The position numbers and the translations under genes were made by a program. From positions 2,030 through 66,029 of the IMG/VR virus record IMGVR_UViG_3300047322_000561: DNA of 64,000 nucleotides; one strand, given 5' to 3'. The DNA comes from a virus. Lineage: Duplodnaviria; Caudoviricetes. Positions 1 to 64,000 of this stretch are shown here, piece by piece (positions within the stretch are counted from its first letter, which is position 1; every line of letters begins with the position of its first letter). Under the pieces are notes generated by a model. That model ran no database searches, was not told the origin of the DNA, and was given only the letters and a program-made list of their open reading frames with translations.

Positions 1-52
1 CCTGCTCTCCGCAGGTCTCAGCGCACAAGCACAGGCCAAAAACTCTTCGTGA
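1..52 (+). CDS. 3' end of upstream head gene (probable scaffold), truncated by window
   Basis: Frame 2 reads LLSAGLSAQAQAKNSS-stop; position upstream of the capsid gene. Confidence 0.4.
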   Translation, partial: LLSAGLSAQAQAKNSS

Positions 53-59
53 CGGGAGA

Positions 60-623
60 CTACCCTGCAGACGCTTTCAACATTGGCAGATGCTTCCACT
101 TCCGACCCGTCACGACGCGGTGCGCTGTCGTGTGGTCGACGTGAAACCAGCCAGCAAGCGTCTTCTCGTGGACTTCGTGCGCGACGTGCAGGTACCGCAT
201 CAGCATCACGTGAGCGTCGGTTAGGCGCGCTCGGTGATGCCTCTGCCCGTGGTACTCGGTGCCGTGCGCAGCGCGGTCTGCTGCGTTCTCCTGAGCAGTG
301 CCCCAGCGAAGGTTTTCGAGACGGTTGTTCGTCGGGTCCCGGTCAGGGAAGTGGCACGCCTGAAGGCCAGGAGGGCGCGCGCCGACGAACGCTTCCAGTA
401 CGAGGCAGTGCACGCCTACGGGGCGACTTTGCTCGCCTGATTTCAGGCTTAGCGACACAACCAGGTGCCCGTACTGGTTACCGGGATACTGACGCAGCAG
501 GCGCGGCTCTCGCCGGACGCCACCCTGGAAGTCTCGCCAGCTGCGCACGCGACCTTGGTCGCTCACTTCGTACTTCTCAAAACCGACAGTTGGCAACCAA
601 CGCTCAGACTCAGGTGCATCCAT
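60..623 (-). CDS. NUMOD4-HNH homing endonuclease
   Basis: ERWLPTVGFEKYEVSDQGRVRS (NUMOD4), VHCLVLEAFVG..ACH..D.DPTNNRLENLRWGT..EN (HNH), C-terminal HTH-like segment; start taken at ATG 623. Confidence 0.88.
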   Translation of the reverse strand: MDAPESERWLPTVGFEKYEVSDQGRVRSWRDFQGGVRREPRLLRQYPGNQYGHLVVSLSLKSGEQSRPVGVHCLVLEAFVGARPPGLQACHFPDRDPTNNRLENLRWGTAQENAADRAAHGTEYHGQRHHRARLTDAHVMLMRYLHVAHEVHEKTLAGWFHVDHTTAHRVVTGRKWKHLPMLKASAG

Positions 624-664
624 TGCCTGCAGTGTACCTGAGCATCTGAAAGGCGGGTATTCCA

Positions 665-1939
665 TTGAGTTTTACTCTGTACGAAGCGGCTAAGATCGCC
701 CGAAACCCACTCACTCGCGGCGTGTTCCTCGGCATCGCTGTCACCAACGAGCTCTTCAGCCGAATGCAGTTCGTGCCGAAGTCTGGCTCCGCGTGGACAT
801 ACGCTCGAGAGAAGGCGCTGCCCACGATCGAGTTCGTCGATCCCGCCAACCCCGTCACCGTCGAGTCGTCCGCGACGTTCGACGACGTGACCGTGCCGCT
901 GCGTCTCATCGAGACCGACGTCGACGTGCTCAACACGACGCTCAACCAGAACGACCCGAACGGCGACCCGCGCGCCATCCAGCTCAAGCAGAAGCTCAAG
1001 GCGCTGGGCATGAAGCTGCAGGACCGCATGTTCGGCGGCGGCTACGTGACGAGCGCGACGTTCGATCGCCCGGCCGTGTCGCCTGCCGCAGCGCTCGTGT
1101 TCGTCAGCGCCAGCGCGCACACAGACTCGTTCCGGTTCGGGCCGGGTGACATCAAGTACACGCACGCCGGCACGCTCTGGAGCTACCGCGCGCCCGGCGA
1201 CCGTACGTTCGGCGCGCCCGTCGCTGTCGCTGCGAACTCGACCAACGTCGTGCTCAGCTCCGACAACCCCAACAAGAAGATCGTTCTCAACATCACGGTC
1301 GCCAGCGCGACTGCAGACGGCGTCGTGTCGGTCAACTTCGCGACGACCACGCACGAGTTCGACGGTCTGCCGAAGCTCTGCCCCGCGACGCAGACCGTCG
1401 CGTCGACCGGCGTAGACGGCGACGCGCTGAGCTTCGACGTCATGGACCAGCTGCTCTTCGAGAAGCTCAAGGAGCGCGATAACGCCTGCTTCTTCATGAA
1501 CAGCAAGCTCAAGCGCAAGTTCATGGCGCTCGCGCGTAGCGCAGCGGGCGGCATGATGCCCGAGCAGTTGGCCATCCCAGTGCTCGGGATGAACGGGCAG
1601 CCCTCGCAGATTCTGGTGCCGCACTACAACGGCTATCCGATCTTCCAGGTCGACGACGTGCCGAGCAACGAGGCCAAGGGCGCGAGCACGAACCTGTCGT
1701 CGCTGTACATCGCATCTCTGGCTGCAGAGCAGGGTCTGTACTTCGGCGTGCAGCAGGAGAGCGAGCAGGCGCTGGCGAACCTGACGCCGTTCGACGCGCT
1801 GATCGGCGGCGTGAAGATGTACGACATCGGGCAGCTCGAGGCGAAGGCGGCGTTCCGCACGCGCCTCGAGTGGTACGGCTCGCTCGCACTCGGCACCGAG
1901 TACGCCATCGCGCGCGCCTCCGAGATCAAGACCACCTGA
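665..1939 (+). CDS. major capsid protein with ~105-aa insertion
   Basis: TLYEAAK start, YAREKALP, DVD, EFDGL and RTRLEWY motifs typical of HK97-fold capsids; heads the structural operon. Confidence 0.85.
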   Translation: MSFTLYEAAKIARNPLTRGVFLGIAVTNELFSRMQFVPKSGSAWTYAREKALPTIEFVDPANPVTVESSATFDDVTVPLRLIETDVDVLNTTLNQNDPNGDPRAIQLKQKLKALGMKLQDRMFGGGYVTSATFDRPAVSPAAALVFVSASAHTDSFRFGPGDIKYTHAGTLWSYRAPGDRTFGAPVAVAANSTNVVLSSDNPNKKIVLNITVASATADGVVSVNFATTTHEFDGLPKLCPATQTVASTGVDGDALSFDVMDQLLFEKLKERDNACFFMNSKLKRKFMALARSAAGGMMPEQLAIPVLGMNGQPSQILVPHYNGYPIFQVDDVPSNEAKGASTNLSSLYIASLAAEQGLYFGVQQESEQALANLTPFDALIGGVKMYDIGQLEAKAAFRTRLEWYGSLALGTEYAIARASEIKTT

Positions 1940-1978
1940 CCTGCAGCGCTGCGCGCGCGCAGCAGGAGCTCGACGCCC

Positions 1979-3172
1979 ATGGCACTCTCGCTAACCGACG
2001 TCCCGTATGAGCCAGCGACCCAGTACACGGATCGCTGGCTGTTCGTGCTCAGCGACGAGCTACAGGGCGAGCACGGCGGCACCTTCTTCGAGCTCGGCGT
2101 CGCGACACGCGAGGTCGACGTGCGCTGTCTGCGCAAGTTCATCTGCGCGCACCCGGTCGAGGGCGCGCGGCGCACCTTCGGCGAGCGCCTCGACCTCGGC
2201 GACTGCACCAAGCTCGGCAAGCCGCCCAAGCCGCCTGACCCTGGCGAAGGCGAAGAGGGCGGCGGCGAAGAGAGCGGCGAAGGCGAAGGCGAAGGCGAAG
2301 GCCCCATCGGCGGCACGCTGCCCACTGCGCCCGGCGTCGACAACGCCTTGCCAGGTGAACAGCCCGGCATCGACCACGAGCTACCTGGCGAGCGCCCTCC
2401 CATCGGCAGCACGCTGCCAGAGGGGCCGGCGATCGACAACGAGCTGCCGCGCCCTGGACTGCCGCCGCTGGGCAGCACGCTGCCAGAGGGGCCAGGCATC
2501 GACAACACGCTGCCGCGCCCTGAGCTACCTGACGAGCTGCCGCCGCTGGGCACGACGCTTCCGACGCGCCCTGGCGTCGACAACGAACTGCCCGGCGAGC
2601 AGCCCGGCATCGACAACGAGCTGCCGCCCGACCGTCCGCCCATCGGCGTGACGCTGCCCGAGGGGCCGCGCCCCGGCAACGAGCTGCCGCGTCCCGAGCT
2701 GCCGGACGAGCTGCCGCCGTTCGGCACGACGCTGCCCGAGCGGCCCGAGGGCGGCAACCTGCCAGCCATCCCCGAGGCTGGGCAAGAGCTACCGGGCGAG
2801 CAGCCCGGCATCGACAACGAGCTGCCGCCTGAGCTGCCGCCCATCGGCAGCACGCTGCCGGAGCGTCCTGGCATCGACAACGAACTGCCTCGTCCAGAGC
2901 TGCCCGACGAGCTGCCGCCCTTCGGAACGACGCTGCCCACCCGGCCTGGCGTCGACAACGAGCTCCCTGGCGAACAGCCGGACATCGACAACGAACTGCC
3001 GCCCGAGCCGCCTCCCATCGGCACGACGCTGCCGACGCGGCCAGGCATCGACAACGTGCTGCCCGAGCCTGAGCCGCCGCCTGCTGCTCGCGAGCGCGCG
3101 CCCATCCCGCCGCCGCCGAAGCCCAGCTGGAGCGAGAAGCTCACGGGCAAGGGCAAGGGCAAGAGCAAGTGA
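1979..3172 (+). CDS. Pro/Glu-rich repeat protein, probably virion-associated
   Basis: ~80-aa N-terminal domain followed by many PG(I/V)DNELP / PPxGxTLP repeats; coupled to the next gene by overlap. Confidence 0.75.
   Translation: MALSLTDVPYEPATQYTDRWLFVLSDELQGEHGGTFFELGVATREVDVRCLRKFICAHPVEGARRTFGERLDLGDCTKLGKPPKPPDPGEGEEGGGEESGEGEGEGEGPIGGTLPTAPGVDNALPGEQPGIDHELPGERPPIGSTLPEGPAIDNELPRPGLPPLGSTLPEGPGIDNTLPRPELPDELPPLGTTLPTRPGVDNELPGEQPGIDNELPPDRPPIGVTLPEGPRPGNELPRPELPDELPPFGTTLPERPEGGNLPAIPEAGQELPGEQPGIDNELPPELPPIGSTLPERPGIDNELPRPELPDELPPFGTTLPTRPGVDNELPGEQPDIDNELPPEPPPIGTTLPTRPGIDNVLPEPEPPPAARERAPIPPPPKPSWSEKLTGKGKGKSK
2300..3070 (+). repeat. coding tandem repeats (ggcatcgacaacgagctgcc-type units)
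   Basis: About a dozen degenerate DNELP-type units arranged in higher-order blocks. Confidence 0.85.
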
Positions 3173-3612
3173 TCACCTACGTCGCCGACTTCGACTCCTT
3201 CCATGCTGCGTTCGCGCAGCTCGAGGGAGCGCTGCAGCTGCGCTTGAAGCAGGGCCTGGACCTGACGCTCGAGAGCATCGCTGCGCGCGCGAAGCAGACG
3301 ACGACGTTTACCGACCGCACGGGCGCGCTGCGCAACTCCATCCAGTCAGACGGCGTGCAGGAGGAGGGCGACGAGCTCGTGGGTATCGTGAGCTTCGCCG
3401 CGACGAGCGAGGCGAAGCTGCGTAAGAAGCGCGGCAACACGCGCCGCTCGATGGGCAAGGGCTACCCGTACGGCCTGGCCCAAGAGTTCGGCACGCGCAC
3501 CGGCGTGCGTGAAAAGCGCTTCATCCGCGACGCCATCGACGACGAGGACGGCGAGATCCTCGAGAGCGCCATGGCGCGCGCGTTTCGAGACTGCGGCTTC
3601 GAGGTGGTCTGA
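3169..3612 (+). CDS. HK97 gp10-like neck/tail-completion protein
   Basis: DRTGALRNSI, YGLAQEFGT, KRFIRDAI motifs. Confidence 0.8.
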   Translation: MITYVADFDSFHAAFAQLEGALQLRLKQGLDLTLESIAARAKQTTTFTDRTGALRNSIQSDGVQEEGDELVGIVSFAATSEAKLRKKRGNTRRSMGKGYPYGLAQEFGTRTGVREKRFIRDAIDDEDGEILESAMARAFRDCGFEVV

Positions 3613-4004
3613 TGGCGCTCGCCGTCGACAGCATCTGCACCGACACGGACCTTGCCAACCAGGTCGGCGGTCTGTCCGAGCTCAACCGCATCAACAAGGA
3701 CCAGCCGACGCGCGACGTCTTCCGCCAGGCTGCGCTCGCTGATGCGCTCGCCGCGCTGGCCTCGCGCTCTCCGCCCCTGCACGAGACTGACCTCGCCAAC
3801 CCAGTCGAGCTCAAGCTCGCCGTCTGCTACCGCGCGCTGAGTAAGATCTACTTCGCAGCGATGGCGGCCGAGGACGACCGCAATCACACGCTCGCCAAGA
3901 ACTACGAGCGCGAGTACCTCGGCGCCATTCGCGGGCGCTTCACGCCGGCAAGCGGCGGCGGCGGCACCGTCGGCGGCGGCACCTTCCCCTTCGAGCGGAG
4001 GTAG
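3612..4004 (+). CDS. head-tail adaptor
   Basis: Size, position, TDTDLA start, helical pattern. Confidence 0.6.
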   Translation: MALAVDSICTDTDLANQVGGLSELNRINKDQPTRDVFRQAALADALAALASRSPPLHETDLANPVELKLAVCYRALSKIYFAAMAAEDDRNHTLAKNYEREYLGAIRGRFTPASGGGGTVGGGTFPFERR

Positions 4005-4007
4005 CTC

Positions 4008-4718
4008 GTGGCGGACAACGCGCTCGACTCCCTGCCCGACCCGCTCATCACGCCGATCCTGGCGCTGCTGTACGACGCCATCAATGCAGACCTCACCGCC
4101 GAGATGACGGCCGCCGGCGTGCCGCCTGACCTGCTCGAGCCCGCGGTGCAGACGACGTGCAAGGTGCCGTTCACGCTCGGCATGGAAGGCTCGGGCGTCT
4201 TGCCTGCGCTGCACTGCTACCGCGTTCGTACGCGCTCGGTGCAGACGACGATGTATTACCTGGACCACGGCAGCACGCTGCAGTTCGCGTACGCGACGCC
4301 GCCGACCGGGCGCGACATGCTCGACGTGCGCTGGCCGCTGCTCGACCGCGTCTGGCACGCGCTCATCCGCACGCTCGTGCGCGGCAGTCACCCTGCGCAT
4401 CAGGGCGGCGCGGACGTGCTGCTCGAGGCAGGCGTCGTGCGCATCCTTCGGCAGACCGCGATCAAGCGCGAGCTGTTCACGCCGGACGGACAGCAGACCT
4501 TCCCCGGCTTCGTCGCCGAGGTCGATGTCATCTGGCGCGATGACAACGACCAGGACCAAGGGCCGTTCTACCCGGCGCTGAGCTTCGACGCGCAGCTCTA
4601 CACCGACAACGAAGACACCTCGCAGGACCCCGACGTCATCGCGCGCGTGCTGACCGACGCAGGCGAGGCGGACCCTGCCGGCAAGGACTTTCCGCGACCC
4701 CCAGACTGGAGCCTCTAA
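4008..4718 (+). CDS. tail terminator/completion protein
   Basis: Position between adaptor and sheath. Confidence 0.5.
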   Translation: MADNALDSLPDPLITPILALLYDAINADLTAEMTAAGVPPDLLEPAVQTTCKVPFTLGMEGSGVLPALHCYRVRTRSVQTTMYYLDHGSTLQFAYATPPTGRDMLDVRWPLLDRVWHALIRTLVRGSHPAHQGGADVLLEAGVVRILRQTAIKRELFTPDGQQTFPGFVAEVDVIWRDDNDQDQGPFYPALSFDAQLYTDNEDTSQDPDVIARVLTDAGEADPAGKDFPRPPDWSL

Positions 4719-5056
4719 TGTCAGACACGATCAAGGTGCAAGCCGTGGACGGCGCAGTCCTGCCGGTCGAGCGCGGCCACGGCTACGTCGGCTACACGCA
4801 GTGTGCAGCGGACGACCCGGAGGCCGACCACGTCATCGGCACCGTGTGCGGGCTCAAGCGCGTGCCGACGCCTGTCGAGGTGCCGAACACGCTCTACTAC
4901 CGCTGCGCGGTCAACGTGGGCGACCTGGTCGCGGTGCAGTCCGATCCACCACCACCCGAGCTCGAGGACGAGTCCGAGACTGAGTCGCGTCTCGAGGAGC
5001 TCGAGCGCTTCGAGCCTGAAGATGAGCAGCAGCCCGCTGCAGAGAGCGAGGTCTGA
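4718..5056 (+). CDS. small pre-sheath protein (DUF2635-like)
   Basis: IKVQAVDG..VEVPNTLYYR..VGDLV; immediately upstream of sheath as in Mu-like phages. Confidence 0.6.
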   Translation: MSDTIKVQAVDGAVLPVERGHGYVGYTQCAADDPEADHVIGTVCGLKRVPTPVEVPNTLYYRCAVNVGDLVAVQSDPPPPELEDESETESRLEELERFEPEDEQQPAAESEV

Positions 5057-5059
5057 GTC

Positions 5060-6529
5060 ATGCCCATGCAAAGCATTCTCGCGGCAGGCGACAAGCGCCC
5101 CGGCGTCTACACCAAGGTCTGGCTCGGCGTCGGCCTGCGCGCGACAGGCGACAGCACGCGCCACGTCGAGCTGTTCGGCAACAAGCTGCCCATCGGCTCC
5201 GCGGTCGCGAACACCGAGTACGACGTCTACTCCGAGGACGACGCGCGCTCGCTGTTCGGCGCAGGCTCAGAGCTACACCTGATGGTCAAGGCGGCCATCG
5301 CTGCGTGGGCCGGCGTGACGCTCAAGTGCATCGTCATCGCGGAGTCGGCGGGCGCCGCAGCGAGCGGCACGATTATCTTCTCGGTCATCGCGAATGCGAA
5401 CGGCACCGGCTACGTGACCGTGCTCGGCGAGGAGATCGAGTTTCCGATCACGGCAGCCGACACGCCGACCATCATCGGCGACAACGCCATCGCAGCCATC
5501 AACGCGAAGGGCGACTGGCCTGTCACGGCGACCAACGCAGCCGGCACGCTTACTGTGTCAGCGCGTCAGAAGGGCCCGCGCGGCAACTACATCGCGGTGC
5601 GCGCGCGCGTAAGCGGCGGCATCGGCGTGCTCTGCGCGCCGCCCGTAGGCGGCTACCTGACGCTCGGCACGACGTCAGACGACCCGCAGACGGCGCTCGA
5701 CGTCATCGCGTCTGTGCAGCGGCGCTACCTGGTCGCGCCGTACAGCGACCCGACCAACCTCACGAAGTTTCAGACGCACGTCGATGCGCAGGACGAGCCC
5801 GAGGTGGGCCATCGCAAGCAGATGGTCTGGGCGAACCTCGACACGCTCGCCAACGCGACAGGCGTGGTCACGGGGCGCAACTTCGGACGCGGGCAGTGCG
5901 GCTGGATGTATAACTCCGACCTGCCCTGCTCGATGATGGCGGCAGGTCTCGCCGCGCGTCGCGCAGCGGGCGAGTCGACTAGCTGCGCGCACAACTTCAA
6001 CGGCGAGACGGTCGGCGGGCTCAAGGCGCAGTACCGCGTCGCAGACCGGCCCAACTCGTCGCAGCTGCAGGCGGCGCTCAACAACGGCGTCACGCCGCTG
6101 CAGAGCGCAGACGACGGCTCGGCGTACATCGTCCGGTCGATCACCACGCACAGCCGCGACACGCTCGGCAACGCCGACTACCGCGTGCTGGACACGCTCA
6201 AGGTCTCGATCACCGACGAGGCTGCAGACCGCGTCGAGACTGAGTTCTGGGACCGGTACCGCACGTTCAACGCGTCGCAGGACCCGCCCGAGGGCGAGCC
6301 GAGCGCGCCGGGCGTGGTCACGCCATCGATGTGCGAGGACCTCGCGTACGAGATTCTGACCGGCATGGAGAGCGAGGGTCTGCTCGAGTCCGGCTCGGTC
6401 GAGCGCCTCAAGGATCAAATCATCTGGGAGCTGTCGACGGTCAGCGCCGGCCGCTTCAACGGCGTCATGCTGCTCGACGCTGTCGAGTGGGCAAACCAGT
6501 TCGCGACGAGCGTGCTCCAGGTCGGCTGA
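5060..6529 (+). CDS. contractile tail sheath protein (Mu gpL-like)
   Basis: RPGVY, FGAGSELHLM, KGPRGN, ALNNGVTPL, IVRSITT motifs. Confidence 0.93.
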   Translation: MPMQSILAAGDKRPGVYTKVWLGVGLRATGDSTRHVELFGNKLPIGSAVANTEYDVYSEDDARSLFGAGSELHLMVKAAIAAWAGVTLKCIVIAESAGAAASGTIIFSVIANANGTGYVTVLGEEIEFPITAADTPTIIGDNAIAAINAKGDWPVTATNAAGTLTVSARQKGPRGNYIAVRARVSGGIGVLCAPPVGGYLTLGTTSDDPQTALDVIASVQRRYLVAPYSDPTNLTKFQTHVDAQDEPEVGHRKQMVWANLDTLANATGVVTGRNFGRGQCGWMYNSDLPCSMMAAGLAARRAAGESTSCAHNFNGETVGGLKAQYRVADRPNSSQLQAALNNGVTPLQSADDGSAYIVRSITTHSRDTLGNADYRVLDTLKVSITDEAADRVETEFWDRYRTFNASQDPPEGEPSAPGVVTPSMCEDLAYEILTGMESEGLLESGSVERLKDQIIWELSTVSAGRFNGVMLLDAVEWANQFATSVLQVG

Positions 6530-6553
6530 GGCTGAAAGAGAAGAGGTCTCCGC

Positions 6554-6928
6554 ATGGACAAGTACGAGGGCAAAGGCATCATCCAGCTCAACGGGCGCAC
6601 GCTCGCAGAGGCCACCAAGATCAGCGTAACCGTCAAGTCGCAGGACAGCCTCGTGGTCACCATGATCAAGGGCGCGACGGGTTTCTCGGACGGTCCTGGC
6701 ATCACCGAGGCGTCGATCGAGTCTGCCGTGCCGCTCAAGGGCTACGAGGCCGACTTCGTCGAGGCGGTGCGCAGCAAGGCGACCGTCAAGCTCGTCACGA
6801 TGTCTGGTGGTCGACGCCATCAGACCGAGGGGCGCATCACCGAGTCGAGCTGGTCAAACCAGGTTGACTCGCCCACGCTGCTGACAGCGAGCTTTCAGGG
6901 CAAGATGCTCAAGAGCCTGGGCGGCTGA
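6554..6928 (+). CDS. tail tube protein
   Basis: 124 aa directly after sheath; GFSDG motif. Confidence 0.8.
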   Translation: MDKYEGKGIIQLNGRTLAEATKISVTVKSQDSLVVTMIKGATGFSDGPGITEASIESAVPLKGYEADFVEAVRSKATVKLVTMSGGRRHQTEGRITESSWSNQVDSPTLLTASFQGKMLKSLGG

Positions 6929-7461
6929 TGGCGAAGTTCTCGGACGAGATTGTCGCCGCTGCGCTGCGCCCGCGCAGCGTCGTGCGCAAGTACCCGTTCC
7001 CCGGTGCGCCTGGCATCGAGGTCGGCATCAAGCTGCTCACGGACAGCGAACTCGACAGCGCGCGCCTGCAGGCGGTGGACTACTGCAGCAAGAAGTCGGC
7101 GAACTTGATCGCGGACCCGGAGTTTCTCGACCGGCTCATTCAGCGCGAGATTATCGCGCGCGCGTTCTTCGACCCGGAGCAGGCGGGGCACTACTTCTTT
7201 GCCGACCACGGCGAGGTCGCGCAGCTCGACAACCTGACGGTGCGCTCGCTGCACGAGCTCTACCAGCTGCATGCGCAGTCGATGGACCCGCTTGCGTTCT
7301 GCCCGGTCGAGCAGGTGCAGGAGCTGGCAGACACCCTGGGAAAATCCGAGAACGCCGCGGGCATTTTGAGTTTGTACGACTTGTACACGGCGCGGAGCTG
7401 CGTGCTTTCTTTGGCCTTGAAGCTGCGCGAGACGCAACTGTCACGCAGTGCGTCTACCTGA
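6928..7461 (+). CDS. tail assembly chaperone (G); -1 frameshift extension ends at 7502
   Basis: Lies between tube and tape measure; contains in-frame G GGA AAA. Confidence 0.8.
   Translation: MAKFSDEIVAAALRPRSVVRKYPFPGAPGIEVGIKLLTDSELDSARLQAVDYCSKKSANLIADPEFLDRLIQREIIARAFFDPEQAGHYFFADHGEVAQLDNLTVRSLHELYQLHAQSMDPLAFCPVEQVQELADTLGKSENAAGILSLYDLYTARSCVLSLALKLRETQLSRSAST
7338..7344 (+). promoter_or_regulatory. programmed -1 ribosomal frameshift site GGGAAAA
   Basis: X XXY YYZ heptamer in correct phase; -1 frame stays open to TGA 7500-7502, which overlaps the tape-measure GTG. Confidence 0.8.
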
Positions 7462-7498
7462 CTGAGCTGCGCAAAGCGGCACGAGAGGCGGGGCACCT

Positions 7499-9535
7499 GT
7501 GACAATCGAAGCGATTGCCAAGATTGTTGTGCGGGGCGTCTCCGAGGCGCTCAAGGCCACGCAGGGCGTCACGCGCGCGACGCGCGAAGCGAACAAGGCC
7601 GGGCAGGAGCAGGCCAAAGCGTCTGAGGCTGCCAACAAGGCAGCGATTCGCGATCACCAGCAGCGCATCAAAGAGCAGGAAAAGCTCACCGCTGCGACGC
7701 AAAAGGCTGCCACCGCGCAGGCCAAGGCGCAGGCGAAGGCAGCACAGGCGGCGGCCGACGCAGCGACGCGTGCGGAAAAAGAGCAGGAGCGCCTCGCGCA
7801 GAAGCAGGCGGACTACTGGGCCAAGCTCGCGCAGAAGTCCGCCGACCAGCGCATCCGGCAAGAGGAGCGCGTGACGCAGGCAGCGGCGCGCGAAGCTGCC
7901 AAGCAGCAGAAGGAAGCGGAGAAGACTGCGGCCAAGCAGAAGAAGGACCGCGACGAGACGTTCCGGCGCGTCGGCGGCGCAGTCGGCGCAGTCGCTGCAG
8001 GCGCGCTGGCGGGCGGCATGGCGGCGGTCGGCACGGCGCGCTCGATCGGCGGATACAAGAGCGTGCAGGAGCGCGTGACGTCCGCGAACGAGTTTCGCGA
8101 GCGGCTCGTAGGCGTGACCAGCGCGGCAGGCATGACTGCCGAGCAGCGCGAGGCGACGCAGGGGCAGGTGCTCGAGGCGAGCAAGGCGACGGGCAAAGAC
8201 CAGGGCGAGCTGCTCAGCGTGCTCGAGACCGGGCACGGGCAGTTCAACGACCTGAAGTTTTTCGCGGACAACCTCAAGGAGATCGCCACCATCGCGAAGG
8301 TCGCCAACGCCGACACGGGCGACTTCGCCAAGGCGGTCGGCTCGGTGAAGCAGGCGTTCAACCTGACGGGCGAGGACGCCATCAAGGCCGCGTACCTCAT
8401 GAAAGCTGGCTCGGACAAAGGCTCCGTCGAGCTCAAGGACTTCGCGAAAGACTTCGCTGCAGGCGCCGGCATCTTTGCGCAGAACACCAAGCAGACTGGC
8501 ATCGCTGGCGTGCGGCAGTTCTTAGGCACGGCGCAGGGCATCGCGACCGGGCAGTTCGGCTCGGCTGAGAGCTCGACGCGGCTCGAGCGCTTCATCGCGG
8601 ACGTCAACGACGTCGACGTGCGCAAGGGCCTCAAGGGCATCGGCATCAACAACGTCGCGGACTCGAGCGGCAAGGTCGACGTGGGCCGGCTGCTCGACCA
8701 GCTCGGCAACAGCCAGAAGTTCAAGAGCGCAGCGACGCGTCAGGGCATCTTCAAAGAGACGCGGTCGCTACAGGCAGTCGAGGCGCTGGTCGCTGCGCGC
8801 GAGCGCGAGAAGACGGGCGGCGTCGGCTTCAAGAGCATCGCGGGCGTGGACGAAGCCGCAGGGCGCAGCGCGGTCAGCACAGGCTTTGACGCGCTGTCGC
8901 AGGAGGGCTTCTTCAAGATGCAGCAGCTGGCCGCCAAGCAGCAGGCGGACGTCACGGAGAACCTCGACAAGTACAACAAGCAGGTGCTGCGCGTGCTCGA
9001 GGCAAGCGGCCGGCTCGAGAGCGCATTCGGAACGCTTGCCCTGTGGGCCAATAGCATCGCAGCGGCCGGCGTCGTGGGCAGCGTGGCGAAGCTCGCGCTT
9101 GCGTCGAGGGGTAAGACGGGCGCCGACGTGGAGACCGCAGGCGGCTCGCTGGCTGGCATGGCCGTCAACTCGCTCAAGACCACGGGCGCGATCGGCGGCG
9201 CTGCCGCAGCGGGCGGCGTGGCGGGCGGCGCTGTCATGGCAGCGGGCGGGCTGTTTGCGCTCGGCGCCGGCGTGGCTGCAGGCATGGCGCTCAACGAGGG
9301 CGTGAGCGCGGCGCGCGACGACAAGCAGAGTTTGAGCGACTTGCTCGCAGGCGTGCTCGAGCAGATTGCAGGCGGCGGAGTCGTCGGCGGCAGCGCCAAG
9401 GACCGCATCGGCGCGACCATCACCAACGAGAACGGCGGCACGCGTCAGATCGTCGCGGTGCTCGAGAAGATCGACACGGGCCTACGCGCGCAGGCAGACA
9501 AGCCCCAGGCGGGCGGGAAGCGCGGGCCCCCATGA
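7499..9535 (+). CDS. tape measure protein
   Basis: Ala/Gln/Lys coiled coil, GSVELKDFA core, Gly/Ala hydrophobic C-terminus. Confidence 0.88.
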   Translation: MTIEAIAKIVVRGVSEALKATQGVTRATREANKAGQEQAKASEAANKAAIRDHQQRIKEQEKLTAATQKAATAQAKAQAKAAQAAADAATRAEKEQERLAQKQADYWAKLAQKSADQRIRQEERVTQAAAREAAKQQKEAEKTAAKQKKDRDETFRRVGGAVGAVAAGALAGGMAAVGTARSIGGYKSVQERVTSANEFRERLVGVTSAAGMTAEQREATQGQVLEASKATGKDQGELLSVLETGHGQFNDLKFFADNLKEIATIAKVANADTGDFAKAVGSVKQAFNLTGEDAIKAAYLMKAGSDKGSVELKDFAKDFAAGAGIFAQNTKQTGIAGVRQFLGTAQGIATGQFGSAESSTRLERFIADVNDVDVRKGLKGIGINNVADSSGKVDVGRLLDQLGNSQKFKSAATRQGIFKETRSLQAVEALVAAREREKTGGVGFKSIAGVDEAAGRSAVSTGFDALSQEGFFKMQQLAAKQQADVTENLDKYNKQVLRVLEASGRLESAFGTLALWANSIAAAGVVGSVAKLALASRGKTGADVETAGGSLAGMAVNSLKTTGAIGGAAAAGGVAGGAVMAAGGLFALGAGVAAGMALNEGVSAARDDKQSLSDLLAGVLEQIAGGGVVGGSAKDRIGATITNENGGTRQIVAVLEKIDTGLRAQADKPQAGGKRGPP

Positions 9536-10488
9536 GCTACTGGGAGGAGAACCTTCAGCAGGCGTCGCTCGAGTACGTCGAGTTTCCCGTGCAGGACAGG
9601 AAGCTCGGCACCGGCCGGCGCAAGGCCAGCACGCAGCTTCCCTACCGCAGCGGGCAGCTCGTCGAGGACATGGGGCGCAAGGTCTACACCTGGACGCTCA
9701 CCGTCCCGCTCTATCGCGGCATGGACTGGCCGACCGAGACGCTTTACCCCGACGTCTATCTTCGTCTCCTGTCGCTCGTGACCGACGAGAGCGTGCGCGG
9801 CGAGGTCAGCTACATCGACCCGGAGTTCGGGCCGTTCCAGGTTGCGATCCTCGACTACGACATCAGCACGCCTGCCGACAAGCAGGACGGCGTGCTCATG
9901 ACGCTGCACCTCGAGGAGCGTGGTCTCGACCAGGACCTGCTCGCCAACCTCTCGCCGAGCAAGCAGGGCGGCGCCACCAAGGCGCTGCTCGCCGCGCAGG
10001 AGGTCGACCAGCAGGTCGAGTTCGACCCGGCGCCGCAAGAGGACAAGCCCGACGTCTCGCTAGGCGCTGCGTGGACAGACTTTCAAAACACGCTCGACCA
10101 GGGCGCGCTCGCGGCGGACGAGATTGCGGCGCTGCTCGACGACCTGTACTTGACTGCGGAGAAGTTCATCAACTTCAGCGCAGCCGAGGAGCTCGAGCGC
10201 TGGTCGCTGTTTCAGAGCGTGATTCGATTCCTCGGCGCTGCAGAGGACGCGGCGGACTCGAGCGCGTCTGACCAGGGCTCGACGAGCGCGCTGGTCGAGG
10301 CGGTGCTGCTCGCCGACATGAGCGCGTTCGACATTGCGACCTACTACCACGACGACGCAAGCCGCGCGGACGAGGTCGTGTTCAACAACCCGGTCTCGAA
10401 CCCGCTGAGCTACCCGCGCGGCAGCACGGTGCGCGTGGCGAGCGATGCGCGCACGCCGGAGCAGCGCGCGACCGGGACCGGCCGGTGA
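9532..10488 (+). CDS. DNA circularization / tail-initiator protein (Mu gpN-like)
   Basis: LQQASLEYVEFPV..GRR..PYRSG..VEDMGRK; LysM-like C-terminus. Confidence 0.85.
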   Translation: MSYWEENLQQASLEYVEFPVQDRKLGTGRRKASTQLPYRSGQLVEDMGRKVYTWTLTVPLYRGMDWPTETLYPDVYLRLLSLVTDESVRGEVSYIDPEFGPFQVAILDYDISTPADKQDGVLMTLHLEERGLDQDLLANLSPSKQGGATKALLAAQEVDQQVEFDPAPQEDKPDVSLGAAWTDFQNTLDQGALAADEIAALLDDLYLTAEKFINFSAAEELERWSLFQSVIRFLGAAEDAADSSASDQGSTSALVEAVLLADMSAFDIATYYHDDASRADEVVFNNPVSNPLSYPRGSTVRVASDARTPEQRATGTGR

Positions 10489-11927
10489 GCGAGCAGCGCG
10501 AGGACTGGGCCGAGCTCGAGGTCGACGGCCAGGTCGTCGACAGCTGGACCAGCTACAGCGCGCAGAACGACCTGTTCACGCCGGCCGACGCGTGTCGGCT
10601 GAGCATCGGCGTCGGCGTCACCAGCCAGCAGGAGCTCAAGCAGAACCTCACGCGCCTGCGCGCCATGTTCACGCCCGGCCGGACCGCGAAGCTCTGGATT
10701 ACCTCAGCCGGCAAGCGGTCCTTGCAGGGCGTGTTCGTCATCGACCGGCGCAACGTCGACAACGACTACGACTCGGGCACGCAGTTCTCGGTCGAGCTGC
10801 GCGACCTGGCCGCCAAGATGGTCGACAGTGCCGCCGACCCCAAGCTCTACGAGCGCGGCGACACGCTCGTCGGCGTCGCGCGTAAGGCCGTCAAGCAGTG
10901 GGGCATCGAGGTCACGGCCGACCACATCGGCAGCCGCGACTTGCGCCAGGCGCGCGTGACCAAGGACAAGCTCGCACGCCTGCAGAGCAAGGCGCGCGCA
11001 GCAGGCGTGCCGCCGCGCCTGATGAGCGAGAAGATCGCAGCGAGTATCGAGAAGGGCACCATCACGTTTGACGACTTCGTCGCTGCGTCCGTGGGCGGCA
11101 TCTACACGCAGAAGGCGTACAAGACGTTCGACGCAGTCAGCGGCACGAGCATCGTCGTGGACGAGAAGACCGACCTTCGCCCGTTCACGCCGGGCGCCGC
11201 GGTCGTCTCGTACAAGGGCTATTACACGGGCATCCCGTACAGCGGCGCGGCCGGGCTGAGCTCGCTCAAGATCTACCAGCTCAAGGTGCAGGACGTGCGG
11301 CCGCAGTCCGGCGAGACGGTCTGGGAGTTCCTCGACCGCTCGGCCAAGCGCAACGGCTTGATCATGAGCATGACCCCAGACGGCAAGCTGCTGTTCTGCG
11401 GGCTGCACTATGACCAGGCGCCGAGCTACCGCATCGTGCGGCGCATCTCGGATGGCTCCGAGAACAACGTGGTCAGCGGGTCTGAGTCGCTCGACATCAG
11501 CAACGTCTACAGCGACGTCGTCGTGTACGGTCGCGCCAAGGGCAAAGACAAGACGCGCACCAAGTTCAAGGGGCACGCGTCGACCAAGCCGAACGAGGCG
11601 GTGCACGTGCCCTACCCCAAGACGCTTGTCGTCAAGGACAACTCCATCAAGAGCAAGGACGACGCGCAGCACCGCGCCGAGTACGAGCTCGCCAAGAGCA
11701 GGCAGGGCGCGCAGGTCCTCGCGTACACGATGATGGGGCACTCGCAGAGCGGGCTCATGTTCGCGGCCGACACGACAGCGACCGTCGACGACGAGGTGCT
11801 CGGTATCAGCGGGACGTTCTACGTGACGGCGCGCGACTTCACGCGCTCGACCAGCATGCCGCCGCGGACCGCGCTCAAGCTCGTTCCGCTCGGCAGCATC
11901 GTCCTATCCACCAGCGGAGACATCTGA
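10485..11927 (+). CDS. baseplate hub (Mu gp44/gpP-like)
   Basis: SWTSYS..DLFTPADA, GETVWEFLDR..G, YSDVVVYG. Confidence 0.82.
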   Translation: MSEQREDWAELEVDGQVVDSWTSYSAQNDLFTPADACRLSIGVGVTSQQELKQNLTRLRAMFTPGRTAKLWITSAGKRSLQGVFVIDRRNVDNDYDSGTQFSVELRDLAAKMVDSAADPKLYERGDTLVGVARKAVKQWGIEVTADHIGSRDLRQARVTKDKLARLQSKARAAGVPPRLMSEKIAASIEKGTITFDDFVAASVGGIYTQKAYKTFDAVSGTSIVVDEKTDLRPFTPGAAVVSYKGYYTGIPYSGAAGLSSLKIYQLKVQDVRPQSGETVWEFLDRSAKRNGLIMSMTPDGKLLFCGLHYDQAPSYRIVRRISDGSENNVVSGSESLDISNVYSDVVVYGRAKGKDKTRTKFKGHASTKPNEAVHVPYPKTLVVKDNSIKSKDDAQHRAEYELAKSRQGAQVLAYTMMGHSQSGLMFAADTTATVDDEVLGISGTFYVTARDFTRSTSMPPRTALKLVPLGSIVLSTSGDI

Positions 11928-12451
11928 TGGGCAATCGCGGCAACACGCGCGAGGTCGTCGGCGAGCTCATCTCGTTCGGCGAGCTGGTGCGCGCAGGCAA
12001 GAACGGGCTCACCGAGACGCTGCGCGAGCACGACGACGACCAGTCCGCCGACGAGTGCGAGGTCTACGGCAGCGCGGGGCTACAGAGCAACTGCCCGCCT
12101 GGAGCGGATCGCATGTTCGTCGACCTGGCGGGTGAGCGCGTGGTCATCGGGCAGCGCGAGGTGCGCTGGCAGATCGCGGTCGAGGCGGGCGAGACGGTGC
12201 TGCGCGCGCTCGGGCCGGGCAAGCCCGCGTACCTCAAGCTGCGTCCGGACGGGACGGTGCTGCTCTCGGGGCTGGGCATCGTGCTCGGCGCGGACACGGC
12301 AACAATGCACGTCGCGCTTGCTGAGCTCGTCGCGACTGCCGTCAACGCGTGCGTCGTGGGGCACACGCACGGCAGCCCCGGAACGCCGGGCGCGATCACG
12401 GTGCCTGTGACAGCGGCGGCCATCTCGAGCGCCGTGGTGAAGTCGCTGTGA
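11927..12451 (+). CDS. baseplate spike (Mu gp45-like)
   Basis: GLQSNCPPGAD, EAGET, C-terminal HTH (HxH) metal motif. Confidence 0.78.
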   Translation: MGNRGNTREVVGELISFGELVRAGKNGLTETLREHDDDQSADECEVYGSAGLQSNCPPGADRMFVDLAGERVVIGQREVRWQIAVEAGETVLRALGPGKPAYLKLRPDGTVLLSGLGIVLGADTATMHVALAELVATAVNACVVGHTHGSPGTPGAITVPVTAAAISSAVVKSL

Positions 12452-12464
12452 CCGAGGAGGCAGC

Positions 12465-13508
12465 ATGTCTGTAAGTTTCATCGACCCTTCCGGTAAGACG
12501 CTCGTCTCGACCAGCGAGCCGCTCGACTTCTCGTGCACGACGACGCCGATCGCCATCAGCATCGGGTTCGGCTCCGTGCGCCCTGAAGAGCGGGTGTATC
12601 GCGACGGCGCGTTCCTGCCGGGCTATCGGCGCAGCACAGCGAGCGCAGGCGTGTTCAGCATCGTGCGCGACCAGGAGTGGCCGGCGAACCCGCAGCTGTA
12701 CGTCGACGAGCCGACGCTGCCGCCCGTTGGTGGCCAGACCATGGGGGCGATCTACGAGGTCGACCTCACGGCCCAGCCCTCGCAGCCCCTCATGGCTGCG
12801 GGCAGCTACGTCATCGACGGCAAGACGTGGTGGGCCAAGGGCGGTCTCGGCAGCCAGGGCGCGCGCACAGAGGTCATCAACGGAAGCGGGCTGCGCTTTT
12901 ACTGGCCGCAGGGCGTGAACTTCCCGGGCGACTACTCATCGTGGCGATCAGGCTATCCATCGATTACGCCCATCAAACGGACGCTGCTCATGCCGCTCAG
13001 TCAGATTGCTGGGTACAACCCGCAGGCAGCGCTAGCGATCCTGTGGCGCTTCAGCAGCAACAGGTCTTTGTCCGCATCGATTGACGGGGCTGGCAACTAC
13101 GGCGGCGTCATGGACGCTGCGCTAAACAGCGCGGACATCCTGCGCGCAGAGCATCAGACGCAAATGTCTGTTTCGCGTGTGCAGCAAACAGGGTCATGGT
13201 GGACCAGCAACGAGAACGGGGACACGCGCAACCCTGGCGGCGCTGGCACCGCAGTACAAGCAGACCACGTGCAAGGCGTCTATCGCTTCCTCGCAGATCG
13301 CTGGTACCCGTTGCTCGGGCCGTGGACAGGCTCTTTGACTGTGCCTGATAACTACGTCTCGGAGATCACCCTCACAGGCGACATGGTGATGCGCAATCGG
13401 TGCTCGGCGAGCCCCTGCTTCCTGTTCGCCTTCGAGCACACGAACGGCGGCTCCGGGATGACCGACACGTATCTGACGCACCTCAAGATTCTGCAGCCGA
13501 AGGTGTGA
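12465..13508 (+). CDS. hypothetical structural protein with atypical-composition C-terminal domain
   Basis: Good RBS (GAGGAGG); within baseplate operon; codon style changes after ~12880. Confidence 0.65.
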   Translation: MSVSFIDPSGKTLVSTSEPLDFSCTTTPIAISIGFGSVRPEERVYRDGAFLPGYRRSTASAGVFSIVRDQEWPANPQLYVDEPTLPPVGGQTMGAIYEVDLTAQPSQPLMAAGSYVIDGKTWWAKGGLGSQGARTEVINGSGLRFYWPQGVNFPGDYSSWRSGYPSITPIKRTLLMPLSQIAGYNPQAALAILWRFSSNRSLSASIDGAGNYGGVMDAALNSADILRAEHQTQMSVSRVQQTGSWWTSNENGDTRNPGGAGTAVQADHVQGVYRFLADRWYPLLGPWTGSLTVPDNYVSEITLTGDMVMRNRCSASPCFLFAFEHTNGGSGMTDTYLTHLKILQPKV

Positions 13509-13512
13509 ACCC

Positions 13513-13950
13513 ATGAGCTCGTCCGCTTCGTACTTCCTGCCGGCCCCCTACGGCGGCACCTCGTCTGCAGGCTCAGGCCCCGCAGCGCTGAGCAAGCCGC
13601 GGCGCTGGATCGACGCGCGCACGCGTGACTGGCTGGTCGAGGGCGGCGACTACAAACAGGACGACGGCTTCACGTCCAAGGTCGTGCTCGCTCTCGGCAC
13701 CAAGCGCGGCACGTGCCAGGCGCACCCGCGCTTCGGCTCGATGCTGCACCTGGTCAAGCACGCCGACGAGCGCGGCCGCAGGCTCTCTGAGAGCTACGCG
13801 CTGCTCGCCGTGCAGCACCTCTCGGACGAGGTGCGCGACCTCAAGGCAACCGCCGAGCTCGACCCCAAGTGGCCGGGCCTCATCTTCATCACCGTGTCCG
13901 GTCGCCGTGGCACGACGACGGTGTACGCGAAGTACACGGCGAGGGTCTGA
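13513..13950 (+). CDS. baseplate wedge protein (Mu gp46/GPW-like)
   Basis: LALGTKRG..PRFGS.LHL motif. Confidence 0.75.
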   Translation: MSSSASYFLPAPYGGTSSAGSGPAALSKPRRWIDARTRDWLVEGGDYKQDDGFTSKVVLALGTKRGTCQAHPRFGSMLHLVKHADERGRRLSESYALLAVQHLSDEVRDLKATAELDPKWPGLIFITVSGRRGTTTVYAKYTARV

Positions 13951-13952
13951 CG

Positions 13953-15845
13953 ATGGCGCTCTCTTTCTACACGATTGCTCGGCTCATCTCGGATGCGAAG
14001 GCCATCATCCGCGGCGGGCCTGCGACGGGCATTGGCACCGAGCTCGGCACGGACACCGACCTCATCCTGAACGCGTCTGCGCGCATGCTGCAGGGCGCGC
14101 AGGTCTCGGCCGAGCACACCTACCAGCAGCTGGACCCGGCGACGGCGGACGCGCAGCGACGCGACAACCTGGCCGACACGTACGGCGTGACGTTCGAGCG
14201 CGAGGCGACGCCTGCGCGCGGGCTGATGGCGATCTACTTCGGCGTGGATTCTGGCGGCGACCCGATCAACCTGCCGGCCGGGCACGTCGTCGAGTTTCCG
14301 GGCGAGCTGTTCGGCGACGGGCAGGCGCGCTCGTACCGCACGCTGCAGGACGTCAATCAGGTAGGGTTTTACCTCTTCGGCGAGATCGCATTCGGGGTCG
14401 GCACGAGCGCGCGCAAGCTCAGGCCAACAGGCCCAGACGGCGTGAAGCTCATCTCTCGGCACGACATCCTGCGCGTGCGGACCAGCGACGGCGCCGCGAT
14501 CCGGGAGACGTGCGTGCGTCGGGTCAACACTGAAGACCAGTCGGTTGATCTGCTGGCCGCGCTCAACAGCGCGTTTCTGGGCACCACGAACGAGTGGATC
14601 GAGCAGATCGCCAAGAACGTGGTCGTCGAGGTCGAGTGCACGACGCCGGGCGCCCTCGGCAACGCGCCCACGGTTCGCCACCGCCACCTCGACGACGAGA
14701 CGCACCTGCTCACGTACTACCTGTTCGAGGCGAGCGGCGGGGGCGAGGCGGTCGGCCCGATGGACGGGGACACGGCGCGCGTCGTGCGCACGCTCGAGGA
14801 CACGATCGCCTACCCGCCGAGCTTCGCCAATGCGCAGCACCTGCGCGAGCTCGCGCTCGCGTGCCCTGACGTCGACCTCGACGACGCGCTCGTGTACCGG
14901 GGCGTGCGCGGCCGCGGCACGGTCGACATCGTCTGCATCGGGCGCAGCGGCTCGATCCGCTCGAGCGCCTTCCCCGACGTGAACCTGAGCTATTGCAGCT
15001 GGGGCAACAACACGCGACGCATCGGAGACGCGCAGGCCGCGCGCGTGCAAGCGTGGCTCAGCTCCAAGCTCGGCTACTTCGACGACGTGCTCGTGCGCTC
15101 GGTCGAGTGGGACTGGCGCGGCCCCTGCTACGCAGCGCCGAGCTCGGTCAGCTTCCTGCAGGCCATCAACGCGGTCGAGGTCATCGTCACGGCGCTCGAC
15201 GGCTACGGCCCGGACAGCGGCACGGTCGTCGAGGTCGCGCCCTACGTGGCAAGCGCAACGCGCCTGTACGCCGCAGCCGACGGCGACCCGATCGACACGG
15301 ACATCCTGCCAGGGCAGCGCGTCTGGGTCACGGTCGGGCACAGCCAGACGGACGGGCGCCTGGCCTACGCGACGGTCGTCACGGAGGTGCTCAACCTCGA
15401 CGCCGAGGGGAAGTACGCGACTATCGCGGACGTGACGGCGCTCGGGCCGGGCGCGAGCGCGCTCGACGGCTCGGACCTGGTGGTGCTGCGCTGGGGCTCG
15501 GCCGGTCGCCTGACGCAGCAGCTGCTCGACGTGGTCTACGCGTACTACGACCAGCTCGGGCCGGGCTCGTACACAGCAGCGCCGTTCGGGCCGGGCTTCG
15601 CCAAATACTTTCAGCCGACCGTCACGACGCTGGCGCCGGGCGTGGGCGCCTCGCGCTGGCCGCCCGAGGGTCGACGCTGGGCATCGGGCGTGCGCGCGAG
15701 CGAGCTGCGCGCAGCGCTGATGGCGGTCGAGGGCGTCGACAACGTGCTGCTGCGCGCTGCAGACGGCAACGGGCAGCTCATCGACTATGACCCCTTGCTC
15801 TTTCAGACCTGCGCGCTCTCGGGCTGCCTGGTCAAGTACCTCTGA
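13953..15845 (+). CDS. baseplate J-like protein 1
   Basis: LDPATAD..YGV..ATPARG, VECTTPGALGN, RGRGTVDIV; start ATG 13953. Confidence 0.78.
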   Translation: MALSFYTIARLISDAKAIIRGGPATGIGTELGTDTDLILNASARMLQGAQVSAEHTYQQLDPATADAQRRDNLADTYGVTFEREATPARGLMAIYFGVDSGGDPINLPAGHVVEFPGELFGDGQARSYRTLQDVNQVGFYLFGEIAFGVGTSARKLRPTGPDGVKLISRHDILRVRTSDGAAIRETCVRRVNTEDQSVDLLAALNSAFLGTTNEWIEQIAKNVVVEVECTTPGALGNAPTVRHRHLDDETHLLTYYLFEASGGGEAVGPMDGDTARVVRTLEDTIAYPPSFANAQHLRELALACPDVDLDDALVYRGVRGRGTVDIVCIGRSGSIRSSAFPDVNLSYCSWGNNTRRIGDAQAARVQAWLSSKLGYFDDVLVRSVEWDWRGPCYAAPSSVSFLQAINAVEVIVTALDGYGPDSGTVVEVAPYVASATRLYAAADGDPIDTDILPGQRVWVTVGHSQTDGRLAYATVVTEVLNLDAEGKYATIADVTALGPGASALDGSDLVVLRWGSAGRLTQQLLDVVYAYYDQLGPGSYTAAPFGPGFAKYFQPTVTTLAPGVGASRWPPEGRRWASGVRASELRAALMAVEGVDNVLLRAADGNGQLIDYDPLLFQTCALSGCLVKYL

Positions 15846-15854
15846 GGGGAGCGC

Positions 15855-17480
15855 ATGCCAGACCAGCCAAGCTACTCGCGTGACGAGCTCGACCAGCAGG
15901 CGCGCGACCTCTTGCGCACGCGCAGGCGCGGCGTAGACGTCAAGGAAGGCTCGCCCTGGGACCTCGACGCGCGCGTGCTTGGCGCGCTGTCCTGGGGCGT
16001 GCAGGCGCAGAGCAAGGTCGCCTGGCGCCTGCTCGACCGCGCCAAGTCGTTCGGGCAGTACCTGCGCCAGTACGCGTACGAGGCCGGCGTGGGTGCGGAC
16101 CTGCCGGCAACGACGGTCGGCGCCACCAAGGCGACCGGGCGCGTCATCCTGCGCTCGACGACGGGCTCTCAGGTGCAGCCTGCTGGCACGGTGCTGCGGC
16201 ACGCGGACGGCACCGAGTACACGCTCGACGCGAACGCGACGACCTCTGCCACCGCAACGCTGGTGCTGCGCGCAGGCCATCGCAGCGGGCGGCGTCGGCT
16301 GTATCAGGGGCATGCGGGCGCAGGCTTTGTGACGGTCGCGCCGGGCATGGTCTTTCGCTTCGCGCGCACGGGCGAGCTGTGCGCGCTCGAGGACACAGAG
16401 CAGTCAGTCGCGCTGCAGCGCTACCTGTTCGACCTGTACATCGACCTCGACGACGACCCGCAGACGCTCGACCAGTTCAGCCAGGAGCTCGGCGCAGTCG
16501 GCGCGATCACCGCCAAGCTCGCAGGCGCGCGCGCGAACAAAGAGTCCAAGGACGTGCTCACGATCGTGGGCCCGGTCGGCACCATCCTCGGCGAGGCCAC
16601 CATCCTCTACACGCGCGGCGGCGCCGACGTCATGGCCCCTGCTGCGCAGCAGGCCGCCATCGACGAGCTCGACAGCGTGCGCGCAGGCACCGGCACCATC
16701 GAGGACATTCGCCAGATCGCGCTGAGCTACCCGCGCGCGCGCATCCGCGAGTGCTACGTCATCCCGGCGACGCACGGCATCAGCACCTACACGCTCCTGC
16801 CCATCCTCGCCGAGGGGCAGTACCTCGGGCCTGCGCTGCGTGCGGATGTGATCGCCTACGTGGCGGCGCGCCTGTCGCCCGTCGACAAGCTGCACGCAGC
16901 GGGCGTGTACGAGGAGGTCGACACGGCAATCGCGACGCTCAACGTCGCGGTCGCCGAGAACTACGAGCCGGACTGGACGCTCGCCAACCCGTCGCAGCCT
17001 GGGCTCACCGTCACGACGACCGGCAGCCAGTCGCTCGTGCTGAGCGCCGTCGATGACATCGCTGTCAACGACCGCGTCATCGTCTCGACGACCGGCATCG
17101 GCACCGGCAGCGGGCCCTACATCGTGCAGCGTCGCGTGACCTCGCTGGTCGGTCTGACCGTGGGGCTCGACCTGCCCCTGCCCTACCCGCCCGGCACCTC
17201 GGACACGCGCGTCACGCCAGGCGGGCCGCTCGCCGACAGCCTCATCGAGGCCATCTACCAGGCGTACGAGGCGCGCGCGCCGAGCGTCGCCTCGACCGGG
17301 CCTGAGATACGCTTCCCGCCGCCGGCGGTGTCGGACGACGAGGCCGGCATCTGCGCAGCGGTCTCGACCGTGCCGGGCGTGGTCGACGCAGAGTTTCTTG
17401 GCGGCGCCCCGGTCACGCTCACCCAGGCGGGCGGCGTGCTGCTGCCCGGCTGCACCATCCTGATGCGCACGGAGCGATAA
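15855..17480 (+). CDS. baseplate J-like protein 2
   Basis: GSPWDLDA, ATKATGRV, PAGT, GARAN, GGAD, VPGVVDA. Confidence 0.78.
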   Translation: MPDQPSYSRDELDQQARDLLRTRRRGVDVKEGSPWDLDARVLGALSWGVQAQSKVAWRLLDRAKSFGQYLRQYAYEAGVGADLPATTVGATKATGRVILRSTTGSQVQPAGTVLRHADGTEYTLDANATTSATATLVLRAGHRSGRRRLYQGHAGAGFVTVAPGMVFRFARTGELCALEDTEQSVALQRYLFDLYIDLDDDPQTLDQFSQELGAVGAITAKLAGARANKESKDVLTIVGPVGTILGEATILYTRGGADVMAPAAQQAAIDELDSVRAGTGTIEDIRQIALSYPRARIRECYVIPATHGISTYTLLPILAEGQYLGPALRADVIAYVAARLSPVDKLHAAGVYEEVDTAIATLNVAVAENYEPDWTLANPSQPGLTVTTTGSQSLVLSAVDDIAVNDRVIVSTTGIGTGSGPYIVQRRVTSLVGLTVGLDLPLPYPPGTSDTRVTPGGPLADSLIEAIYQAYEARAPSVASTGPEIRFPPPAVSDDEAGICAAVSTVPGVVDAEFLGGAPVTLTQAGGVLLPGCTILMRTER

Positions 17481-17481
17481 C

Positions 17482-19839
17482 ATGCAGCTCGGAGTTCTCA
17501 CACGCGCCGGCTATCGAGCGCTGCTCATCCGCCTACAAGGCTCGGGCCTCGCCAACGAGCCTGGCACCAAGCGCTACACGGAGCTCGACGCCGTTGCGGA
17601 CATCGCCGACAAGGTGACGCAGGCGCTCGAGAACGTGACCGCGGGCTTGTTCATGACCAGCGCAGTCGCGACGCTCGACCTCTACGAGCGCGTTCGCTAC
17701 CTGGTGCAGGGCACAAGCGTCACGGACGCGACGCGGCAGGCGCGCCTCATCGCGTTTCACCAGGGCGCGAGCAAGCTCGTGCCTGCACGCCTGGCCAACG
17801 CGTTCGGGACGTACCTTGCGAACCTGACTGGGCAGACGCTGGGCAGCGAGGCTGCGGCGCTCAGGGCGCACGCATCGTCGCCGCTCAGCGCGTTTCTGGT
17901 GGGGCGCAGGGAGACGGCAGCAAACACCGAGCTCAAGCGCCGTGACCTCTGGCCCATCCTCGAGCGGGGGCTGCCTGCGCGCGCGACGCCTGGCCCCATC
18001 TCGACAGCAGACGCAGTCTGGGGCGCAGCGCTCGACCCGGCGAGCATCGCGATGGCGTCGGTCGTGAGCGTGCCGACGAACAAGGCGCGCATCGCTCCGA
18101 TCGAGGTGCCGCCTGGCGGGTCGCTCACGCGCGAGCAGTGGATCGAGCTGCAGTCCATGCTCTGCTGGAAGTCGCACGGCTTCTCCGTCAACCAGGACAA
18201 GCAGGGCCGCACCATCTTCGTGAAGATCACGCTCGCCCCAGGCGCAAGCTTTACCGAGACCTCGCTCGACTATACCGACCGGCTCATCACCGTGGCCGGC
18301 TGCGTCTCAGAGTACTCCGTCGACGACCCTACGGTCCGCTCTCCTGCCGAGCACGTGTTCGCGACGACAGGCAAGACGAACTACGGGCAGAACCTCCGCA
18401 ACTACAACAACAGCAACGGCCAGGGCAACGGCGCCGGCGTGCTCGGCATCGCGGTCGGCGCGATCGGCACGTCGCTCGAGATTGACAACATCACCAACAC
18501 GATGGCGGTCCCGCTCACGCTCAACCTGGCGCTGATGATCCAGGTCACGCCCACCTTCCTGCGAAACACGACGACAGACACGCAGCCCTGGCTCGACGCT
18601 GACACGGTGCTGCGCGCCGACCTGGCCGAGCTGTACAAGGCGCAGGTCGTCTCGAGCCAGAACACGCCGGGCAACTTCGCGGGCGTCTCTGCAGGCGCGC
18701 TGCGGCGCGTCCTGTACACCGGGCCGCTCTACTACCAGCCCGACTATGGCGTGCCGGACACAGCCGTGCTCGACAGCTCTGAGGACTGGCGCAATCGTTG
18801 GGTGCTGGTGTCCAGCTGCTTCATCGCGTCCGGGGACGACGCGATTCCGAACGACGCATTTCCGGTGCCGAGCTGCGACGGCATGTACAACGCGGACGGC
18901 GCGCCGTGGCGCATCTGGTACACCGGGCCGGGCGCAGCGTCCCCGCCTGCCGCGCTCGGCGCCAACGAGCACCCCGTCGAGTTTCCGGGCGTGGGATTCC
19001 AGCAGACGGTCTTCTTTTACGTCGACCCTGCCGGCGCGCTGTGCGTCCGAATGAAGCCCGTGGGCAGCACGCTGCGGCGCGCTGCCAGCTGCATCGCGCT
19101 CGTCATCGCGACCGAGCGCGACGTCAGTCCGATCTCCGTGGCGAGCGTGCCAGTGCATGCGACGCAGGTGCAGACAGTCGACCTCGAGCAGCCCCAGCAC
19201 TGCGGCTGCTTTGCGCAAGGCCAGCAGGGCGGCGCGCCGCGCTACCTGCTCAGCGACGCTGCGCCCAAGGCGGCGCCGACAGCGCCCCCGCTCGGGCTCA
19301 TCACCGAGGGACACTCGCCCTCGCGCCCTGTCTCGTGGCGCGTGCACGAGCGCCTCGGCGCGCTCGACAATGGCACGTACGAGGTGCGCCAGAAGATCTA
19401 CGGGCAGCGCAAGCGCGTCGTGTCGATCGTCGTGCCTGCCGGCGCCACCGTCCCTATCGACGACTTCAACAAGCTGGCAGAGACCGCGCCTGGGCTGAAC
19501 GACCAGGTCGACTTCCGCGACCGATACCTCATCGTGCACGGTCGCGCGAGCTACTCTGACATCCGACTCGGCGCAGCCGTGCCGCTGCCGGACAACATCG
19601 CATTGGCGATCGGGTGGTCGATCTACACGGGGCCGTACGAGCTGGCCGCGCACACAAAAGAGATCAACCCGACGCTCTCGATTCGCTTCGAGTTCGCGCG
19701 CGCAGGCGCAGGGCGCGGCCTGCACTCGCGGCTCGTCCTAATCAACACAGACGCGCTGCCGGTCTACGTGAACATGACTGTCGAGGTCAGCGGCAAGCTC
19801 GGACTGTGCGACTCGCGCCTGTACGGGTACGTCCCCTAA
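17482..19839 (+). CDS. baseplate gpI-like / tail-fibre attachment protein with internal repeats
   Basis: N-terminal TLDLYER..DATRQARL; three D(Y/W/F)(T/R)(D/N)R motifs. Confidence 0.55.
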   Translation: MQLGVLTRAGYRALLIRLQGSGLANEPGTKRYTELDAVADIADKVTQALENVTAGLFMTSAVATLDLYERVRYLVQGTSVTDATRQARLIAFHQGASKLVPARLANAFGTYLANLTGQTLGSEAAALRAHASSPLSAFLVGRRETAANTELKRRDLWPILERGLPARATPGPISTADAVWGAALDPASIAMASVVSVPTNKARIAPIEVPPGGSLTREQWIELQSMLCWKSHGFSVNQDKQGRTIFVKITLAPGASFTETSLDYTDRLITVAGCVSEYSVDDPTVRSPAEHVFATTGKTNYGQNLRNYNNSNGQGNGAGVLGIAVGAIGTSLEIDNITNTMAVPLTLNLALMIQVTPTFLRNTTTDTQPWLDADTVLRADLAELYKAQVVSSQNTPGNFAGVSAGALRRVLYTGPLYYQPDYGVPDTAVLDSSEDWRNRWVLVSSCFIASGDDAIPNDAFPVPSCDGMYNADGAPWRIWYTGPGAASPPAALGANEHPVEFPGVGFQQTVFFYVDPAGALCVRMKPVGSTLRRAASCIALVIATERDVSPISVASVPVHATQVQTVDLEQPQHCGCFAQGQQGGAPRYLLSDAAPKAAPTAPPLGLITEGHSPSRPVSWRVHERLGALDNGTYEVRQKIYGQRKRVVSIVVPAGATVPIDDFNKLAETAPGLNDQVDFRDRYLIVHGRASYSDIRLGAAVPLPDNIALAIGWSIYTGPYELAAHTKEINPTLSIRFEFARAGAGRGLHSRLVLINTDALPVYVNMTVEVSGKLGLCDSRLYGYVP

Positions 19840-19864
19840 AGTTTCCTCGCCGATCTGCCGATAA
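19837..19864 (+). promoter_or_regulatory. sigma28 (FliA/WhiG)-type promoter
   Basis: TAAAGTTT-N12-GCCGATAA, 8 nt before the lipoprotein ATG. Confidence 0.65.
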
Positions 19865-19872
19865 CGTGAGCC

Positions 19873-20466
19873 ATGCGAAACATGCTCACGATGGTGTGCG
19901 TTCTCGCCGTGGCTGCATGTGCAGACGACCCGGCGACGAACGACAACGGCAACAGAACAGACGCGCCGGACGCAAGCACGCTTGTCGTGCTCGACGCTGC
20001 AAGCGACGCGCAGCAGACGCTCGAGCCAGACGCAGGCGCGCCAGACGCAGGCGCGCACGCGAGCGACGCGGGCGTGAGCGCAGGCGACGCGAGTGCGGGC
20101 GACGCGAGCGCAGACAGCAGCGTCGTAGCGCCTGCGCCAGTCGTGCTGACGCAGGCGTCTTATCAGCGGCTGTGGGACAGCACGCTCGCGTCGACGTGCT
20201 GGGACTGCCACACGTACGACGACCACCAGCCGCCGGTCATCGACTTCAGCCCCGGCTTCGGCGTGGACGTGCTCCTTCGCGCCTCGCGCTGCAACGGCAT
20301 GCCCTACGTGACACCTGGAGACCCGAGCCGGTCGCTGCTCTGGCGCGTCTTTCAGTCGGACGCGCCCTGCGGCGTGCACCCTGACACGCAGCGCTCGCCG
20401 CCGATGAAGCCGAGCAGGCTCGACCCGATCGCTGCGTGGATACGCGGCGAGCTCGAGACGCGCTAG
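19873..20466 (+). CDS. lipoprotein with c-type cytochrome domain
   Basis: Lipobox LAVAAC, DAG/DAS linker, CWDCH heme motif, VTPGDPSRSLL..M..I..WI.G pattern. Confidence 0.78.
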   Translation: MRNMLTMVCVLAVAACADDPATNDNGNRTDAPDASTLVVLDAASDAQQTLEPDAGAPDAGAHASDAGVSAGDASAGDASADSSVVAPAPVVLTQASYQRLWDSTLASTCWDCHTYDDHQPPVIDFSPGFGVDVLLRASRCNGMPYVTPGDPSRSLLWRVFQSDAPCGVHPDTQRSPPMKPSRLDPIAAWIRGELETR

Positions 20467-20566
20467 CCCGAGGGGGGTCACAAGAGCGATACCGCCCGCG
20501 CGCGGCGCCGGGGGCTTGTTACGGGTTCGCAGTCCTCTTGGGCATGCTCCCGCGCGAGGAGCCCCC

Positions 20567-20977
20567 ATGACGACGACTGCGCAGACGCGAGAGGCGTCGT
20601 ACGGCCCAGACCAAGCGCCCTACGCAGCCGCCTGCCTGCGCGGCGCCATGCGCGGCGAGCCCTACCCCATCACCGTGACCACGGCGAGTAAGCCCTTCGT
20701 GGTGCCCGACGCCTGGAAGGGCGCGCTCGTGCGCATCCAGGCCGAGACCGCCGACGTCTACTACGTCATCAGCGCCGACGCGACGCCAGCCGCCTGCGAC
20801 AAGGCAGCGCTCGCCACTGAGGCAGGCAGCCCGGCCGTGCTCACGGCGCCTGTGGGCGGCTGCGGGCGCATCGCCAAAGACCAGTGGCAGGACATTCCGT
20901 TCCCGAAGGGCGCGACGACGTTCGCGCTGCAGGGCTCGGTCGCGGGCGTTGCGCGCTGTCACCTCGCGGAGTCTTGA
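20567..20977 (+). CDS. hypothetical beta-rich protein
   Basis: GAGGAG RBS before ATG 20567; phage-like codon use. Confidence 0.65.
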   Translation: MTTTAQTREASYGPDQAPYAAACLRGAMRGEPYPITVTTASKPFVVPDAWKGALVRIQAETADVYYVISADATPAACDKAALATEAGSPAVLTAPVGGCGRIAKDQWQDIPFPKGATTFALQGSVAGVARCHLAES

Positions 20978-20980
20978 GCC

Positions 20981-23290
20981 GTGAGCCTTCGCCGCACGCG
21001 CGCGCGCTTTCGTCGCATCCCGGAGACCATGCGGCGCGCAGGACGCAGCGGCCCGGGCGGCAGTGGTGGCGGGCTCGGCGGCGGCAGCAGTGGCGGCGGC
21101 GGCGCCGACGTGGGGCTGGTCGCGCTGAGCAACTTCTCGGCGGCCAACTTCATGGCGACTGCGGCGGGCGGTGGCGAGGCGGGGGTTGATACCGGATTCG
21201 GCAACGTCACAGTGTTTCGGCTCAAGAGCCTTGGGACTGGGCCGGTCACGCTGCGCTCCGCGCTGCTCACGTCTGGCACGAACGGCGGCTGGCAGCAGTT
21301 TATCAGCGCGGCGAACGCCGTTAGTGGCGCCTATTGGCGTGGCAACTTGCTCCAAGGCGCGGGCTATCCGTTGGCGTTGTCCGACGTGGGTCGCGTCATC
21401 GTCTTGATCACCAGGATCACGGCGGCAGGAGGGCAGATCAAAACGCATGTCAGCAAGTTCAGCGCGGCTGACGTGGCGCTCGGCAGCTACGGCGCTGGAT
21501 CCCCTGCTCCTAGTGCCTTGGGCGCGTACCAGACTGGCGGGCAGCCCGCGACGAACGTGGAGATCCTAGCGGCGCTCGACTTTCGCGGCGTGCCGTCGCA
21601 GGCGCAGGTTGACGCGCTGTTCGACGCCATCCGCACCCGAGGCGACGTCCCCGACACGATGGACGGCGCCACTATCACGCATCGATGGAGCCTGCGCGAC
21701 GAGCTGCGCGGAACCGTCGTCGTCGACGGGCAGGCTGCGCCGGCGCAGCTGACGGACACGGTCACGAGCGCGCCGGTCGATGCGCTGCTCAAGGTCGGCG
21801 CCCCCACAGTGCGTAAGATCGACCCGACGATCGAGGGTCGGCGCACGCTGGGGGCGCAGGGGTTCAGCACAGCGAACTACCTCGCGAGCGTCATCGGCCA
21901 GGGCATTCTCGGGTCAGCGTCGGGGCATTTCGTTGCTGTTTCCCTGCGCTTCGATGTCCTGCCCACGGGCTCGCAAGACCTCGTCTCGTACGCCAACGCA
22001 GGCAGCAATGGATGGCAGTTTTACTGCACCGGCACGAACCTTCGGTTTTTCACAGACGCGGGCGGCAACAAAGCGAGCGCTTCGTACACGGTCACCGCCG
22101 CAGACGTCGGGGTGCCGCTGCTATTGATCGGCCAGTACACAGGCGCTGGCGTGCAGCTGTACGTGTGCCGTCCAGGCTCGCCATTGGCGCAGGTCGGGGC
22201 AGACACCGCGGGCACCGGCTACGCGCCCGCGACAGGCTCCGACATGCGCATCGGCGGGGTTGCAGGTCTCACGCAACCGTTTGTCACGGGCAGCGTGTTT
22301 GCGGTGTCTGGCGCGAGCGGAACGTTCTGCACGCTCGCCGAACTGACTGAGTTGTTTGCCGGGTGGGAGGCAACAGGACGCCTTCCACGCACAGCCAAGA
22401 CGCAGCACCTGTGGGACTTCACCACCGACATCCTCGCCAGCGGCGTCGACGCTGTGCCGGCTGTCGTGCTCGACCGCGTAGGAACAGACCACCTGACGCG
22501 CATGGGCGGTGTGTCGTCGGCTGGTGGGCTCACGCTCGCACAACGCGCCGAGCGCGTGTGGAGCTACGAGACCACGCCCATCCTCTACGGCGTCAACACG
22601 TTCACGGACGCGGACTTTTTCGGCTCGACGGACGGCGTGACAGGCAACGCGGCGGGCTGCTGGTTCGGCGTGCCGTTCGTGGTCGAGTCGCAGGTCGTCG
22701 CGTCGCAGACGCGCACGCTTATCGGCAAGGGCAGCGCAGGCACGGGCTGGGCGCTGAGCTCTGCGGGCACGAACAGCACGCTTGGCTGCGTGCTCTACAA
22801 CGGCGTCGGCTCGCCGATCGCGGGGCCTGTGATCGTCGTGGCTGCTGCAGACGTCGGCAAGCTGCTCCTGCTCATCATCAGCTGGGACGGCGCCGGGAAG
22901 ATTCACGGCTACGTCAAGCGCGCGGAGTCTGGGGCCGGCGCCAACATGACGGGGTTCACGCCTGCGCTGGCAGGCGACCCGTTCCGCATTGGGCGGCACC
23001 CCTTCACCGCAGGTCAGGCCGCCTCGGGCATTCGCATCCTCGGCTGCATGGGCGGCGCAGGCGTGCCGAGCTTGGCTGAGGTCTGCGCTGCGCACGATGC
23101 GCTGCTCGCGCTCGAGGACCTGGTCGAGATACCCGGCAAGACCGACTACCTGGTCAGCATCAAGCAGGACGTCGTCGCGAACGGCGGCGCGCTGCCCGCG
23201 ACGCTCGTCAACCGCAAGGGGGCCGGCGGCGTGACCAAGTCGGGCGCTCCTCAGCTCGCTCCGATCTACGCCCGCGCAGCGGGCTGGTAA
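20981..23290 (+). CDS. Gly/Ala-rich protein with three ConA/LamG-like repeats (putative adhesin or decoration protein)
   Basis: Three units starting FSAANF / FSTANY / FTDADF, each with GW, DVG and terminal D..G motifs. Confidence 0.6.
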   Translation: MSLRRTRARFRRIPETMRRAGRSGPGGSGGGLGGGSSGGGGADVGLVALSNFSAANFMATAAGGGEAGVDTGFGNVTVFRLKSLGTGPVTLRSALLTSGTNGGWQQFISAANAVSGAYWRGNLLQGAGYPLALSDVGRVIVLITRITAAGGQIKTHVSKFSAADVALGSYGAGSPAPSALGAYQTGGQPATNVEILAALDFRGVPSQAQVDALFDAIRTRGDVPDTMDGATITHRWSLRDELRGTVVVDGQAAPAQLTDTVTSAPVDALLKVGAPTVRKIDPTIEGRRTLGAQGFSTANYLASVIGQGILGSASGHFVAVSLRFDVLPTGSQDLVSYANAGSNGWQFYCTGTNLRFFTDAGGNKASASYTVTAADVGVPLLLIGQYTGAGVQLYVCRPGSPLAQVGADTAGTGYAPATGSDMRIGGVAGLTQPFVTGSVFAVSGASGTFCTLAELTELFAGWEATGRLPRTAKTQHLWDFTTDILASGVDAVPAVVLDRVGTDHLTRMGGVSSAGGLTLAQRAERVWSYETTPILYGVNTFTDADFFGSTDGVTGNAAGCWFGVPFVVESQVVASQTRTLIGKGSAGTGWALSSAGTNSTLGCVLYNGVGSPIAGPVIVVAAADVGKLLLLIISWDGAGKIHGYVKRAESGAGANMTGFTPALAGDPFRIGRHPFTAGQAASGIRILGCMGGAGVPSLAEVCAAHDALLALEDLVEIPGKTDYLVSIKQDVVANGGALPATLVNRKGAGGVTKSGAPQLAPIYARAAGW

Positions 23291-23309
23291 CGGCGAAAGG
23301 ACTGCGCCC

Positions 23310-23813
23310 ATGGAACGCGAAGAGCTCACGCCAGAAGACCGCGCCAAGTGCGACGAGTTCATGGCCACGTATGAATACTTCGACGCGGACGGCCTCGTGT
23401 ACGAGGGCTCAAACCTCGTCATCGGCGACCAGCTGGAGATCGACCACGCCTGGCGCGGCGAGGTGCTCGGCGGCGAGACCGGCCTGGTCTGGTTCGTCAT
23501 CCCGGCCTGGGGCGCGCCCATCTTTCCGATCGACCTGATCGACTACGTCTCTGACCGCATCGGCCCCAACGGCGAGACGATGCCCATCTTTGACGAGCCC
23601 GAGATCAACCCGCAGTGCGGGCCTTCCGTGGCCGCAGCGATGGCTCGGACCAAGCCGCGCCGCCCCTTCGCAGAGGTCCTGCGCGACGCACTGCGACGAC
23701 TGGCGCCGGCAGACGAGCACAGGGCGCTGCTCCAGCTCGCCAAGCACGGCGTGCTGGACTGCCACAAGCAAAAGACGCGCAGGCACCCGCACCCGCACGG
23801 AGGCCACAAATGA
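23310..23813 (+). CDS. hypothetical protein
   Basis: AAGGA RBS; ATGA overlap with next gene. Confidence 0.6.
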   Translation: MEREELTPEDRAKCDEFMATYEYFDADGLVYEGSNLVIGDQLEIDHAWRGEVLGGETGLVWFVIPAWGAPIFPIDLIDYVSDRIGPNGETMPIFDEPEINPQCGPSVAAAMARTKPRRPFAEVLRDALRRLAPADEHRALLQLAKHGVLDCHKQKTRRHPHPHGGHK

Positions 23814-25174
23814 AGCTCATCCTCTGGCTGTTCCTGGCGCTGAGTCTCGCTGCTGTCGCGCGCGCGCAGACGGCGACCGTCACCCTCACCTGCCCGGCCG
23901 GACCGCCCGTCGTTGTCGTTGACGGCGGCGCGCTGCCACCGACAGACGCAGGCGTGCCGCCCGTTGCAGACGCAGGCGTGCCGCCTGTCGTGGACAGCGG
24001 CGTGCCTCCCATCCGTGACGCAGGCGGACCGCCGCCCTCGGGCGAGCGCCCGTCCGCGTCCAAGGGCAAGGGCTTCTACGTGGTCGGCCCGCGCCTGTAC
24101 GACGGCAACGGGCATGAGTTTCGGATGCGCGGGACCAACAAGACCCATCAGGACAACTGGGGACCGGGCCTCGGCAAGACGCGTAGCAACACAACGCGCT
24201 GGCTGGTTTACTTCAAGGACGACCCAGACCGCACGATCGCAGACATGCAGTCGCCCAACATCGGCGGCTCGACCACCAACGGCCTCGCAGCGCAGGTGCC
24301 CGGCTACTGGGACGGCACGTGCAAGAGCGACGCGAACACCTTCGAGACGATGGTCGCGCGCTGGGTACGCGACGCAAAGAAGTACCAGACGTTCGAGAAG
24401 TACATGGTCCTGAACATCGCCAACGAGTGGGGCAGCGATCACAGGGCGTGGCGCGATGCGTACGTCTCTGCGCTGCCGCGCATCAGGAGCGCGGGCTGGC
24501 ACGGCGCGATCATGGTCGACGCACCGGGCTGCGGGCAGGACGCTGCGGCGATCGTCGAGTACGGCGCTGCGGTGTTCGCTGCGGACCCTGAGAAGAACGT
24601 CATGTTCGACTGGCACATCTACGGCAACGTGTCGGACCCTGCCGGCGGCGTGCCGCCTGCGTACGGCGGGCAGCTCGAGCTCGTGCCGACGATGGACGCG
24701 CTACGCGACACGGGGCTTGCGGTCATCGTGGGCGAGTTCGGGCCGGGCAGAAACATCGGCCCGTCGCCGACCATGGTCACGCCGCAGCGCATCATCACGG
24801 TCAGCGAGCAGCACGGCATCGGCTGGCTCAGCTGGAGCTGGGAGGACAACGACCAGGCGAATGCGAAGTGCTCGAACACCAGCTTCTGCCACGTCTACGA
24901 CACGCTGAGCGCGTCGATTGCGCCGAGCAACCTGACTGACTTCGGCGGCATCATGGTCGCGCAGTGGGACCAGCTCGCGACGCCTGCGACCATCTTCACG
25001 TCGCAGCAAAAAGGCTGGACCTGGTACGACTACGTGCTGCTCGGCATCCCGGTCGCCGTCGTGCTCATCGCAAGCCTGCTTGTGCGACACCACTACATGC
25101 GCAGCAGGAAGCGCGCAGCAGCTCGAGCGCGGCACAGAGAAGAGCTCGACCGCGTCATCGACAGCGACGATTGA
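23810..25174 (+). CDS. secreted, membrane-anchored GH5 glycoside hydrolase (mannanase-like)
   Basis: Signal peptide, PPxDAG linker, LYDGNG.EF.MRG.N, NIANEW, HIY, IVGEFG, GWLSWSW; C-terminal TM helix plus basic tail. Confidence 0.88.
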   Translation: MKLILWLFLALSLAAVARAQTATVTLTCPAGPPVVVVDGGALPPTDAGVPPVADAGVPPVVDSGVPPIRDAGGPPPSGERPSASKGKGFYVVGPRLYDGNGHEFRMRGTNKTHQDNWGPGLGKTRSNTTRWLVYFKDDPDRTIADMQSPNIGGSTTNGLAAQVPGYWDGTCKSDANTFETMVARWVRDAKKYQTFEKYMVLNIANEWGSDHRAWRDAYVSALPRIRSAGWHGAIMVDAPGCGQDAAAIVEYGAAVFAADPEKNVMFDWHIYGNVSDPAGGVPPAYGGQLELVPTMDALRDTGLAVIVGEFGPGRNIGPSPTMVTPQRIITVSEQHGIGWLSWSWEDNDQANAKCSNTSFCHVYDTLSASIAPSNLTDFGGIMVAQWDQLATPATIFTSQQKGWTWYDYVLLGIPVAVVLIASLLVRHHYMRSRKRAAARARHREELDRVIDSDD

Positions 25175-25330
25175 CATCCTCCCTGCCCCTTACGGGGCGG
25201 GGATTCCTGAGCCTCGCGACTCAAGCTTCTGCTTCGCAGCCGACCGCACCGCACCCCGGAGGGCACGTTGACTAACACCAGCTCCACAGACATTCGCACG
25301 GTCGCCCGTGCTCACCGCCAGCCCGGCGGC
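25150..25330 (-). ncRNA. TnpB omega/reRNA scaffold plus flank-derived guide (limits approximate)
   Basis: Established arrangement: RNA overlaps the tnpB 3' end and right-end hairpin; guide begins after TCAA, at 25170. Confidence 0.6.
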
Positions 25331-26440
25331 ACATATGTTCTTGGCAGCGTTGTGGTCGCGGTCGTGCTCTGCGCCGCAGCCCTCGCAGCGCCAGTTGCGC
25401 ACGCTGAGATCGAGACGCTCGAGCACGAGGCCACACGCGCTGCAGGTCTTGCTGCTCGGGAACCAGCGGTCGACTTTGACGAGCTCGCGCCCGTACCAGT
25501 CGCACTTGTACTCGAGCTGCCTCACGAGCTCCGACCAGCCGGCGTCGCTGATGCTGCGCGCGAGCGACCGATTGCGGACCATGCCCCTTACGTTGAGATC
25601 CTCGACTACGATCGCTTGGTTTTCGCGAACGAGTCGAGTGCTCAGCTTGGACAGGTGGTCCCTACGTCGGTCAGCCACATGAGCATGCAGACGCGCCAGC
25701 TTGCGCCGGGCTTTGTCTCGGTTGCGAGAGCCTTTCTTGGTTCGGGCGTAGCGCCGCGAGAGCACGCGCTTGCGTGCGAGCTCTCGGTTATCGTGGCGTG
25801 GGTTGACGATGTGCTCGCCGGTCGAGAGCGTGACGAGGATGTTCAGTCCGACGTCGATGCCGACCGCAGTCTTGAGCTTGGGCAGCTTCTTGATGCTCGG
25901 GTCGTCGCAGAGCATCGAGATGTGCCAGCGACCCGCGCCGTCGACGCTCACCGTCACCGTGGACGGCTCAGCGCCTTCGGGCAGCGGGCGCGACCAGCGA
26001 ATGTCGAGCGGCGCGTCCATCTTGGCCAGGTACAGCTGGCCGTCCCGCATGCGAAAGGCGCTGCGCGTATAGCTCGCGGAGCCGCCGCTGCGACGCTTCT
26101 TGAAACTCGGGTACTTGGCGCGCTTGGCGAAGAAGTTGGAGTACGCGGTCTGCAGGTGTCGCAGCGTCTGCTGCAACGGCACGCTCGACACCTCGTTGAG
26201 GAATGCCAAGTCGTCGGTCTTCTTCCATGCCGTCAGTTGTCGATCCTGCTCGGCGTATCCGACGTTCTTCTTTCCGCTAGTCCAGGCTTCGCTCCGCTGA
26301 TGCAGCGCCTTGTTGTAGACGAGGCGGCAGCACCCGAGAGTGCGGCGCAGCATCGACGCCTGCTCGGGAGTCGGCTCGAAGCGATAGCGGAAGGCCCGAA
26401 GCACGCTCACAGGATACGACGGCGCTCTGTAAGCGCAAGC
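25171..26440 (-). mobile_element. IS200/IS605-family (IS1341-type) element, tnpB only
   Basis: Right end on minus strand GGAATCCCCGCCCCGTAAGGGGCAGGGAGGATGTCAA; no tnpA; left boundary approximate. Confidence 0.8.
25190..26410 (-). CDS. tnpB: RNA-guided endonuclease TnpB
   Basis: AFRYRFEPTPEQ..LGCCRLVYN, GIDVG, VEDL, CSAC/CEGC zinc finger, DRDHNAAKNI; D-E-D triad intact. Confidence 0.96.
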   Translation of the reverse strand: MSVLRAFRYRFEPTPEQASMLRRTLGCCRLVYNKALHQRSEAWTSGKKNVGYAEQDRQLTAWKKTDDLAFLNEVSSVPLQQTLRHLQTAYSNFFAKRAKYPSFKKRRSGGSASYTRSAFRMRDGQLYLAKMDAPLDIRWSRPLPEGAEPSTVTVSVDGAGRWHISMLCDDPSIKKLPKLKTAVGIDVGLNILVTLSTGEHIVNPRHDNRELARKRVLSRRYARTKKGSRNRDKARRKLARLHAHVADRRRDHLSKLSTRLVRENQAIVVEDLNVRGMVRNRSLARSISDAGWSELVRQLEYKCDWYGRELVKVDRWFPSSKTCSACGLVLERLDLSVRNWRCEGCGAEHDRDHNAAKNICAAGLAVSTGDRANVCGAGVSQRALRGAVRSAAKQKLESRGSGIPAP

Positions 26441-26451
26441 CAGACTGCTTC

Positions 26452-26715
26452 GTGATGCGCAAGAACCTGCGCGTGCTGTACCGCGACGGCGAGCCGCTCC
26501 CGGCCTGGGGCGAGAGCGAGGGCGCCGAGCTGCACGCGTTCGTCGACCGGGCGCTGTGCTCGAGCGACAGCATCGCAGTCGTGGCGCTGCACCGCGACGA
26601 GCAGGGCGCGCGCGTCGTCAAGTTTCGCCGCATGCAGCGCGGCGTACGCACGTCCATCTACGAGCTTGCCGGCGCGCTGCAGGCAGCGATCGCGGACTGG
26701 TTCGACGGCGACTAG
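26452..26715 (+). CDS. hypothetical protein
   Basis: ORF with phage-like codon use. Confidence 0.55.
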   Translation: MMRKNLRVLYRDGEPLPAWGESEGAELHAFVDRALCSSDSIAVVALHRDEQGARVVKFRRMQRGVRTSIYELAGALQAAIADWFDGD

Positions 26716-26802
26716 GGGTTTCCCGAAGCACCGGGTCGCACCGGCAGAGAGCGCCCTCCCCTCTGCGGGAAATGGGAGGGCAACTTGAAAGGGCACGCAA
26801 GC

Positions 26803-27252
26803 GTGAGGCACGAAGACTTCGAGACGCGTCGCGCGCTGTACGCCTCGAGCGGTGTGCTGCTCGACTCCGAGCACGGGCGGGTGCGGGTGGTCGAGCCGTT
26901 CGACCGGCCCGTCGTCGCGCTGGGCGCCGTGAGCGCGTGCGCGGTGCGCATCGACCTGACGCTGTGCCTGCGCGCCGTGCGGAACGAGCTCGGGCCTGCG
27001 CCGTGCGCCTGGTGCAAGCGGTCGCGCGGCTGGCTCTACTGTCGCGAGCACGAGTTCGCCGAGGCGCTCGAGCGTGCCGCGCGCTGCGTGACCGACCAGG
27101 GCCGCGCCTGGGACTGGGCGTATGCACTCGGGTACCGCCACTCCGATGCGCGCTACGCGTCAGGTCACTGGACGGGCGAGCCGGCAGCCTACGTGCGGGG
27201 CTGCAGCGATGACGCGGGCGACTACGCGCGCGCTGTCTGGGAGCTGCTCTGA
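26803..27252 (+). CDS. hypothetical protein with Cys motif
   Basis: CAWC..CREH; GTG after AAGGG. Confidence 0.55.
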   Translation: MRHEDFETRRALYASSGVLLDSEHGRVRVVEPFDRPVVALGAVSACAVRIDLTLCLRAVRNELGPAPCAWCKRSRGWLYCREHEFAEALERAARCVTDQGRAWDWAYALGYRHSDARYASGHWTGEPAAYVRGCSDDAGDYARAVWELL

Positions 27253-27254
27253 GC

Positions 27255-27572
27255 ATGGCCTTCCGCGACCTCAAAGCCATCGGCGAGATGTTCCACGAGC
27301 TCAGCCAGGGGGCGCTCGAGCAGGCGCACTACGACGCGTACCAGCGCAAGCTCGCTTATAAGCGCGAGTGGTACCGGTTCAATCGACAGCGCGTCTGCGC
27401 TCATCAGCACAGGTACTACCGCGCCAACAAGCCGCGCATCAACGCCTACGACCAGGCGCGCAAGAACACCGACTTTGCGCGCGCGCGACGTCGACAGCGC
27501 TACCGCGCCGACCGCGAGCGCATCCTCGCGAGCCAGCGTGCGCGCTACCAGAAACAAAGGACCCGACCATGA
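27255..27572 (+). CDS. basic Arg/Tyr-rich helical protein
   Basis: Repeated R.YY.AN-type pattern. Confidence 0.6.
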   Translation: MAFRDLKAIGEMFHELSQGALEQAHYDAYQRKLAYKREWYRFNRQRVCAHQHRYYRANKPRINAYDQARKNTDFARARRRQRYRADRERILASQRARYQKQRTRP

Positions 27573-27727
27573 ACAGTCATCTTTACGAGTGGAGTCTCTT
27601 CGCGTTCTGCACGACGGTGCTCGCGATCTACTTCGGCCTTCCGCAGCCGCTCGGGCGCGCGGTCGCCGCGGTGTTCTGGTTTCTGATGCTGCTGTGCCTG
27701 ATCTTCAGAAAGCAGCTGGACTCATGA
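27569..27727 (+). CDS. small two-TM membrane protein
   Basis: 52 aa, two hydrophobic stretches, overlap-coupled on both sides. Confidence 0.55.
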   Translation: MNSHLYEWSLFAFCTTVLAIYFGLPQPLGRAVAAVFWFLMLLCLIFRKQLDS

Positions 27728-28995
27728 GCAGGGCCGCAGCGCGCAAGCAGGAGCCCGAGCAGCAACTCGTCGTCGTGTACCGACCGCTGGCAGACTTGAT
27801 CCCCTACGCTCGCAATTCGCGCGTGCACAGTGATGCGCAAATCGCCCAAATCGCAGCGTCGATCAGGGAGTTCTCGTTCACCAACCCGGTGCTGACCGAC
27901 GAGCTCGGCGGCATCATCGCGGGGCATGGGCGCGTGCTGGCCGCGCGGCAGCTGGGGCTTGAGCAGGTGCCGTGCATCATGCTCGTCGGCCTCTCCGAGG
28001 TGCAGAAGCGGGCGTACGTCATCGCGGACAACAAGCTCGCGCTCAACGCTGGCTGGGACGAGGAGCTGCTCGCGGTCGAGCTGCAAGGGCTCGCAGACGA
28101 CGGCTTCGACTTTGCGCTGACGGGCTTCGACCAGGGCGAGCTCGACGCGCTGCTCAAGCAGGTGGCGCCCGACCAGCCTGACCCGAGCGACGACAGCGAC
28201 GACGTGCCCGAGCCGCCCAAGAACCCGGTCACCAAGCCAGGCGACGTCTGGCAGCTCGGGCGGCACCTGCTCGTCTGCGGCGATGCGACCGACGCTGCGA
28301 CCTGGCGCAAGCTGCCGATCGTCGACGCAGTGTTCACGTCCCCGCCGTATGCGCTGGGAATATACGCAGGCAAACTGCGGGCGCCGAACGGAACTGGCGA
28401 TCTACGCAGCGCATATCCAGACTTCGAGGACACGCCTGAACAATGGCCAGCAATGATGCACTCGTTCACGACCCACGCGCTGGAGCGCGCCTCTCTCTTG
28501 GCGGTGAACGTGCAGAGCTTGGCCGGCAACAAGCGAGCGCTCCTGCGCTGGGCGGCGCACTTCGCCGACCACCTCGTCGACCTCGCAGTGTGGGTCAAGG
28601 ACAACAGCCAGCCGGCCATGAACCCGGGCGTGCTCAACAGCCTGTTCGAGCTGCTCTACCTGTACGGGCCCAGCGGCTCGACGCGTGCGCTACCGTTCGC
28701 GGACTTTCGAGGCACAGTGACGAACGTGTACAACGGCCCGGCAGCGCGCGCGTCCGACAAGGTCAGCGACGAGCACGGCGCAGTCTTTCCGATGCACTTG
28801 CCGACGTTCGTCATGCGCGACCTGGCGAGCCAGGCCAAGACCTGGATCGACTGCTTCGCGGGCACGGGCACGAGCATCAGCTGCGCCGAGCAGCTGGGCC
28901 GCACGTGCCACGGCATCGAACTGTCGCCTGCGTACTGCGACGTAATAGTTCAGCGCTGGGAGACGCTTACCGGGCTGCAGGCAACGCGCGGCTGA
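27724..28995 (+). CDS. ParB-like domain + amino-methyltransferase (beta class, probably m4C)
   Basis: LIPYARNSRVH..IIAGHGR..ADNKL; TSPPY motif IV; DCFAGTGT motif I; GIELSPAYCDVI. Confidence 0.92.
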   Translation: MSRAAARKQEPEQQLVVVYRPLADLIPYARNSRVHSDAQIAQIAASIREFSFTNPVLTDELGGIIAGHGRVLAARQLGLEQVPCIMLVGLSEVQKRAYVIADNKLALNAGWDEELLAVELQGLADDGFDFALTGFDQGELDALLKQVAPDQPDPSDDSDDVPEPPKNPVTKPGDVWQLGRHLLVCGDATDAATWRKLPIVDAVFTSPPYALGIYAGKLRAPNGTGDLRSAYPDFEDTPEQWPAMMHSFTTHALERASLLAVNVQSLAGNKRALLRWAAHFADHLVDLAVWVKDNSQPAMNPGVLNSLFELLYLYGPSGSTRALPFADFRGTVTNVYNGPAARASDKVSDEHGAVFPMHLPTFVMRDLASQAKTWIDCFAGTGTSISCAEQLGRTCHGIELSPAYCDVIVQRWETLTGLQATRG

Positions 28996-29008
28996 GCCCG
29001 CCAGGAGC

Positions 29009-29140
29009 CGCCCTCGCGCCTGCGTGCGCCGCCCTGAGCGCGAGGGCGTGCGCGCCTACGGCCGGCAGCTCGGAGCGCCGCGTGCTGGCGCCAGACGCGA
29101 GCGCGCCCCGCTGGGCGCAAGGCTCGGCGGGGCGCGCTTG
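29009..29140. terminator. two GC hairpins between convergent operons
   Basis: cgccctcgcgc/gcgcgagggcg and agcgcgccccgc/gcggggcgcgct inverted repeats. Confidence 0.5.
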
Positions 29141-29160
29141 GTGGGTTGGTGGTGGGCGGG

Positions 29161-29499
29161 CTAGTCGAGCTCGAGCACGAGCGCGTCGCCGACGATGACG
29201 CTGTGCAGCCGGCCCGGGTAGAGCTCGGTCGCGCGCTCGTTCTCGGACAAGCCCTTGAGCTGGCCCTCCTCGTTGACGACCAGGCGCACCATGCCCTGCG
29301 GCACGGTGCCGCCGAGCTTGACGCCGAGCTCCTGCTCCAGGTCGCGCAGCGCCAGCGGATGCGGGCGCACGAGCTCGATCCATCCGCCGACGATGGTTTG
29401 CATCGCTTCGAGCGTGGGCCGGAAGTCGCGCACGACCTCGGGCGGCTGGTTGACACGCAGGATGACTGCGACGCGGGGGCGCATGTCCATGTCAGTCAT
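29161..29499 (-). CDS. DUF3846-like protein
   Basis: LEAMQTIVGGWIE..VNEEG....L..N.RAT..IVGD. Confidence 0.8.
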   Translation of the reverse strand: MTDMDMRPRVAVILRVNQPPEVVRDFRPTLEAMQTIVGGWIELVRPHPLALRDLEQELGVKLGGTVPQGMVRLVVNEEGQLKGLSENERATELYPGRLHSVIVGDALVLELD

Positions 29500-29890
29500 C
29501 GGTGATGTCCTCCGGGCGCAGGCGCGCGTCGAGAATGTTGGTGCGGGTCAGCGTCTCGAAGTCGAGCACGATCATGGCGGGCGGCTGCTCGGGGTGCGCC
29601 TCCCAGAGCGCAGCGATGCGCGCGCGGAAGTGCTCGACGGTCGGGCAGAACGTCTGCGTGCAGTCGCCCTCGGCGTAGCAGAACGTCTGGCGCAGCTCGA
29701 CGTTGACCCAGACGCCGAAGTACCAGGCATCCTGGTCGGTGTCCCACTGTTGCCAGCCGAGGGCGAGCAGCTTGTGGTCGTAGATGTAGCGCTCGCCCTC
29801 CTGGCGGAACCAGGACGCGACGTCGTTGCCTTCGGCGAGCGTCTGCTCAGAGAAGTTGGGGCGCACGTTGTCGACGTACACGCGCGTCAC
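29492..29890 (-). CDS. hypothetical phage protein
   Basis: GWQQWDTDQDAWYFGVWVN..YAEGD; overlap-coupled. Confidence 0.7.
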   Translation of the reverse strand: MTRVYVDNVRPNFSEQTLAEGNDVASWFRQEGERYIYDHKLLALGWQQWDTDQDAWYFGVWVNVELRQTFCYAEGDCTQTFCPTVEHFRARIAALWEAHPEQPPAMIVLDFETLTRTNILDARLRPEDITDD

Positions 29891-30162
29891 GACGCACCTC
29901 CGTCAAGGTCGAGGTCCGCGATCGCGCCCTGCGTGCGACGCACGCGCAAGAGCTGCCCGTACTCGTCCTCGCTCGCGCGCTTGTGCGCCCGGACAGAAGA
30001 CTCGACGTGCTCGCAGCGCGCCGCGACGTCGCCGCGCGCGTGCGCTTCCATCGCGTGCGCCATCTGCTCGCAGGCGATCGAGTATTGCCGATTGCGCGCA
30101 GTCGCAGCGATGCGACGCAGCGCGCCGACCGTGGACTGCTGCATGTCGAGAAGGCTCAGCAT
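29887..30162 (-). CDS. hypothetical protein
   Basis: GGAGG RBS; overlap-coupled. Confidence 0.55.
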   Translation of the reverse strand: MLSLLDMQQSTVGALRRIAATARNRQYSIACEQMAHAMEAHARGDVAARCEHVESSVRAHKRASEDEYGQLLRVRRTQGAIADLDLDGGAS

Positions 30163-30353
30163 GCGGCCTCCTGGCTGCGCACGAGCTGCGCGAGCGCGAG
30201 GCGCACGACGGTGGCGGTGGTGGTGCGCAGCTGGCGCGCGAGCGTCTCGAGCTGCGCGGCGTCGCCGGGGCTCAGGCGCACGACGACGCGCTCGCCGAGG
30301 CGAACGTTCGCGGGCAGCGGCGGGCGGCCGGGCTTGCGGGTCCCGGTGTTCAT
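30156..30353 (-). CDS. ribbon-helix-helix (CopG-like) protein 1
   Basis: KPGRPPLP..VVVRL....L..LA....T...VVR.AL. Confidence 0.75.
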   Translation of the reverse strand: MNTGTRKPGRPPLPANVRLGERVVVRLSPGDAAQLETLARQLRTTTATVVRLALAQLVRSQEAAC

Positions 30354-30439
30354 GCGCGCCCCAGCAGGACGCGCACAAGCGCAGAGCAGCTGCGCACGTA
30401 CGGCAGCGCAGACATGACGTGGTCGAGGTAGCGTTTCAC
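30350..30439 (-). CDS. 29-aa small ORF
   Basis: AGGAG RBS, GTG start, ATGA overlap with RHH1. Confidence 0.45.
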   Translation of the reverse strand: MKRYLDHVMSALPYVRSCSALVRVLLGRA

Positions 30440-30553
30440 GGGTGTCTCCTATCGGCTCGGGGTAACAGCTACCCCGCGACTAGGCTCGAGCTCTCGCCGG
30501 CTAGAGCACAGTCGCGGCGCAGACGCGCAGCGAGGGCGCGTGCGTCACGACGT

Positions 30554-31006
30554 TCAGCGGACGAGGTCGAGAATGCGCTGCGCGATGCGCAGGCCCTCTG
30601 CGATGCCAGCGGCGCGCGGGTCGGCGGCCTCGTCCTGCGCGCGCTTGCGGGCGGCGGCGAGCTGCACCGCGAGGGCGCCCTGCGCCTGCGTGAGCGTCAC
30701 GCCGAGGTCGAGCGACTGCTGCGCGGGCTGCTGCGCCGCCGCCTTCTGGGCGGGCTGCTGCGCGACGGCGGGCGCCTTGACGGGCGCCGCGACGACGGGC
30801 GCGGGCTGCGCCTTCTGCGCCTTCTTCTTCGCGTACCAGCGAGCGGCGGCGGCGCGCTTGGCCTCGAGGCGCGACGCGACACGGGCCTCCTCGGCGGCGA
30901 TCTCGGCGGCGCGCTGCACGGCGAGTCGGTCCTTCGGGGACAGCGTCTTGGCGCGAGCGGAGACGACGGTGGAGACGGGGGCGGACTTCTTGATGAGCTT
31001 CGACAT
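30554..31006 (-). CDS. Lys/Ala-rich protein with QQSLDL motif
   Basis: Basic low-complexity sequence; own promoter-like region upstream. Confidence 0.65.
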   Translation of the reverse strand: MSKLIKKSAPVSTVVSARAKTLSPKDRLAVQRAAEIAAEEARVASRLEAKRAAAARWYAKKKAQKAQPAPVVAAPVKAPAVAQQPAQKAAAQQPAQQSLDLGVTLTQAQGALAVQLAAARKRAQDEAADPRAAGIAEGLRIAQRILDLVR

Positions 31007-31171
31007 GGGGGTACTGCTTCTGCGGGCGGGAGAGGGGCGCGGCACCCTGCCGCCCGACCTGCTCACCACCACGCAAAACAAGCATGCGCTTTCTTGGCAG
31101 CCAAGTAAACGGGCAATAGTTGGCTGCCCGATAACCGCGCGTGGTTACGCGCTCTTGGCGATGCGCTTTTT

Positions 31172-31363
31172 TCAGAGCTTGCGGGCGGCCAGCTCGGCGA
31201 CCGCCAGGCGCACGACCTCTACATCGCTGAGCCCGAGCTGCCTGCTCAGCGCGTGAAGCTGCGCGAGCGCGCTCGGCACGAAGCGCACGGTGACGCGGTC
31301 TGCGCTGCGCTTTGCAGCAGGTAGCGGGGGGCGCCCGCGCTTCGGTGTTTTCTTGGCGGCCAT
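31172..31363 (-). CDS. RHH protein 2
   Basis: KRGRPPLP..VTVRF....L..L....S..EVVR.AV. Confidence 0.75.
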   Translation of the reverse strand: MAAKKTPKRGRPPLPAAKRSADRVTVRFVPSALAQLHALSRQLGLSDVEVVRLAVAELAARKL

Positions 31364-31401
31364 CTAGTCGACAGCTACACGACGCGCCCGCGCACGTCGA
31401 G

Positions 31402-31596
31402 CTATCGCACGCGCTTGCGCTTGGCAAACTCCCGCAGCGCGCGTCGCACCACGTCGGCCGGCCCCAGCCCCAGCTGCGCACACAGCTCAGTCAGCGCGAG
31501 CTCGTCCTCCGGGTACAGGCGCGCGACCACGCGCCGCTCTGCGCGCGCGAGGCCCGGTTGCGCGCGCCCGCGCCGCTTCTTCGCTGCTCCAGTCAA
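31402..31596 (-). CDS. RHH protein 3
   Basis: KRRGR..VVARLYPED...L..LCAQL....DVVRRAL. Confidence 0.7.
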   Translation of the reverse strand: MTGAAKKRRGRAQPGLARAERRVVARLYPEDELALTELCAQLGLGPADVVRRALREFAKRKRVR

Positions 31597-31678
31597 TGCC
31601 TTTGCCCTGCCGTAAAAATGTCTGACACAAAGGACGCATGCTGCAGCGCTGCCCAGTAGCTGTCAACAGCACCCTGCT

Positions 31679-31903
31679 CTATTGCGCGGCGTCGTGCGCG
31701 CGAACTGCATGCCTGCGCGCGAGCAGCTGCAGCGCGGCGCGAATGATCTCGCCCTCGCTGCTGTCGAGCTTCGCGCAAAGCTTGGCGAGCAGCTTCTCGT
31801 CGTCCGGGTACAGGCGCACGCTGATGCGCCGCACTGCGCGCTGCTCAGGCGGCAACGCCGGCCGACCTACTGCGCCAGCTTTGTGAAGACTCTTTTTGGT
31901 CAA
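31679..31903 (-). CDS. RHH protein 4
   Basis: VGRPALP..ISVRLYPDD...L..LCAKL..S..EIIRAAL. Confidence 0.75.
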   Translation of the reverse strand: MTKKSLHKAGAVGRPALPPEQRAVRRISVRLYPDDEKLLAKLCAKLDSSEGEIIRAALQLLARRHAVRAHDAAQ

Positions 31904-32135
31904 CGGCGCGACCCTAGTCTGACTGACGTGAAATCGCGTGAAACTGAGTGGCCATAGTTGGGCACCTCTATATCACCGGAGCGGCGCACTAGGAAAAATC
32001 ATGGGCGCGATTGGCAGCGCGGCAAAGTGTACGCGCACCGCGCGCTCGCAACGTTCGACGTAGTTTGTCCTATGCGCTGGCTGCCTTCAGTATTTGTTCA
32101 GTCCGACGTGCGCTCGGGGCGCGCCTCCCCCGGCG

Positions 32136-32630
32136 TCAGTCCGCATCGTCCCAGACCGGCACGACTTGCAGCTCGTCCCGTTTGAGCCCGTGCCGGCGTG
32201 CAACTCCGTCCAATTCCCGTTCGGCCTCAGCGCGCGTGTCATAGCGCAAGTCCTTGAGCAGCCCGCGCGCGGGCTCCCAGTCCTGTCGACTCTCATTCCA
32301 GCGCTGCCATGTGAACCTCGCGCCGAGCTCGAGCTCGCGCGAGCGGCGGGTCGCTAGCTCGCGCATGCGCTCGCCGAAGCCATCGATGCTGTCCGCGTAC
32401 GTGCCGCCCGGCGCGCGGCCGATCATCGCGATCACTGTCAGGGCCGCAGGCAGGCGCACGTGATCAAACTGCCACAAGTCGTTCAGGTGAAAGCCTCCGA
32501 GCTCGGAGGCATTCCACCAGCTGCACAAGAGACGCCGCATGCGCAGGCCCGTACTGCTGTGGCCCTCGGCCATCTCGAAGACGACATCGAGCGCGCGCAG
32601 CTCGGCGTCGGTGGGAATGAACTTGGCCAT
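32136..32630 (-). CDS. hypothetical protein
   Basis: LLCSWWNA..GGFHL.DLW..D motif. Confidence 0.65.
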   Translation of the reverse strand: MAKFIPTDAELRALDVVFEMAEGHSSTGLRMRRLLCSWWNASELGGFHLNDLWQFDHVRLPAALTVIAMIGRAPGGTYADSIDGFGERMRELATRRSRELELGARFTWQRWNESRQDWEPARGLLKDLRYDTRAEAERELDGVARRHGLKRDELQVVPVWDDAD

Positions 32631-32631
32631 G

Positions 32632-32781
32632 TTAGACCTGGCACTCCCCGTCGCGATGCGTGCGCGCGCTGTGGCCGCAGTGCGGACACACGTAGTCGTC
32701 GTCGGGCGGATCGGGCGGCAGGTCTGGCCAGTGCGGCACGAGGCGCTTGTCGTTCGGCACTTCGTGAAACGGGTTGTCCAT
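32632..32781 (-). CDS. 49-aa Cys/His protein
   Basis: MDNPF..CPHCGH...H...C; abuts next gene. Confidence 0.5.
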   Translation of the reverse strand: MDNPFHEVPNDKRLVPHWPDLPPDPPDDDYVCPHCGHSARTHRDGECQV

Positions 32782-32807
32782 CGGGCGGGGGGCCATTGCG
32801 TTGAGCA

Positions 32808-33056
32808 TCAGCTTGTCTCCTCAGGTTGGCATACCTCGATCGGCTCGAGCTTCGCCCAGCGTCGAGCGCAGCGCGCGCACGTGACGAGCGGCGCCTCGTA
32901 CTCTGACCAGCCTGCGCTGCGTCGGCCAGGCTTAGCGCCGCACAGCGCCGACCAGTTCGCGCCCTGCACTGCATGCGCGACCCTACCCGTGTCGCGCTCG
33001 GCGCCGTTGGCGCAGCGACCGAGCAGTCTACGAGGGGCGATTGCGTTCTTGACCAT
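32808..33056 (-). CDS. small Cys-containing protein
   Basis: HAV..ALCG..VTCARC. Confidence 0.6.
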   Translation of the reverse strand: MVKNAIAPRRLLGRCANGAERDTGRVAHAVQGANWSALCGAKPGRRSAGWSEYEAPLVTCARCARRWAKLEPIEVCQPEETS

Positions 33057-34006
33057 CAGCTTGCTTTCGCCTTCCGCGCCACGATCCGGCGCCCGAGCTC
33101 ATGCACAGCAATGCACAGCTGCCCGTACCGGTCAGCGTCGCCCACGCTGCTGTCGCGCAGCCCGCGCAGCGTCGCGAACTGCAGCTCGAGCTCAGCGAGC
33201 GACCCCGGCGCCGGCGTGTCTGGCGCCGGCCTGATCGAGCGCAGCCCCGGCCCCGCCTTCGCCATCGTGCGCATCGTGCCGAGCACGTACCCGGCAGGGT
33301 TGGGAACCTGCGCGGCTGAGCGTCTGAGAAGCGCAGCGAGGGCGGGCGCAGCGACGTGCGCCAGCTGCTGCCCTTCCCGCTTCTGCAAGAGCTGCCAGAC
33401 CTGGCCGTAGTGCGGCCAGCCCCAGCGCGCGCAGACGAGCTCGAGGGGGCTGCCACGCACGGGCTCTGGGACATTCTCGGGCTCGGGAAATTTCAAACCT
33501 CTGCCAACAGCCGCGAGCGCAGCTCGGTCCTCGGGCGTCAGGTCATCCACAGGCGGGCAGTTATCCACAGGGCTCACGCGCGCAGCAACAGTCTCCTCTG
33601 GGATCTCTTTCTGTTGGTTGCTCACGACGCTGCGCCCCCTAGTCATCGTGACGTGGGCAGGCGCCAGGTCGACGACGAGCTCGCGCTCGAGCGCTTCGAA
33701 CGCAAGCACCGCGTACGAGTTCGCCGTCTGCGAGTGGTCCTCGTCCTCGCGGAAGCACGGCTTGCTCGCGATGTAGCCGGCGCGCTCAAGGGCCTTGGTC
33801 GCGCGGTAGGACGTCGAGGGGCTGAACCCGCTGAGCTCGCCAAGGTCTGCATGCGAGACGACGGCGCCGCCCTCCCCGCCGTCGTCGAGCGCGTACAGGG
33901 TGATCAGCGCCATGCGCTCGGCAGCGCTCGAGCCGGGCGGCAGGTAGCCCCAGAGCTGTCGCAGCTGGGCTTTGAACAGGCGCTGCGCGCGCAGGCGCTC
34001 AGCCAT
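33056..34006 (-). CDS. winged-HTH replication initiator (candidate plasmid-state Rep)
   Basis: SHADLGELSGFSPSTSYRATKALERAGYI..N.Y HTH; internal DnaA boxes (PVDN); NPAGY motif. Confidence 0.7.
   Translation of the reverse strand: MAERLRAQRLFKAQLRQLWGYLPPGSSAAERMALITLYALDDGGEGGAVVSHADLGELSGFSPSTSYRATKALERAGYIASKPCFREDEDHSQTANSYAVLAFEALERELVVDLAPAHVTMTRGRSVVSNQQKEIPEETVAARVSPVDNCPPVDDLTPEDRAALAAVGRGLKFPEPENVPEPVRGSPLELVCARWGWPHYGQVWQLLQKREGQQLAHVAAPALAALLRRSAAQVPNPAGYVLGTMRTMAKAGPGLRSIRPAPDTPAPGSLAELELQFATLRGLRDSSVGDADRYGQLCIAVHELGRRIVARKAKAS
33543..33569 (+). promoter_or_regulatory. two DnaA boxes (candidate origin)
   Basis: TCATCCACA 33543-33551 and consensus TTATCCACA 33561-33569. Confidence 0.7.
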
Positions 34007-34469
34007 GGCGCGCCTCGACGATCTGCTCGAAGCGAGCAGCGTGCTCAAGCTCCACACATCTGAGCCGAGCGTGACAGTCCCGGCAGAGCGTGACTCCATT
34101 GCGGCGGTCGAGCGCGCGCTCAGGGTACGCAGCCTGCGGGTAGATGTGATGAGCTTCCAGCTCGCGCTGCGCACCGCAGTCTACGCAGCGATGGCCGTCG
34201 AGCTTGAACACGGCACGCTTCCAGCCCTTCAGCTTCGGAGTACGCCTTGGTGCTGCTCTCTCAGCAGAGCACAGGCAAACGCCCTTGGCAGGTCGCTGCA
34301 GCAGACCTGTCATCTGCAGCGTGATGAGCGCCAGCTGCGTTTTCTCGTGGCTGATAGCGGCTTCGCGTTGGAGTTCTTGTTGCCACGCAGTCACGAGCGG
34401 GAAGCGGTCGCGTAGCGCGAGAAGCTCCGCAATGCGCAGAGCGTTAGCGTCGCTGGTCTTGGCCTTCAC
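33999..34469 (-). CDS. HNH endonuclease (start uncertain)
   Basis: WKRAVF.LD...CVDCG....LEAHHI......N.VTLCRDCH. Confidence 0.85.
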   Translation of the reverse strand: MKAKTSDANALRIAELLALRDRFPLVTAWQQELQREAAISHEKTQLALITLQMTGLLQRPAKGVCLCSAERAAPRRTPKLKGWKRAVFKLDGHRCVDCGAQRELEAHHIYPQAAYPERALDRRNGVTLCRDCHARLRCVELEHAARFEQIVEARHG

Positions 34470-34547
34470 CTGTGCGAGCCACACTGCTCGGGTGTCGACC
34501 GCGATGCGGCGATCGGACGTAGCGCCAACTTGGGACGCGACAAATCC

Positions 34548-34576
34548 TTGCGCGGTGTGGTCGTCGCTGATAGTTT
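34548..34576 (+). promoter_or_regulatory. sigma70-type promoter of counter-transcript
   Basis: TTGCGC-N17-TAGTTT with extended TG. Confidence 0.6.
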
Positions 34577-34582
34577 CTGCGG

Positions 34583-34670
34583 GTCGAGGGCGCACGTCGC
34601 TCCTCCTCAAGCGCCTCGTTTTCCTCCTCTGCCGCCAAAGCGAAAAGGGAAACGGGGCGTTCGGCTTTTA
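34583..34670 (+). ncRNA. candidate antisense copy-control RNA
   Basis: 15-bp stem 34611-34625/34646-34660 (with G-U pairs), CGCCAA in loop, short U-tract; antisense to the rep operon leader. Confidence 0.6.
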
Positions 34671-34920
34671 ACGGTCTGGGTTCGGCGGCCGGGCAGCAGC
34701 AGCGCAGCGCGGTCACATGACGCGCATACAACGACCTCGTGCGGCAGGCGCCAAGTTTCTGTCAGACACGCCGCCGGAATCCGATTTCCAGCGCTCTTTT
34801 ACAGCACGGCTGCGCGCGAAAGCGCACGCGGAGGCGATCCGTCTGCCGCGATAGGCGATCGCATCGCGTCGCAAGGAAGCGTGGCGATTGCGGCACGTTG
34901 CGAGCGCGTCGGCAGCTTTC

Positions 34921-35014
34921 TTGCGAACCTATTCCGGCTCCGGTATAGGTCGACGACGGCTCCATCCTGGAGCCTGAACGGAGCCAGTGGCCAGTATGGA
35001 GCCAATGCAGAGCC
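34921..35014 (+). promoter_or_regulatory. parA promoter with RGAGCC operator/centromere array 1
   Basis: TTGCGA-N17-TATAGG; GGCTCC at 34936 and 34958; RGAGCC at 34969, 34980, 34998, 35009. Confidence 0.7.
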
Positions 35015-35763
35015 AAGGAGTCCCCGAGATATGGCTCGTGGGCGGAGACAAGGGCGGCGCGGGCAAGAGCACCTTCGCAGCCATGATCGCGGCAGCCATC
35101 GGCACAGTGCGAAAGCAGCCCGTGACGATCATCGACACGGACGTGCTGACCAAGGACGTGAGCATGTGGCTGGGCACGCGCCTGCGCGACTGGCCGAACC
35201 TGCCGGCCATCGTCGGCAGGTTCGAGACCGAGGAGGTTGCGACGCGAGCTTGCGAGGAGCGGGACAAGGGGCGCTTCGTTGTCATCGATGTCGGCGGGCG
35301 CGACTCCGAGCAGATGCGCGTCGCGATGAGCGTGGCCGACGTGCTGCTCATGCCGATCCAGCCCAGCCAGTTTGACCTCTTCAGCTGCAAGCGCATGACC
35401 AAGCGCGTCGCTGAGGTCCGGCGTTGGAACCCCAAGCTGCGTGCCTGGTTCTTCATCAACCGCGCGGACACCAAGGCTCAGCTCGCGCACCTGGCCGAGG
35501 AGGCGCACGAGCTCTGCAGCAGCTTCGGCCCCACCGTGCTCACGGCTGACGCCGTCATCCATCAGCGCGTTGGCTTCGCCTACGCAGCGCGCGACGGGCT
35601 CGGCATCCTCGAGGTCAAGAACGCGCACCAGGCCGCCGACGAGTTCTGGGCGCTCATGCTCGAGGTCGCCCCTGAGCTTGCTGAGCTCGACGACGCGCCG
35701 CTGCGTAGAGCCAACGTGAAGCCGATACAGAGCCACACTGGAGCCGAGGTAGAGCCGTCATGA
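34987..35763 (+). CDS. parA: ParA partition ATPase (short, type Ib-like)
   Basis: Deviant Walker A KGGAGKST, IIDTD, VVIDVGG, ADVLLMPIQPSQFD; no N-terminal HTH. Confidence 0.92.
   Translation: MASMEPMQSQGVPEIWLVGGDKGGAGKSTFAAMIAAAIGTVRKQPVTIIDTDVLTKDVSMWLGTRLRDWPNLPAIVGRFETEEVATRACEERDKGRFVVIDVGGRDSEQMRVAMSVADVLLMPIQPSQFDLFSCKRMTKRVAEVRRWNPKLRAWFFINRADTKAQLAHLAEEAHELCSSFGPTVLTADAVIHQRVGFAYAARDGLGILEVKNAHQAADEFWALMLEVAPELAELDDAPLRRANVKPIQSHTGAEVEPS
35707..35756 (+). repeat. centromere-like array 2: five RGAGCC-like units at 11-bp period
   Basis: Units start 35707, 35718 (GAAGCC), 35729, 35740, 35751. Confidence 0.85.
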
Positions 35764-36104
35764 CGCCAGCACGCAAAGCCTTCCAGACAGAGGTAGAGCT
35801 GCCTTCCGAGGGCACACCGGAGTCGCTTGCGGAGTGGACGAGCGCTGCGCCTGAGTCGACGCGCAAGCCCAAGCTGACCCCGAAGCCGTGGGCGCGCTTC
35901 GACAAGCACGCAGAGTCGAAGATCACGTTCAACCTGCGGCTCAACGACTACGAGCGCGAGCTGCTCGACGCAGCCGCGAAGCTAGGCAGCCGCTCGATGC
36001 AGAGGGAAGCCAAGCGCATTCTCATCGCCGGCCTCGAGAAGGCACTGCGCGGAGCCAAAGCGGAGCCGTCTCAGAGCCACACCGGAGCCGAGGAGGAGCC
36101 GTGA
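35760..36104 (+). CDS. RHH centromere-binding partner of ParA
   Basis: Disordered N-terminus then PW..ITFNLRLNDYERELL; overlap-coupled to parA. Confidence 0.75.
   Translation: MTPARKAFQTEVELPSEGTPESLAEWTSAAPESTRKPKLTPKPWARFDKHAESKITFNLRLNDYERELLDAAAKLGSRSMQREAKRILIAGLEKALRGAKAEPSQSHTGAEEEP
36051..36100 (+). repeat. centromere-like array 3: five RGAGCC units at 11-bp period
   Basis: Units start 36051, 36062, 36073, 36084, 36095. Confidence 0.88.
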
Positions 36105-36361
36105 CGAGTAACAGGCTGTCTCGCTCTGCGCCGGACATCGACCTTGCGCGCGTGCGCGAGGTCGCGGCGCTCGCCAAGACCAAGAGCATCACCGGCGCGT
36201 GCGTCGAGTGCCGCGCCGAGCTCGCGCCGCGCGAGCGCTTTCTCGAGTGGGTCGTGCTCGAGCTGCTCGAGCAGCGCCCCGCAGACATGCTCGAGCGCCT
36301 GCGCGACCTGGCTGAGTTTCGATGCGTGGCGTGCAGCGCCAAGACGGGAAGGGGCGCCTGA
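36101..36361 (+). CDS. small zinc-finger-like protein
   Basis: CVEC..CVAC. Confidence 0.6.
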   Translation: MTSNRLSRSAPDIDLARVREVAALAKTKSITGACVECRAELAPRERFLEWVVLELLEQRPADMLERLRDLAEFRCVACSAKTGRGA

Positions 36362-36363
36362 CG

Positions 36364-36753
36364 ATGCCTAACCCCGACCCCCACCGCGAGCTCGCCACGC
36401 TCGAGACCTGCGACACGTACCTCGAGTTCGGCGTCTGCACGTGCTGGCCGAAGTGCGAGCCGACGACTGCGCCGGACCCGCTCGCCGCAGTCAAACACCG
36501 CATCGCCGAGCTGCGCGGCCTGGTCTTCGGCATCAGCAGCGATGCGCTCGCCAAGCTGCCCGAGCTCGAGCGCCGGCTCATCACCGAGACGCGCGCGCAC
36601 CTGGCGGAGTACGACCGCGCCGAGCGCACCGCTGGCGTCTGCAGGTGCGGGCACACGACGGCCGACCATCGCAACAACGACTGGAGCAGCTGCCAGTTCA
36701 AGGGCTGCGACTGCGCAGGCTTCTTGGCGCGAGGGGAGGGCGGTCATGGCTGA
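36364..36753 (+). CDS. hypothetical Cys-rich protein
   Basis: CRCGH...H....C....C.C..F. Confidence 0.6.
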   Translation: MPNPDPHRELATLETCDTYLEFGVCTCWPKCEPTTAPDPLAAVKHRIAELRGLVFGISSDALAKLPELERRLITETRAHLAEYDRAERTAGVCRCGHTTADHRNNDWSSCQFKGCDCAGFLARGEGGHG

Positions 36754-37465
36754 GACCATCAAGCTGCCGCCCGCGTTCCCTCTCTGCTGGCCGGACGACT
36801 GGCCGCGCACCGAGCCGCGCATTCGTGGCCTCGTGCCGAGCAGCGCGCGCGCTGCGGGCGGCACCGGCAACTTCCGGATGACAGCTGGACGCGCCTACGA
36901 CGAGCTTGCGCACGAGCTCGACAACTGGGCCAGCATCGCGTTCCGGCCCAACCAGACGCCGTCGCGCCGCCTGTTCGTGGTCACCTCGAACGTAGTCAGC
37001 AAGCTCGCCGGCCGGCCCGTGAGCGAGGGGCGAAGCACGCGCAACCGCAACGACGATCCTGGCGTGGCGGTCTGGTGGATCGTGCGCGACGTCGCGGGCC
37101 TCAGCCTGCGCGTGGTCGCGTGCGACACGTGGTCGACGGTCGCGCAGAACCTCCGCGCGTGCGGCGTGGTCATCGAGTCGCTGCGCGCGATGGAGCGAGC
37201 GGGTGCAAGCCAGGCGATGGCGCGCACTGAAGCGGGCTTTGTGCCGGTCGGGCTGCCAGCGCCGCGGGCTTGGTGGCGCGAGCTGCTCGACCTGCCTGCG
37301 GACTTCACAGCTGTCGAGGTCGAGCGCGCCTATAAGAAGGCGGCGCTGCGAGCGCACCCGGATCAAGGCGGCTCGGACGAATCGTTCATCGAACTCACGC
37401 GCGCACGCGAGACCGCGCTCCGGTACGCGTCTGCGCCGAGCGCGTCGGCCGGAGGATGCTCATGA
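36746..37465 (+). CDS. phage protein with C-terminal DnaJ (J) domain
   Basis: PLCWPDDWPRT, DPGVAVWW, ACD.W; AYKKAALRAHPDQGGS. Confidence 0.85.
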   Translation: MAETIKLPPAFPLCWPDDWPRTEPRIRGLVPSSARAAGGTGNFRMTAGRAYDELAHELDNWASIAFRPNQTPSRRLFVVTSNVVSKLAGRPVSEGRSTRNRNDDPGVAVWWIVRDVAGLSLRVVACDTWSTVAQNLRACGVVIESLRAMERAGASQAMARTEAGFVPVGLPAPRAWWRELLDLPADFTAVEVERAYKKAALRAHPDQGGSDESFIELTRARETALRYASAPSASAGGCS

Positions 37466-37689
37466 CGACCATCCTCACGCAGGCGGGCGCCGAAGCGCTG
37501 CTGACGCAGCTCGAGCAGGCGCGGGCGCGCATCGTCGAGCTCGAGCAGCAGCTCGCTGAGCTCAAGGTTGCCCACCGCAAAGAGCTCAACGAGCTGCACC
37601 GCGAGCACGCGCGCGACCTGCACGACGCCTGCGCGCAGGCGCGCGACGACGCAGCGTGGGACGCGCGAGAGCGGGAAGGGGGCTACTGA
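37462..37689 (+). CDS. coiled-coil hypothetical protein
   Basis: GGAGG RBS; overlap-coupled. Confidence 0.55.
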   Translation: MTTILTQAGAEALLTQLEQARARIVELEQQLAELKVAHRKELNELHREHARDLHDACAQARDDAAWDAREREGGY

Positions 37690-38333
37690 TGCGAACCGAG
37701 TACCTGCTCGAGCCCAAAGAGAAGGTCGAGCGCTGGGGTCCGGGCATCTGGACCGACGAGCCGGACGAGGCCGAGTGGGTGCACGAGGAGACGGGCCTGC
37801 CGTGCATGGTCCTGCGCAACCTCGATCTCGGCACGCTCTGCGGCTACGTCGGCGTGCACGAGACGCACCCCTGGCATGGCAAGCCCTACGACGAGCCCGA
37901 CGTATCCGTGCACGGCGGGCTCACGTTCTGCGGGCTGTACGACGACACCGGCATCACCTGGGTAAAGCCTGCGAGCGTGCTGTCTGCAGAACGCACGAGC
38001 ACGCTCGGCGCCAAGCCTGACGCGTCGTACGTCGGGCACTGGTTCGTCGGCTTTGACTGCGGGCACGCGGGCGACCTCCTGCCGCAGCTGCGCACGCTCA
38101 TCGAGAGTCGCGCGCGCGAGCCGCTGTTCATCGCGTCGCGCCTGCCGCAGACGCTCGAGGACGCAGCCTGGAGCGCGGGTCTCGACGCTGCCGAGCGCAG
38201 GCGCTGGCTCAAGAAGCTGCGCGACCCGATGGAGCGCTACCTGATCGACGTCTATCGCGACTTCGTCTGGGTGCGACAGGAAGTCGAGGAGCTCGCGCGA
38301 CAGGCCGGAGCTGCAGCACCGAGGCGCACGTGA
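37689..38333 (+). CDS. phage hypothetical protein
   Basis: LCGYVGV..HP..VHGGLT..WFVGFDCGHAGD. Confidence 0.75.
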   Translation: MRTEYLLEPKEKVERWGPGIWTDEPDEAEWVHEETGLPCMVLRNLDLGTLCGYVGVHETHPWHGKPYDEPDVSVHGGLTFCGLYDDTGITWVKPASVLSAERTSTLGAKPDASYVGHWFVGFDCGHAGDLLPQLRTLIESRAREPLFIASRLPQTLEDAAWSAGLDAAERRRWLKKLRDPMERYLIDVYRDFVWVRQEVEELARQAGAAAPRRT

Positions 38334-38422
38334 CCTGGCCCGAGGCGTTCTTCGGCAGCGTCTGCGTCGTCGTCTGCGCGGTGCTGTGCTGGAAGTTCTT
38401 CTCAGCCATCAACAGGTGGTGA
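38330..38422 (+). CDS. 30-aa membrane peptide
   Basis: MTWPEAFFGSVCVVVCAVLCWKFFSAINRW; GTGA overlap. Confidence 0.5.
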   Translation: MTWPEAFFGSVCVVVCAVLCWKFFSAINRW

Positions 38423-38721
38423 CAAAAAAATCGCGCGACTGCGCCGCGCAGGATGTGACAGGCTCGGCGCGAGGCGGGCTCAGCACGCGCCGCAGACGCA
38501 GCGCGCCAATCCCCCGGCGATGCGTGTCTTCCCCGGACCCTTCGTCTGCACCGCGCACCATGCTGAGCCCGCTTCGTTTTCGTCTGACATTTTTTCGATC
38601 GGGTGTTATCACCCGTGTGTACGCGCCCCCTCGCGTACGCCTTTGGGGAAGGGTTTTCCGTCATGACGTTCCTACTTGGTAGCGTTGCAACGCGCTGCAA
38701 TCGCCGCTGTCTGGTGCAGCC

Positions 38722-39588
38722 GTGACGCCGGGCAAGCACGTGCTGATAGCGCGCTCGCCGACGCACGCAGAGACCGCGCAGCGCGTGCTCAACACGCCGG
38801 GCCTGGTCACGCGGCTTGCAGACAACTGCGTCGCAGCGTCGCCCACGCTCAGCAACCTGTCCGTGAGCGCGCAGCAGGTCGCGTTCGCCGAGCTGCGCGA
38901 CCTCATCCAGGCCGAGCTCGAGCGCATCGCGAAGGCCGGCCCGCACTTCCCGGAGCCCAAGTGACGACCTGTCCCAAGTGCGATCAGACGCTGTGCCCGA
39001 AGTGCGGCGCGCACGCTGAGTCGGGCTACGGCGTTGCGTTCGGGGGCGGCCTGGGCTCCTACGAGTGGTGCGCGAGCAGCGGGTGCGAGTGGTACGAAAA
39101 GCGCCACGACCGCGAGGACGAGCCGGAAGTGACCGCAGAGCTGGAGACGCCATGACGATGGACGGAACAGGCAGCAAGTACGACGCTGAGTGCGCGCTCT
39201 TGCGCGCTATTACAGGCGCGCAGACCTCGTGCGCGATCGTCATCAACGGCGTGCGCGGCACGGGCTTCTCGCTGTCGACGACCGACCCGCGCCACGTCGC
39301 GCTGACCGCGAGCGTGCTGCGCGACGTGGCCGACCAGCTCGAGGCAGACGCGCGAAAGCTCGCCCAATGACGCGGCCCGCCGAGCGTTACATGCACACGC
39401 AGGTCGCCGTCACGCAGGATGTGCGCGGCGTGTACGGCGTCGAGATGCGGATCGAGCAGCCGGACGGCCTACGCGAGACGCTGCACGCGGGCGTGTTCGC
39501 GACGCGCGAGGAGGCGGTCGCGTTCGCCGACGTGCTGCACGCGCGGTGCTGCGAGCTCGAGCGCGCCAACAAGGGGCGCGCGTCGTGA
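38722..39588 (+). other. four coupled small hypothetical CDS (38722-38964, 38961-39155, 39152-39370, 39367-39588)
   Basis: Chain of RTGA stop/start overlaps. Confidence 0.6.
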
Positions 39589-40208
39589 AGCCCGCCCAGG
39601 AGCGCAGGCGCCAGCGCGTGCACCTGCACCAGTACCTCGGCGAGCTCATCGCCCAGGTCGACGCCGCGCACGAAAAGGCCGACCTGCTGCCCGAGGCAGA
39701 GGGCATGGCGGTGCAGTGCGTCGAGAGCTGCGCGCACGCGACCGCAGGCTGCTGCTCGCTCATCGTGATCACGGAGGTCACCGAGGCCGAGTACATCGTT
39801 GCGCGCAACGGGAAGGCGGTCGACGCAGCGCTTCCTGTGCTGCTCGCGCAGCACGAGCGCCTCGAGCGCGAGCTGCCTTTCGAGCCGCCGGAGATGTTCG
39901 AGGACCGCGAAGTCGAGCGCTACGTCGCAGCCAGGTACCACGCGCTGCGCATGCCGTGCGCGTTCCTGGACGACGCGCGGCGCTGCACCATCTACCGCGA
40001 TCGGCCGCTCGCGTGCCGCACGCACTTCGTGGTGAGCGACCCGGCGCTGTGCTCGAGCGACGTCCCGGAGGCCGACCACGCTGCGCTCGACAAAGGCACG
40101 CGCACTGCTGCACCGGCGTACCTCGCGCGCGAGGTCGCGCGCACGCGCGGAACGCTCGGCTTCGGCACGCTCGCGCAATGCGTGCTCGAAGTGCTGAGCC
40201 GGTCATGA
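39585..40208 (+). CDS. YkgJ-family cysteine-cluster protein
   Basis: C...C......CC and CAFL....CTIY..RP.ACR. Confidence 0.85.
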   Translation: MKPAQERRRQRVHLHQYLGELIAQVDAAHEKADLLPEAEGMAVQCVESCAHATAGCCSLIVITEVTEAEYIVARNGKAVDAALPVLLAQHERLERELPFEPPEMFEDREVERYVAARYHALRMPCAFLDDARRCTIYRDRPLACRTHFVVSDPALCSSDVPEADHAALDKGTRTAAPAYLAREVARTRGTLGFGTLAQCVLEVLSRS

Positions 40209-42122
40209 GCATCCACGTGATCACGCTGCGCCCGGCCGAGCCTGCCGCCGAGACGCTCGTGCTGCTGGCGCGCGCGCACCGGCGCTGGTGCCGCATCGAC
40301 TACGGGCTAATGGGCGTGCTGGGCGTGCTGGGGCTGATGCAGCTGGCCGCGCTGGGGCTGCGCCACGCCTGGCTACTCGGGCCGAGCCGGCTGTCTGTGA
40401 CGAGCTTGTGCCTGCTCGCGGGGCTTGGCGTCTCGACGTGGACTGCGCGCCAGCGCCGCCGCGCGTTCGATGCGCTGGTCGACGCGCACAACGACGCGAT
40501 GAACGCAGAGTTTCTGCGCGTGACCGGCGAGAGCTGCGCGCTGCGCGGCGTGCACCGCGTCATGCGCGACCAGGAGGACGGATGAAGACAGACGAACCAC
40601 CAGACGGCTACGTCGAGGCTATCCAGGCAATGGGCAACGCCGGCAAAGCATGGGTGCGCGAGCACCCGTTCGCGTGCTTGGTGCTCAACCCTGTCGACCC
40701 GGACAAGCTGCCCGTCGACGAGCCCACGCGTGTTCACCTGCGTGCGCTGCTCAGAAGCGACCCGCATGCGAAGGTCGGCGTCATCGGCAGTCTGCGCGAC
40801 TCCATCGAATGGTGGGCCGGCAACGAGCCGACGCGCGACTTGCTGAGCGCGATGGACCGCGCAGCAGGTGCCAGGCGCCCGACGTACCAGATGGCCGAGT
40901 GCGCGCTCGAGCTGTTCGTCTTTCCGAAGCAGGAGGCCACCTCGTGACCGACAAGACGCCACACGAGCCGTCGATACGCGTCACGCCTGACGGCAAGGGC
41001 GTGGTCATCGACGAGTTCGACGAGTTCGCGACAGCGCTCATCGGGATACCGCCCGACGACTTCAACGAGACGGCCGGCCACGCGCAGAAGCTGCTGCAGG
41101 CAGCGCTCGCAGTCGTGTACAACAAGCCCGAGCTCGAGCCGCCGACCGACGCGCAGAGCGAGCGCGTGCGCGACATCCTCTTGCTCGCAGCGTTCGCGGC
41201 GAGTCAGGAGCTGCTGAGCAAGCGCGGCGAAAACCCGCTCGCGTTCATCCAGCGCGCCAAGCAGGTCGTCGCCTGGACCAAGCGTCCGATCGCCATCGCC
41301 ACGACGCTCGAGGAGCTGAAAAACAAGGCGCAGGAGATCGCCCGCCAGGTCGCGCGCCGGCTGTTCCCGAACGAGGGGTTCGTGCTGCTGGTGTTCAACG
41401 AGGAGGCGCCGGGGCACGTCACGTGGATGACGAGCACGACGCGCGCAGCGGCGATCGAGGAGCTCGAGAAGTCGCTCGCGAGCATCAAGGCGGACCTGCG
41501 CGCGCGCAAGGCGACGTCGTCGTGAGCGGCAGACCCTACGTGGCAGCGCTCAAAGCCGTGCAGGAGCTGTCCGAGCTCCCGACAGCCGCGCTGGCAGAAC
41601 TGCGCCATGTCGTGCTCGACCTGGGCATGGTCAGCGAGGACGAGCCCGACGTCGCGCGCGCGTGCGTGCTCGTCGCAGTGCTGCTGCAGGACCTCATCGA
41701 CAGCGACGCGCGCGTGCGCGAGGAGTTGCGGCGATGAGCGCGCGGCAAAGGAGCTTCGTGCTGGTGATGAGCGTCGAGGGCGACGCGTTCGACGCGGACT
41801 GCCCGACAGCCGAGGTGCGGCGTGTACTGCTGCGCGTGGCGACGAGCATGCTCGCGGACCCGGACAAGCTCTCGGGCGTGTGCCGCACGTCCAGGCAGAC
41901 GCTGGCCGGCACGTGGGCCGTGCGGGATGTCGAGCGATGAGCGACCGCAGCATAGGCGAAGGGCTCACCGAGCTGTCTGCCGGGGTCATGATCGGCGCTG
42001 CAGCCGCCGCCTTCTTTCTGAGCATGGCGCAGTGCGAGAGCGCCGGAAAGGCGCACAACGCGCGTCGCTACGAGGCGTGCATGCGCGCGACGTCGTCTGT
42101 TGCGCAGTGTGGCAAGCCATGA
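40205..42122 (+). other. six coupled hypothetical CDS (40205-40585 membrane, 40582-40947, 40944-41525, 41522-41737, 41734-41940, 41937-42122 membrane)
   Basis: RTGA overlaps and RBSs. Confidence 0.6.
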
Positions 42123-42166
42123 GACGCGCGTCAGCGCCCTGCCCCAAACTGGGACTGAGGGCTGGG

Positions 42167-42191
42167 GTCCGATACTATAAGAGTATGGGAC
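42167..42191. promoter_or_regulatory. candidate lox-like recombination site/operator
   Basis: GTCCGATACT-ATAAG-AGTATGGGAC inverted repeat (9/10) just upstream of the recombinase. Confidence 0.5.
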
Positions 42192-42215
42192 GTGAACAGC
42201 TGAAGGAGTTTGTAG

Positions 42216-43280
42216 ATGAGCGATGAGCTAGTCCGGGTTGACACCGCCATGCAGCGCGCCTCGTTTGCTGCGCATGCCGAGCGCGCGCACGAGTTCGCCA
42301 AGCGCAGTCGCGCAGACAACACGCGCAGGGCGTACGAAGTGCAGTGGGAGCAGTTTGCAGACTGGTGCGCCGCGCAGGGGGTTGAGGCGCTGCCGTGTCA
42401 ACCCCTGACGCTTGCCTCGTACATCGCCGCGCGCGCATTGGATCGCCGCGAGGATAAGCCCGTGCGCAAGGGGCGGACTGAGCGCGGCACCAAAGTCTTG
42501 TTCGCGACGCTCTCGCAAGCGCTCACGGCCATCAACAACAAGCACGTGGCGCACGGTTACGAGCGACCGCGCTCGTTCTTAGCCGTGCAGACGACGCTCG
42601 AGGGCATCAAGCGCACGCTCGGCATCGAGCCTACGCGCAAGGCGCCCGTGCTCGCCGAGACGCTCAGCAGAATGGTCGAGGTGCTGCCTAATACGCTCGG
42701 CGGCGCGCGCGACCGGGCGCTGCTCCTGGTGGGATTTCTCGGCGCTTTTCGACGCTCTGAGCTTGTCTCGCTCGAGGTGTCAGACCTGACGTTTAGCAGG
42801 GCGGACGGACTCGTCGTGCGCTTGCGCAAGAGCAAGACCGACCAGCACAAGGTAGGTCGCTCCATTGCACTGGCAAAGCAGGTCGACGCGGACGTCTGCC
42901 CTATGCGCGCGACGCAAGCGTGGCTCGAGCGCGCAGGCATTGCTGACGGCCTCGTGTTTCGTAGCGTCGACAGGCACGGCAACCTCGGCGCATCGCTCGG
43001 CGCCAAAGACGTCGCGCGCGTCGTCAAGCGCACCGCAGCTGCAGCCGGCATCGACACGGCAGACCTGGCCGGGCATTCGCTGCGCGCGGGACTCGCCACG
43101 GAGGCTGCCCAGCAGGGCGCGCGCGCGACTCAGATCATGAAACAGACCGGGCATACGAACGTCGAGATGGTCTCGCGCTACATACGCGAGGCCGAACTGT
43201 TCAAGGACAACGTCACGACAGGGATGATGAGGAGCGCTCGCCGGGCAGTCGAGAACAACGCAACCGGAGAGCGCACGTGA
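42216..43280 (+). CDS. Cre-like tyrosine recombinase
   Basis: NTRRAY..W..F..WC, RDRALL..G.FRRSEL, KSKTDQ, CP, GHSLRAG, GH, RYIR. Confidence 0.93.
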   Translation: MSDELVRVDTAMQRASFAAHAERAHEFAKRSRADNTRRAYEVQWEQFADWCAAQGVEALPCQPLTLASYIAARALDRREDKPVRKGRTERGTKVLFATLSQALTAINNKHVAHGYERPRSFLAVQTTLEGIKRTLGIEPTRKAPVLAETLSRMVEVLPNTLGGARDRALLLVGFLGAFRRSELVSLEVSDLTFSRADGLVVRLRKSKTDQHKVGRSIALAKQVDADVCPMRATQAWLERAGIADGLVFRSVDRHGNLGASLGAKDVARVVKRTAAAAGIDTADLAGHSLRAGLATEAAQQGARATQIMKQTGHTNVEMVSRYIREAELFKDNVTTGMMRSARRAVENNATGERT

Positions 43281-44242
43281 CGCTTGCGTACCGCCTGTGG
43301 GCGCCTCCCGAGCCGGGCCAGCCGCACGTTTCGTGGCAAGCAGGACGCTGCGCCTCCTGCAACAACCAGCGCACGACTCTGGTGCGAGACCACTGTCATC
43401 TAACGGGCTTTCTGCGCGGCCTCCTTTGCCAGTCGTGCAACGGCTGGGAAGCAGGCCAACGAGAGCGCGGCGGAAGGTGGGCGTTGTACCGCGCGCATCC
43501 GCCGACTGTCATCTGCGCCGACGCAGAGCTGTATCGGCCGCTCGGCCAAAGAAAGAGGAGCCAGCCTGAGCGCTGGGTTGTCGACGCTTTCGGTCCTGCT
43601 CCATCAACGCAGCCTGACGTTGCGCAGTACATGCGCAACGCGCTGTGGGCGATGCACGCGAGCGAGCGCGCTAGGTGCCTGATGCTCAAAGAGCGCGATG
43701 AAAACAGCGACGTCTACCTTGTTGGTCTGAGCGACCTAAACATTGAGCATCTGCAGACCGGCCGCGCGCTCTATTTCTGCGGCAACGATCTCAGTCTGAC
43801 GGGCAGGCACTTTCTCATCGCGCGAGAGAGAGACAACGACCATCTTCACATGCTGCACGAGCACTTTGCAGAACGCGACCCGCGGATTCTGTACATGATC
43901 TGCTTTCGGGGTATTGACCTCGACGCGCTTCGGCATGCGCCGGTGCGTATCAATGGCGCAGCGGTGGGCGTCGACGGCTCGCTGCTGTTCTTTCACTGCA
44001 GCGCGGAGAAGGAGTTGCTTGCTGCGCGCGAGCTCGTCGCGCCGAGTAGCGGCAGCGCCGACGCGACTACAGGGCTATGGCGCGAGCTGCGCGCAGACCT
44101 CAATGCGTCTGCGGCAATGGCAAACAAGATGCCGTCCGCCATCCTGAAGGGGCGAGGTCGCTCGTCAGCCTCTATTGACTTGATCACGCGCTGCATACGC
44201 GAGGTCGAACTGTTTGACAAAGCAGCCGACGGGCTGCTCTAG
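43277..44242 (+). CDS. endonuclease VII domain protein with recombinase-like C-terminal remnant
   Basis: CASC...LVRDHCH.TG..RGLLCQSCN; atypical codon use. Confidence 0.75.
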   Translation: MTLAYRLWAPPEPGQPHVSWQAGRCASCNNQRTTLVRDHCHLTGFLRGLLCQSCNGWEAGQRERGGRWALYRAHPPTVICADAELYRPLGQRKRSQPERWVVDAFGPAPSTQPDVAQYMRNALWAMHASERARCLMLKERDENSDVYLVGLSDLNIEHLQTGRALYFCGNDLSLTGRHFLIARERDNDHLHMLHEHFAERDPRILYMICFRGIDLDALRHAPVRINGAAVGVDGSLLFFHCSAEKELLAARELVAPSSGSADATTGLWRELRADLNASAAMANKMPSAILKGRGRSSASIDLITRCIREVELFDKAADGLL

Positions 44243-44260
44243 ACCAAAGGGGGAACCAAG

Positions 44261-44596
44261 ATGGGGGCACGAGCACTAGCACTGGTACCGGAATATCCGC
44301 GCAGCGTCCCGCGCGCGCCGACGCGCAGCAAGAAACGCCCGCCCAAGCGCGCAGGCCAGGTCGCGCTCAGGCGCGTCATCGACCTCGCCTACGACTGGGC
44401 AGACGAGTACAAGACGGGCGAGCTCGAGCACGGCTGGCGCTCGTTTGCAGCGCGCAAGATGGGGCTCGAGCCGCACACGCTGCACCAGTTGCTCAACGAG
44501 AACTATACGGGCGGCGTGGGTCTGACCGTGCTCGTGCGCGTCGCCAAGGCGTGTCGCTGCCCGCTTGACTGGTTTCTCGAGGAGCTGCCCGAGTGA
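44261..44596 (+). CDS. HTH DNA-binding protein
   Basis: FAARKMGL....L.QLL......L..L..VAKA..C.LDW. Confidence 0.65.
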   Translation: MGARALALVPEYPRSVPRAPTRSKKRPPKRAGQVALRRVIDLAYDWADEYKTGELEHGWRSFAARKMGLEPHTLHQLLNENYTGGVGLTVLVRVAKACRCPLDWFLEELPE

Positions 44597-45547
44597 CGGC
44601 GCACCGCTACCGCACCGGCGTGCAGACGCGCGTCGTCAACGGCGTCGCGACGTCGCGCGTCGTCGTCTGCAGGTCGAACATCGACCTGACAGACGAGCGC
44701 TTCGTGTACGGCGAGTGGTGCACTGACCACGAAGACGTCAAGCGACACGCAACCGAGCTCGCAGCGGCGCTGCGCGCTACGCACGAAGGAGGAGACTACA
44801 TGCCGAACGAACTCGAACCAGGCGACCTCATCCAGCTCGACCCCGTCAAGCATACGTGGGGCCCGATGCTCTGCATCGTCGACGAAGTCAAAGGCTGGGG
44901 CGTGACCTGCTACTGGCTGCAGGCGACCGAGCACGGCAAGCCGCCCGGGGTGTGTCACTACCGCGCAGAGACCGGCACGTTCGTGCGCGTCGGCAAGGCC
45001 GAGTGGCTGGTGCAGACGCCTGGCATCGACGACCCATGACCGCCCCCGACCCCCGCCCCACCAAGGCCGAGCTGGTCGAGCTCGGGCGCAGCATCGAGAT
45101 AGCGCTACGGCCCATCCGCCAGGCGCACCCTGAGCTCGTCTACGCAGTCGCGTACGCCGTGCCGCGCGAGGGCACCGAGGACACGCTCGCAGCCGGCACC
45201 TCGACCAACATCGCCGACCCGCGCAGCATCGTCGTCCTGCTCGCGCACAGCGCCAAAGAGGTGCAGGAGCAGATGGTCGACCCGAAGGCCAAAGCATGAG
45301 CCACTGCCCGCACCACGACCACGCCATCAGCAGCGCGCCTGCCGTAGGTTGCCCGCTGCACCAGCAGGCGGACGTGCTGCTCGACCTGGCCGAGCTGGTG
45401 CTGGGCGGCGCTCGGCTCGTCCTGGTCGTCGTCGACGAGGACGACGTCGGGCACCGCTGCCTCGCGGCCAACCTCGAGATGGGCGTCGCGCTGCACGTGC
45501 TCGAGCGCGAAGCCAAGCGCCTGCGTGACGAGCTCGAGCAGGGCTAG
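44593..45547 (+). other. three coupled hypothetical CDS (44593-45039, 45036-45299, 45296-45547)
   Basis: RTGA overlaps. Confidence 0.55.
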
Positions 45548-46446
45548 GCCGGCTCGTCTTCGGTGCGCAGCTTGGTCACGCGCTCCGCAAAGGGCGCGCC
45601 GTCTGGCCCTTTAAAGAAGGGCTCGATCCACTGTGCCCGGCGCAGCGTGCGCCCCGGCCCGTGCGGCTGCTGACGCCAGTGCCCGCGCACGAGCGTCGTC
45701 ACGCTCGGCGAGCTGCGCCGGGTGCCGCGCGCGTAGTCGTAGACCATCTGCCTGCAGTCGATCGTTGTCTCGCGCTTGAGCTGGTGCACGTTGGCGCGTG
45801 GCACGCCGCGCTTGTCTGGGCGCGTCGGATGCTGCGGGTACGCGAGGGGCTTGTCCGCACGTGCCGTGTTGATGAGCAGCACGACGCCGACCACCAGGCG
45901 CAGCAGCAGCTGCCGCACGCGCAGCTCTTGATCTTCGCTGTGGTCGAACGGCATCCCAAGACCGTTCGACAGCTCGAGCGCGGACAGCGAGTCGCCGTCC
46001 GACAGCGCCGCGATGCTGGGCAGCGAGACGTGGCCGAGCGAGACCGGGTCGTTGTACAGCACCGTCACGGCGCACGTGCGCGCGGTGCGATTGATGGGTA
46101 TCCAGTCAGGCGTCTCGGCGACGTACACGCTCGTCACGTCGCCTGAGCTGGTCGCGACCAGGCCGGGCGGGACCTGCAGTTCGAACGACGGCCAGGGCAG
46201 CTTCACGCCGTCGAGCGCCCCGCGCGCCGTCGTCGCCATCAGCGCCGCGGCGAGCTTGTGGCTGACGACCACGGACTGCAGGCCCGCTGATGCCCAGACC
46301 GTAAACGTGAGCGTCATCTTGCTCGTCGTCTCGTCTGGCGCGTCGCGCATGTAGTGCGCCCAGTCCTCGGGCGACGCGCGCCAGCGCGCAAGAAGCGTCT
46401 TGGCCATCAGCAGGTACGCGTCGCGGTCGGTATTCACGTCCGACAA
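45544..46446 (-). CDS. phage hypothetical protein
   Basis: C-terminal VRGHWRQQPHGPG..LR...WIEP..KGP motif. Confidence 0.75.
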   Translation of the reverse strand: MSDVNTDRDAYLLMAKTLLARWRASPEDWAHYMRDAPDETTSKMTLTFTVWASAGLQSVVVSHKLAAALMATTARGALDGVKLPWPSFELQVPPGLVATSSGDVTSVYVAETPDWIPINRTARTCAVTVLYNDPVSLGHVSLPSIAALSDGDSLSALELSNGLGMPFDHSEDQELRVRQLLLRLVVGVVLLINTARADKPLAYPQHPTRPDKRGVPRANVHQLKRETTIDCRQMVYDYARGTRRSSPSVTTLVRGHWRQQPHGPGRTLRRAQWIEPFFKGPDGAPFAERVTKLRTEDEPA

Positions 46447-46476
46447 CTTCTACCGCAGCTGATCGCGCCTGTCATC

Positions 46477-46716
46477 TCAGTTGATAGCGCGCACGTCAAG
46501 ACTCAGGTCGAGGCTGCGCGTCACCTCGAGGGCGCTCTGGCCGAGCGCCATCACCCGCAGCCCGGACGCGAGGCGGACCTCCGCGCGCCAGTAGCAGACG
46601 CTGTCCTGGTGCTCGAGCCCGAGCCCGAGCAGCTCGGCGTCGTGCCTGCAGCACCAGCTGTGCACGACGCGCAAGAGCAGCGCGTGCGAGGGGCGCTCGT
46701 CGTCGTTGTCGGTCAT
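46477..46716 (-). CDS. hypothetical protein
   Basis: GGAGG RBS. Confidence 0.5.
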   Translation of the reverse strand: MTDNDDERPSHALLLRVVHSWCCRHDAELLGLGLEHQDSVCYWRAEVRLASGLRVMALGQSALEVTRSLDLSLDVRAIN

Positions 46717-46884
46717 CGCCGCGCCCTCCTGTGCGCAGGCAAGCGCCAGCGCTCCTCGGTGCTGTCGTACGTCACATGGCCAAGTGCGCCGCAGTCCGGG
46801 CACCAGAAAGAGGAGACGTGCGCGCGCGTCCCGGTCGCCACGTAGGCCACCAGGACGCGCGCAACGTGCTTGCAGGCGCTGCGC

Positions 46885-47430
46885 TCAGAACGGGATCTGA
46901 TCGTCGTCATCCGGGGGCGACTCGTACTGCGCAGCGCCGTCCTCCGCGCGAGCGCGCGCGCCGAAGTCCTGCTGCCCGCGCGGCGCAGCGAAGGCGTCGC
47001 GGTGCTGGCCGCCGAAGCCGCCCGCGCCGGCGGGGCGCTGGTAGCCCGCCCCGGCGGGGCGCTGCTGCCCTGCTGCAGCAGCCGGCGCGCGCTCGTAGCG
47101 CTCCTGGCCGGGCGCGTCCGCAAGCGGCTCGAGGTCTTCTGCGACCAGCTCGAGCGCGGTCTTCTGGATGCCCTCGCGCGACTCGTAGTGGCGCAGGCCC
47201 AGGCGCCCGTGCGCGCCCACCATGCCGCCCTTGCGCAGCATGCGAGACAGCGGCTCGGCGCGCGTGCCGAACAGCGTCACGTCGACCCACAGCACGTCCT
47301 TGACCCACTGCCCGTCGCGCTTGACGCGCTGGTCGACGGCAACGCTCAGGTTCAAGACAGCAGTGCCGTCGCGCGTCGCAGCGAGGCGCGGGTCGTGGCC
47401 GAGTCTTCCAGAAATGCACCAAACATTCAC
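46885..47430 (-). CDS. ssb: single-stranded DNA-binding protein
   Basis: ISGRLGHDP..W..VTLFG..AE....L.KG..V...GRL; acidic tail DDDDQIPF. Confidence 0.93.
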   Translation of the reverse strand: MNVWCISGRLGHDPRLAATRDGTAVLNLSVAVDQRVKRDGQWVKDVLWVDVTLFGTRAEPLSRMLRKGGMVGAHGRLGLRHYESREGIQKTALELVAEDLEPLADAPGQERYERAPAAAAGQQRPAGAGYQRPAGAGGFGGQHRDAFAAPRGQQDFGARARAEDGAAQYESPPDDDDQIPF

Positions 47431-47972
47431 TGGGCACCTGCCTTGTCTGCCGCGATGACGGCCGCTGCGATGGACTGCCAGTATTGCTCGCTGTCGACGG
47501 CGTGCTGCCTCTGCGCAGAGAGCGACGCTTCGAAGGCGACGCGGTGCAGGGGCTTGGGGGCGGGGCGTGGGAAGCGTCGGCGCAGCATGTCGACAAGCTC
47601 GAATGAGTCCTCGAACTCCGAGCGTAGGTAGTCGCGCTCGAAGTCGCGCAGCGTCTGCTCTTCGGCGTCGCTCAGCGGCTTCACTGCGGGTGCGCGCAGA
47701 CGGTACTCGACAGCGCCAAGCCCTGCTCTCACCGCCCCGCTCCAGAGTCCGCTGTGAGCGCTGGCGGCAGCCACTGCCTTCGCGTAGTCCTCCTCGCTCC
47801 ACTCGCCGTCAGCCTGCAGCGCCAGCGTGCGCACGGCGCGGTCGAGAGCAGCCTGCGCGCATTCGATGTAGGCGTCATGGCCCTCGGCGCAGAACGCGAA
47901 GATCGCGTCAAAGGCTTGCTGCTCCTCACTGCTCAGCACGAACGGACCCGGCACAGGCTCGGGCGCGCTCAC
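47427..47972 (-). CDS. hypothetical protein
   Basis: Overlap-coupled ORF. Confidence 0.6.
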   Translation of the reverse strand: MSAPEPVPGPFVLSSEEQQAFDAIFAFCAEGHDAYIECAQAALDRAVRTLALQADGEWSEEDYAKAVAAASAHSGLWSGAVRAGLGAVEYRLRAPAVKPLSDAEEQTLRDFERDYLRSEFEDSFELVDMLRRRFPRPAPKPLHRVAFEASLSAQRQHAVDSEQYWQSIAAAVIAADKAGAQ

Positions 47973-49003
47973 TGGACACCTCCTGCAGCAAGCGCTTCAC
48001 CGCGCGAGCTGGGCGCGGAACCAGGCTCGGTAGTGGCGCTCGAGGTCGATGCCAAAGGGCTGTCGCCCTGCTCGGCCGCCTCCTGCGCAGCGAGCGCGCG
48101 CTCGGCCTCCTCAGCCTCGGCGGCGTCCTCCTGCGCTTGCTTGACGCGTGCGGCGGCGCGCTCGAGCTCGAGCTTGACGGCCTCGCGCACGACCACGCTC
48201 ATCGTGGGGCGCAGGCGCTTGGCGGTCTCGAGCTGTTGCGCGTACGCCTCGGACGTCTTGACCTCGGGCAGCTGCTCGAGCAGCAACGCGACCGGGTCGA
48301 CGACAGGCGCGCCGTCCGTGAGCCACGCCTTGAGCTTGTGCGCGACGTCCTCGCCGGCCTGCTTCTCGATGTAGCCGTCCAGCGCGCGGCAGCGCGTCTT
48401 GCTCACGATGAAGTTGTGCTCCTGGTCGATGTCCGCAATCACATCGAACTCGTACTCCAAACCATCCCGCTGTTGGGGCTGGAGGCCAACCTTGCGGACT
48501 GTCGTCTGTCCGCGCGAGTCCTTCTCCATGACGTACTCCATCTTGACGCGCATGGTCGCGATGACGTGCATCTTGCACGCGAGGATCGCGTCCACGAGAT
48601 TGTTGTGCATCGGCGTGACCTCTCGCCAGGCGCCGAAGTTGTTGCCGCTCGCGCCGCCGCCTGAGCGCTTGCCGACCTTGTCGACCTGCTCGAGTGCGCC
48701 TTCCTTGCCCATCCATGCGTGGCTCAGCGAGTCGACGATCACGACGTCGTAGCCTTCTGCTTCGGCGGCGCGCAGCGCCTCGACGTAGGTAGCAGGCGCG
48801 AACGTCTCGAGCTCGAGCACGTCGAAGTCAAACTCACCGCTGTACTTGCTCGCGCTGCCGCGCTCCGTGTCGATGAGCGCGATGCGCAGGCCGAGCGCCT
48901 TGGCAATGCGCAGCGCGGTGTACGTCTTGCCGCTGCCGGTCGGGCCGAGCAGCGCCAGGCGCAGACGGGACTGGAGCTTCGTTGCTTTCTTGAACATGGC
49001 CAT
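47969..49003 (-). CDS. Sak4-like AAA ATPase (recombinase)
   Basis: GPTGSGKT, IDTERGS, VDSLSHAW, GLEYEFD, SKTR. Confidence 0.88.
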   Translation of the reverse strand: MAMFKKATKLQSRLRLALLGPTGSGKTYTALRIAKALGLRIALIDTERGSASKYSGEFDFDVLELETFAPATYVEALRAAEAEGYDVVIVDSLSHAWMGKEGALEQVDKVGKRSGGGASGNNFGAWREVTPMHNNLVDAILACKMHVIATMRVKMEYVMEKDSRGQTTVRKVGLQPQQRDGLEYEFDVIADIDQEHNFIVSKTRCRALDGYIEKQAGEDVAHKLKAWLTDGAPVVDPVALLLEQLPEVKTSEAYAQQLETAKRLRPTMSVVVREAVKLELERAAARVKQAQEDAAEAEEAERALAAQEAAEQGDSPLASTSSATTEPGSAPSSRGEALAAGGVQ

Positions 49004-49074
49004 GATCAGACTCCTTCACTCACTCACGTTGTTTAGATCAGACTCACTCGAGCGCGTCCAGCCGGACGACACCA

Positions 49075-49575
49075 TCACTTGATGACGAGCCGCTGGCCGC
49101 GCTCGATTACGGTGCCCGGCACAATCTCGCCGCGTCCGCCGTCGTACGCCCTGAGCACGGCGCGCTTGTCCACGCTGGTCGTCTCGACGACCTTCGTCTT
49201 CTTGAACTCGGGCGGCACGATGTTGATGTTGGTCACCTCGACGCGCTCCGGGTTGAGCTGCAGCTTGAACGTGAAGGTCTCGCCCTCGACCTTCTCGATG
49301 CCGCGCGCGACCATCTGGTGCTGCACGTAGGCGCGCAGGTTCTCGGCGTTGCCCGAGTAGCGCTTGGCCTTGGTCTGCAGGCGCTCGGCCTCGGCCGCGC
49401 ACGCAGCGGCGTCTGCGTCGAGCTGCGCGAGCACCTTGCCGATGCCGGCGCACTTGTGCTCGATGGCCTCGGCGACGTCGCCCAGCGCAGCCGCGAGCGT
49501 CGCGTCGCCCGGCTCAGCCTCTTCGGCGAGCTGCAGCAGCTGCTCGTACTCGGATGCGAGTTCGTACAACCTCAC
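49075..49575 (-). CDS. Gp157-family protein
   Basis: LYEL..EAIEHK..EAERL..L..NP..V..VDK..VPG. Confidence 0.82.
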   Translation of the reverse strand: MRLYELASEYEQLLQLAEEAEPGDATLAAALGDVAEAIEHKCAGIGKVLAQLDADAAACAAEAERLQTKAKRYSGNAENLRAYVQHQMVARGIEKVEGETFTFKLQLNPERVEVTNINIVPPEFKKTKVVETTSVDKRAVLRAYDGGRGEIVPGTVIERGQRLVIK

Positions 49576-50602
49576 GGCGCCACCCGCGTCCACGTGCCGA
49601 CCGCGTCAGCGTCGTAGTCGCCCTCGAACGTCTTGAAGACCGAGACGAGGCCGTCGAACTTCCAGGTCCCCGGACCGTCAGGCGCGCCCACCCAGTGCAG
49701 GAAGTCGTTATGGTCATGGCCGCAGAAGTTCTCGAGCTCGTCCCGCGTGTTGTCGCAGCCGTCCATAACCACGCCGCACGAGCGTTCGAAGTCGGACCAC
49801 ACAGCAGTAAACGCAAGCGTCCGAGTGGCGGCGCCCGTGTTCTGAAGCGGCGGTCTGGTCGGCATCACGCCACCTGCGTTGCGTAGGCGCGCAGGTCCGC
49901 GCAGGTCTGGTCAACGATGGCCTGGTCGAGCTCGGCAATGCGCTGCTCGCACGCCATCATCGCGAGCGCGACGTTGGCGAAGGGCTCGCCGGGCGACAGG
50001 TCCTCGACCTCGTGCTTGTGCGCCGGGCCGTAGACGCGCGACGCGTTCGCGCACCCGTCGCTGAGCACGTTGACGAAGAAGGCCCCGTGCGTCGCGTGCG
50101 TGCGCGACCACGTCCGTAGCTGCCATGCGTTGTCAGTCATTCTGCTGCTCCTCACTCACCAGCCGAGAACTTCCCGGCCGAAATCACTGATGCCGCCGCA
50201 CGCTGCGGCCTCGCGTTCGCGCGCCTCTCGCGCGTAGCGACTGCGCAGGCGGCCGCACGCGCTGCACGTGCACGCCTCGTCGTGGCCCTCTGCGTCGTCG
50301 TCCTCGAGCTGCGCCTCGACGTCCGCCCAGGTCGCGTTGCGACGCGCGAGCGCGCGCAGCAAGAGCGCGCTCGGCCGCCAGCGCGCGCCCCACTTGCTGC
50401 GTGCGTCGCGTGCGATGCTGGCGAAGTGCGCGAGCATCGATGCGCGTGCGCGCGCGTCCTCCTCGGCGGCGATCGCGGGCTCGTCGTAACAGCCGGTCGC
50501 ACGCACCAGGAGCGCGCACAGAGCGCGCGCATAGCTCGCGCTGCGCTGCTCCTGGCGGTAGGCGCGCGGGTCGTCGGCGGTCTCGTGCAGCGGCGTGTTC
50601 AT
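49572..50602 (-). other. three early-left hypothetical CDS (49572-49868, 49865-50155, 50156-50602)
   Basis: Coupled ORFs downstream of the operator at 50602. Confidence 0.55.
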
Positions 50603-50622
50603 GTATACACGTGGTGTATACA
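50602..50622. promoter_or_regulatory. palindromic operator (leftward early promoter)
   Basis: TGTATACAC-GTG-GTGTATACA, perfect arms, touching the start codon. Confidence 0.7.
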
Positions 50623-50798
50623 GGCGACGCGCGACGCGCTAGCGAAAAGGTCGCCGGGGCGCCATTTCGTGGGGCGGGGCCTCGCGTTTCTCGCGTGAAA
50701 GGCGCGTATACGCTGCGCGTGCGCGCAGCGGCTGCGGGGCGGTAGGGCGATCGCATCGCCCCCAAGGGGCGTTACAGCGTCAGCGTCTCGTTACAGCG

Positions 50799-51248
50799 CT
50801 AACGGCTGTCCCCGTACACGAGCAGCACGTAGTGGGGCCCGCTGCGCGTGTAGTGGCCGGCAGCCCAGGGCTCGCACTTGCGCGGCGGCAGCGCGGGCGT
50901 GCGCGTCAGGCCCGCGACGAAGCGCTCGAGCGCTGCGCCGAGGTGCGGGCTGGCGAAGCTCGTGCCGGCAGCGTCGGGCGCGGGCGCTGCCAGGGCGGCG
51001 TACGCAGCTGCGGCGACAGCGACAGGCTGCAGCGTGTTGTCGTTGGCGGGCTTGGCTCGCATGCGCTCAGCGAACTGCGTGAGCGCGGCGAGCTCGGCCT
51101 CGTCGGGCGGCGCCTCCTCGCCTAACCCATAGTCGTCAGGAGCAATCTCAAACAGCGTCCGCGCGACGGCGTTGCTTGTTCTTCGTCCCCGTTTGGCGAG
51201 GTATGTCGCCACCGACTGCCTGTACCGTTCCCCCACTTGAGCCATCAA
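50799..51248 (-). CDS. hypothetical protein downstream of repressor (start uncertain)
   Basis: ORF overlapping the repressor 3' end. Confidence 0.4.
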   Translation of the reverse strand: MMAQVGERYRQSVATYLAKRGRRTSNAVARTLFEIAPDDYGLGEEAPPDEAELAALTQFAERMRAKPANDNTLQPVAVAAAAYAALAAPAPDAAGTSFASPHLGAALERFVAGLTRTPALPPRKCEPWAAGHYTRSGPHYVLLVYGDSR

Positions 51249-51666
51249 CCGAGCTTGCTCGTCGTGTCAGGTTCGCGTCAATCAGCAGTCGGAGTTGATG
51301 CACATCATTTCTGTCAACCGTGCCTGCGGTCAGCAGACTCCACTGGATGCGGCGCAAGCGCATCGCGACAGCAGGTGGACAGTGCGGGCCTTGCTCGGCC
51401 AGGTACTGCTCGACAGCGAGCGGCGCGCGCTCCTCCTCGCGCCCGTGCCACAGGTAGTGCGTCGAGCAGCCGAGCGCGCGGGCGTACGCCTCGAGCATGT
51501 CGGGGCGCGGCTCCATGCCGAGCGTGATGTTGCGGTACACAGCCATCATGCTGACGCCCATGGCGCGGGCGAGCGCGCGCTGTGAGGGGTAGCCCGCCTC
51601 GGCGCGGAGGCGCTCGAGACGCTCGGGCAGGCTCTCAGACTCGGGTGCGGCAGGTCGTTTATACAT
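51148..51666 (-). CDS. CI-like XRE repressor
   Basis: ERLERLR...G..SQRALA.AMGVS......P....L...ARALGCS..YL..G; divergent from Cro-like gene. Confidence 0.8.
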   Translation of the reverse strand: MYKRPAAPESESLPERLERLRAEAGYPSQRALARAMGVSMMAVYRNITLGMEPRPDMLEAYARALGCSTHYLWHGREEERAPLAVEQYLAEQGPHCPPAVAMRLRRIQWSLLTAGTVDRNDVHQLRLLIDANLTRRASSVDGSSGGTVQAVGGDIPRQTGTKNKQRRRADAV

Positions 51667-51731
51667 GGCGTGACTAAGTTTACGCGAGTCGCGCAGCAAA
51701 GTGCACGTGCTGTCGCACAAGGGCTAGATCG

Positions 51732-51752
51732 CGTCTACACGGCGTGTATATC
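51732..51752. promoter_or_regulatory. related operator in rightward promoter
   Basis: CGTCTACAC-GGC-GTGTATATC between CI and Cro. Confidence 0.62.
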
Positions 51753-51763
51753 CTCGCCGAGTC

Positions 51764-51991
51764 ATGCAGACGCGGGGGGACATCGGCAGGCGGATTCGCG
51801 CGGCGCGCAAGCTCGCCAAGGTGCGCGTCCGCGAGCTCGCCGAAGCGCTCAGCGTCGTATCGATGACGGTGTACCGCTGGGAGACCGGCAAGAACCGCGC
51901 ATCGCTCGAGACGCTCGAAGCCATTGCGGACTTTTTGTGCGTGTCGCGCGCCTGGCTGATCACCGGCGACGGCGAGGCGCGCGCAGCATGA
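51764..51991 (+). CDS. Cro-like XRE protein
   Basis: IGRRIRAAR......ELAEAL.V...TVYRWETG. Confidence 0.85.
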   Translation: MQTRGDIGRRIRAARKLAKVRVRELAEALSVVSMTVYRWETGKNRASLETLEAIADFLCVSRAWLITGDGEARAA

Positions 51992-52446
51992 ACAACAGGG
52001 GCGCCAGCATGCCGGTCGTCGTCTACCTCGCGGGCGCGTGCGCCGAGCTCGAGCGCATCCGCAAGTGGGCCGGCGCTGTCTCGCGCTCGCGCTCGCTGGT
52101 GCTCGCGGACCGCTGGTTTGATAGCGCAGCGCAGGCGCCCGAGGCAGGCTCGCTCTCGCACGCGCAGGCGCTCGACGTGCTGCACCAATACCGGGCGCTG
52201 CGCAGTGCGCGCGTCTTCTGGCTGCTCTGGCCGACCGAGCACGAGCACGACGCGTCTGTCTCGTTCGGCTACGCGCTCGCGCAGCGCTTTCACACCGACC
52301 AGAGGTTCGCGATCATCGTGAGCGGTCTGTGCGCTGCGCGCACCGCGCTCACGTCGCTTGCGGACTTCCGCAGCGACTCGGACGCGCTCGGCTTTGACGC
52401 CGTGCTGGCGCTCGCGCAGACGCGCGCCGCGGAGAGCGCGCGATGA
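51988..52446 (+). CDS. nucleoside 2-deoxyribosyltransferase-like fold protein (degenerate)
   Basis: VYLAG..RW..A.V.WLL.P..SFGYALA..IIVSG. Confidence 0.5.
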   Translation: MNNRGASMPVVVYLAGACAELERIRKWAGAVSRSRSLVLADRWFDSAAQAPEAGSLSHAQALDVLHQYRALRSARVFWLLWPTEHEHDASVSFGYALAQRFHTDQRFAIIVSGLCAARTALTSLADFRSDSDALGFDAVLALAQTRAAESAR

Positions 52447-53375
52447 GCTGGTTCAGGGTCGACGACGGCTTCCCCGAGCACCCGAAGGTCGAGGGCCTCG
52501 AGCGCAATCCCAAGCTCTACATGGCCGCGATCACCGTCTGGACGATGATGGGCGCCGACTGCGCGCGACGCCTCACAGACGGTTTCGTGAGTGTTTCGCG
52601 GCTCGAAAAAGTGCTCTGTCGGCTCGGCAAATCGGCGCGAAACGGTGCGACTGCCCTTGTGGATTGCGGACTTTGGCGCGTCGTAGACGGGGGCTGGCAG
52701 TACCACGACTGGCAGGAGTACCAGCCGACGAAGGCGGACGTAGATGCGCTACGTCAAAGCAAAACTGAGCGGCAAAGACGCTGGCGAGGACGCGCTGTAG
52801 ACGCGTCTACACAGCCGACTACGGGCGCGTCTCGAGACGATGCCCTCGTGCGCGCGTCTCCCATCCCATCCCATCCCATCCCATCCCAGAGAGAGAGCGC
52901 GGGCGCTCTCTCCGTGCGCGCGCCCGCTCGTGGCTTCGCCCCTTCCGAGAGCGAGACCCAGACCCAGACGCCCGAGCTGACCGGGTCCGCACTGCGCGCG
53001 CTGTTCCGCTCGACGTGGCTCGCGGCCGGGCGCGACGACCCGCCCTTCCCTGCCGAGGCCGAGCTTGACGACCTGGCCGAGCGCGTGACGAACACGGCCG
53101 CCCGCCGGCGCGTGCCGCCGGCGCAGCTGTTCACCTCGGCGCTCGAGCACTGGGCGCGCTCCGAGCTCAACCCGCGCGAGAAGCGCTCGCCGGTGCAGTG
53201 CTTCGCGGTCGCGTTCGGCGAGGTCATCGACCAGGTCGTCACGTCGCAGCCCAGCGCGCACGGCACGCTGCTCAAGCAGCGCAACGAGGCGCTGCGCAAT
53301 GGCGACACGGAGCGCTACGACGCGCTCAACGCAGAGCTGCGTGCGCTGAACGGAGGAAGCCATGCGCCCGCTTAG
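52443..53375 (+). CDS. phage replication initiator (candidate lytic Rep)
   Basis: WFRVDDGF..HPKV..TDGF..L..CGLW....GW..HDW..YQP; PIPSHPIP linker. Confidence 0.75.
   Translation: MSWFRVDDGFPEHPKVEGLERNPKLYMAAITVWTMMGADCARRLTDGFVSVSRLEKVLCRLGKSARNGATALVDCGLWRVVDGGWQYHDWQEYQPTKADVDALRQSKTERQRRWRGRAVDASTQPTTGASRDDALVRASPIPSHPIPSQRESAGALSVRAPARGFAPSESETQTQTPELTGSALRALFRSTWLAAGRDDPPFPAEAELDDLAERVTNTAARRRVPPAQLFTSALEHWARSELNPREKRSPVQCFAVAFGEVIDQVVTSQPSAHGTLLKQRNEALRNGDTERYDALNAELRALNGGSHAPA
52860..52912. repeat. (CCCAT)5 followed by GAGAGAGCGC/GCGCTCTCTC inverted repeat
   Basis: Read directly. Confidence 0.85.
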
Positions 53376-53859
53376 CGCCGACCCGATGGACCTCGCGCTC
53401 GAGCTCGTCAAGAGCGGCGGCGCTGAGCGCGACCTCTCGCTGTTCAGGCTCGCCGTCGAGCTGTGCGACGCGCTGCCCTCGTACAGCCCGGCGCGCTTTC
53501 AGGCGCGCCCCTACGAGCTCGTCGACAAGACCTTCCTGCAGATCGAGGCGAGCCTCGGCAACGCCGCGTTCTGCGCCGTGCTCGGCGGCTACCGCGCATC
53601 TGTGACCGAGCACGAGGCCATCAGCGCGCAGCGTCTGCTCGTGCTCTGCTCGACGGCGCGCACGCTGCTCAAGCTGTGCGACCGCACGAGCGACGAGCAG
53701 ACACTCAGGCGCATCGAGGGCATGCTCACGCGCATCGCAGGGCACCTCGCGCTCATGTGGGCCGTCGAGCCGCCCGCCGCCTCGATCGACCTGCGCACGT
53801 GGAGCGTGCAGGTCACGCGCCGCTACGACCTCTTGCCGCGCAGCTGGCGGTACGTATGA
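53362..53859 (+). CDS. hypothetical protein
   Basis: GGAGG RBS. Confidence 0.6.
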   Translation: MRPLSADPMDLALELVKSGGAERDLSLFRLAVELCDALPSYSPARFQARPYELVDKTFLQIEASLGNAAFCAVLGGYRASVTEHEAISAQRLLVLCSTARTLLKLCDRTSDEQTLRRIEGMLTRIAGHLALMWAVEPPAASIDLRTWSVQVTRRYDLLPRSWRYV

Positions 53860-54476
53860 GCGAGCAGCGCCCGGTGCCGCAGCCCTGGCCGCACGAGCAC
53901 GGACCGTCGCGCGAGCGTGCGCGGCACCTGCTCTCGCACGGCACCGACGAGAACGTCTACGTGCTCGGCATCGACCAGGCGCAGCGCAGCGGCTGGGCCG
54001 TGCACGACCTGCGCCGCTTCGTGCTGCATGGCTTCACGACGAACGCAGACGAGCAGCAAGACGCCGTCAAAGCCGTGCGCAAGCTGCCCGGCTTTGACAT
54101 CAGCAGACTGCTCGTGCTGTTCGAGGACCACAGCAACATCCCAGCGAGCTCTGGCATCCCCACCAAAAACATTCTGAGCCTCGGCGACTCGCGCGGAGGC
54201 TGGCGCATGCTGCTCGAGATTCTCAAGCACCCGCCGTCGCAGCGCATGCTGGTCGAGCCGAGCGAGTGGCGCCGCGTCATGGGCGTGCGCATCAACCTGC
54301 CGCGCGCTGCATGGAAAAAGAGCGCGCTGTTCTGGGCGACGGTCGTGGCGGGGCAGCCCGTCACCGACGACAACGAGGCTGAGGCGATGGCGATTGCGCA
54401 GTGGGGCGCGGTCGACGGTCTGTTTCGCTGGGCCAAGAAGCGCGAGCTCGAGCTCGGCAAGAGGAGGTCCGCATGA
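53856..54476 (+). CDS. RuvC-like Holliday junction resolvase
   Basis: VLGIDQ..SGWAV, FED, P.EWR, DNEAEA.AIA. Confidence 0.78.
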   Translation: MSEQRPVPQPWPHEHGPSRERARHLLSHGTDENVYVLGIDQAQRSGWAVHDLRRFVLHGFTTNADEQQDAVKAVRKLPGFDISRLLVLFEDHSNIPASSGIPTKNILSLGDSRGGWRMLLEILKHPPSQRMLVEPSEWRRVMGVRINLPRAAWKKSALFWATVVAGQPVTDDNEAEAMAIAQWGAVDGLFRWAKKRELELGKRRSA

Positions 54477-54754
54477 GCAGCGCGGCAGACATCAGTGCGT
54501 GTCTTGGTCCGGTGATTCGCAAGCGTCGCGTCGCGCTCGGGCTGTCGCTGCGCGACCTGGCCAAGCGCGTCGCCACGCACCGCCCGCTCGTCTCGCGCGC
54601 AGAGAGCACGCGGCACGTGCTGTCGATCAGAACGCTCGAGCGCTATGCACGCGCGCTGCACTGCAGGCCCTCTGAGCTGCTCGCTGCGGCCGAGACGCTC
54701 TCTGCTGCGCTGGCCGAGCCCGCCGCGCCTGTCGCGCTCGAGGAGGTGCCCTGA
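54473..54754 (+). CDS. XRE HTH protein
   Basis: IRKRR..LGLSL.DLA......VSR.E......TLERYARAL.C.P.EL. Confidence 0.85.
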   Translation: MSSAADISACLGPVIRKRRVALGLSLRDLAKRVATHRPLVSRAESTRHVLSIRTLERYARALHCRPSELLAAAETLSAALAEPAAPVALEEVP

Positions 54755-55948
54755 TGGGACTGCCACGCGTACCGCTCAACGTGCTCGACGTGCAGGCCGC
54801 ACGCGCACTGCACGGGGCCTCCTTCGAGCGGCTGCTCTGCGCTGTCGCGCGGCTGCCGACGTACCAGCGCACTGCGCTGCGCGAGCTCGCGCGCGAGCTT
54901 GGCCGCGGGGAGCTCCTCGCCATCGTGCCGAACGGACAGGGAAAGGGAACCGACGATGCAAGCTAACTTGTTCATCGAGTCGCTGCAGTGCCTGCTCACG
55001 CAAGACGAGAAGCTCATCCGTGGCGAGGAGCTCGCGCAGCTCTTGCTCACCACGCACAAGCTCGAGCTCGAGAAGAAGACGTTTTGCGACGACATCAAGT
55101 CCAAGCTCGCCGAGGCCGAGGAGCGCGCGCAGGACGTCGGCCGGCAGCTACGCGAGGGCAAAGAGTGGCGCGACATCGAGTGCAAGGAAGTGCCCGACTT
55201 CGAGCACGGCCAGGTCGACACGGTGCGCACCGACATCAACGAGGTCATCCGCTCGCGGCGCATGCGCCCCGAGGAGCGCCAAGAGACCATCGTCTACCCG
55301 GACGGCACGAGCTGCTCGCCGCCCAAGACGCCGCGCTCTCGCCGGCTCGAGCAGACCAACAAGGACGACGACGACGGCGACGCAGACGACGACCTGTTCA
55401 AGAGCGGTCTGCAGTAAGCCGCAGCGACGACGCCACCAGCACAGCAACGGAAAGGAACCTCAGCCCATGCCAGACACGCAAGCATTCGACGACGACCAGA
55501 CCAGCCCCGACGAGCCCATCCCGTACGAGGTCGCTGCAGTCCCCGACGACGCGGCCCCCGAGAAAAAGCGCGTGCACCGGCGCACGGAGCTCGAGCGCCT
55601 GCAGCTGCGCTACCAGAGCAAGCAGAACGTGGTCGACACGTGCAAGTCGCGCGTCGAGTCGCGCGAGGCAGAGCTTGCAGCTGCCCAGCGTGAGCTGCGC
55701 GTCAGCGAGCAGGAGCTCGACCTCATCGGGCGCATGATCGAGCTCGCCCGCGCCCAGCAGGAGCTCAGCCAGTGAGCGACGCGCAGCACTCCCACTCTCC
55801 TGAAGAGCGCGAGCAGCTGCGCGCGGAGGCGCTTGCGCTGCGCGAGTACAACGCCAAGCAGCGCCGCCTCGCCGACCAAGCCAGGAAGGGCACCAAGCGC
55901 AGGGCGCGCAAGCGCGCACGCGACTACCGCCGGCGAGTCTCGCCATGA
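54754..55948 (+). other. four hypothetical CDS (54754-54966, 54956-55417, 55467-55775, 55772-55948)
   Basis: RBSs and overlaps. Confidence 0.6.
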
Positions 55949-56466
55949 TGGCAGCCTGCCCCGCGCCTCGACGTCGCCCACGCTCGCGCAAGCTCCGCGT
56001 CTCGCGCGAGCAGCTGACGATCGTGCGCGCAGTCGCAGCGCGCGGCAGGGCGCGCCGGCAGTGCATCCCGGACGGGCACCCAGGCGCGCTCAGCTGGGAG
56101 CTCACGCCGTGGACCGACGACGACGCTGCGTGGTTTGTGACGAGCGTGCACCCGGGCGGCCTGACGCAAGAGCAGGTCGCCGCCGCGATGGGCATCTCGC
56201 GCGTGCGCGTGAGTCACCTCGAGGGCGAGGCGCTCGAGAAGCTGCGCATCGGCTTCGCGGCCATCCTCGCGCAGTTTCCGCTCAGCGCGCTCGAGCTCGA
56301 GCTCGGCATCGCGCTCGAGCCAGAGGACTACCTGCTCGGCATGTTCGAGCTGTTCGACCGGCATCGCCGCGCAGAAGCGCGTGCTGTTGCGGGACTGATT
56401 CACGCAGCCGCGGCGCCTTATGACCCTGAACCACGAACGCAGTCCCACCACCCACAATCGCCATGA
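55945..56466 (+). CDS. sigma70 region-4 domain protein (candidate late regulator)
   Basis: LTQEQVAAAMGISRVRVSHLEGEALEKLR; directly before terminase. Confidence 0.72.
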   Translation: MMAACPAPRRRPRSRKLRVSREQLTIVRAVAARGRARRQCIPDGHPGALSWELTPWTDDDAAWFVTSVHPGGLTQEQVAAAMGISRVRVSHLEGEALEKLRIGFAAILAQFPLSALELELGIALEPEDYLLGMFELFDRHRRAEARAVAGLIHAAAAPYDPEPRTQSHHPQSP

Positions 56467-56867
56467 GCAAGAATCTCTACAACGAAGACCTGCGCGCGCG
56501 CGTCTGCCAGCTCATCCAGGCAGGCATCGACGAGCTGGACGCGTTCGGCGTCGAAGGCATCTCGCGCACGACGTTCTTCCGCTGGAAGGCCGAAGCCAGG
56601 GAGGGCGTCGAGCCGTACGCGTCGCTCTGGGTGGACGTCGAGCAGGCAGCGTCCAAGCGCAACACGACGCTCACGTTCTGGGCGATGCGCGCCGCGAAGG
56701 CCGGCAACATCGAAGCGATCTTCAAGCAGCTGCGCGCGCACCGGCCCGACCTCTACAACGACAAGCAGCGTGTCGAGCTGAGCGGTCCGAACGGCGGGCC
56801 TATCACGGCAGGCATTCGCTACGTCGTGCACGTGCCCGAGGACGAGCCGGAGGAGCAGGACACGTGA
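56463..56867 (+). CDS. terS: terminase small subunit
   Basis: GISRTTFFRW HTH; ELSGPNGGPI; precedes TerL. Confidence 0.82.
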   Translation: MSKNLYNEDLRARVCQLIQAGIDELDAFGVEGISRTTFFRWKAEAREGVEPYASLWVDVEQAASKRNTTLTFWAMRAAKAGNIEAIFKQLRAHRPDLYNDKQRVELSGPNGGPITAGIRYVVHVPEDEPEEQDT

Positions 56868-58258
56868 CGAGCGAAGCCGCAGTCGAGGAGGTGCACGTCA
56901 GGCTCAACCCAGGGCCGCAGACTGAGGCCGTGCGCTCGTCTGCAGACGTCACCTTGTTCGGCGGGGCCGCAGGTGGTGGCAAAAGTTTTTCCACGCTGTT
57001 CCGCTTCGGTCTGCACGCTGCGCGCTACGAGAAATACTACGGCGCGATCTTCCGGCGCGAGATGCCGCAGGTCACGATGGGCGGCGGCATCTGGGAAGAG
57101 TCGATGAGCATGTACCCCATGTGGTCTGCTCGCCCGAACCTCTCGACGCACGAGTGGCGCTTCCCCGAGACGCGCTCGCTCATCCAGCTGCGCGGTCTGC
57201 AGCACGCCAAGGACGTCATCGACTACGCAGGCGCGCAGTTCACGGAGTTCGCTTTCGAGGAAGCGACCCTGATGGAAGAGACGCAGTTCTGGTTCATGTA
57301 CTCGCGCCTGCGCTCGACGTGCGGAATGCGCCCGCGCTGCTTTCTGACCTGCAACCCCGACCCCGACAGCTGGGTCGCCAAGATGGTCAAGTGGTGGATC
57401 GGCGACGACGGCTATGCCATCCGCGAGCGCGCCGGGGTCAAGCGCTACTTCGTGCGCGACGGCGATGCGCTCATCTGGGGCGACACGGCAGACGAGGTGC
57501 GCGACCGCGCGCAGCACGTGCTCAACCGTCCGCGCTCGACGCGCCCGCAGAGCTTCCGCTTCATCCCAGCCATGCTCGCCGACAACCCGCGCGGCGACCC
57601 TGACTACGAGACCAAGCTGATGGCGCTGTCGCTCGTCGAGCGCATGCGTCTACTCGGCGGCAACTGGAAGATACGGCCCGCTGCCGGCACGGTGTTCAAG
57701 AAAGTCTGGTTCGAGATTGTCGACCGCGTGCCGCACGACGTCATCGCGACCAGCCGTGGCTGGGACCTTGCGGCGACCGAGCCGAGCACCGAGAACAAGG
57801 AGCCCGACTGGACGCGCGGCGTGAAGATGAGCCGGCACGCGTCGGGGCTGTTCGTCGTGCAGGACGTCAAGAGCCTGCGCGACCGCCCTTACGCCGTCGA
57901 GCAGCTCGTGCACAGGACGACCCGCGAGGACGGGCGCGAGTGCCGGCAGGCGATGTGGCAGGACCCTGGCGGCGCCGGCAAGTCCGAGGCGCAGCGTTTT
58001 CTGCGCGAGCTTGCTGGCTGGGACGTGCGCATCGCGGTCGCGTCCGAGAACAAGCTCACGTACGCCAAGCCCGTCAGCGCGCAGGCCGAGGGCGGCAACG
58101 TGAAAGTGCTGCGCGGCGACTGGAACGAGAGCTACCTGAACGAGCTCGAGGCGTTTCCTGACGGCGCCAAGAAAGACCAAGTCGACGCGACCTCGCGCGC
58201 CTTTCTCGACCTGACCACGAGCGTCGTGCCCACGCCCTTCTACGTGCCCGGACTTTAG
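56864..58258 (+). CDS. terL: terminase large subunit
   Basis: GPQ, GGAAGGGKS, FEEAT, TCNP, DNP, GWDLAA, FPDG..DQVDA. Confidence 0.95.
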   Translation: MTSEAAVEEVHVRLNPGPQTEAVRSSADVTLFGGAAGGGKSFSTLFRFGLHAARYEKYYGAIFRREMPQVTMGGGIWEESMSMYPMWSARPNLSTHEWRFPETRSLIQLRGLQHAKDVIDYAGAQFTEFAFEEATLMEETQFWFMYSRLRSTCGMRPRCFLTCNPDPDSWVAKMVKWWIGDDGYAIRERAGVKRYFVRDGDALIWGDTADEVRDRAQHVLNRPRSTRPQSFRFIPAMLADNPRGDPDYETKLMALSLVERMRLLGGNWKIRPAAGTVFKKVWFEIVDRVPHDVIATSRGWDLAATEPSTENKEPDWTRGVKMSRHASGLFVVQDVKSLRDRPYAVEQLVHRTTREDGRECRQAMWQDPGGAGKSEAQRFLRELAGWDVRIAVASENKLTYAKPVSAQAEGGNVKVLRGDWNESYLNELEAFPDGAKKDQVDATSRAFLDLTTSVVPTPFYVPGL

Positions 58259-58270
58259 GAGACCACCGCC

Positions 58271-59842
58271 ATGCCCTACGCATCCACCAAAGACGCTCTC
58301 GAGGCCAAGCGCGACGGCTACGCGCTCGAGCTCGAGTGGCACAAGTTCTTGCTCGACAGCTACACGGGCGCGGGCGGCTACCTCGGCCGCATCAAGCAGG
58401 ACGCCGCGGGCTTCTGGGGCATCGTCACGCAGACGTACAGCAAGTTCGCGACGCTCAGCAAAAGCGTGGTCGAGGCGTCGCACAGCTACCTCGACCGCTT
58501 CAACGCAGAAGACTCGATCAAGTACCAGCGGCGCGTCGACGTCGCGCACTACCTCAACTACGTCGAGCCGACGACTGCGATCAAGGTCGGCTACATCGCG
58601 CGCAAGCCCCACAAGCGAAACAACGTGCCGCCCGAGCTGCTCGAGTGGATCGATCGCACCGGCTACGACAAGGACCTGCGCAGGCGCGCGCTCGTCACGG
58701 CGGTGCTCGGCTGGTTTCCGATGCTGGTCGACCTGCCGAGCTCTCCGCGCGAGGCGCTCACCGTCGAGCAGACGGGCAAGCTCGAGCCGTACGTCGTGCT
58801 CAACCTGCCCTGTCACCTGTTCGACTACGAGCTCGACGACGACGGCGCGTTCGTCTGGGCCAAGCTCGGCGTGACGTTCACGCGCAAGGCTTCGTGGGAC
58901 CAGGACGCAGAGCGGGTCACGCGCTACACGGTCTGGACGCGCACCGACTGGACCGTCTACGAGGTCTCGGGCGAGCTCGTCGGCGCGCCGACGCATGGCG
59001 CGCACAACTTCGGCGCGGTGCCTATCGTCTCGTGGCGTGCGGACACGAGCGTCGAGGACAGCGTCAAAGCCAAGAGCGTCAACGCCAACATCGCGCTTGA
59101 GTGCCGGCGTCTGTTCAACTTGATCTCCGAGATGGACGAGCACATCCGCTGCCAGGTGTTTGCGCAGCTCGTCTGGCCAGGCGCTGCGCCTGCTGCGAAC
59201 AACACGGGCACGGGCGGCGTCTCGACCGGGCTCGTCATCAGCGACCAGGCCAAGGTGGTGCCGTTCTACCTCGCGCCGCCGGCGAGCATCGCCGCGACGC
59301 TCGAGGCGCGCATCGTCGCCACCATCATCGAGATCTACCGCATCAGCGGCGTCGAGTATGCGAAAGCGAGCGGCGTCAACACGTCTGCCCAGAGCAAGGA
59401 AGTCGAGTTCGAGAAAACGAACGTGGCCATCGTGAGCTTGGCGCAGGCGCTGGCGCGCGCAGACCGCGACACGCTCATCCTGGTGGGGCGCGGTCTTGGC
59501 GTTGCCGAGGAAGCGCTGCAGGCCATCGAGTGCACGGCGCACGAGAGCTACGCGGACGCAGCGCTCGGCGACGAGCTCGAGCAGGTCACGCAGGCGCTGT
59601 CGCTCAACATCGGGCGGCAGGCCAAAGTCGAGATGCTGCAGCGCCTCGTCCAGAAGCTGCTGCCCGGCCTCGCCAGCGACACCAAGCTGACCATCGACGG
59701 CGAGATCGAGCAGGAGATCGACCAGGCGCAGAAGGACAAGGAAGCGGCCACCGCTGCGCTCACGGAGGGCGCAGCCGAGCCTGACGACGGCGAGCCGCCG
59801 CCGCCGCCCCAGGACGACAAGCAGCAGCGGGAGGCAGCGTGA
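58271..59842 (+). CDS. portal protein
   Basis: 523 aa after TerL; Y.RR..A.YLNY, HNFGAVP, S..SKE.EF. Confidence 0.88.
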   Translation: MPYASTKDALEAKRDGYALELEWHKFLLDSYTGAGGYLGRIKQDAAGFWGIVTQTYSKFATLSKSVVEASHSYLDRFNAEDSIKYQRRVDVAHYLNYVEPTTAIKVGYIARKPHKRNNVPPELLEWIDRTGYDKDLRRRALVTAVLGWFPMLVDLPSSPREALTVEQTGKLEPYVVLNLPCHLFDYELDDDGAFVWAKLGVTFTRKASWDQDAERVTRYTVWTRTDWTVYEVSGELVGAPTHGAHNFGAVPIVSWRADTSVEDSVKAKSVNANIALECRRLFNLISEMDEHIRCQVFAQLVWPGAAPAANNTGTGGVSTGLVISDQAKVVPFYLAPPASIAATLEARIVATIIEIYRISGVEYAKASGVNTSAQSKEVEFEKTNVAIVSLAQALARADRDTLILVGRGLGVAEEALQAIECTAHESYADAALGDELEQVTQALSLNIGRQAKVEMLQRLVQKLLPGLASDTKLTIDGEIEQEIDQAQKDKEAATAALTEGAAEPDDGEPPPPPQDDKQQREAA

Positions 59843-61420
59843 CGCTCACGGACGGCAGGCTTATCGAGCTCGAGGACAAGGCGCTCGCGTCGCGCTCGTC
59901 GACGGTGCCCGAGGCGTGCTTCAACGTGAGCGTGCACGGCGGCGACCTGCTCGCGCTCGTGCAGCTGGCGCAGCAGCTCGACGTGCTGCGCGCGATGCCA
60001 GGCTTCAAGGCGATCGCTGCCACGCTGCGCAGCGACTACGCCGAGTGGCTCTACAACGAGCAGACCGGGCAGGAGGAGTACCCGGGCGAAGCCAAGGACT
60101 GGCGCGAGGCGTACGCGGTGCTGCTGCTGCTCCTGCAGGAGGCGCTGTGACGCTGACCAAGCAGCAGGTCGGCCAGATGACCGTCGCGACGTGGGTCGTC
60201 GTGCTCGCGCTGTGGTTCGGGGCGATCGTCGTTGGGCTGCCCTGGCTCGCCAGGCGCGACCGTCGCGCGTGCATCGAACGCAACCTGAAGAGCGGGCAGC
60301 CGCTCGGCGTCGCTGAGGAGGTCTGCCAGTGAGACACAACCACGAAGACCAAGTCGTGCGCGTAGGCTGCGCATTCATGATGCTGGCGCTCGTCGTCGCT
60401 TTCCTGGCGAGCCTGCCGCTGTTCGACCAGCTGCTGAACGACGCCGACGCGCTGCACCGCGACGTCGAGGAACGAGGCCACCGATGAAGCTCGCCCGCAT
60501 ACGCCTCGAGTTCGACCTGCGGCATGCATGGGTCGGCGTGTCCTGGGATGACCGGCCCGTCGTCGACCAGCTCGTCATCGTCGAGCGACGCCTGCCGAGC
60601 GGCACGCGCATCGAGCGCCTGGTGCACCCGCGGCACCTGCACGTCTACCTTTGCCTGATTCCCTTCGTGGCGCTGCACGTCGAGTTCTCGCTCGGCCTGC
60701 CGCGCGAGGAGCCCACGCCATGAGCCAGTCCTGGACCATCAGCATGGGCGACTACCCGGCCGGCTTCGAGAGCGCGCGTCTGCTCGTCGCGACGTTCCTG
60801 GGCATGTCGATGGTCGTCGCGTGCGACAGCTTCGACACAACCTTCACCGTCATGCTCGAGGCAGACGACGGCACGTGTCCGGTCGAGGTTACGCCCGCAT
60901 CGTTCGCGAGCATCGCGGTCTCGTGCGCAGCCGTGCGCAAGCAGCCGCGTAAGCCGCTCATCGTGCTGCAGCGGCGCGACGTCGACAGGCCGTTCTCGTT
61001 CGTCCAGTTCGCCGACGCGGACGAAGCGAGTGTGCTCTTGACGCAGGCGCAAAGGGAGACACCACAGTGAACATCACCGCGCACGAGGTTCTCACCTGCG
61101 ACGTGTGCGGACGCAGGATCGAGCGCCTGCGGTCAGCAATGCTGGCGTGGACGGTTGAATCTGACGATCGCGTGTCAGCGCTGAGACTGTCTCACAAGGG
61201 CGAGTGCGACGACGACAAGCGCTACTACTTCGATGAACTGGACGTCTACGCGCATCCGGCGTGGGCTCTGCGCAAGCTAATGCACCTGCACCTGTTCTAT
61301 CTGTTCACGGCAGAGCAGGCGCGACGACTTGCGCTTATCGCATGGGCCGCGTCTGCCGTGGCGACAGCTGAGGAAAAACGCAGAAGCGTATCCTACGGAC
61401 AGTTCTTGATGTCGATGTAG
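59839..61420 (+). other. six coupled small CDS after portal (59839-60150, 60147-60332 TM, 60329-60487 TM, 60484-60723, 60720-61070, 61067-61420)
   Basis: RTGA overlaps with GGAGG-type RBSs. Confidence 0.6.
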
Positions 61421-61483
61421 TGAGCAAGCATCCACCGCTCTTTCACAACGAGCGGCAAGGACGACGCGGGGGGATGAAGAGCC

Positions 61484-62170
61484 ATGGTCTATTTCGTAAT
61501 CGGCGAGGGCACTCGCATGCTCAAGATTGGCAAGGCCGACGACGTCGCGCTGCGCGTCAAGGATCTGCAGGTCGGAAGCCCAGCGGTGCTGCGTGTCGCG
61601 TTGCTTTGCTCGGGCGGACTTGCCGAAGAGGGCGCGCTGCACAGACGCTTTGCGGAGCATCGCCGGCACGGCGAGTGGTTTGTCGCGGATGCGATTCTGA
61701 GCGAGTGCGCGGCATGGACAGAGGAGACGCGAGTCTGCCAGGCGTGCGGTCATGAACGCGACCGCCACGCACAACGCTTCTGCCGCGCGCGCATCGAGCG
61801 CTTTCGCGCAGTGTACGGCCGCGCTCTTCAGGAGCGACACCAGTACCGGTGCCTCTATCGAAGCGAGAACGGCAGGGCTTGCCGCACGCAAGTGCGAGGC
61901 GCGCTCTTCTGCGCGCAGCACGCTAGGCCGCACACGCCGTCTGAGCAGGAGCTCGACTGGGAGTACGGCGGGCCTCGGGCAGTCGAGCGTGCCGCTGAGG
62001 ACAAGCTTTGGGTAGACAGGCGCGAAGCAAAGTATCGCGCGATCGAGGAGTACAACGCCGCAGAGCAGATAGCGTGGGACGCGCGTCGTCACGCCGATCA
62101 GCGCGCACGAGAGCAGGAGACGCTGGACGCCCAGGTCCGGCTCGCTGCGCGTCAGGCAGTCGGGCAGTGA
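61484..62170 (+). CDS. GIY-YIG (T5orf172/MUG113-like) domain protein
   Basis: VYFV......KIG......R...LQ.GSP..E..LH.RF..HR..GEWF. Confidence 0.85.
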   Translation: MVYFVIGEGTRMLKIGKADDVALRVKDLQVGSPAVLRVALLCSGGLAEEGALHRRFAEHRRHGEWFVADAILSECAAWTEETRVCQACGHERDRHAQRFCRARIERFRAVYGRALQERHQYRCLYRSENGRACRTQVRGALFCAQHARPHTPSEQELDWEYGGPRAVERAAEDKLWVDRREAKYRAIEEYNAAEQIAWDARRHADQRAREQETLDAQVRLAARQAVGQ

Positions 62171-62189
62171 AGAGCGGGAGGCGCGCGCC

Positions 62190-62825
62190 ATGAGCGACGA
62201 CACTGAGACGGACTACCCGCAGGACTATGACCAGCTGGAGCGCGCCATCAGGCGCACTCCAAAGCTGCACATGCCGGGCGTTGCGACGAAGCTGCGAGCG
62301 CTTGGCTATCTGACCAGCCTAGTCGAGCGCAACGACGCATGCCTGAACCGAAGTGGCGAGCGACCAGTCGGGGCGATTCTGCTGTGTCCGTACAGCTCAC
62401 CGCAGCACTGGGACCACACGAGGCCGCTGATCTGGCGATGGCACGTCGATCACCACATGGTGAAGTTTCCACTACGCTCTTACAGAGAGCTAAGTCTTGA
62501 GTGCTCACGCGACCGTGACCCGTACCGCAACCCATACTGGACGCGTGCCGCAGACCAGCAGCGCAAGCTAGAGCTGTCCTGCCTGCCTTCTGAGCTGTCT
62601 GACATCGCTGCATGGCTGCCAGCATGGATCGACGCGCGCGACCGTGGAGAGCCGCACCCGAGCTGCAATGTCGCGATGTCGCGTAGTGGAGACGTGCTGG
62701 ACTACGCGTGGACGGCTAGCGCTGCGCGGGAGATGGACGCTTGGCAGCAAGCGCAGCAGCAGCGCGAACTCGCACGCCAACAACAGCGACAGGCGCGCGA
62801 GCGCCGGCAGGAGACCGATGCCTGA
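62190..62825 (+). CDS. hypothetical protein
   Basis: GGAGG RBS; atypical codon use. Confidence 0.55.
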   Translation: MSDDTETDYPQDYDQLERAIRRTPKLHMPGVATKLRALGYLTSLVERNDACLNRSGERPVGAILLCPYSSPQHWDHTRPLIWRWHVDHHMVKFPLRSYRELSLECSRDRDPYRNPYWTRAADQQRKLELSCLPSELSDIAAWLPAWIDARDRGEPHPSCNVAMSRSGDVLDYAWTASAAREMDAWQQAQQQRELARQQQRQARERRQETDA

Positions 62826-64000
62826 CAAAGCGCTCACGCTGTACCGCGCAGAGCTGCAGAAGCTGCTAGGCGCCATCCGCCGCGGCGAGCTCGAGCTCGA
62901 GGCCGCGCACTCGCAGCTCGCGACCGACGTCATCGCCAAGCTGCGCGAGGCAACCAAGACGCGCCGCACGACTGCGCAGCTCGAGCAGCTGTTCGATGCG
63001 GAGTTCGCAAAGACGTTCCCGAAGCGCGTGCGCATCGTACGCACGAACATCCGCGAGGGCGCAGACGCAGGACCCGCAGTCGGCAAGCGGACGTTTCGCG
63101 CGGTGCTCGGCGAGGACGTGGTCGACTCGCAGGTACGCGAGACAGCGGGCGCGATGGCCGAGGCGGCAGACCGCATCGCCGGCCGCATCACCGTCGACAA
63201 GGTCGGGCTCACCAAGCGCATGCGGCGCGTCGACCGCGAGGTCTCGCAGGGCATGGCGCAGGAGGTGCAGCGCGGCATCAAGCAGCAGCGCGGCATCCTC
63301 GGCGCAGCGCGCAAGATCGAGCGCATCGACCCGCGTAGCGTCGAGCTGCCCAAGTACCTGCAGGAGCTCGAGGCCGCCGCACGCGCAGGCGACAAGGGCG
63401 CAGTGCGCGACATCGCGCGCAGCTACACCAAGCGCATCGCCCAGCTCGGCGAGGTGCAGACTGACGGCACGTTCCTCGCGAGCAAGTACAGCCTCAAGAG
63501 CGCCACGAAGAAGTTCGTCGCGGACGTGCAGACCGCGAGCAGCAAGCAGCTCGACGGCGTCGTGAAGCGCTACGTGAAAGAGAAGCTGGCGTATCAGGCC
63601 AACCGCATCGCGCGCAGCGAGACGGTCGAGGCGATGCGCCAGAGTTACGTCAAGCAGATGGGCGACAAGGCCGGCGTGGTCTGCTTCCAGTGGACGCTGA
63701 GCAACCGGCACGCGTCGGCGCTGCACGGCGGCTCGCGCGAGGACGTCTGCGACATCCTGGCCAACCAGAACGCGTACGGCCTCGGGCCAGGGCGCTACCC
63801 CGCTGCGCACGTGCCGAAGCTGCCGCACCCGAACTGCATTCCGCCAGGGCACATGATCGAGACCAGCGAGGGCGACGTGCCGATCGAGCGCATCGTGCCG
63901 GGCATGCTCGTGCGCACGCACTCAGGCGCGCTGCGATCTGTGCTGCGCCTGAGCGTGCGCTCGTGGCGTGGGGCGCGTGTGGTCGCGCCGATAGGCGCCG
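62818..64000 (+). CDS. head morphogenesis/minor head protein, runs off the window (not in the ORF track)
   Basis: Open frame from ATG 62818: A.RIARSET, QWTLS..H, DVCD.LA, GLGPG.YP....P..PHPNC. Confidence 0.85.
   Translation, partial: MPDKALTLYRAELQKLLGAIRRGELELEAAHSQLATDVIAKLREATKTRRTTAQLEQLFDAEFAKTFPKRVRIVRTNIREGADAGPAVGKRTFRAVLGEDVVDSQVRETAGAMAEAADRIAGRITVDKVGLTKRMRRVDREVSQGMAQEVQRGIKQQRGILGAARKIERIDPRSVELPKYLQELEAAARAGDKGAVRDIARSYTKRIAQLGEVQTDGTFLASKYSLKSATKKFVADVQTASSKQLDGVVKRYVKEKLAYQANRIARSETVEAMRQSYVKQMGDKAGVVCFQWTLSNRHASALHGGSREDVCDILANQNAYGLGPGRYPAAHVPKLPHPNCIPPGHMIETSEGDVPIERIVPGMLVRTHSGALRSVLRLSVRSWRGARVVAPIGA
63835..64000 (+). mobile_element. intein, N-terminal part
   Basis: After HPN: CIPPGHMIETSEGDVPIERIVPGMLVRTHSG (Hint block A-type sequence). 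Confidence 0.85.

Follow-up and report, generated by a model that had tools for sequence, protein, structure and literature searches.

A putative exchangeable plasmid-maintenance cassette in a 66-kb contractile-tailed soil phage

We found that a 66-kb phage is best read as a plasmid prophage, a reading that we infer and hold with moderate confidence. The phage probably persists as a free plasmid because it carries a partition system, a likely replication gene and a Cre-like recombinase. The initial annotation had proposed a phage-plasmid, and this remained the best explanation; it was strengthened by the relatives, since the rep/par cassette is variable, relatives of the recombinase are mostly plasmid-borne and the complete relatives are circular, though one decayed fragment of a relative lies beside host genes. 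In our model, 33.0–36.1 kb would be the plasmid-maintenance cassette of a temperate contractile-tailed phage of soil that is kept as a low-copy circular plasmid.

The window, meaning the whole stretch of DNA analysed (64,000 nt), is nearly all of a 66,029-nt virus contig. The start of this contig recurs at its end over at least 120 nt, and the junction of the two ends is spanned by a 96–97% identical contig (G001). The contig therefore closes into a circle, as the proposed check of circularity required, and the earlier observation that there is no host junction held, with no host flank present. A circular assembly is also compatible with a circularly permuted virion genome. PHROG matches on the element include capsid, sheath, baseplate, portal and large terminase, and thus the virion and packaging genes that a phage-plasmid carries. 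A Mu-like tail had been described; the PHROG scan showed the tail to be contractile (sheath phrog_165, baseplate hubs) and revealed a Mu Gam-like protein, but nothing more Mu-specific. No MuA-type transposase was seen when 40 proteins of the window were compared with PHROGs, and the sole transposase seen (25190–26410, phrog_506) is absent from the relatives. Nothing in the analysis supported the guess of a myxobacterial host. The source of this tailed phage of 66 kb is soil.

The partition module consists of two genes and three arrays of short boxes:

34936–35014, no strand: box array A, a pair of GGCTCC boxes followed by four RRAGCC, covering the ribosome site and start of parA
34987–35763, plus strand: small Walker-type ParA, at most 258 aa, with the deviant Walker A motif GGDKGGAGKS
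35707–35756, plus strand: box array B, five RRAGCC at exact 11-nt spacing within the last parA codons
35760–36104, plus strand: 114-aa RHH-like protein with a long N-terminal tail (GC3 0.82; weak matches)
36051–36100, plus strand: box array C, five RRAGCC at exact 11-nt spacing within the last RHH-gene codons

ParA matched phrog_164 (3.7e-30) and NF041546 ParA_partition (8.9e-34; 116.8 bits, under the equivalog cutoff of 180), and Pfam returned ATPase families only, as for a small Walker ParA of type Ib that has no N-terminal DNA-binding domain. A search of plasmid and phage databases had been proposed for ParA; by tblastn it matched at least 5000 plasmid records (best identity 35.3% among the matches listed) and 133 phage records. 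The nearest phage ParA proteins are those of Burkholderia phage KS14 (33.7%), which we take to be a plasmid prophage, and of SSU5-like phage-plasmids (~30%), all at low identities. Weak matches of the 114-aa protein were to DUF6290 (E 0.072) and the CopG chain 7ak7 (E 1.1), and a beta-alpha-alpha pattern can be seen by eye in its sequence. Judged from sequence, this protein is probably the centromere-binding partner of ParA, and array A is probably both operator and centromere.

Three RRAGCC boxes at 11-nt phase occur six times in the window, every time within arrays B and C, and array C falls within a 63-nt second copy of array B (repeat D2, 79% identity). We considered that the arrays might be coding or compositional accidents and the gene set a chance neighbourhood, as arrays B and C lie within coding sequence and the 63-nt duplicate gives ParA and the RHH-like protein similar tails. 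This is very improbable: an 11-nt period is not a multiple of a codon, 100 shuffles gave no match, and equivalent arrays with other motifs and periods lie at corresponding gene boundaries in two relatives. The divergent ParA and RHH operon with centromere-like arrays that had been described was thus borne out by the phrog_164 match and the phased boxes, the RHH identity being suggested by the weak matches above.

Type Ib partition systems (ParF/ParG of TP228, delta/omega of pSM19035) combine a small ParA, a small RHH dimer whose N-terminal tail is flexible, and short repeats that work as operator and centromere. With partition genes and repeat arrays near the operon, the module appears to have this layout: a ParA that is small and has no DNA-binding domain, a short RHH-like protein and short-repeat arrays. 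It differs in its RRAGCC box and strict 11-nt phase, in that two of the three arrays lie in the 3′ codons of parA and the RHH gene, and in that the 114-aa protein has no significant sequence match to known RHH families. In the proposed mechanism, the RHH-like protein would bind the phased RRAGCC boxes, with array A over the parA start serving operon repression and arrays A, B and C together acting as centromere. Its N-terminal tail would activate ParA, and sister copies would be separated as in type Ib partition.

Divergent from the partition operon is a leftward operon containing the candidate replication gene:

33056..34006, minus strand: candidate plasmid-state initiator, 316 aa, with a winged helix resembling HTH_36 at the N terminus, a linker that is disordered and a helical domain at the C terminus
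33543..33569, plus strand: two DnaA boxes 18 nt apart inside linker codons PVDN..PVDD, a candidate origin element
33999..34610, minus strand: wHTH-HNH endonuclease gene that opens the leftward operon, probably starting with GTG at 34596
34611..34935, no strand: divergent control region between the two operons, kept in relatives

The initial annotation had described a wHTH initiator here. The wHTH gene divergent from parA stood, but its start moved from 34174 (372 aa) to 34006 (316 aa) because coding-type GC3 (0.84) begins at M57 and the preceding 55 codons have non-coding composition. A 'leader' upstream of the initiator was rejected, the stretch (34007–34610) instead encoding a separate HNH endonuclease (PF01844, 2.6e-07; 31.1 bits against a cutoff of 21.4) with a homologue at the equivalent position in one complete relative (G002). 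An antisense-RNA-like hairpin that had been placed in this leader found no support, with a fold z of 0.36 for 34175–34420 and no Rfam family, nor any tRNA, in the window. The control region is conserved in relatives (alignment A4, column identity averaging 65%; GGGAAACGGGGCGTT and CCAAGTTTCTGTCAGAC are among the shared blocks), whereas the neighbouring rep and par genes are not. RNA covariation in this conserved intergenic region had no support (covariation term +1.8), and a sigma-70 promoter scan of 33900–35100 gave 0 sites.

The 316-aa protein is very rare and matched no described Rep family at a curated threshold in profile searches. The claim that the replicon and partition parts could not be assigned to a described family was hence upheld for the replicon, but not for the partition part with its apparent type Ib layout. 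We found four relatives in 5.8 billion proteins and 13 in 1.84 billion representatives. Homologues P0003 and P0004 are 77% and 69% identical and are encoded on contigs of 19.5 and 30.7 kb. There was no tblastn match in plasmid and phage records and none in viral_contigs or genome_contigs; metagenome_contigs held one locus of 2.7 kb. PF13730 HTH_36 scored 17.3 bits (E 0.0041), below its gathering cutoff of 25 bits, and every other Pfam HTH match was likewise under its cutoff. Four of 10 distant profile matches scanned passed the HTH_36 cutoff, one of these also passing that of RepC N-terminal. Atlas neighbours were HTH_36 clusters (scores 0.95–0.96), some with RP-C, DnaD_N, RepA_N or RepL. In the structure model, the wHTH (residues 28–100, pLDDT 73–82) and the helical domain (187–250, pLDDT 81–85), which carries an NPxGY-like motif, are separated by the linker (104–153, pLDDT 25–33). 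A PDB sequence search with the family profile gave nothing below E 1, and a fold search gave winged-helix matches up to Z 10.2 over residues ~11–110; these are generic MarR/CRP-type winged helices, which we counted against an initiator.

The internal DnaA boxes that had been reported are present (TCATCCACA at 33543, TTATCCACA at 33561), paired and in unusual codons, but their number in the window is not above chance (2 against 1.76 expected; 52 of 100 shuffles had at least 2). Both are kept in the 58% identical homologue of locus L001, where 2 boxes compare with 0.10 expected and none of 200 shuffles reached 2. Codon identity over the box stretch is 0.83–1.0, and both Asp codons in the boxes are GAT, a codon used for 19 of the 335 Asp residues encoded by 11 genes. 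The linker is disordered in the model yet invariant in a five-protein alignment. A DNA-level function may here masquerade as protein conservation.

These features could also belong to a regulator of transcription, whether a repressor for immunity or a factor for early genes; a plasmid prophage would then replicate from the O-like initiator described below or use an origin that was not recognised. Regulators such as MarR and CRP give the top structural matches, and the protein varies from one related phage to the next while adjoining a divergent promoter region, as immunity repressors do. It also has no iterons nearby, only scattered two-copy matches, and its counterparts in the two complete relatives (G002 and G005) have no DnaA boxes, each genome carrying one single-mismatch site elsewhere. 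We nevertheless think a transcription factor doubtful. The control region is conserved and the protein is not, so that the specific sites of the protein are probably elsewhere; both DnaA boxes persist as DNA sequence between genes whose proteins are 58% identical; more remote members of the family belong to HTH_36, with side matches to RepC, DnaD, O and RepL; and size, orientation and par linkage are as described for phage RepA genes (PMC7157519). From its architecture, position and DnaA boxes we infer that the 316-aa protein is the plasmid-state initiator, and the phage likely carries a plasmid replication gene. The winged-helix protein would initiate replication at an in-gene origin, with host DnaA helping at the two boxes.

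A separate lytic-type Rep had been noted at 52.4 kb, and this assignment agrees with our search:

52443–53375, plus strand: second initiator, lambda-O type (phrog_2447, 1.4e-32)

Pfam Phage_rep_O matched neither this protein nor the 316-aa protein. Within the gene are (TCCCA)x6 at 52859–52888 and a palindrome at 52889–52913, which from their sequence probably form the lytic origin. The O-like initiators of G002 and G005 have another N-terminal domain and the repeat CAGGAT (x5–7), with the same palindrome and C-terminal domain. Phage lambda has its ori inside the O gene. The 52.4-kb gene resembles O in the repeats and palindrome of its linker and in its variable N-terminal and conserved C-terminal domains, and the DnaA boxes of the 316-aa protein lie in an equivalent linker; the units here are microsatellite-like and of 5 or 6 nt, whereas lambda has 19-bp iterons. 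The same analogy to the in-gene origin of O is drawn in PMC7157519. We propose that this O-like initiator and its internal repeats would drive lytic replication.

The third element of the plasmid prophage is a recombinase with a palindrome upstream:

42167–42191, no strand: imperfect palindrome 25 nt ahead of the recombinase gene, a candidate operator or site of recombination
42216–43280, plus strand: Cre/Xer-like two-domain tyrosine recombinase (PF00589, 1.1e-18)

The catalytic domain is a PF00589 Phage_integrase domain (68 bits against a cutoff of 27.1). The best solved relatives are Cre (8.9e-07) and then Xer, the Cre alignment spanning residues 96–327 with GHS-R and a terminal Y-containing stretch. 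The palindrome (GTCCGATACT-ATAAG-AGTATGGGAC) has 10-nt arms, of which 9/10 positions pair, around an AT-rich 5-nt centre, and can be drawn as 9-7-9. A Cre-like recombinase with an adjacent inverted repeat, as first described, is thus present. loxP has a 13-8-13 layout, and the palindrome lacks such a lox-type arrangement of two 13-bp arms and an 8-bp spacer. The recombinase is 53–55% identical in both complete relatives, which have palindromes of different sequence at the equivalent place. Acting on the upstream palindrome, it would resolve plasmid dimers and may circularise incoming DNA.

The same gene and palindrome would suit a phage that integrates, in which the tyrosine recombinase is an integrase, the palindrome the attP core, and ParA and the RHH-like protein only stabilise an excised or transient episome or are regulatory. 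A palindrome next to the recombinase could be an attP core just as readily as a lox-type site, and some phages with a similar ParA, such as phiE12-2, integrate. The L001 wHTH homologue adjoins genes read as metF and truncated tlyA-like, which we take to be host genes, and a relative's segment (equivalent to 50.8–60.7 kb) adjoins chromosomal-type host genes on a 296-kb contig of an alphaproteobacterial metagenome-assembled genome (MAG). The junction in this MAG, however, corresponds to ~60.7 kb of the present genome, 18 kb from the recombinase; the MAG has no recombinase, sheath, capsid or Sak4 gene; and the phage part of the contig is frameshift-rich while its host ORFs are long. The MAG segment is therefore a remnant or a chimeric contig end. 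In addition, the portal occurs in only 1 of 301 genomes of the MAG's order.

Further points against integration come from the recombinase and its site. Pfam showed no arm-binding-type extra domain, and tblastn (E<=1e-8) matched 1896 records of plasmids (best 43.9%) and 6 of phages. Contigs from runs X1 and X2 pass through 42167–42191 unbroken, and no joint at the palindrome was seen among the matches listed in contigs of four soil/rhizosphere runs, an assembly form that drops rare variants. No hybrid site was found in viral_contigs by the palindrome half-sites, which matched 1 and 14 contigs; these matches are taken as chance because all are unrelated and of low G+C (33–42%). On balance we regard integration as unlikely and retain the plasmid prophage.

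Comparison with the two complete relatives supported this choice. These relatives, 61 and 64 kb long, have phage genes and the recombinase in common with the present phage. G002 and G005 are rated complete, and their terminal repeats measure 49 and 127 nt; every complete relative closes into a circle. The seven ORFs called between 32136 and 37689 had no blastp match in either, while the flanking genes did match. In this place each genome has another wHTH/ParA/RHH set, accompanied by phased boxes of its own, and small genes analogous to the RHH gene follow parA. The G005 counterpart of the 316-aa protein aligned colinearly (hhalign probability 69.8%, E 4.1e-05) and that of G002 poorly (8.2%). 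Both genomes have one array before parA and one at the parA/RHH junction, with differing motifs. In G005, 7 and 8 GTAC boxes at 9 nt contain all 11 triple-phased GTAC sites of the genome (1 of 200 shuffles had any); in G002 the boxes are CGCG-type with 8-nt spacing, and on either side of parA lie the two windows with the highest lag-8 signal in the whole genome (z 7.1, 6.2). By sequence comparison, the rep/par cassette is a variable, seemingly allele-like part of an otherwise conserved phage, and its differences look like incompatibility-type diversification. Related phages would exchange the entire cassette for other specificities and so coexist in one cell.

Most known phage-plasmids come from enterobacteria, Vibrio, Bacillus and mycobacteria, and to our knowledge high-G+C soil bacteria are hardly represented among them. 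We tentatively propose, with rather less than even confidence in the joint claim, an undescribed soil phage-plasmid lineage with an exchangeable rep/par incompatibility allele that has its own ParA and RHH proteins matched to its own centromere code (8-, 9- or 11-nt phase, partly in 3′ partition codons), a very rare wHTH initiator with its origin in linker codons, and a second, O-like initiator for lytic growth. Three phages that are conserved save for the maintenance cassette offer a natural experiment on partition and replicon specificity changing together, where partition specificity comprises protein, box motif and helical phase. The cassettes are candidate low-copy replicons and mutually compatible stability modules for poorly tractable soil bacteria.

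Conserved phage genes and variable plasmid genes are described for phage-plasmids in PMC7969092, which also places two replicase families at one position in P1 subgroup 1. In RepA mycobacteriophages, Wetzel et al. 2020 (PMC7157519) describe a 320–350-aa repA transcribed away from parABS, with the origin suspected upstream of or within repA. As presented there, the Cluster A mycobacteriophages resemble the present phage in a divergent repA that is central after the tail genes, a suspected origin near or in repA, and additional centromere repeat sets beside genes. They differ in having ParB-type partition and a lost integration cassette, whereas an RHH-like partner and a kept tyrosine recombinase are found here; host phylum and virion type also differ, and replication, predicted here from sequence, was tested there (PMC7157519). 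P1 (RepA/oriR, ParAB-parS, Cre-lox, RepL/oriL) likewise has partition genes beside its plasmid replicon, a palindromic site close to a recombinase of the Cre type, Cre being the best solved match here, and a second initiator with the origin inside its own gene. Unlike P1, the present phage has a 316-aa wHTH protein without sequence match to any plasmid or phage record, a small RHH-like partner of ParA in place of an HTH ParB, and a 10-5-10 palindrome where loxP is 13-8-13. The virion genes of the two are unrelated as far as the comparisons show; the portal distantly resembles that of SSU5 (25% identity).

The window corresponds to bases 2030–66029 of one 66,029-nt contig classed as a virus record. 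We found that the contig start (at least 120 nt) is repeated from 65879, with the final ~25 nt diverging, and that a head-morphogenesis gene containing a Hint-like segment stays in frame across the contig-end junction, which G001, an independent contig of 96–97% identity, also spans. From the terminal repeat, the continuous frame and the bridging contig, the genome is self-closing and has no host flank, in agreement with the initial annotation, which had seen no host junction. The MuF-like head-morphogenesis gene occupies 62644–63999 and continues over the junction (contig 1–650); its Hint/intein-like segment (ending ...VVHNC) coincides exactly with the overlap of the contig ends, and G001 departs there in length and sequence. 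PHROG matches to a major head protein, tail sheath, baseplate hubs and wedges, and portal point to a contractile-tailed phage; further matches include a head-morphogenesis protein, large terminase, Mu Gam-like protein and Sak4-like protein. G+C is 64–70% along the whole window, searches of the window for tRNAs and Rfam families found none, and soil and rhizosphere metagenome runs contain near-identical sequence.

We re-annotated the left part of the window from G+C at third codon positions and family searches, with the following features.

33056–34006, minus strand: wHTH protein gene, 316 aa (third-position G+C)
33999–34610, minus strand: winged-helix and HNH endonuclease gene (PF01844 above cutoff)
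34936–35014: array A, two inverted and four direct RRAGCC boxes over the parA start
34987–35763, plus strand: ParA (phrog_164, 3.7e-30)
35760–36104, plus strand: 114-aa RHH-like protein (weak RHH-type matches)
36101–36361, plus strand: zinc-ribbon protein
36542–37465, plus strand: J-domain-like gene in the par operon (25.4 bits, below the cutoff of 27.8; phrog_9210)
42216–43280, plus strand: tyrosine recombinase (catalytic domain match)
52443–53375, plus strand: second initiator (phage replication-initiator PHROG)

The supposed 372-aa ORF is the 316-aa gene, starting at Met57. Its 600 upstream nt, initially taken for a leader with an antisense-RNA-like hairpin, encode the winged-helix and HNH endonuclease protein and are no more stably folded than shuffled sequence (z = 0.36), and we discarded the hairpin. 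The leftward operon goes on with small genes, among them those for zinc-ribbon and DUF7673 proteins. The rightward genes start beyond a 376-nt intergenic region; small genes fill the stretch between the zinc-ribbon gene and the recombinase gene, which is followed by an endonuclease VII-like gene. A DnaJ-like cofactor beside the replicon, as the sub-threshold J-domain match would suggest, would be of interest. Variants without the zinc-ribbon gene exist, since a contig of run X4 (depth 6.6, side 53) skips exactly 36101–36359 after the RHH gene.

The partition system is well supported. ParA matches several ParA/MinD-type models besides phrog_164, carries the motif GGDKGGAGKS and lacks an additional DNA-binding domain. 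Searches of the plasmid and phage collections gave at least 5000 similar plasmid records, the best at 35%, and 133 from phages, among which Burkholderia phage KS14 and SSU5-like elements are nearest. For its proposed RHH partner, family matches are weak throughout; the segment KITFNLRL-NDYERELLDAAAKLG-SMQREAKRILIAGLEKAL reads as a predicted strand-helix-helix. The strongest feature is the repeat arrays, which bear out the centromere-like arrays first described. Sets of three RRAGCC boxes at 11-nt spacing occur six times in 64 kb, where 100 shuffles gave an expectation of 0, and all six lie in arrays B (35707–35756) and C (36051–36100), five-box runs within the 3' ends of the parA and 114-aa coding sequences, respectively. 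A 63-nt duplicate (35701–35763 and 36045–36107) carries arrays B and C in frame in both genes, so that ParA and the RHH-like protein end alike (..QSHTGAE.EP). Separately, a ParB-like N-terminal nuclease domain fused to a DNA methyltransferase (27475–28995, plus strand; phrog_498, phrog_620) does not belong to the system.

A tail-sheath search collected five related viral contigs, two of which (G002, 63,703 nt; G005, 61,296 nt) carry terminal repeats and are rated complete. By gene-by-gene blastp these two share the structural genes, Gam, Sak4, the 52.4-kb initiator and the recombinase with our phage, and seven called ORFs between 32136 and 37689 have no match in either. Two genes overlooked by the gene caller, HNH and DUF7673, are visible by eye in G002. 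At the identical position both relatives carry an analogous gene set: a winged-helix gene, divergent from parA, whose product (340 aa in G002, about 427 aa in G005) bears an NPxGY-like motif in its C-terminal part; a differing ParA (29% identical in G005, no match at E 0.001 in G002); and a small RHH-like protein gene after parA. Each has its own arrays at the matching two boundaries. In G005, GTAC boxes at 9 nt (seven before parA, eight at the parA/RHH junction) contain 11 of the 11 triple-phased GTAC sites of the genome, and the 8-nt-period arrays of G002 are its two strongest lag-8 windows genome-wide. Across the three phages, then, the layout is constant while proteins and boxes co-vary, as would be expected of centromere/operator sites with their binding protein and likewise of plasmid incompatibility determinants. 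The most fitting interpretation of the whole is a maintenance cassette, occurring as exchangeable alleles, in a new lineage of soil phage-plasmids. The partition part of the phage-plasmid reading initially proposed stands; a plasmid-type replicon and a resolvase role for the recombinase are plausible. The nearest analogues in the literature are P1 and RepA/parABS mycobacteriophages (PMC7969092, PMC7157519).

The control region that separates the two divergent operons is kept in all three phages while the flanking genes are replaced, and two small RHH-like proteins (..RVTVRLY.DDE..), likewise conserved, lie just left of the variable cassette in each.

Conserved intergenic region: window 34611–34935; L019 9560–9915; L015 12655–13030
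Small RHH-like pair: window 31679–31903 (minus strand) and neighbours; G002 34991–35489; G005 26758–27255

Operators for a regulator common to the three phages may lie in this region, and the RHH-like pair are candidates for that role; the three copies gave no RNA-supporting covariation. Its blocks GGGAAACGGGGCG and CGCCAAGTTTCTG are mutual inverted copies ~90 nt apart.

The 316-aa family is very rare, with four relatives in 5.8 billion proteins and 13 matches at E<=0.001 in 1.84 billion representatives, and is absent from the plasmid and phage collections. Its AlphaFold model (mean pLDDT 63) has a confident winged helix (28–100), a disordered linker (104–153, pLDDT 25–33) and a helical C-terminal domain. 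Structure searches returned generic winged-helix regulators and nothing else, confirming the predicted fold and not thereby a function. Of ten distant profile matches scanned, four score above the HTH_36 cutoff, one also passing that of the RepC N-terminal domain, with weak side-matches to DnaD_N, Phage_rep_O and RepL; the remaining six gave nothing informative, and Atlas neighbours agree. By hhalign the G005 counterpart aligns with a probability of 69.8% (E 4.1e-05) and that of G002 weakly (8.2%). Two DnaA boxes, a count unremarkable by itself, lie 18 nt apart in the codons for PVDNCPPVDD, a linker motif invariant throughout the family. These codons use the rare GAT twice (19 of 335 Asp codons), and in L001, a metagenome locus with a 58%-identical gene, both boxes are kept and codon identity peaks there. 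Because of this spacing, invariance, codon choice and retention, the boxes may be read as under selection at the DNA level, a putative origin element within the gene. Since no iterons were found near the gene and the G002 and G005 alleles lack DnaA boxes, we infer an initiator role at about an even chance. The L001 homologue (462–1016) is isolated, 250 nt from an apparent truncated 3' part of a tlyA-like gene and metF (names from our own reading), and the 2.7-kb contig has neither par nor phage genes.

A separate lytic-type Rep at 52.4 kb is supported by its PHROG match and by its likeness to lambda O, whose origin lies within the initiator gene. Between its two domains, the linker carries (TCCCA)x6 and then a palindrome. 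The G002 and G005 genes have another N-terminal domain and CAGGAT x5–7, with the palindrome (GAGAGAGCGCGGGCGCTCTCTC) and C-terminal domain unchanged. The microsatellite-like repeats, which together with the palindrome span 52859–52913 (G002 ~16.2 kb, G005 ~44.2 kb), change with the N-terminal domain.

The recombinase, 53–55% identical in G002 and G005, is closest among solved structures to Cre and next to Xer, and its gene is preceded, at a distance of 25 nt, by a 10-5-10 palindrome, as the Cre-like designation with an adjacent inverted repeat had anticipated. Its matches at E<=1e-8 comprise 1896 plasmid records, many from small plasmids and the best at 44%, versus six phage records. The palindrome, replaced by palindromes of other sequence in the corresponding position of G002 and G005, fits a dimer-resolution or circularisation site and equally an attP core or operator. 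Contigs of two runs cross it unbroken, and half-site searches of viral contigs gave chance matches and nothing else. Searching 185,579 species genomes with the portal profile gave one relative, an 11-kb stretch colinear with 50.8–60.7 kb of the phage (L022 1–11184), the last 11 kb of the 296-kb contig 7 of alphaproteobacterial MAG G006. This sole genome-linked relative points to Alphaproteobacteria, not to the Myxococcota host first suggested. Ordinary chromosomal-type genes adjoin the stretch, which has many frameshifts beside long, intact host-type ORFs; no gene for the recombinase, sheath, capsid or Sak4 is present in the MAG, the junction lies a long way from the recombinase position, and the portal occurs in one of 301 genomes of the order. 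The stretch, a decayed remnant or chimeric contig end, shows chromosome contact, not integration through this recombinase. Elsewhere, an IS-type transposase gene (25190–26410, minus strand; phrog_506, 5.4e-132) between the tail genes and early region is missing from both G002 and G005, and is therefore probably a recent insertion.
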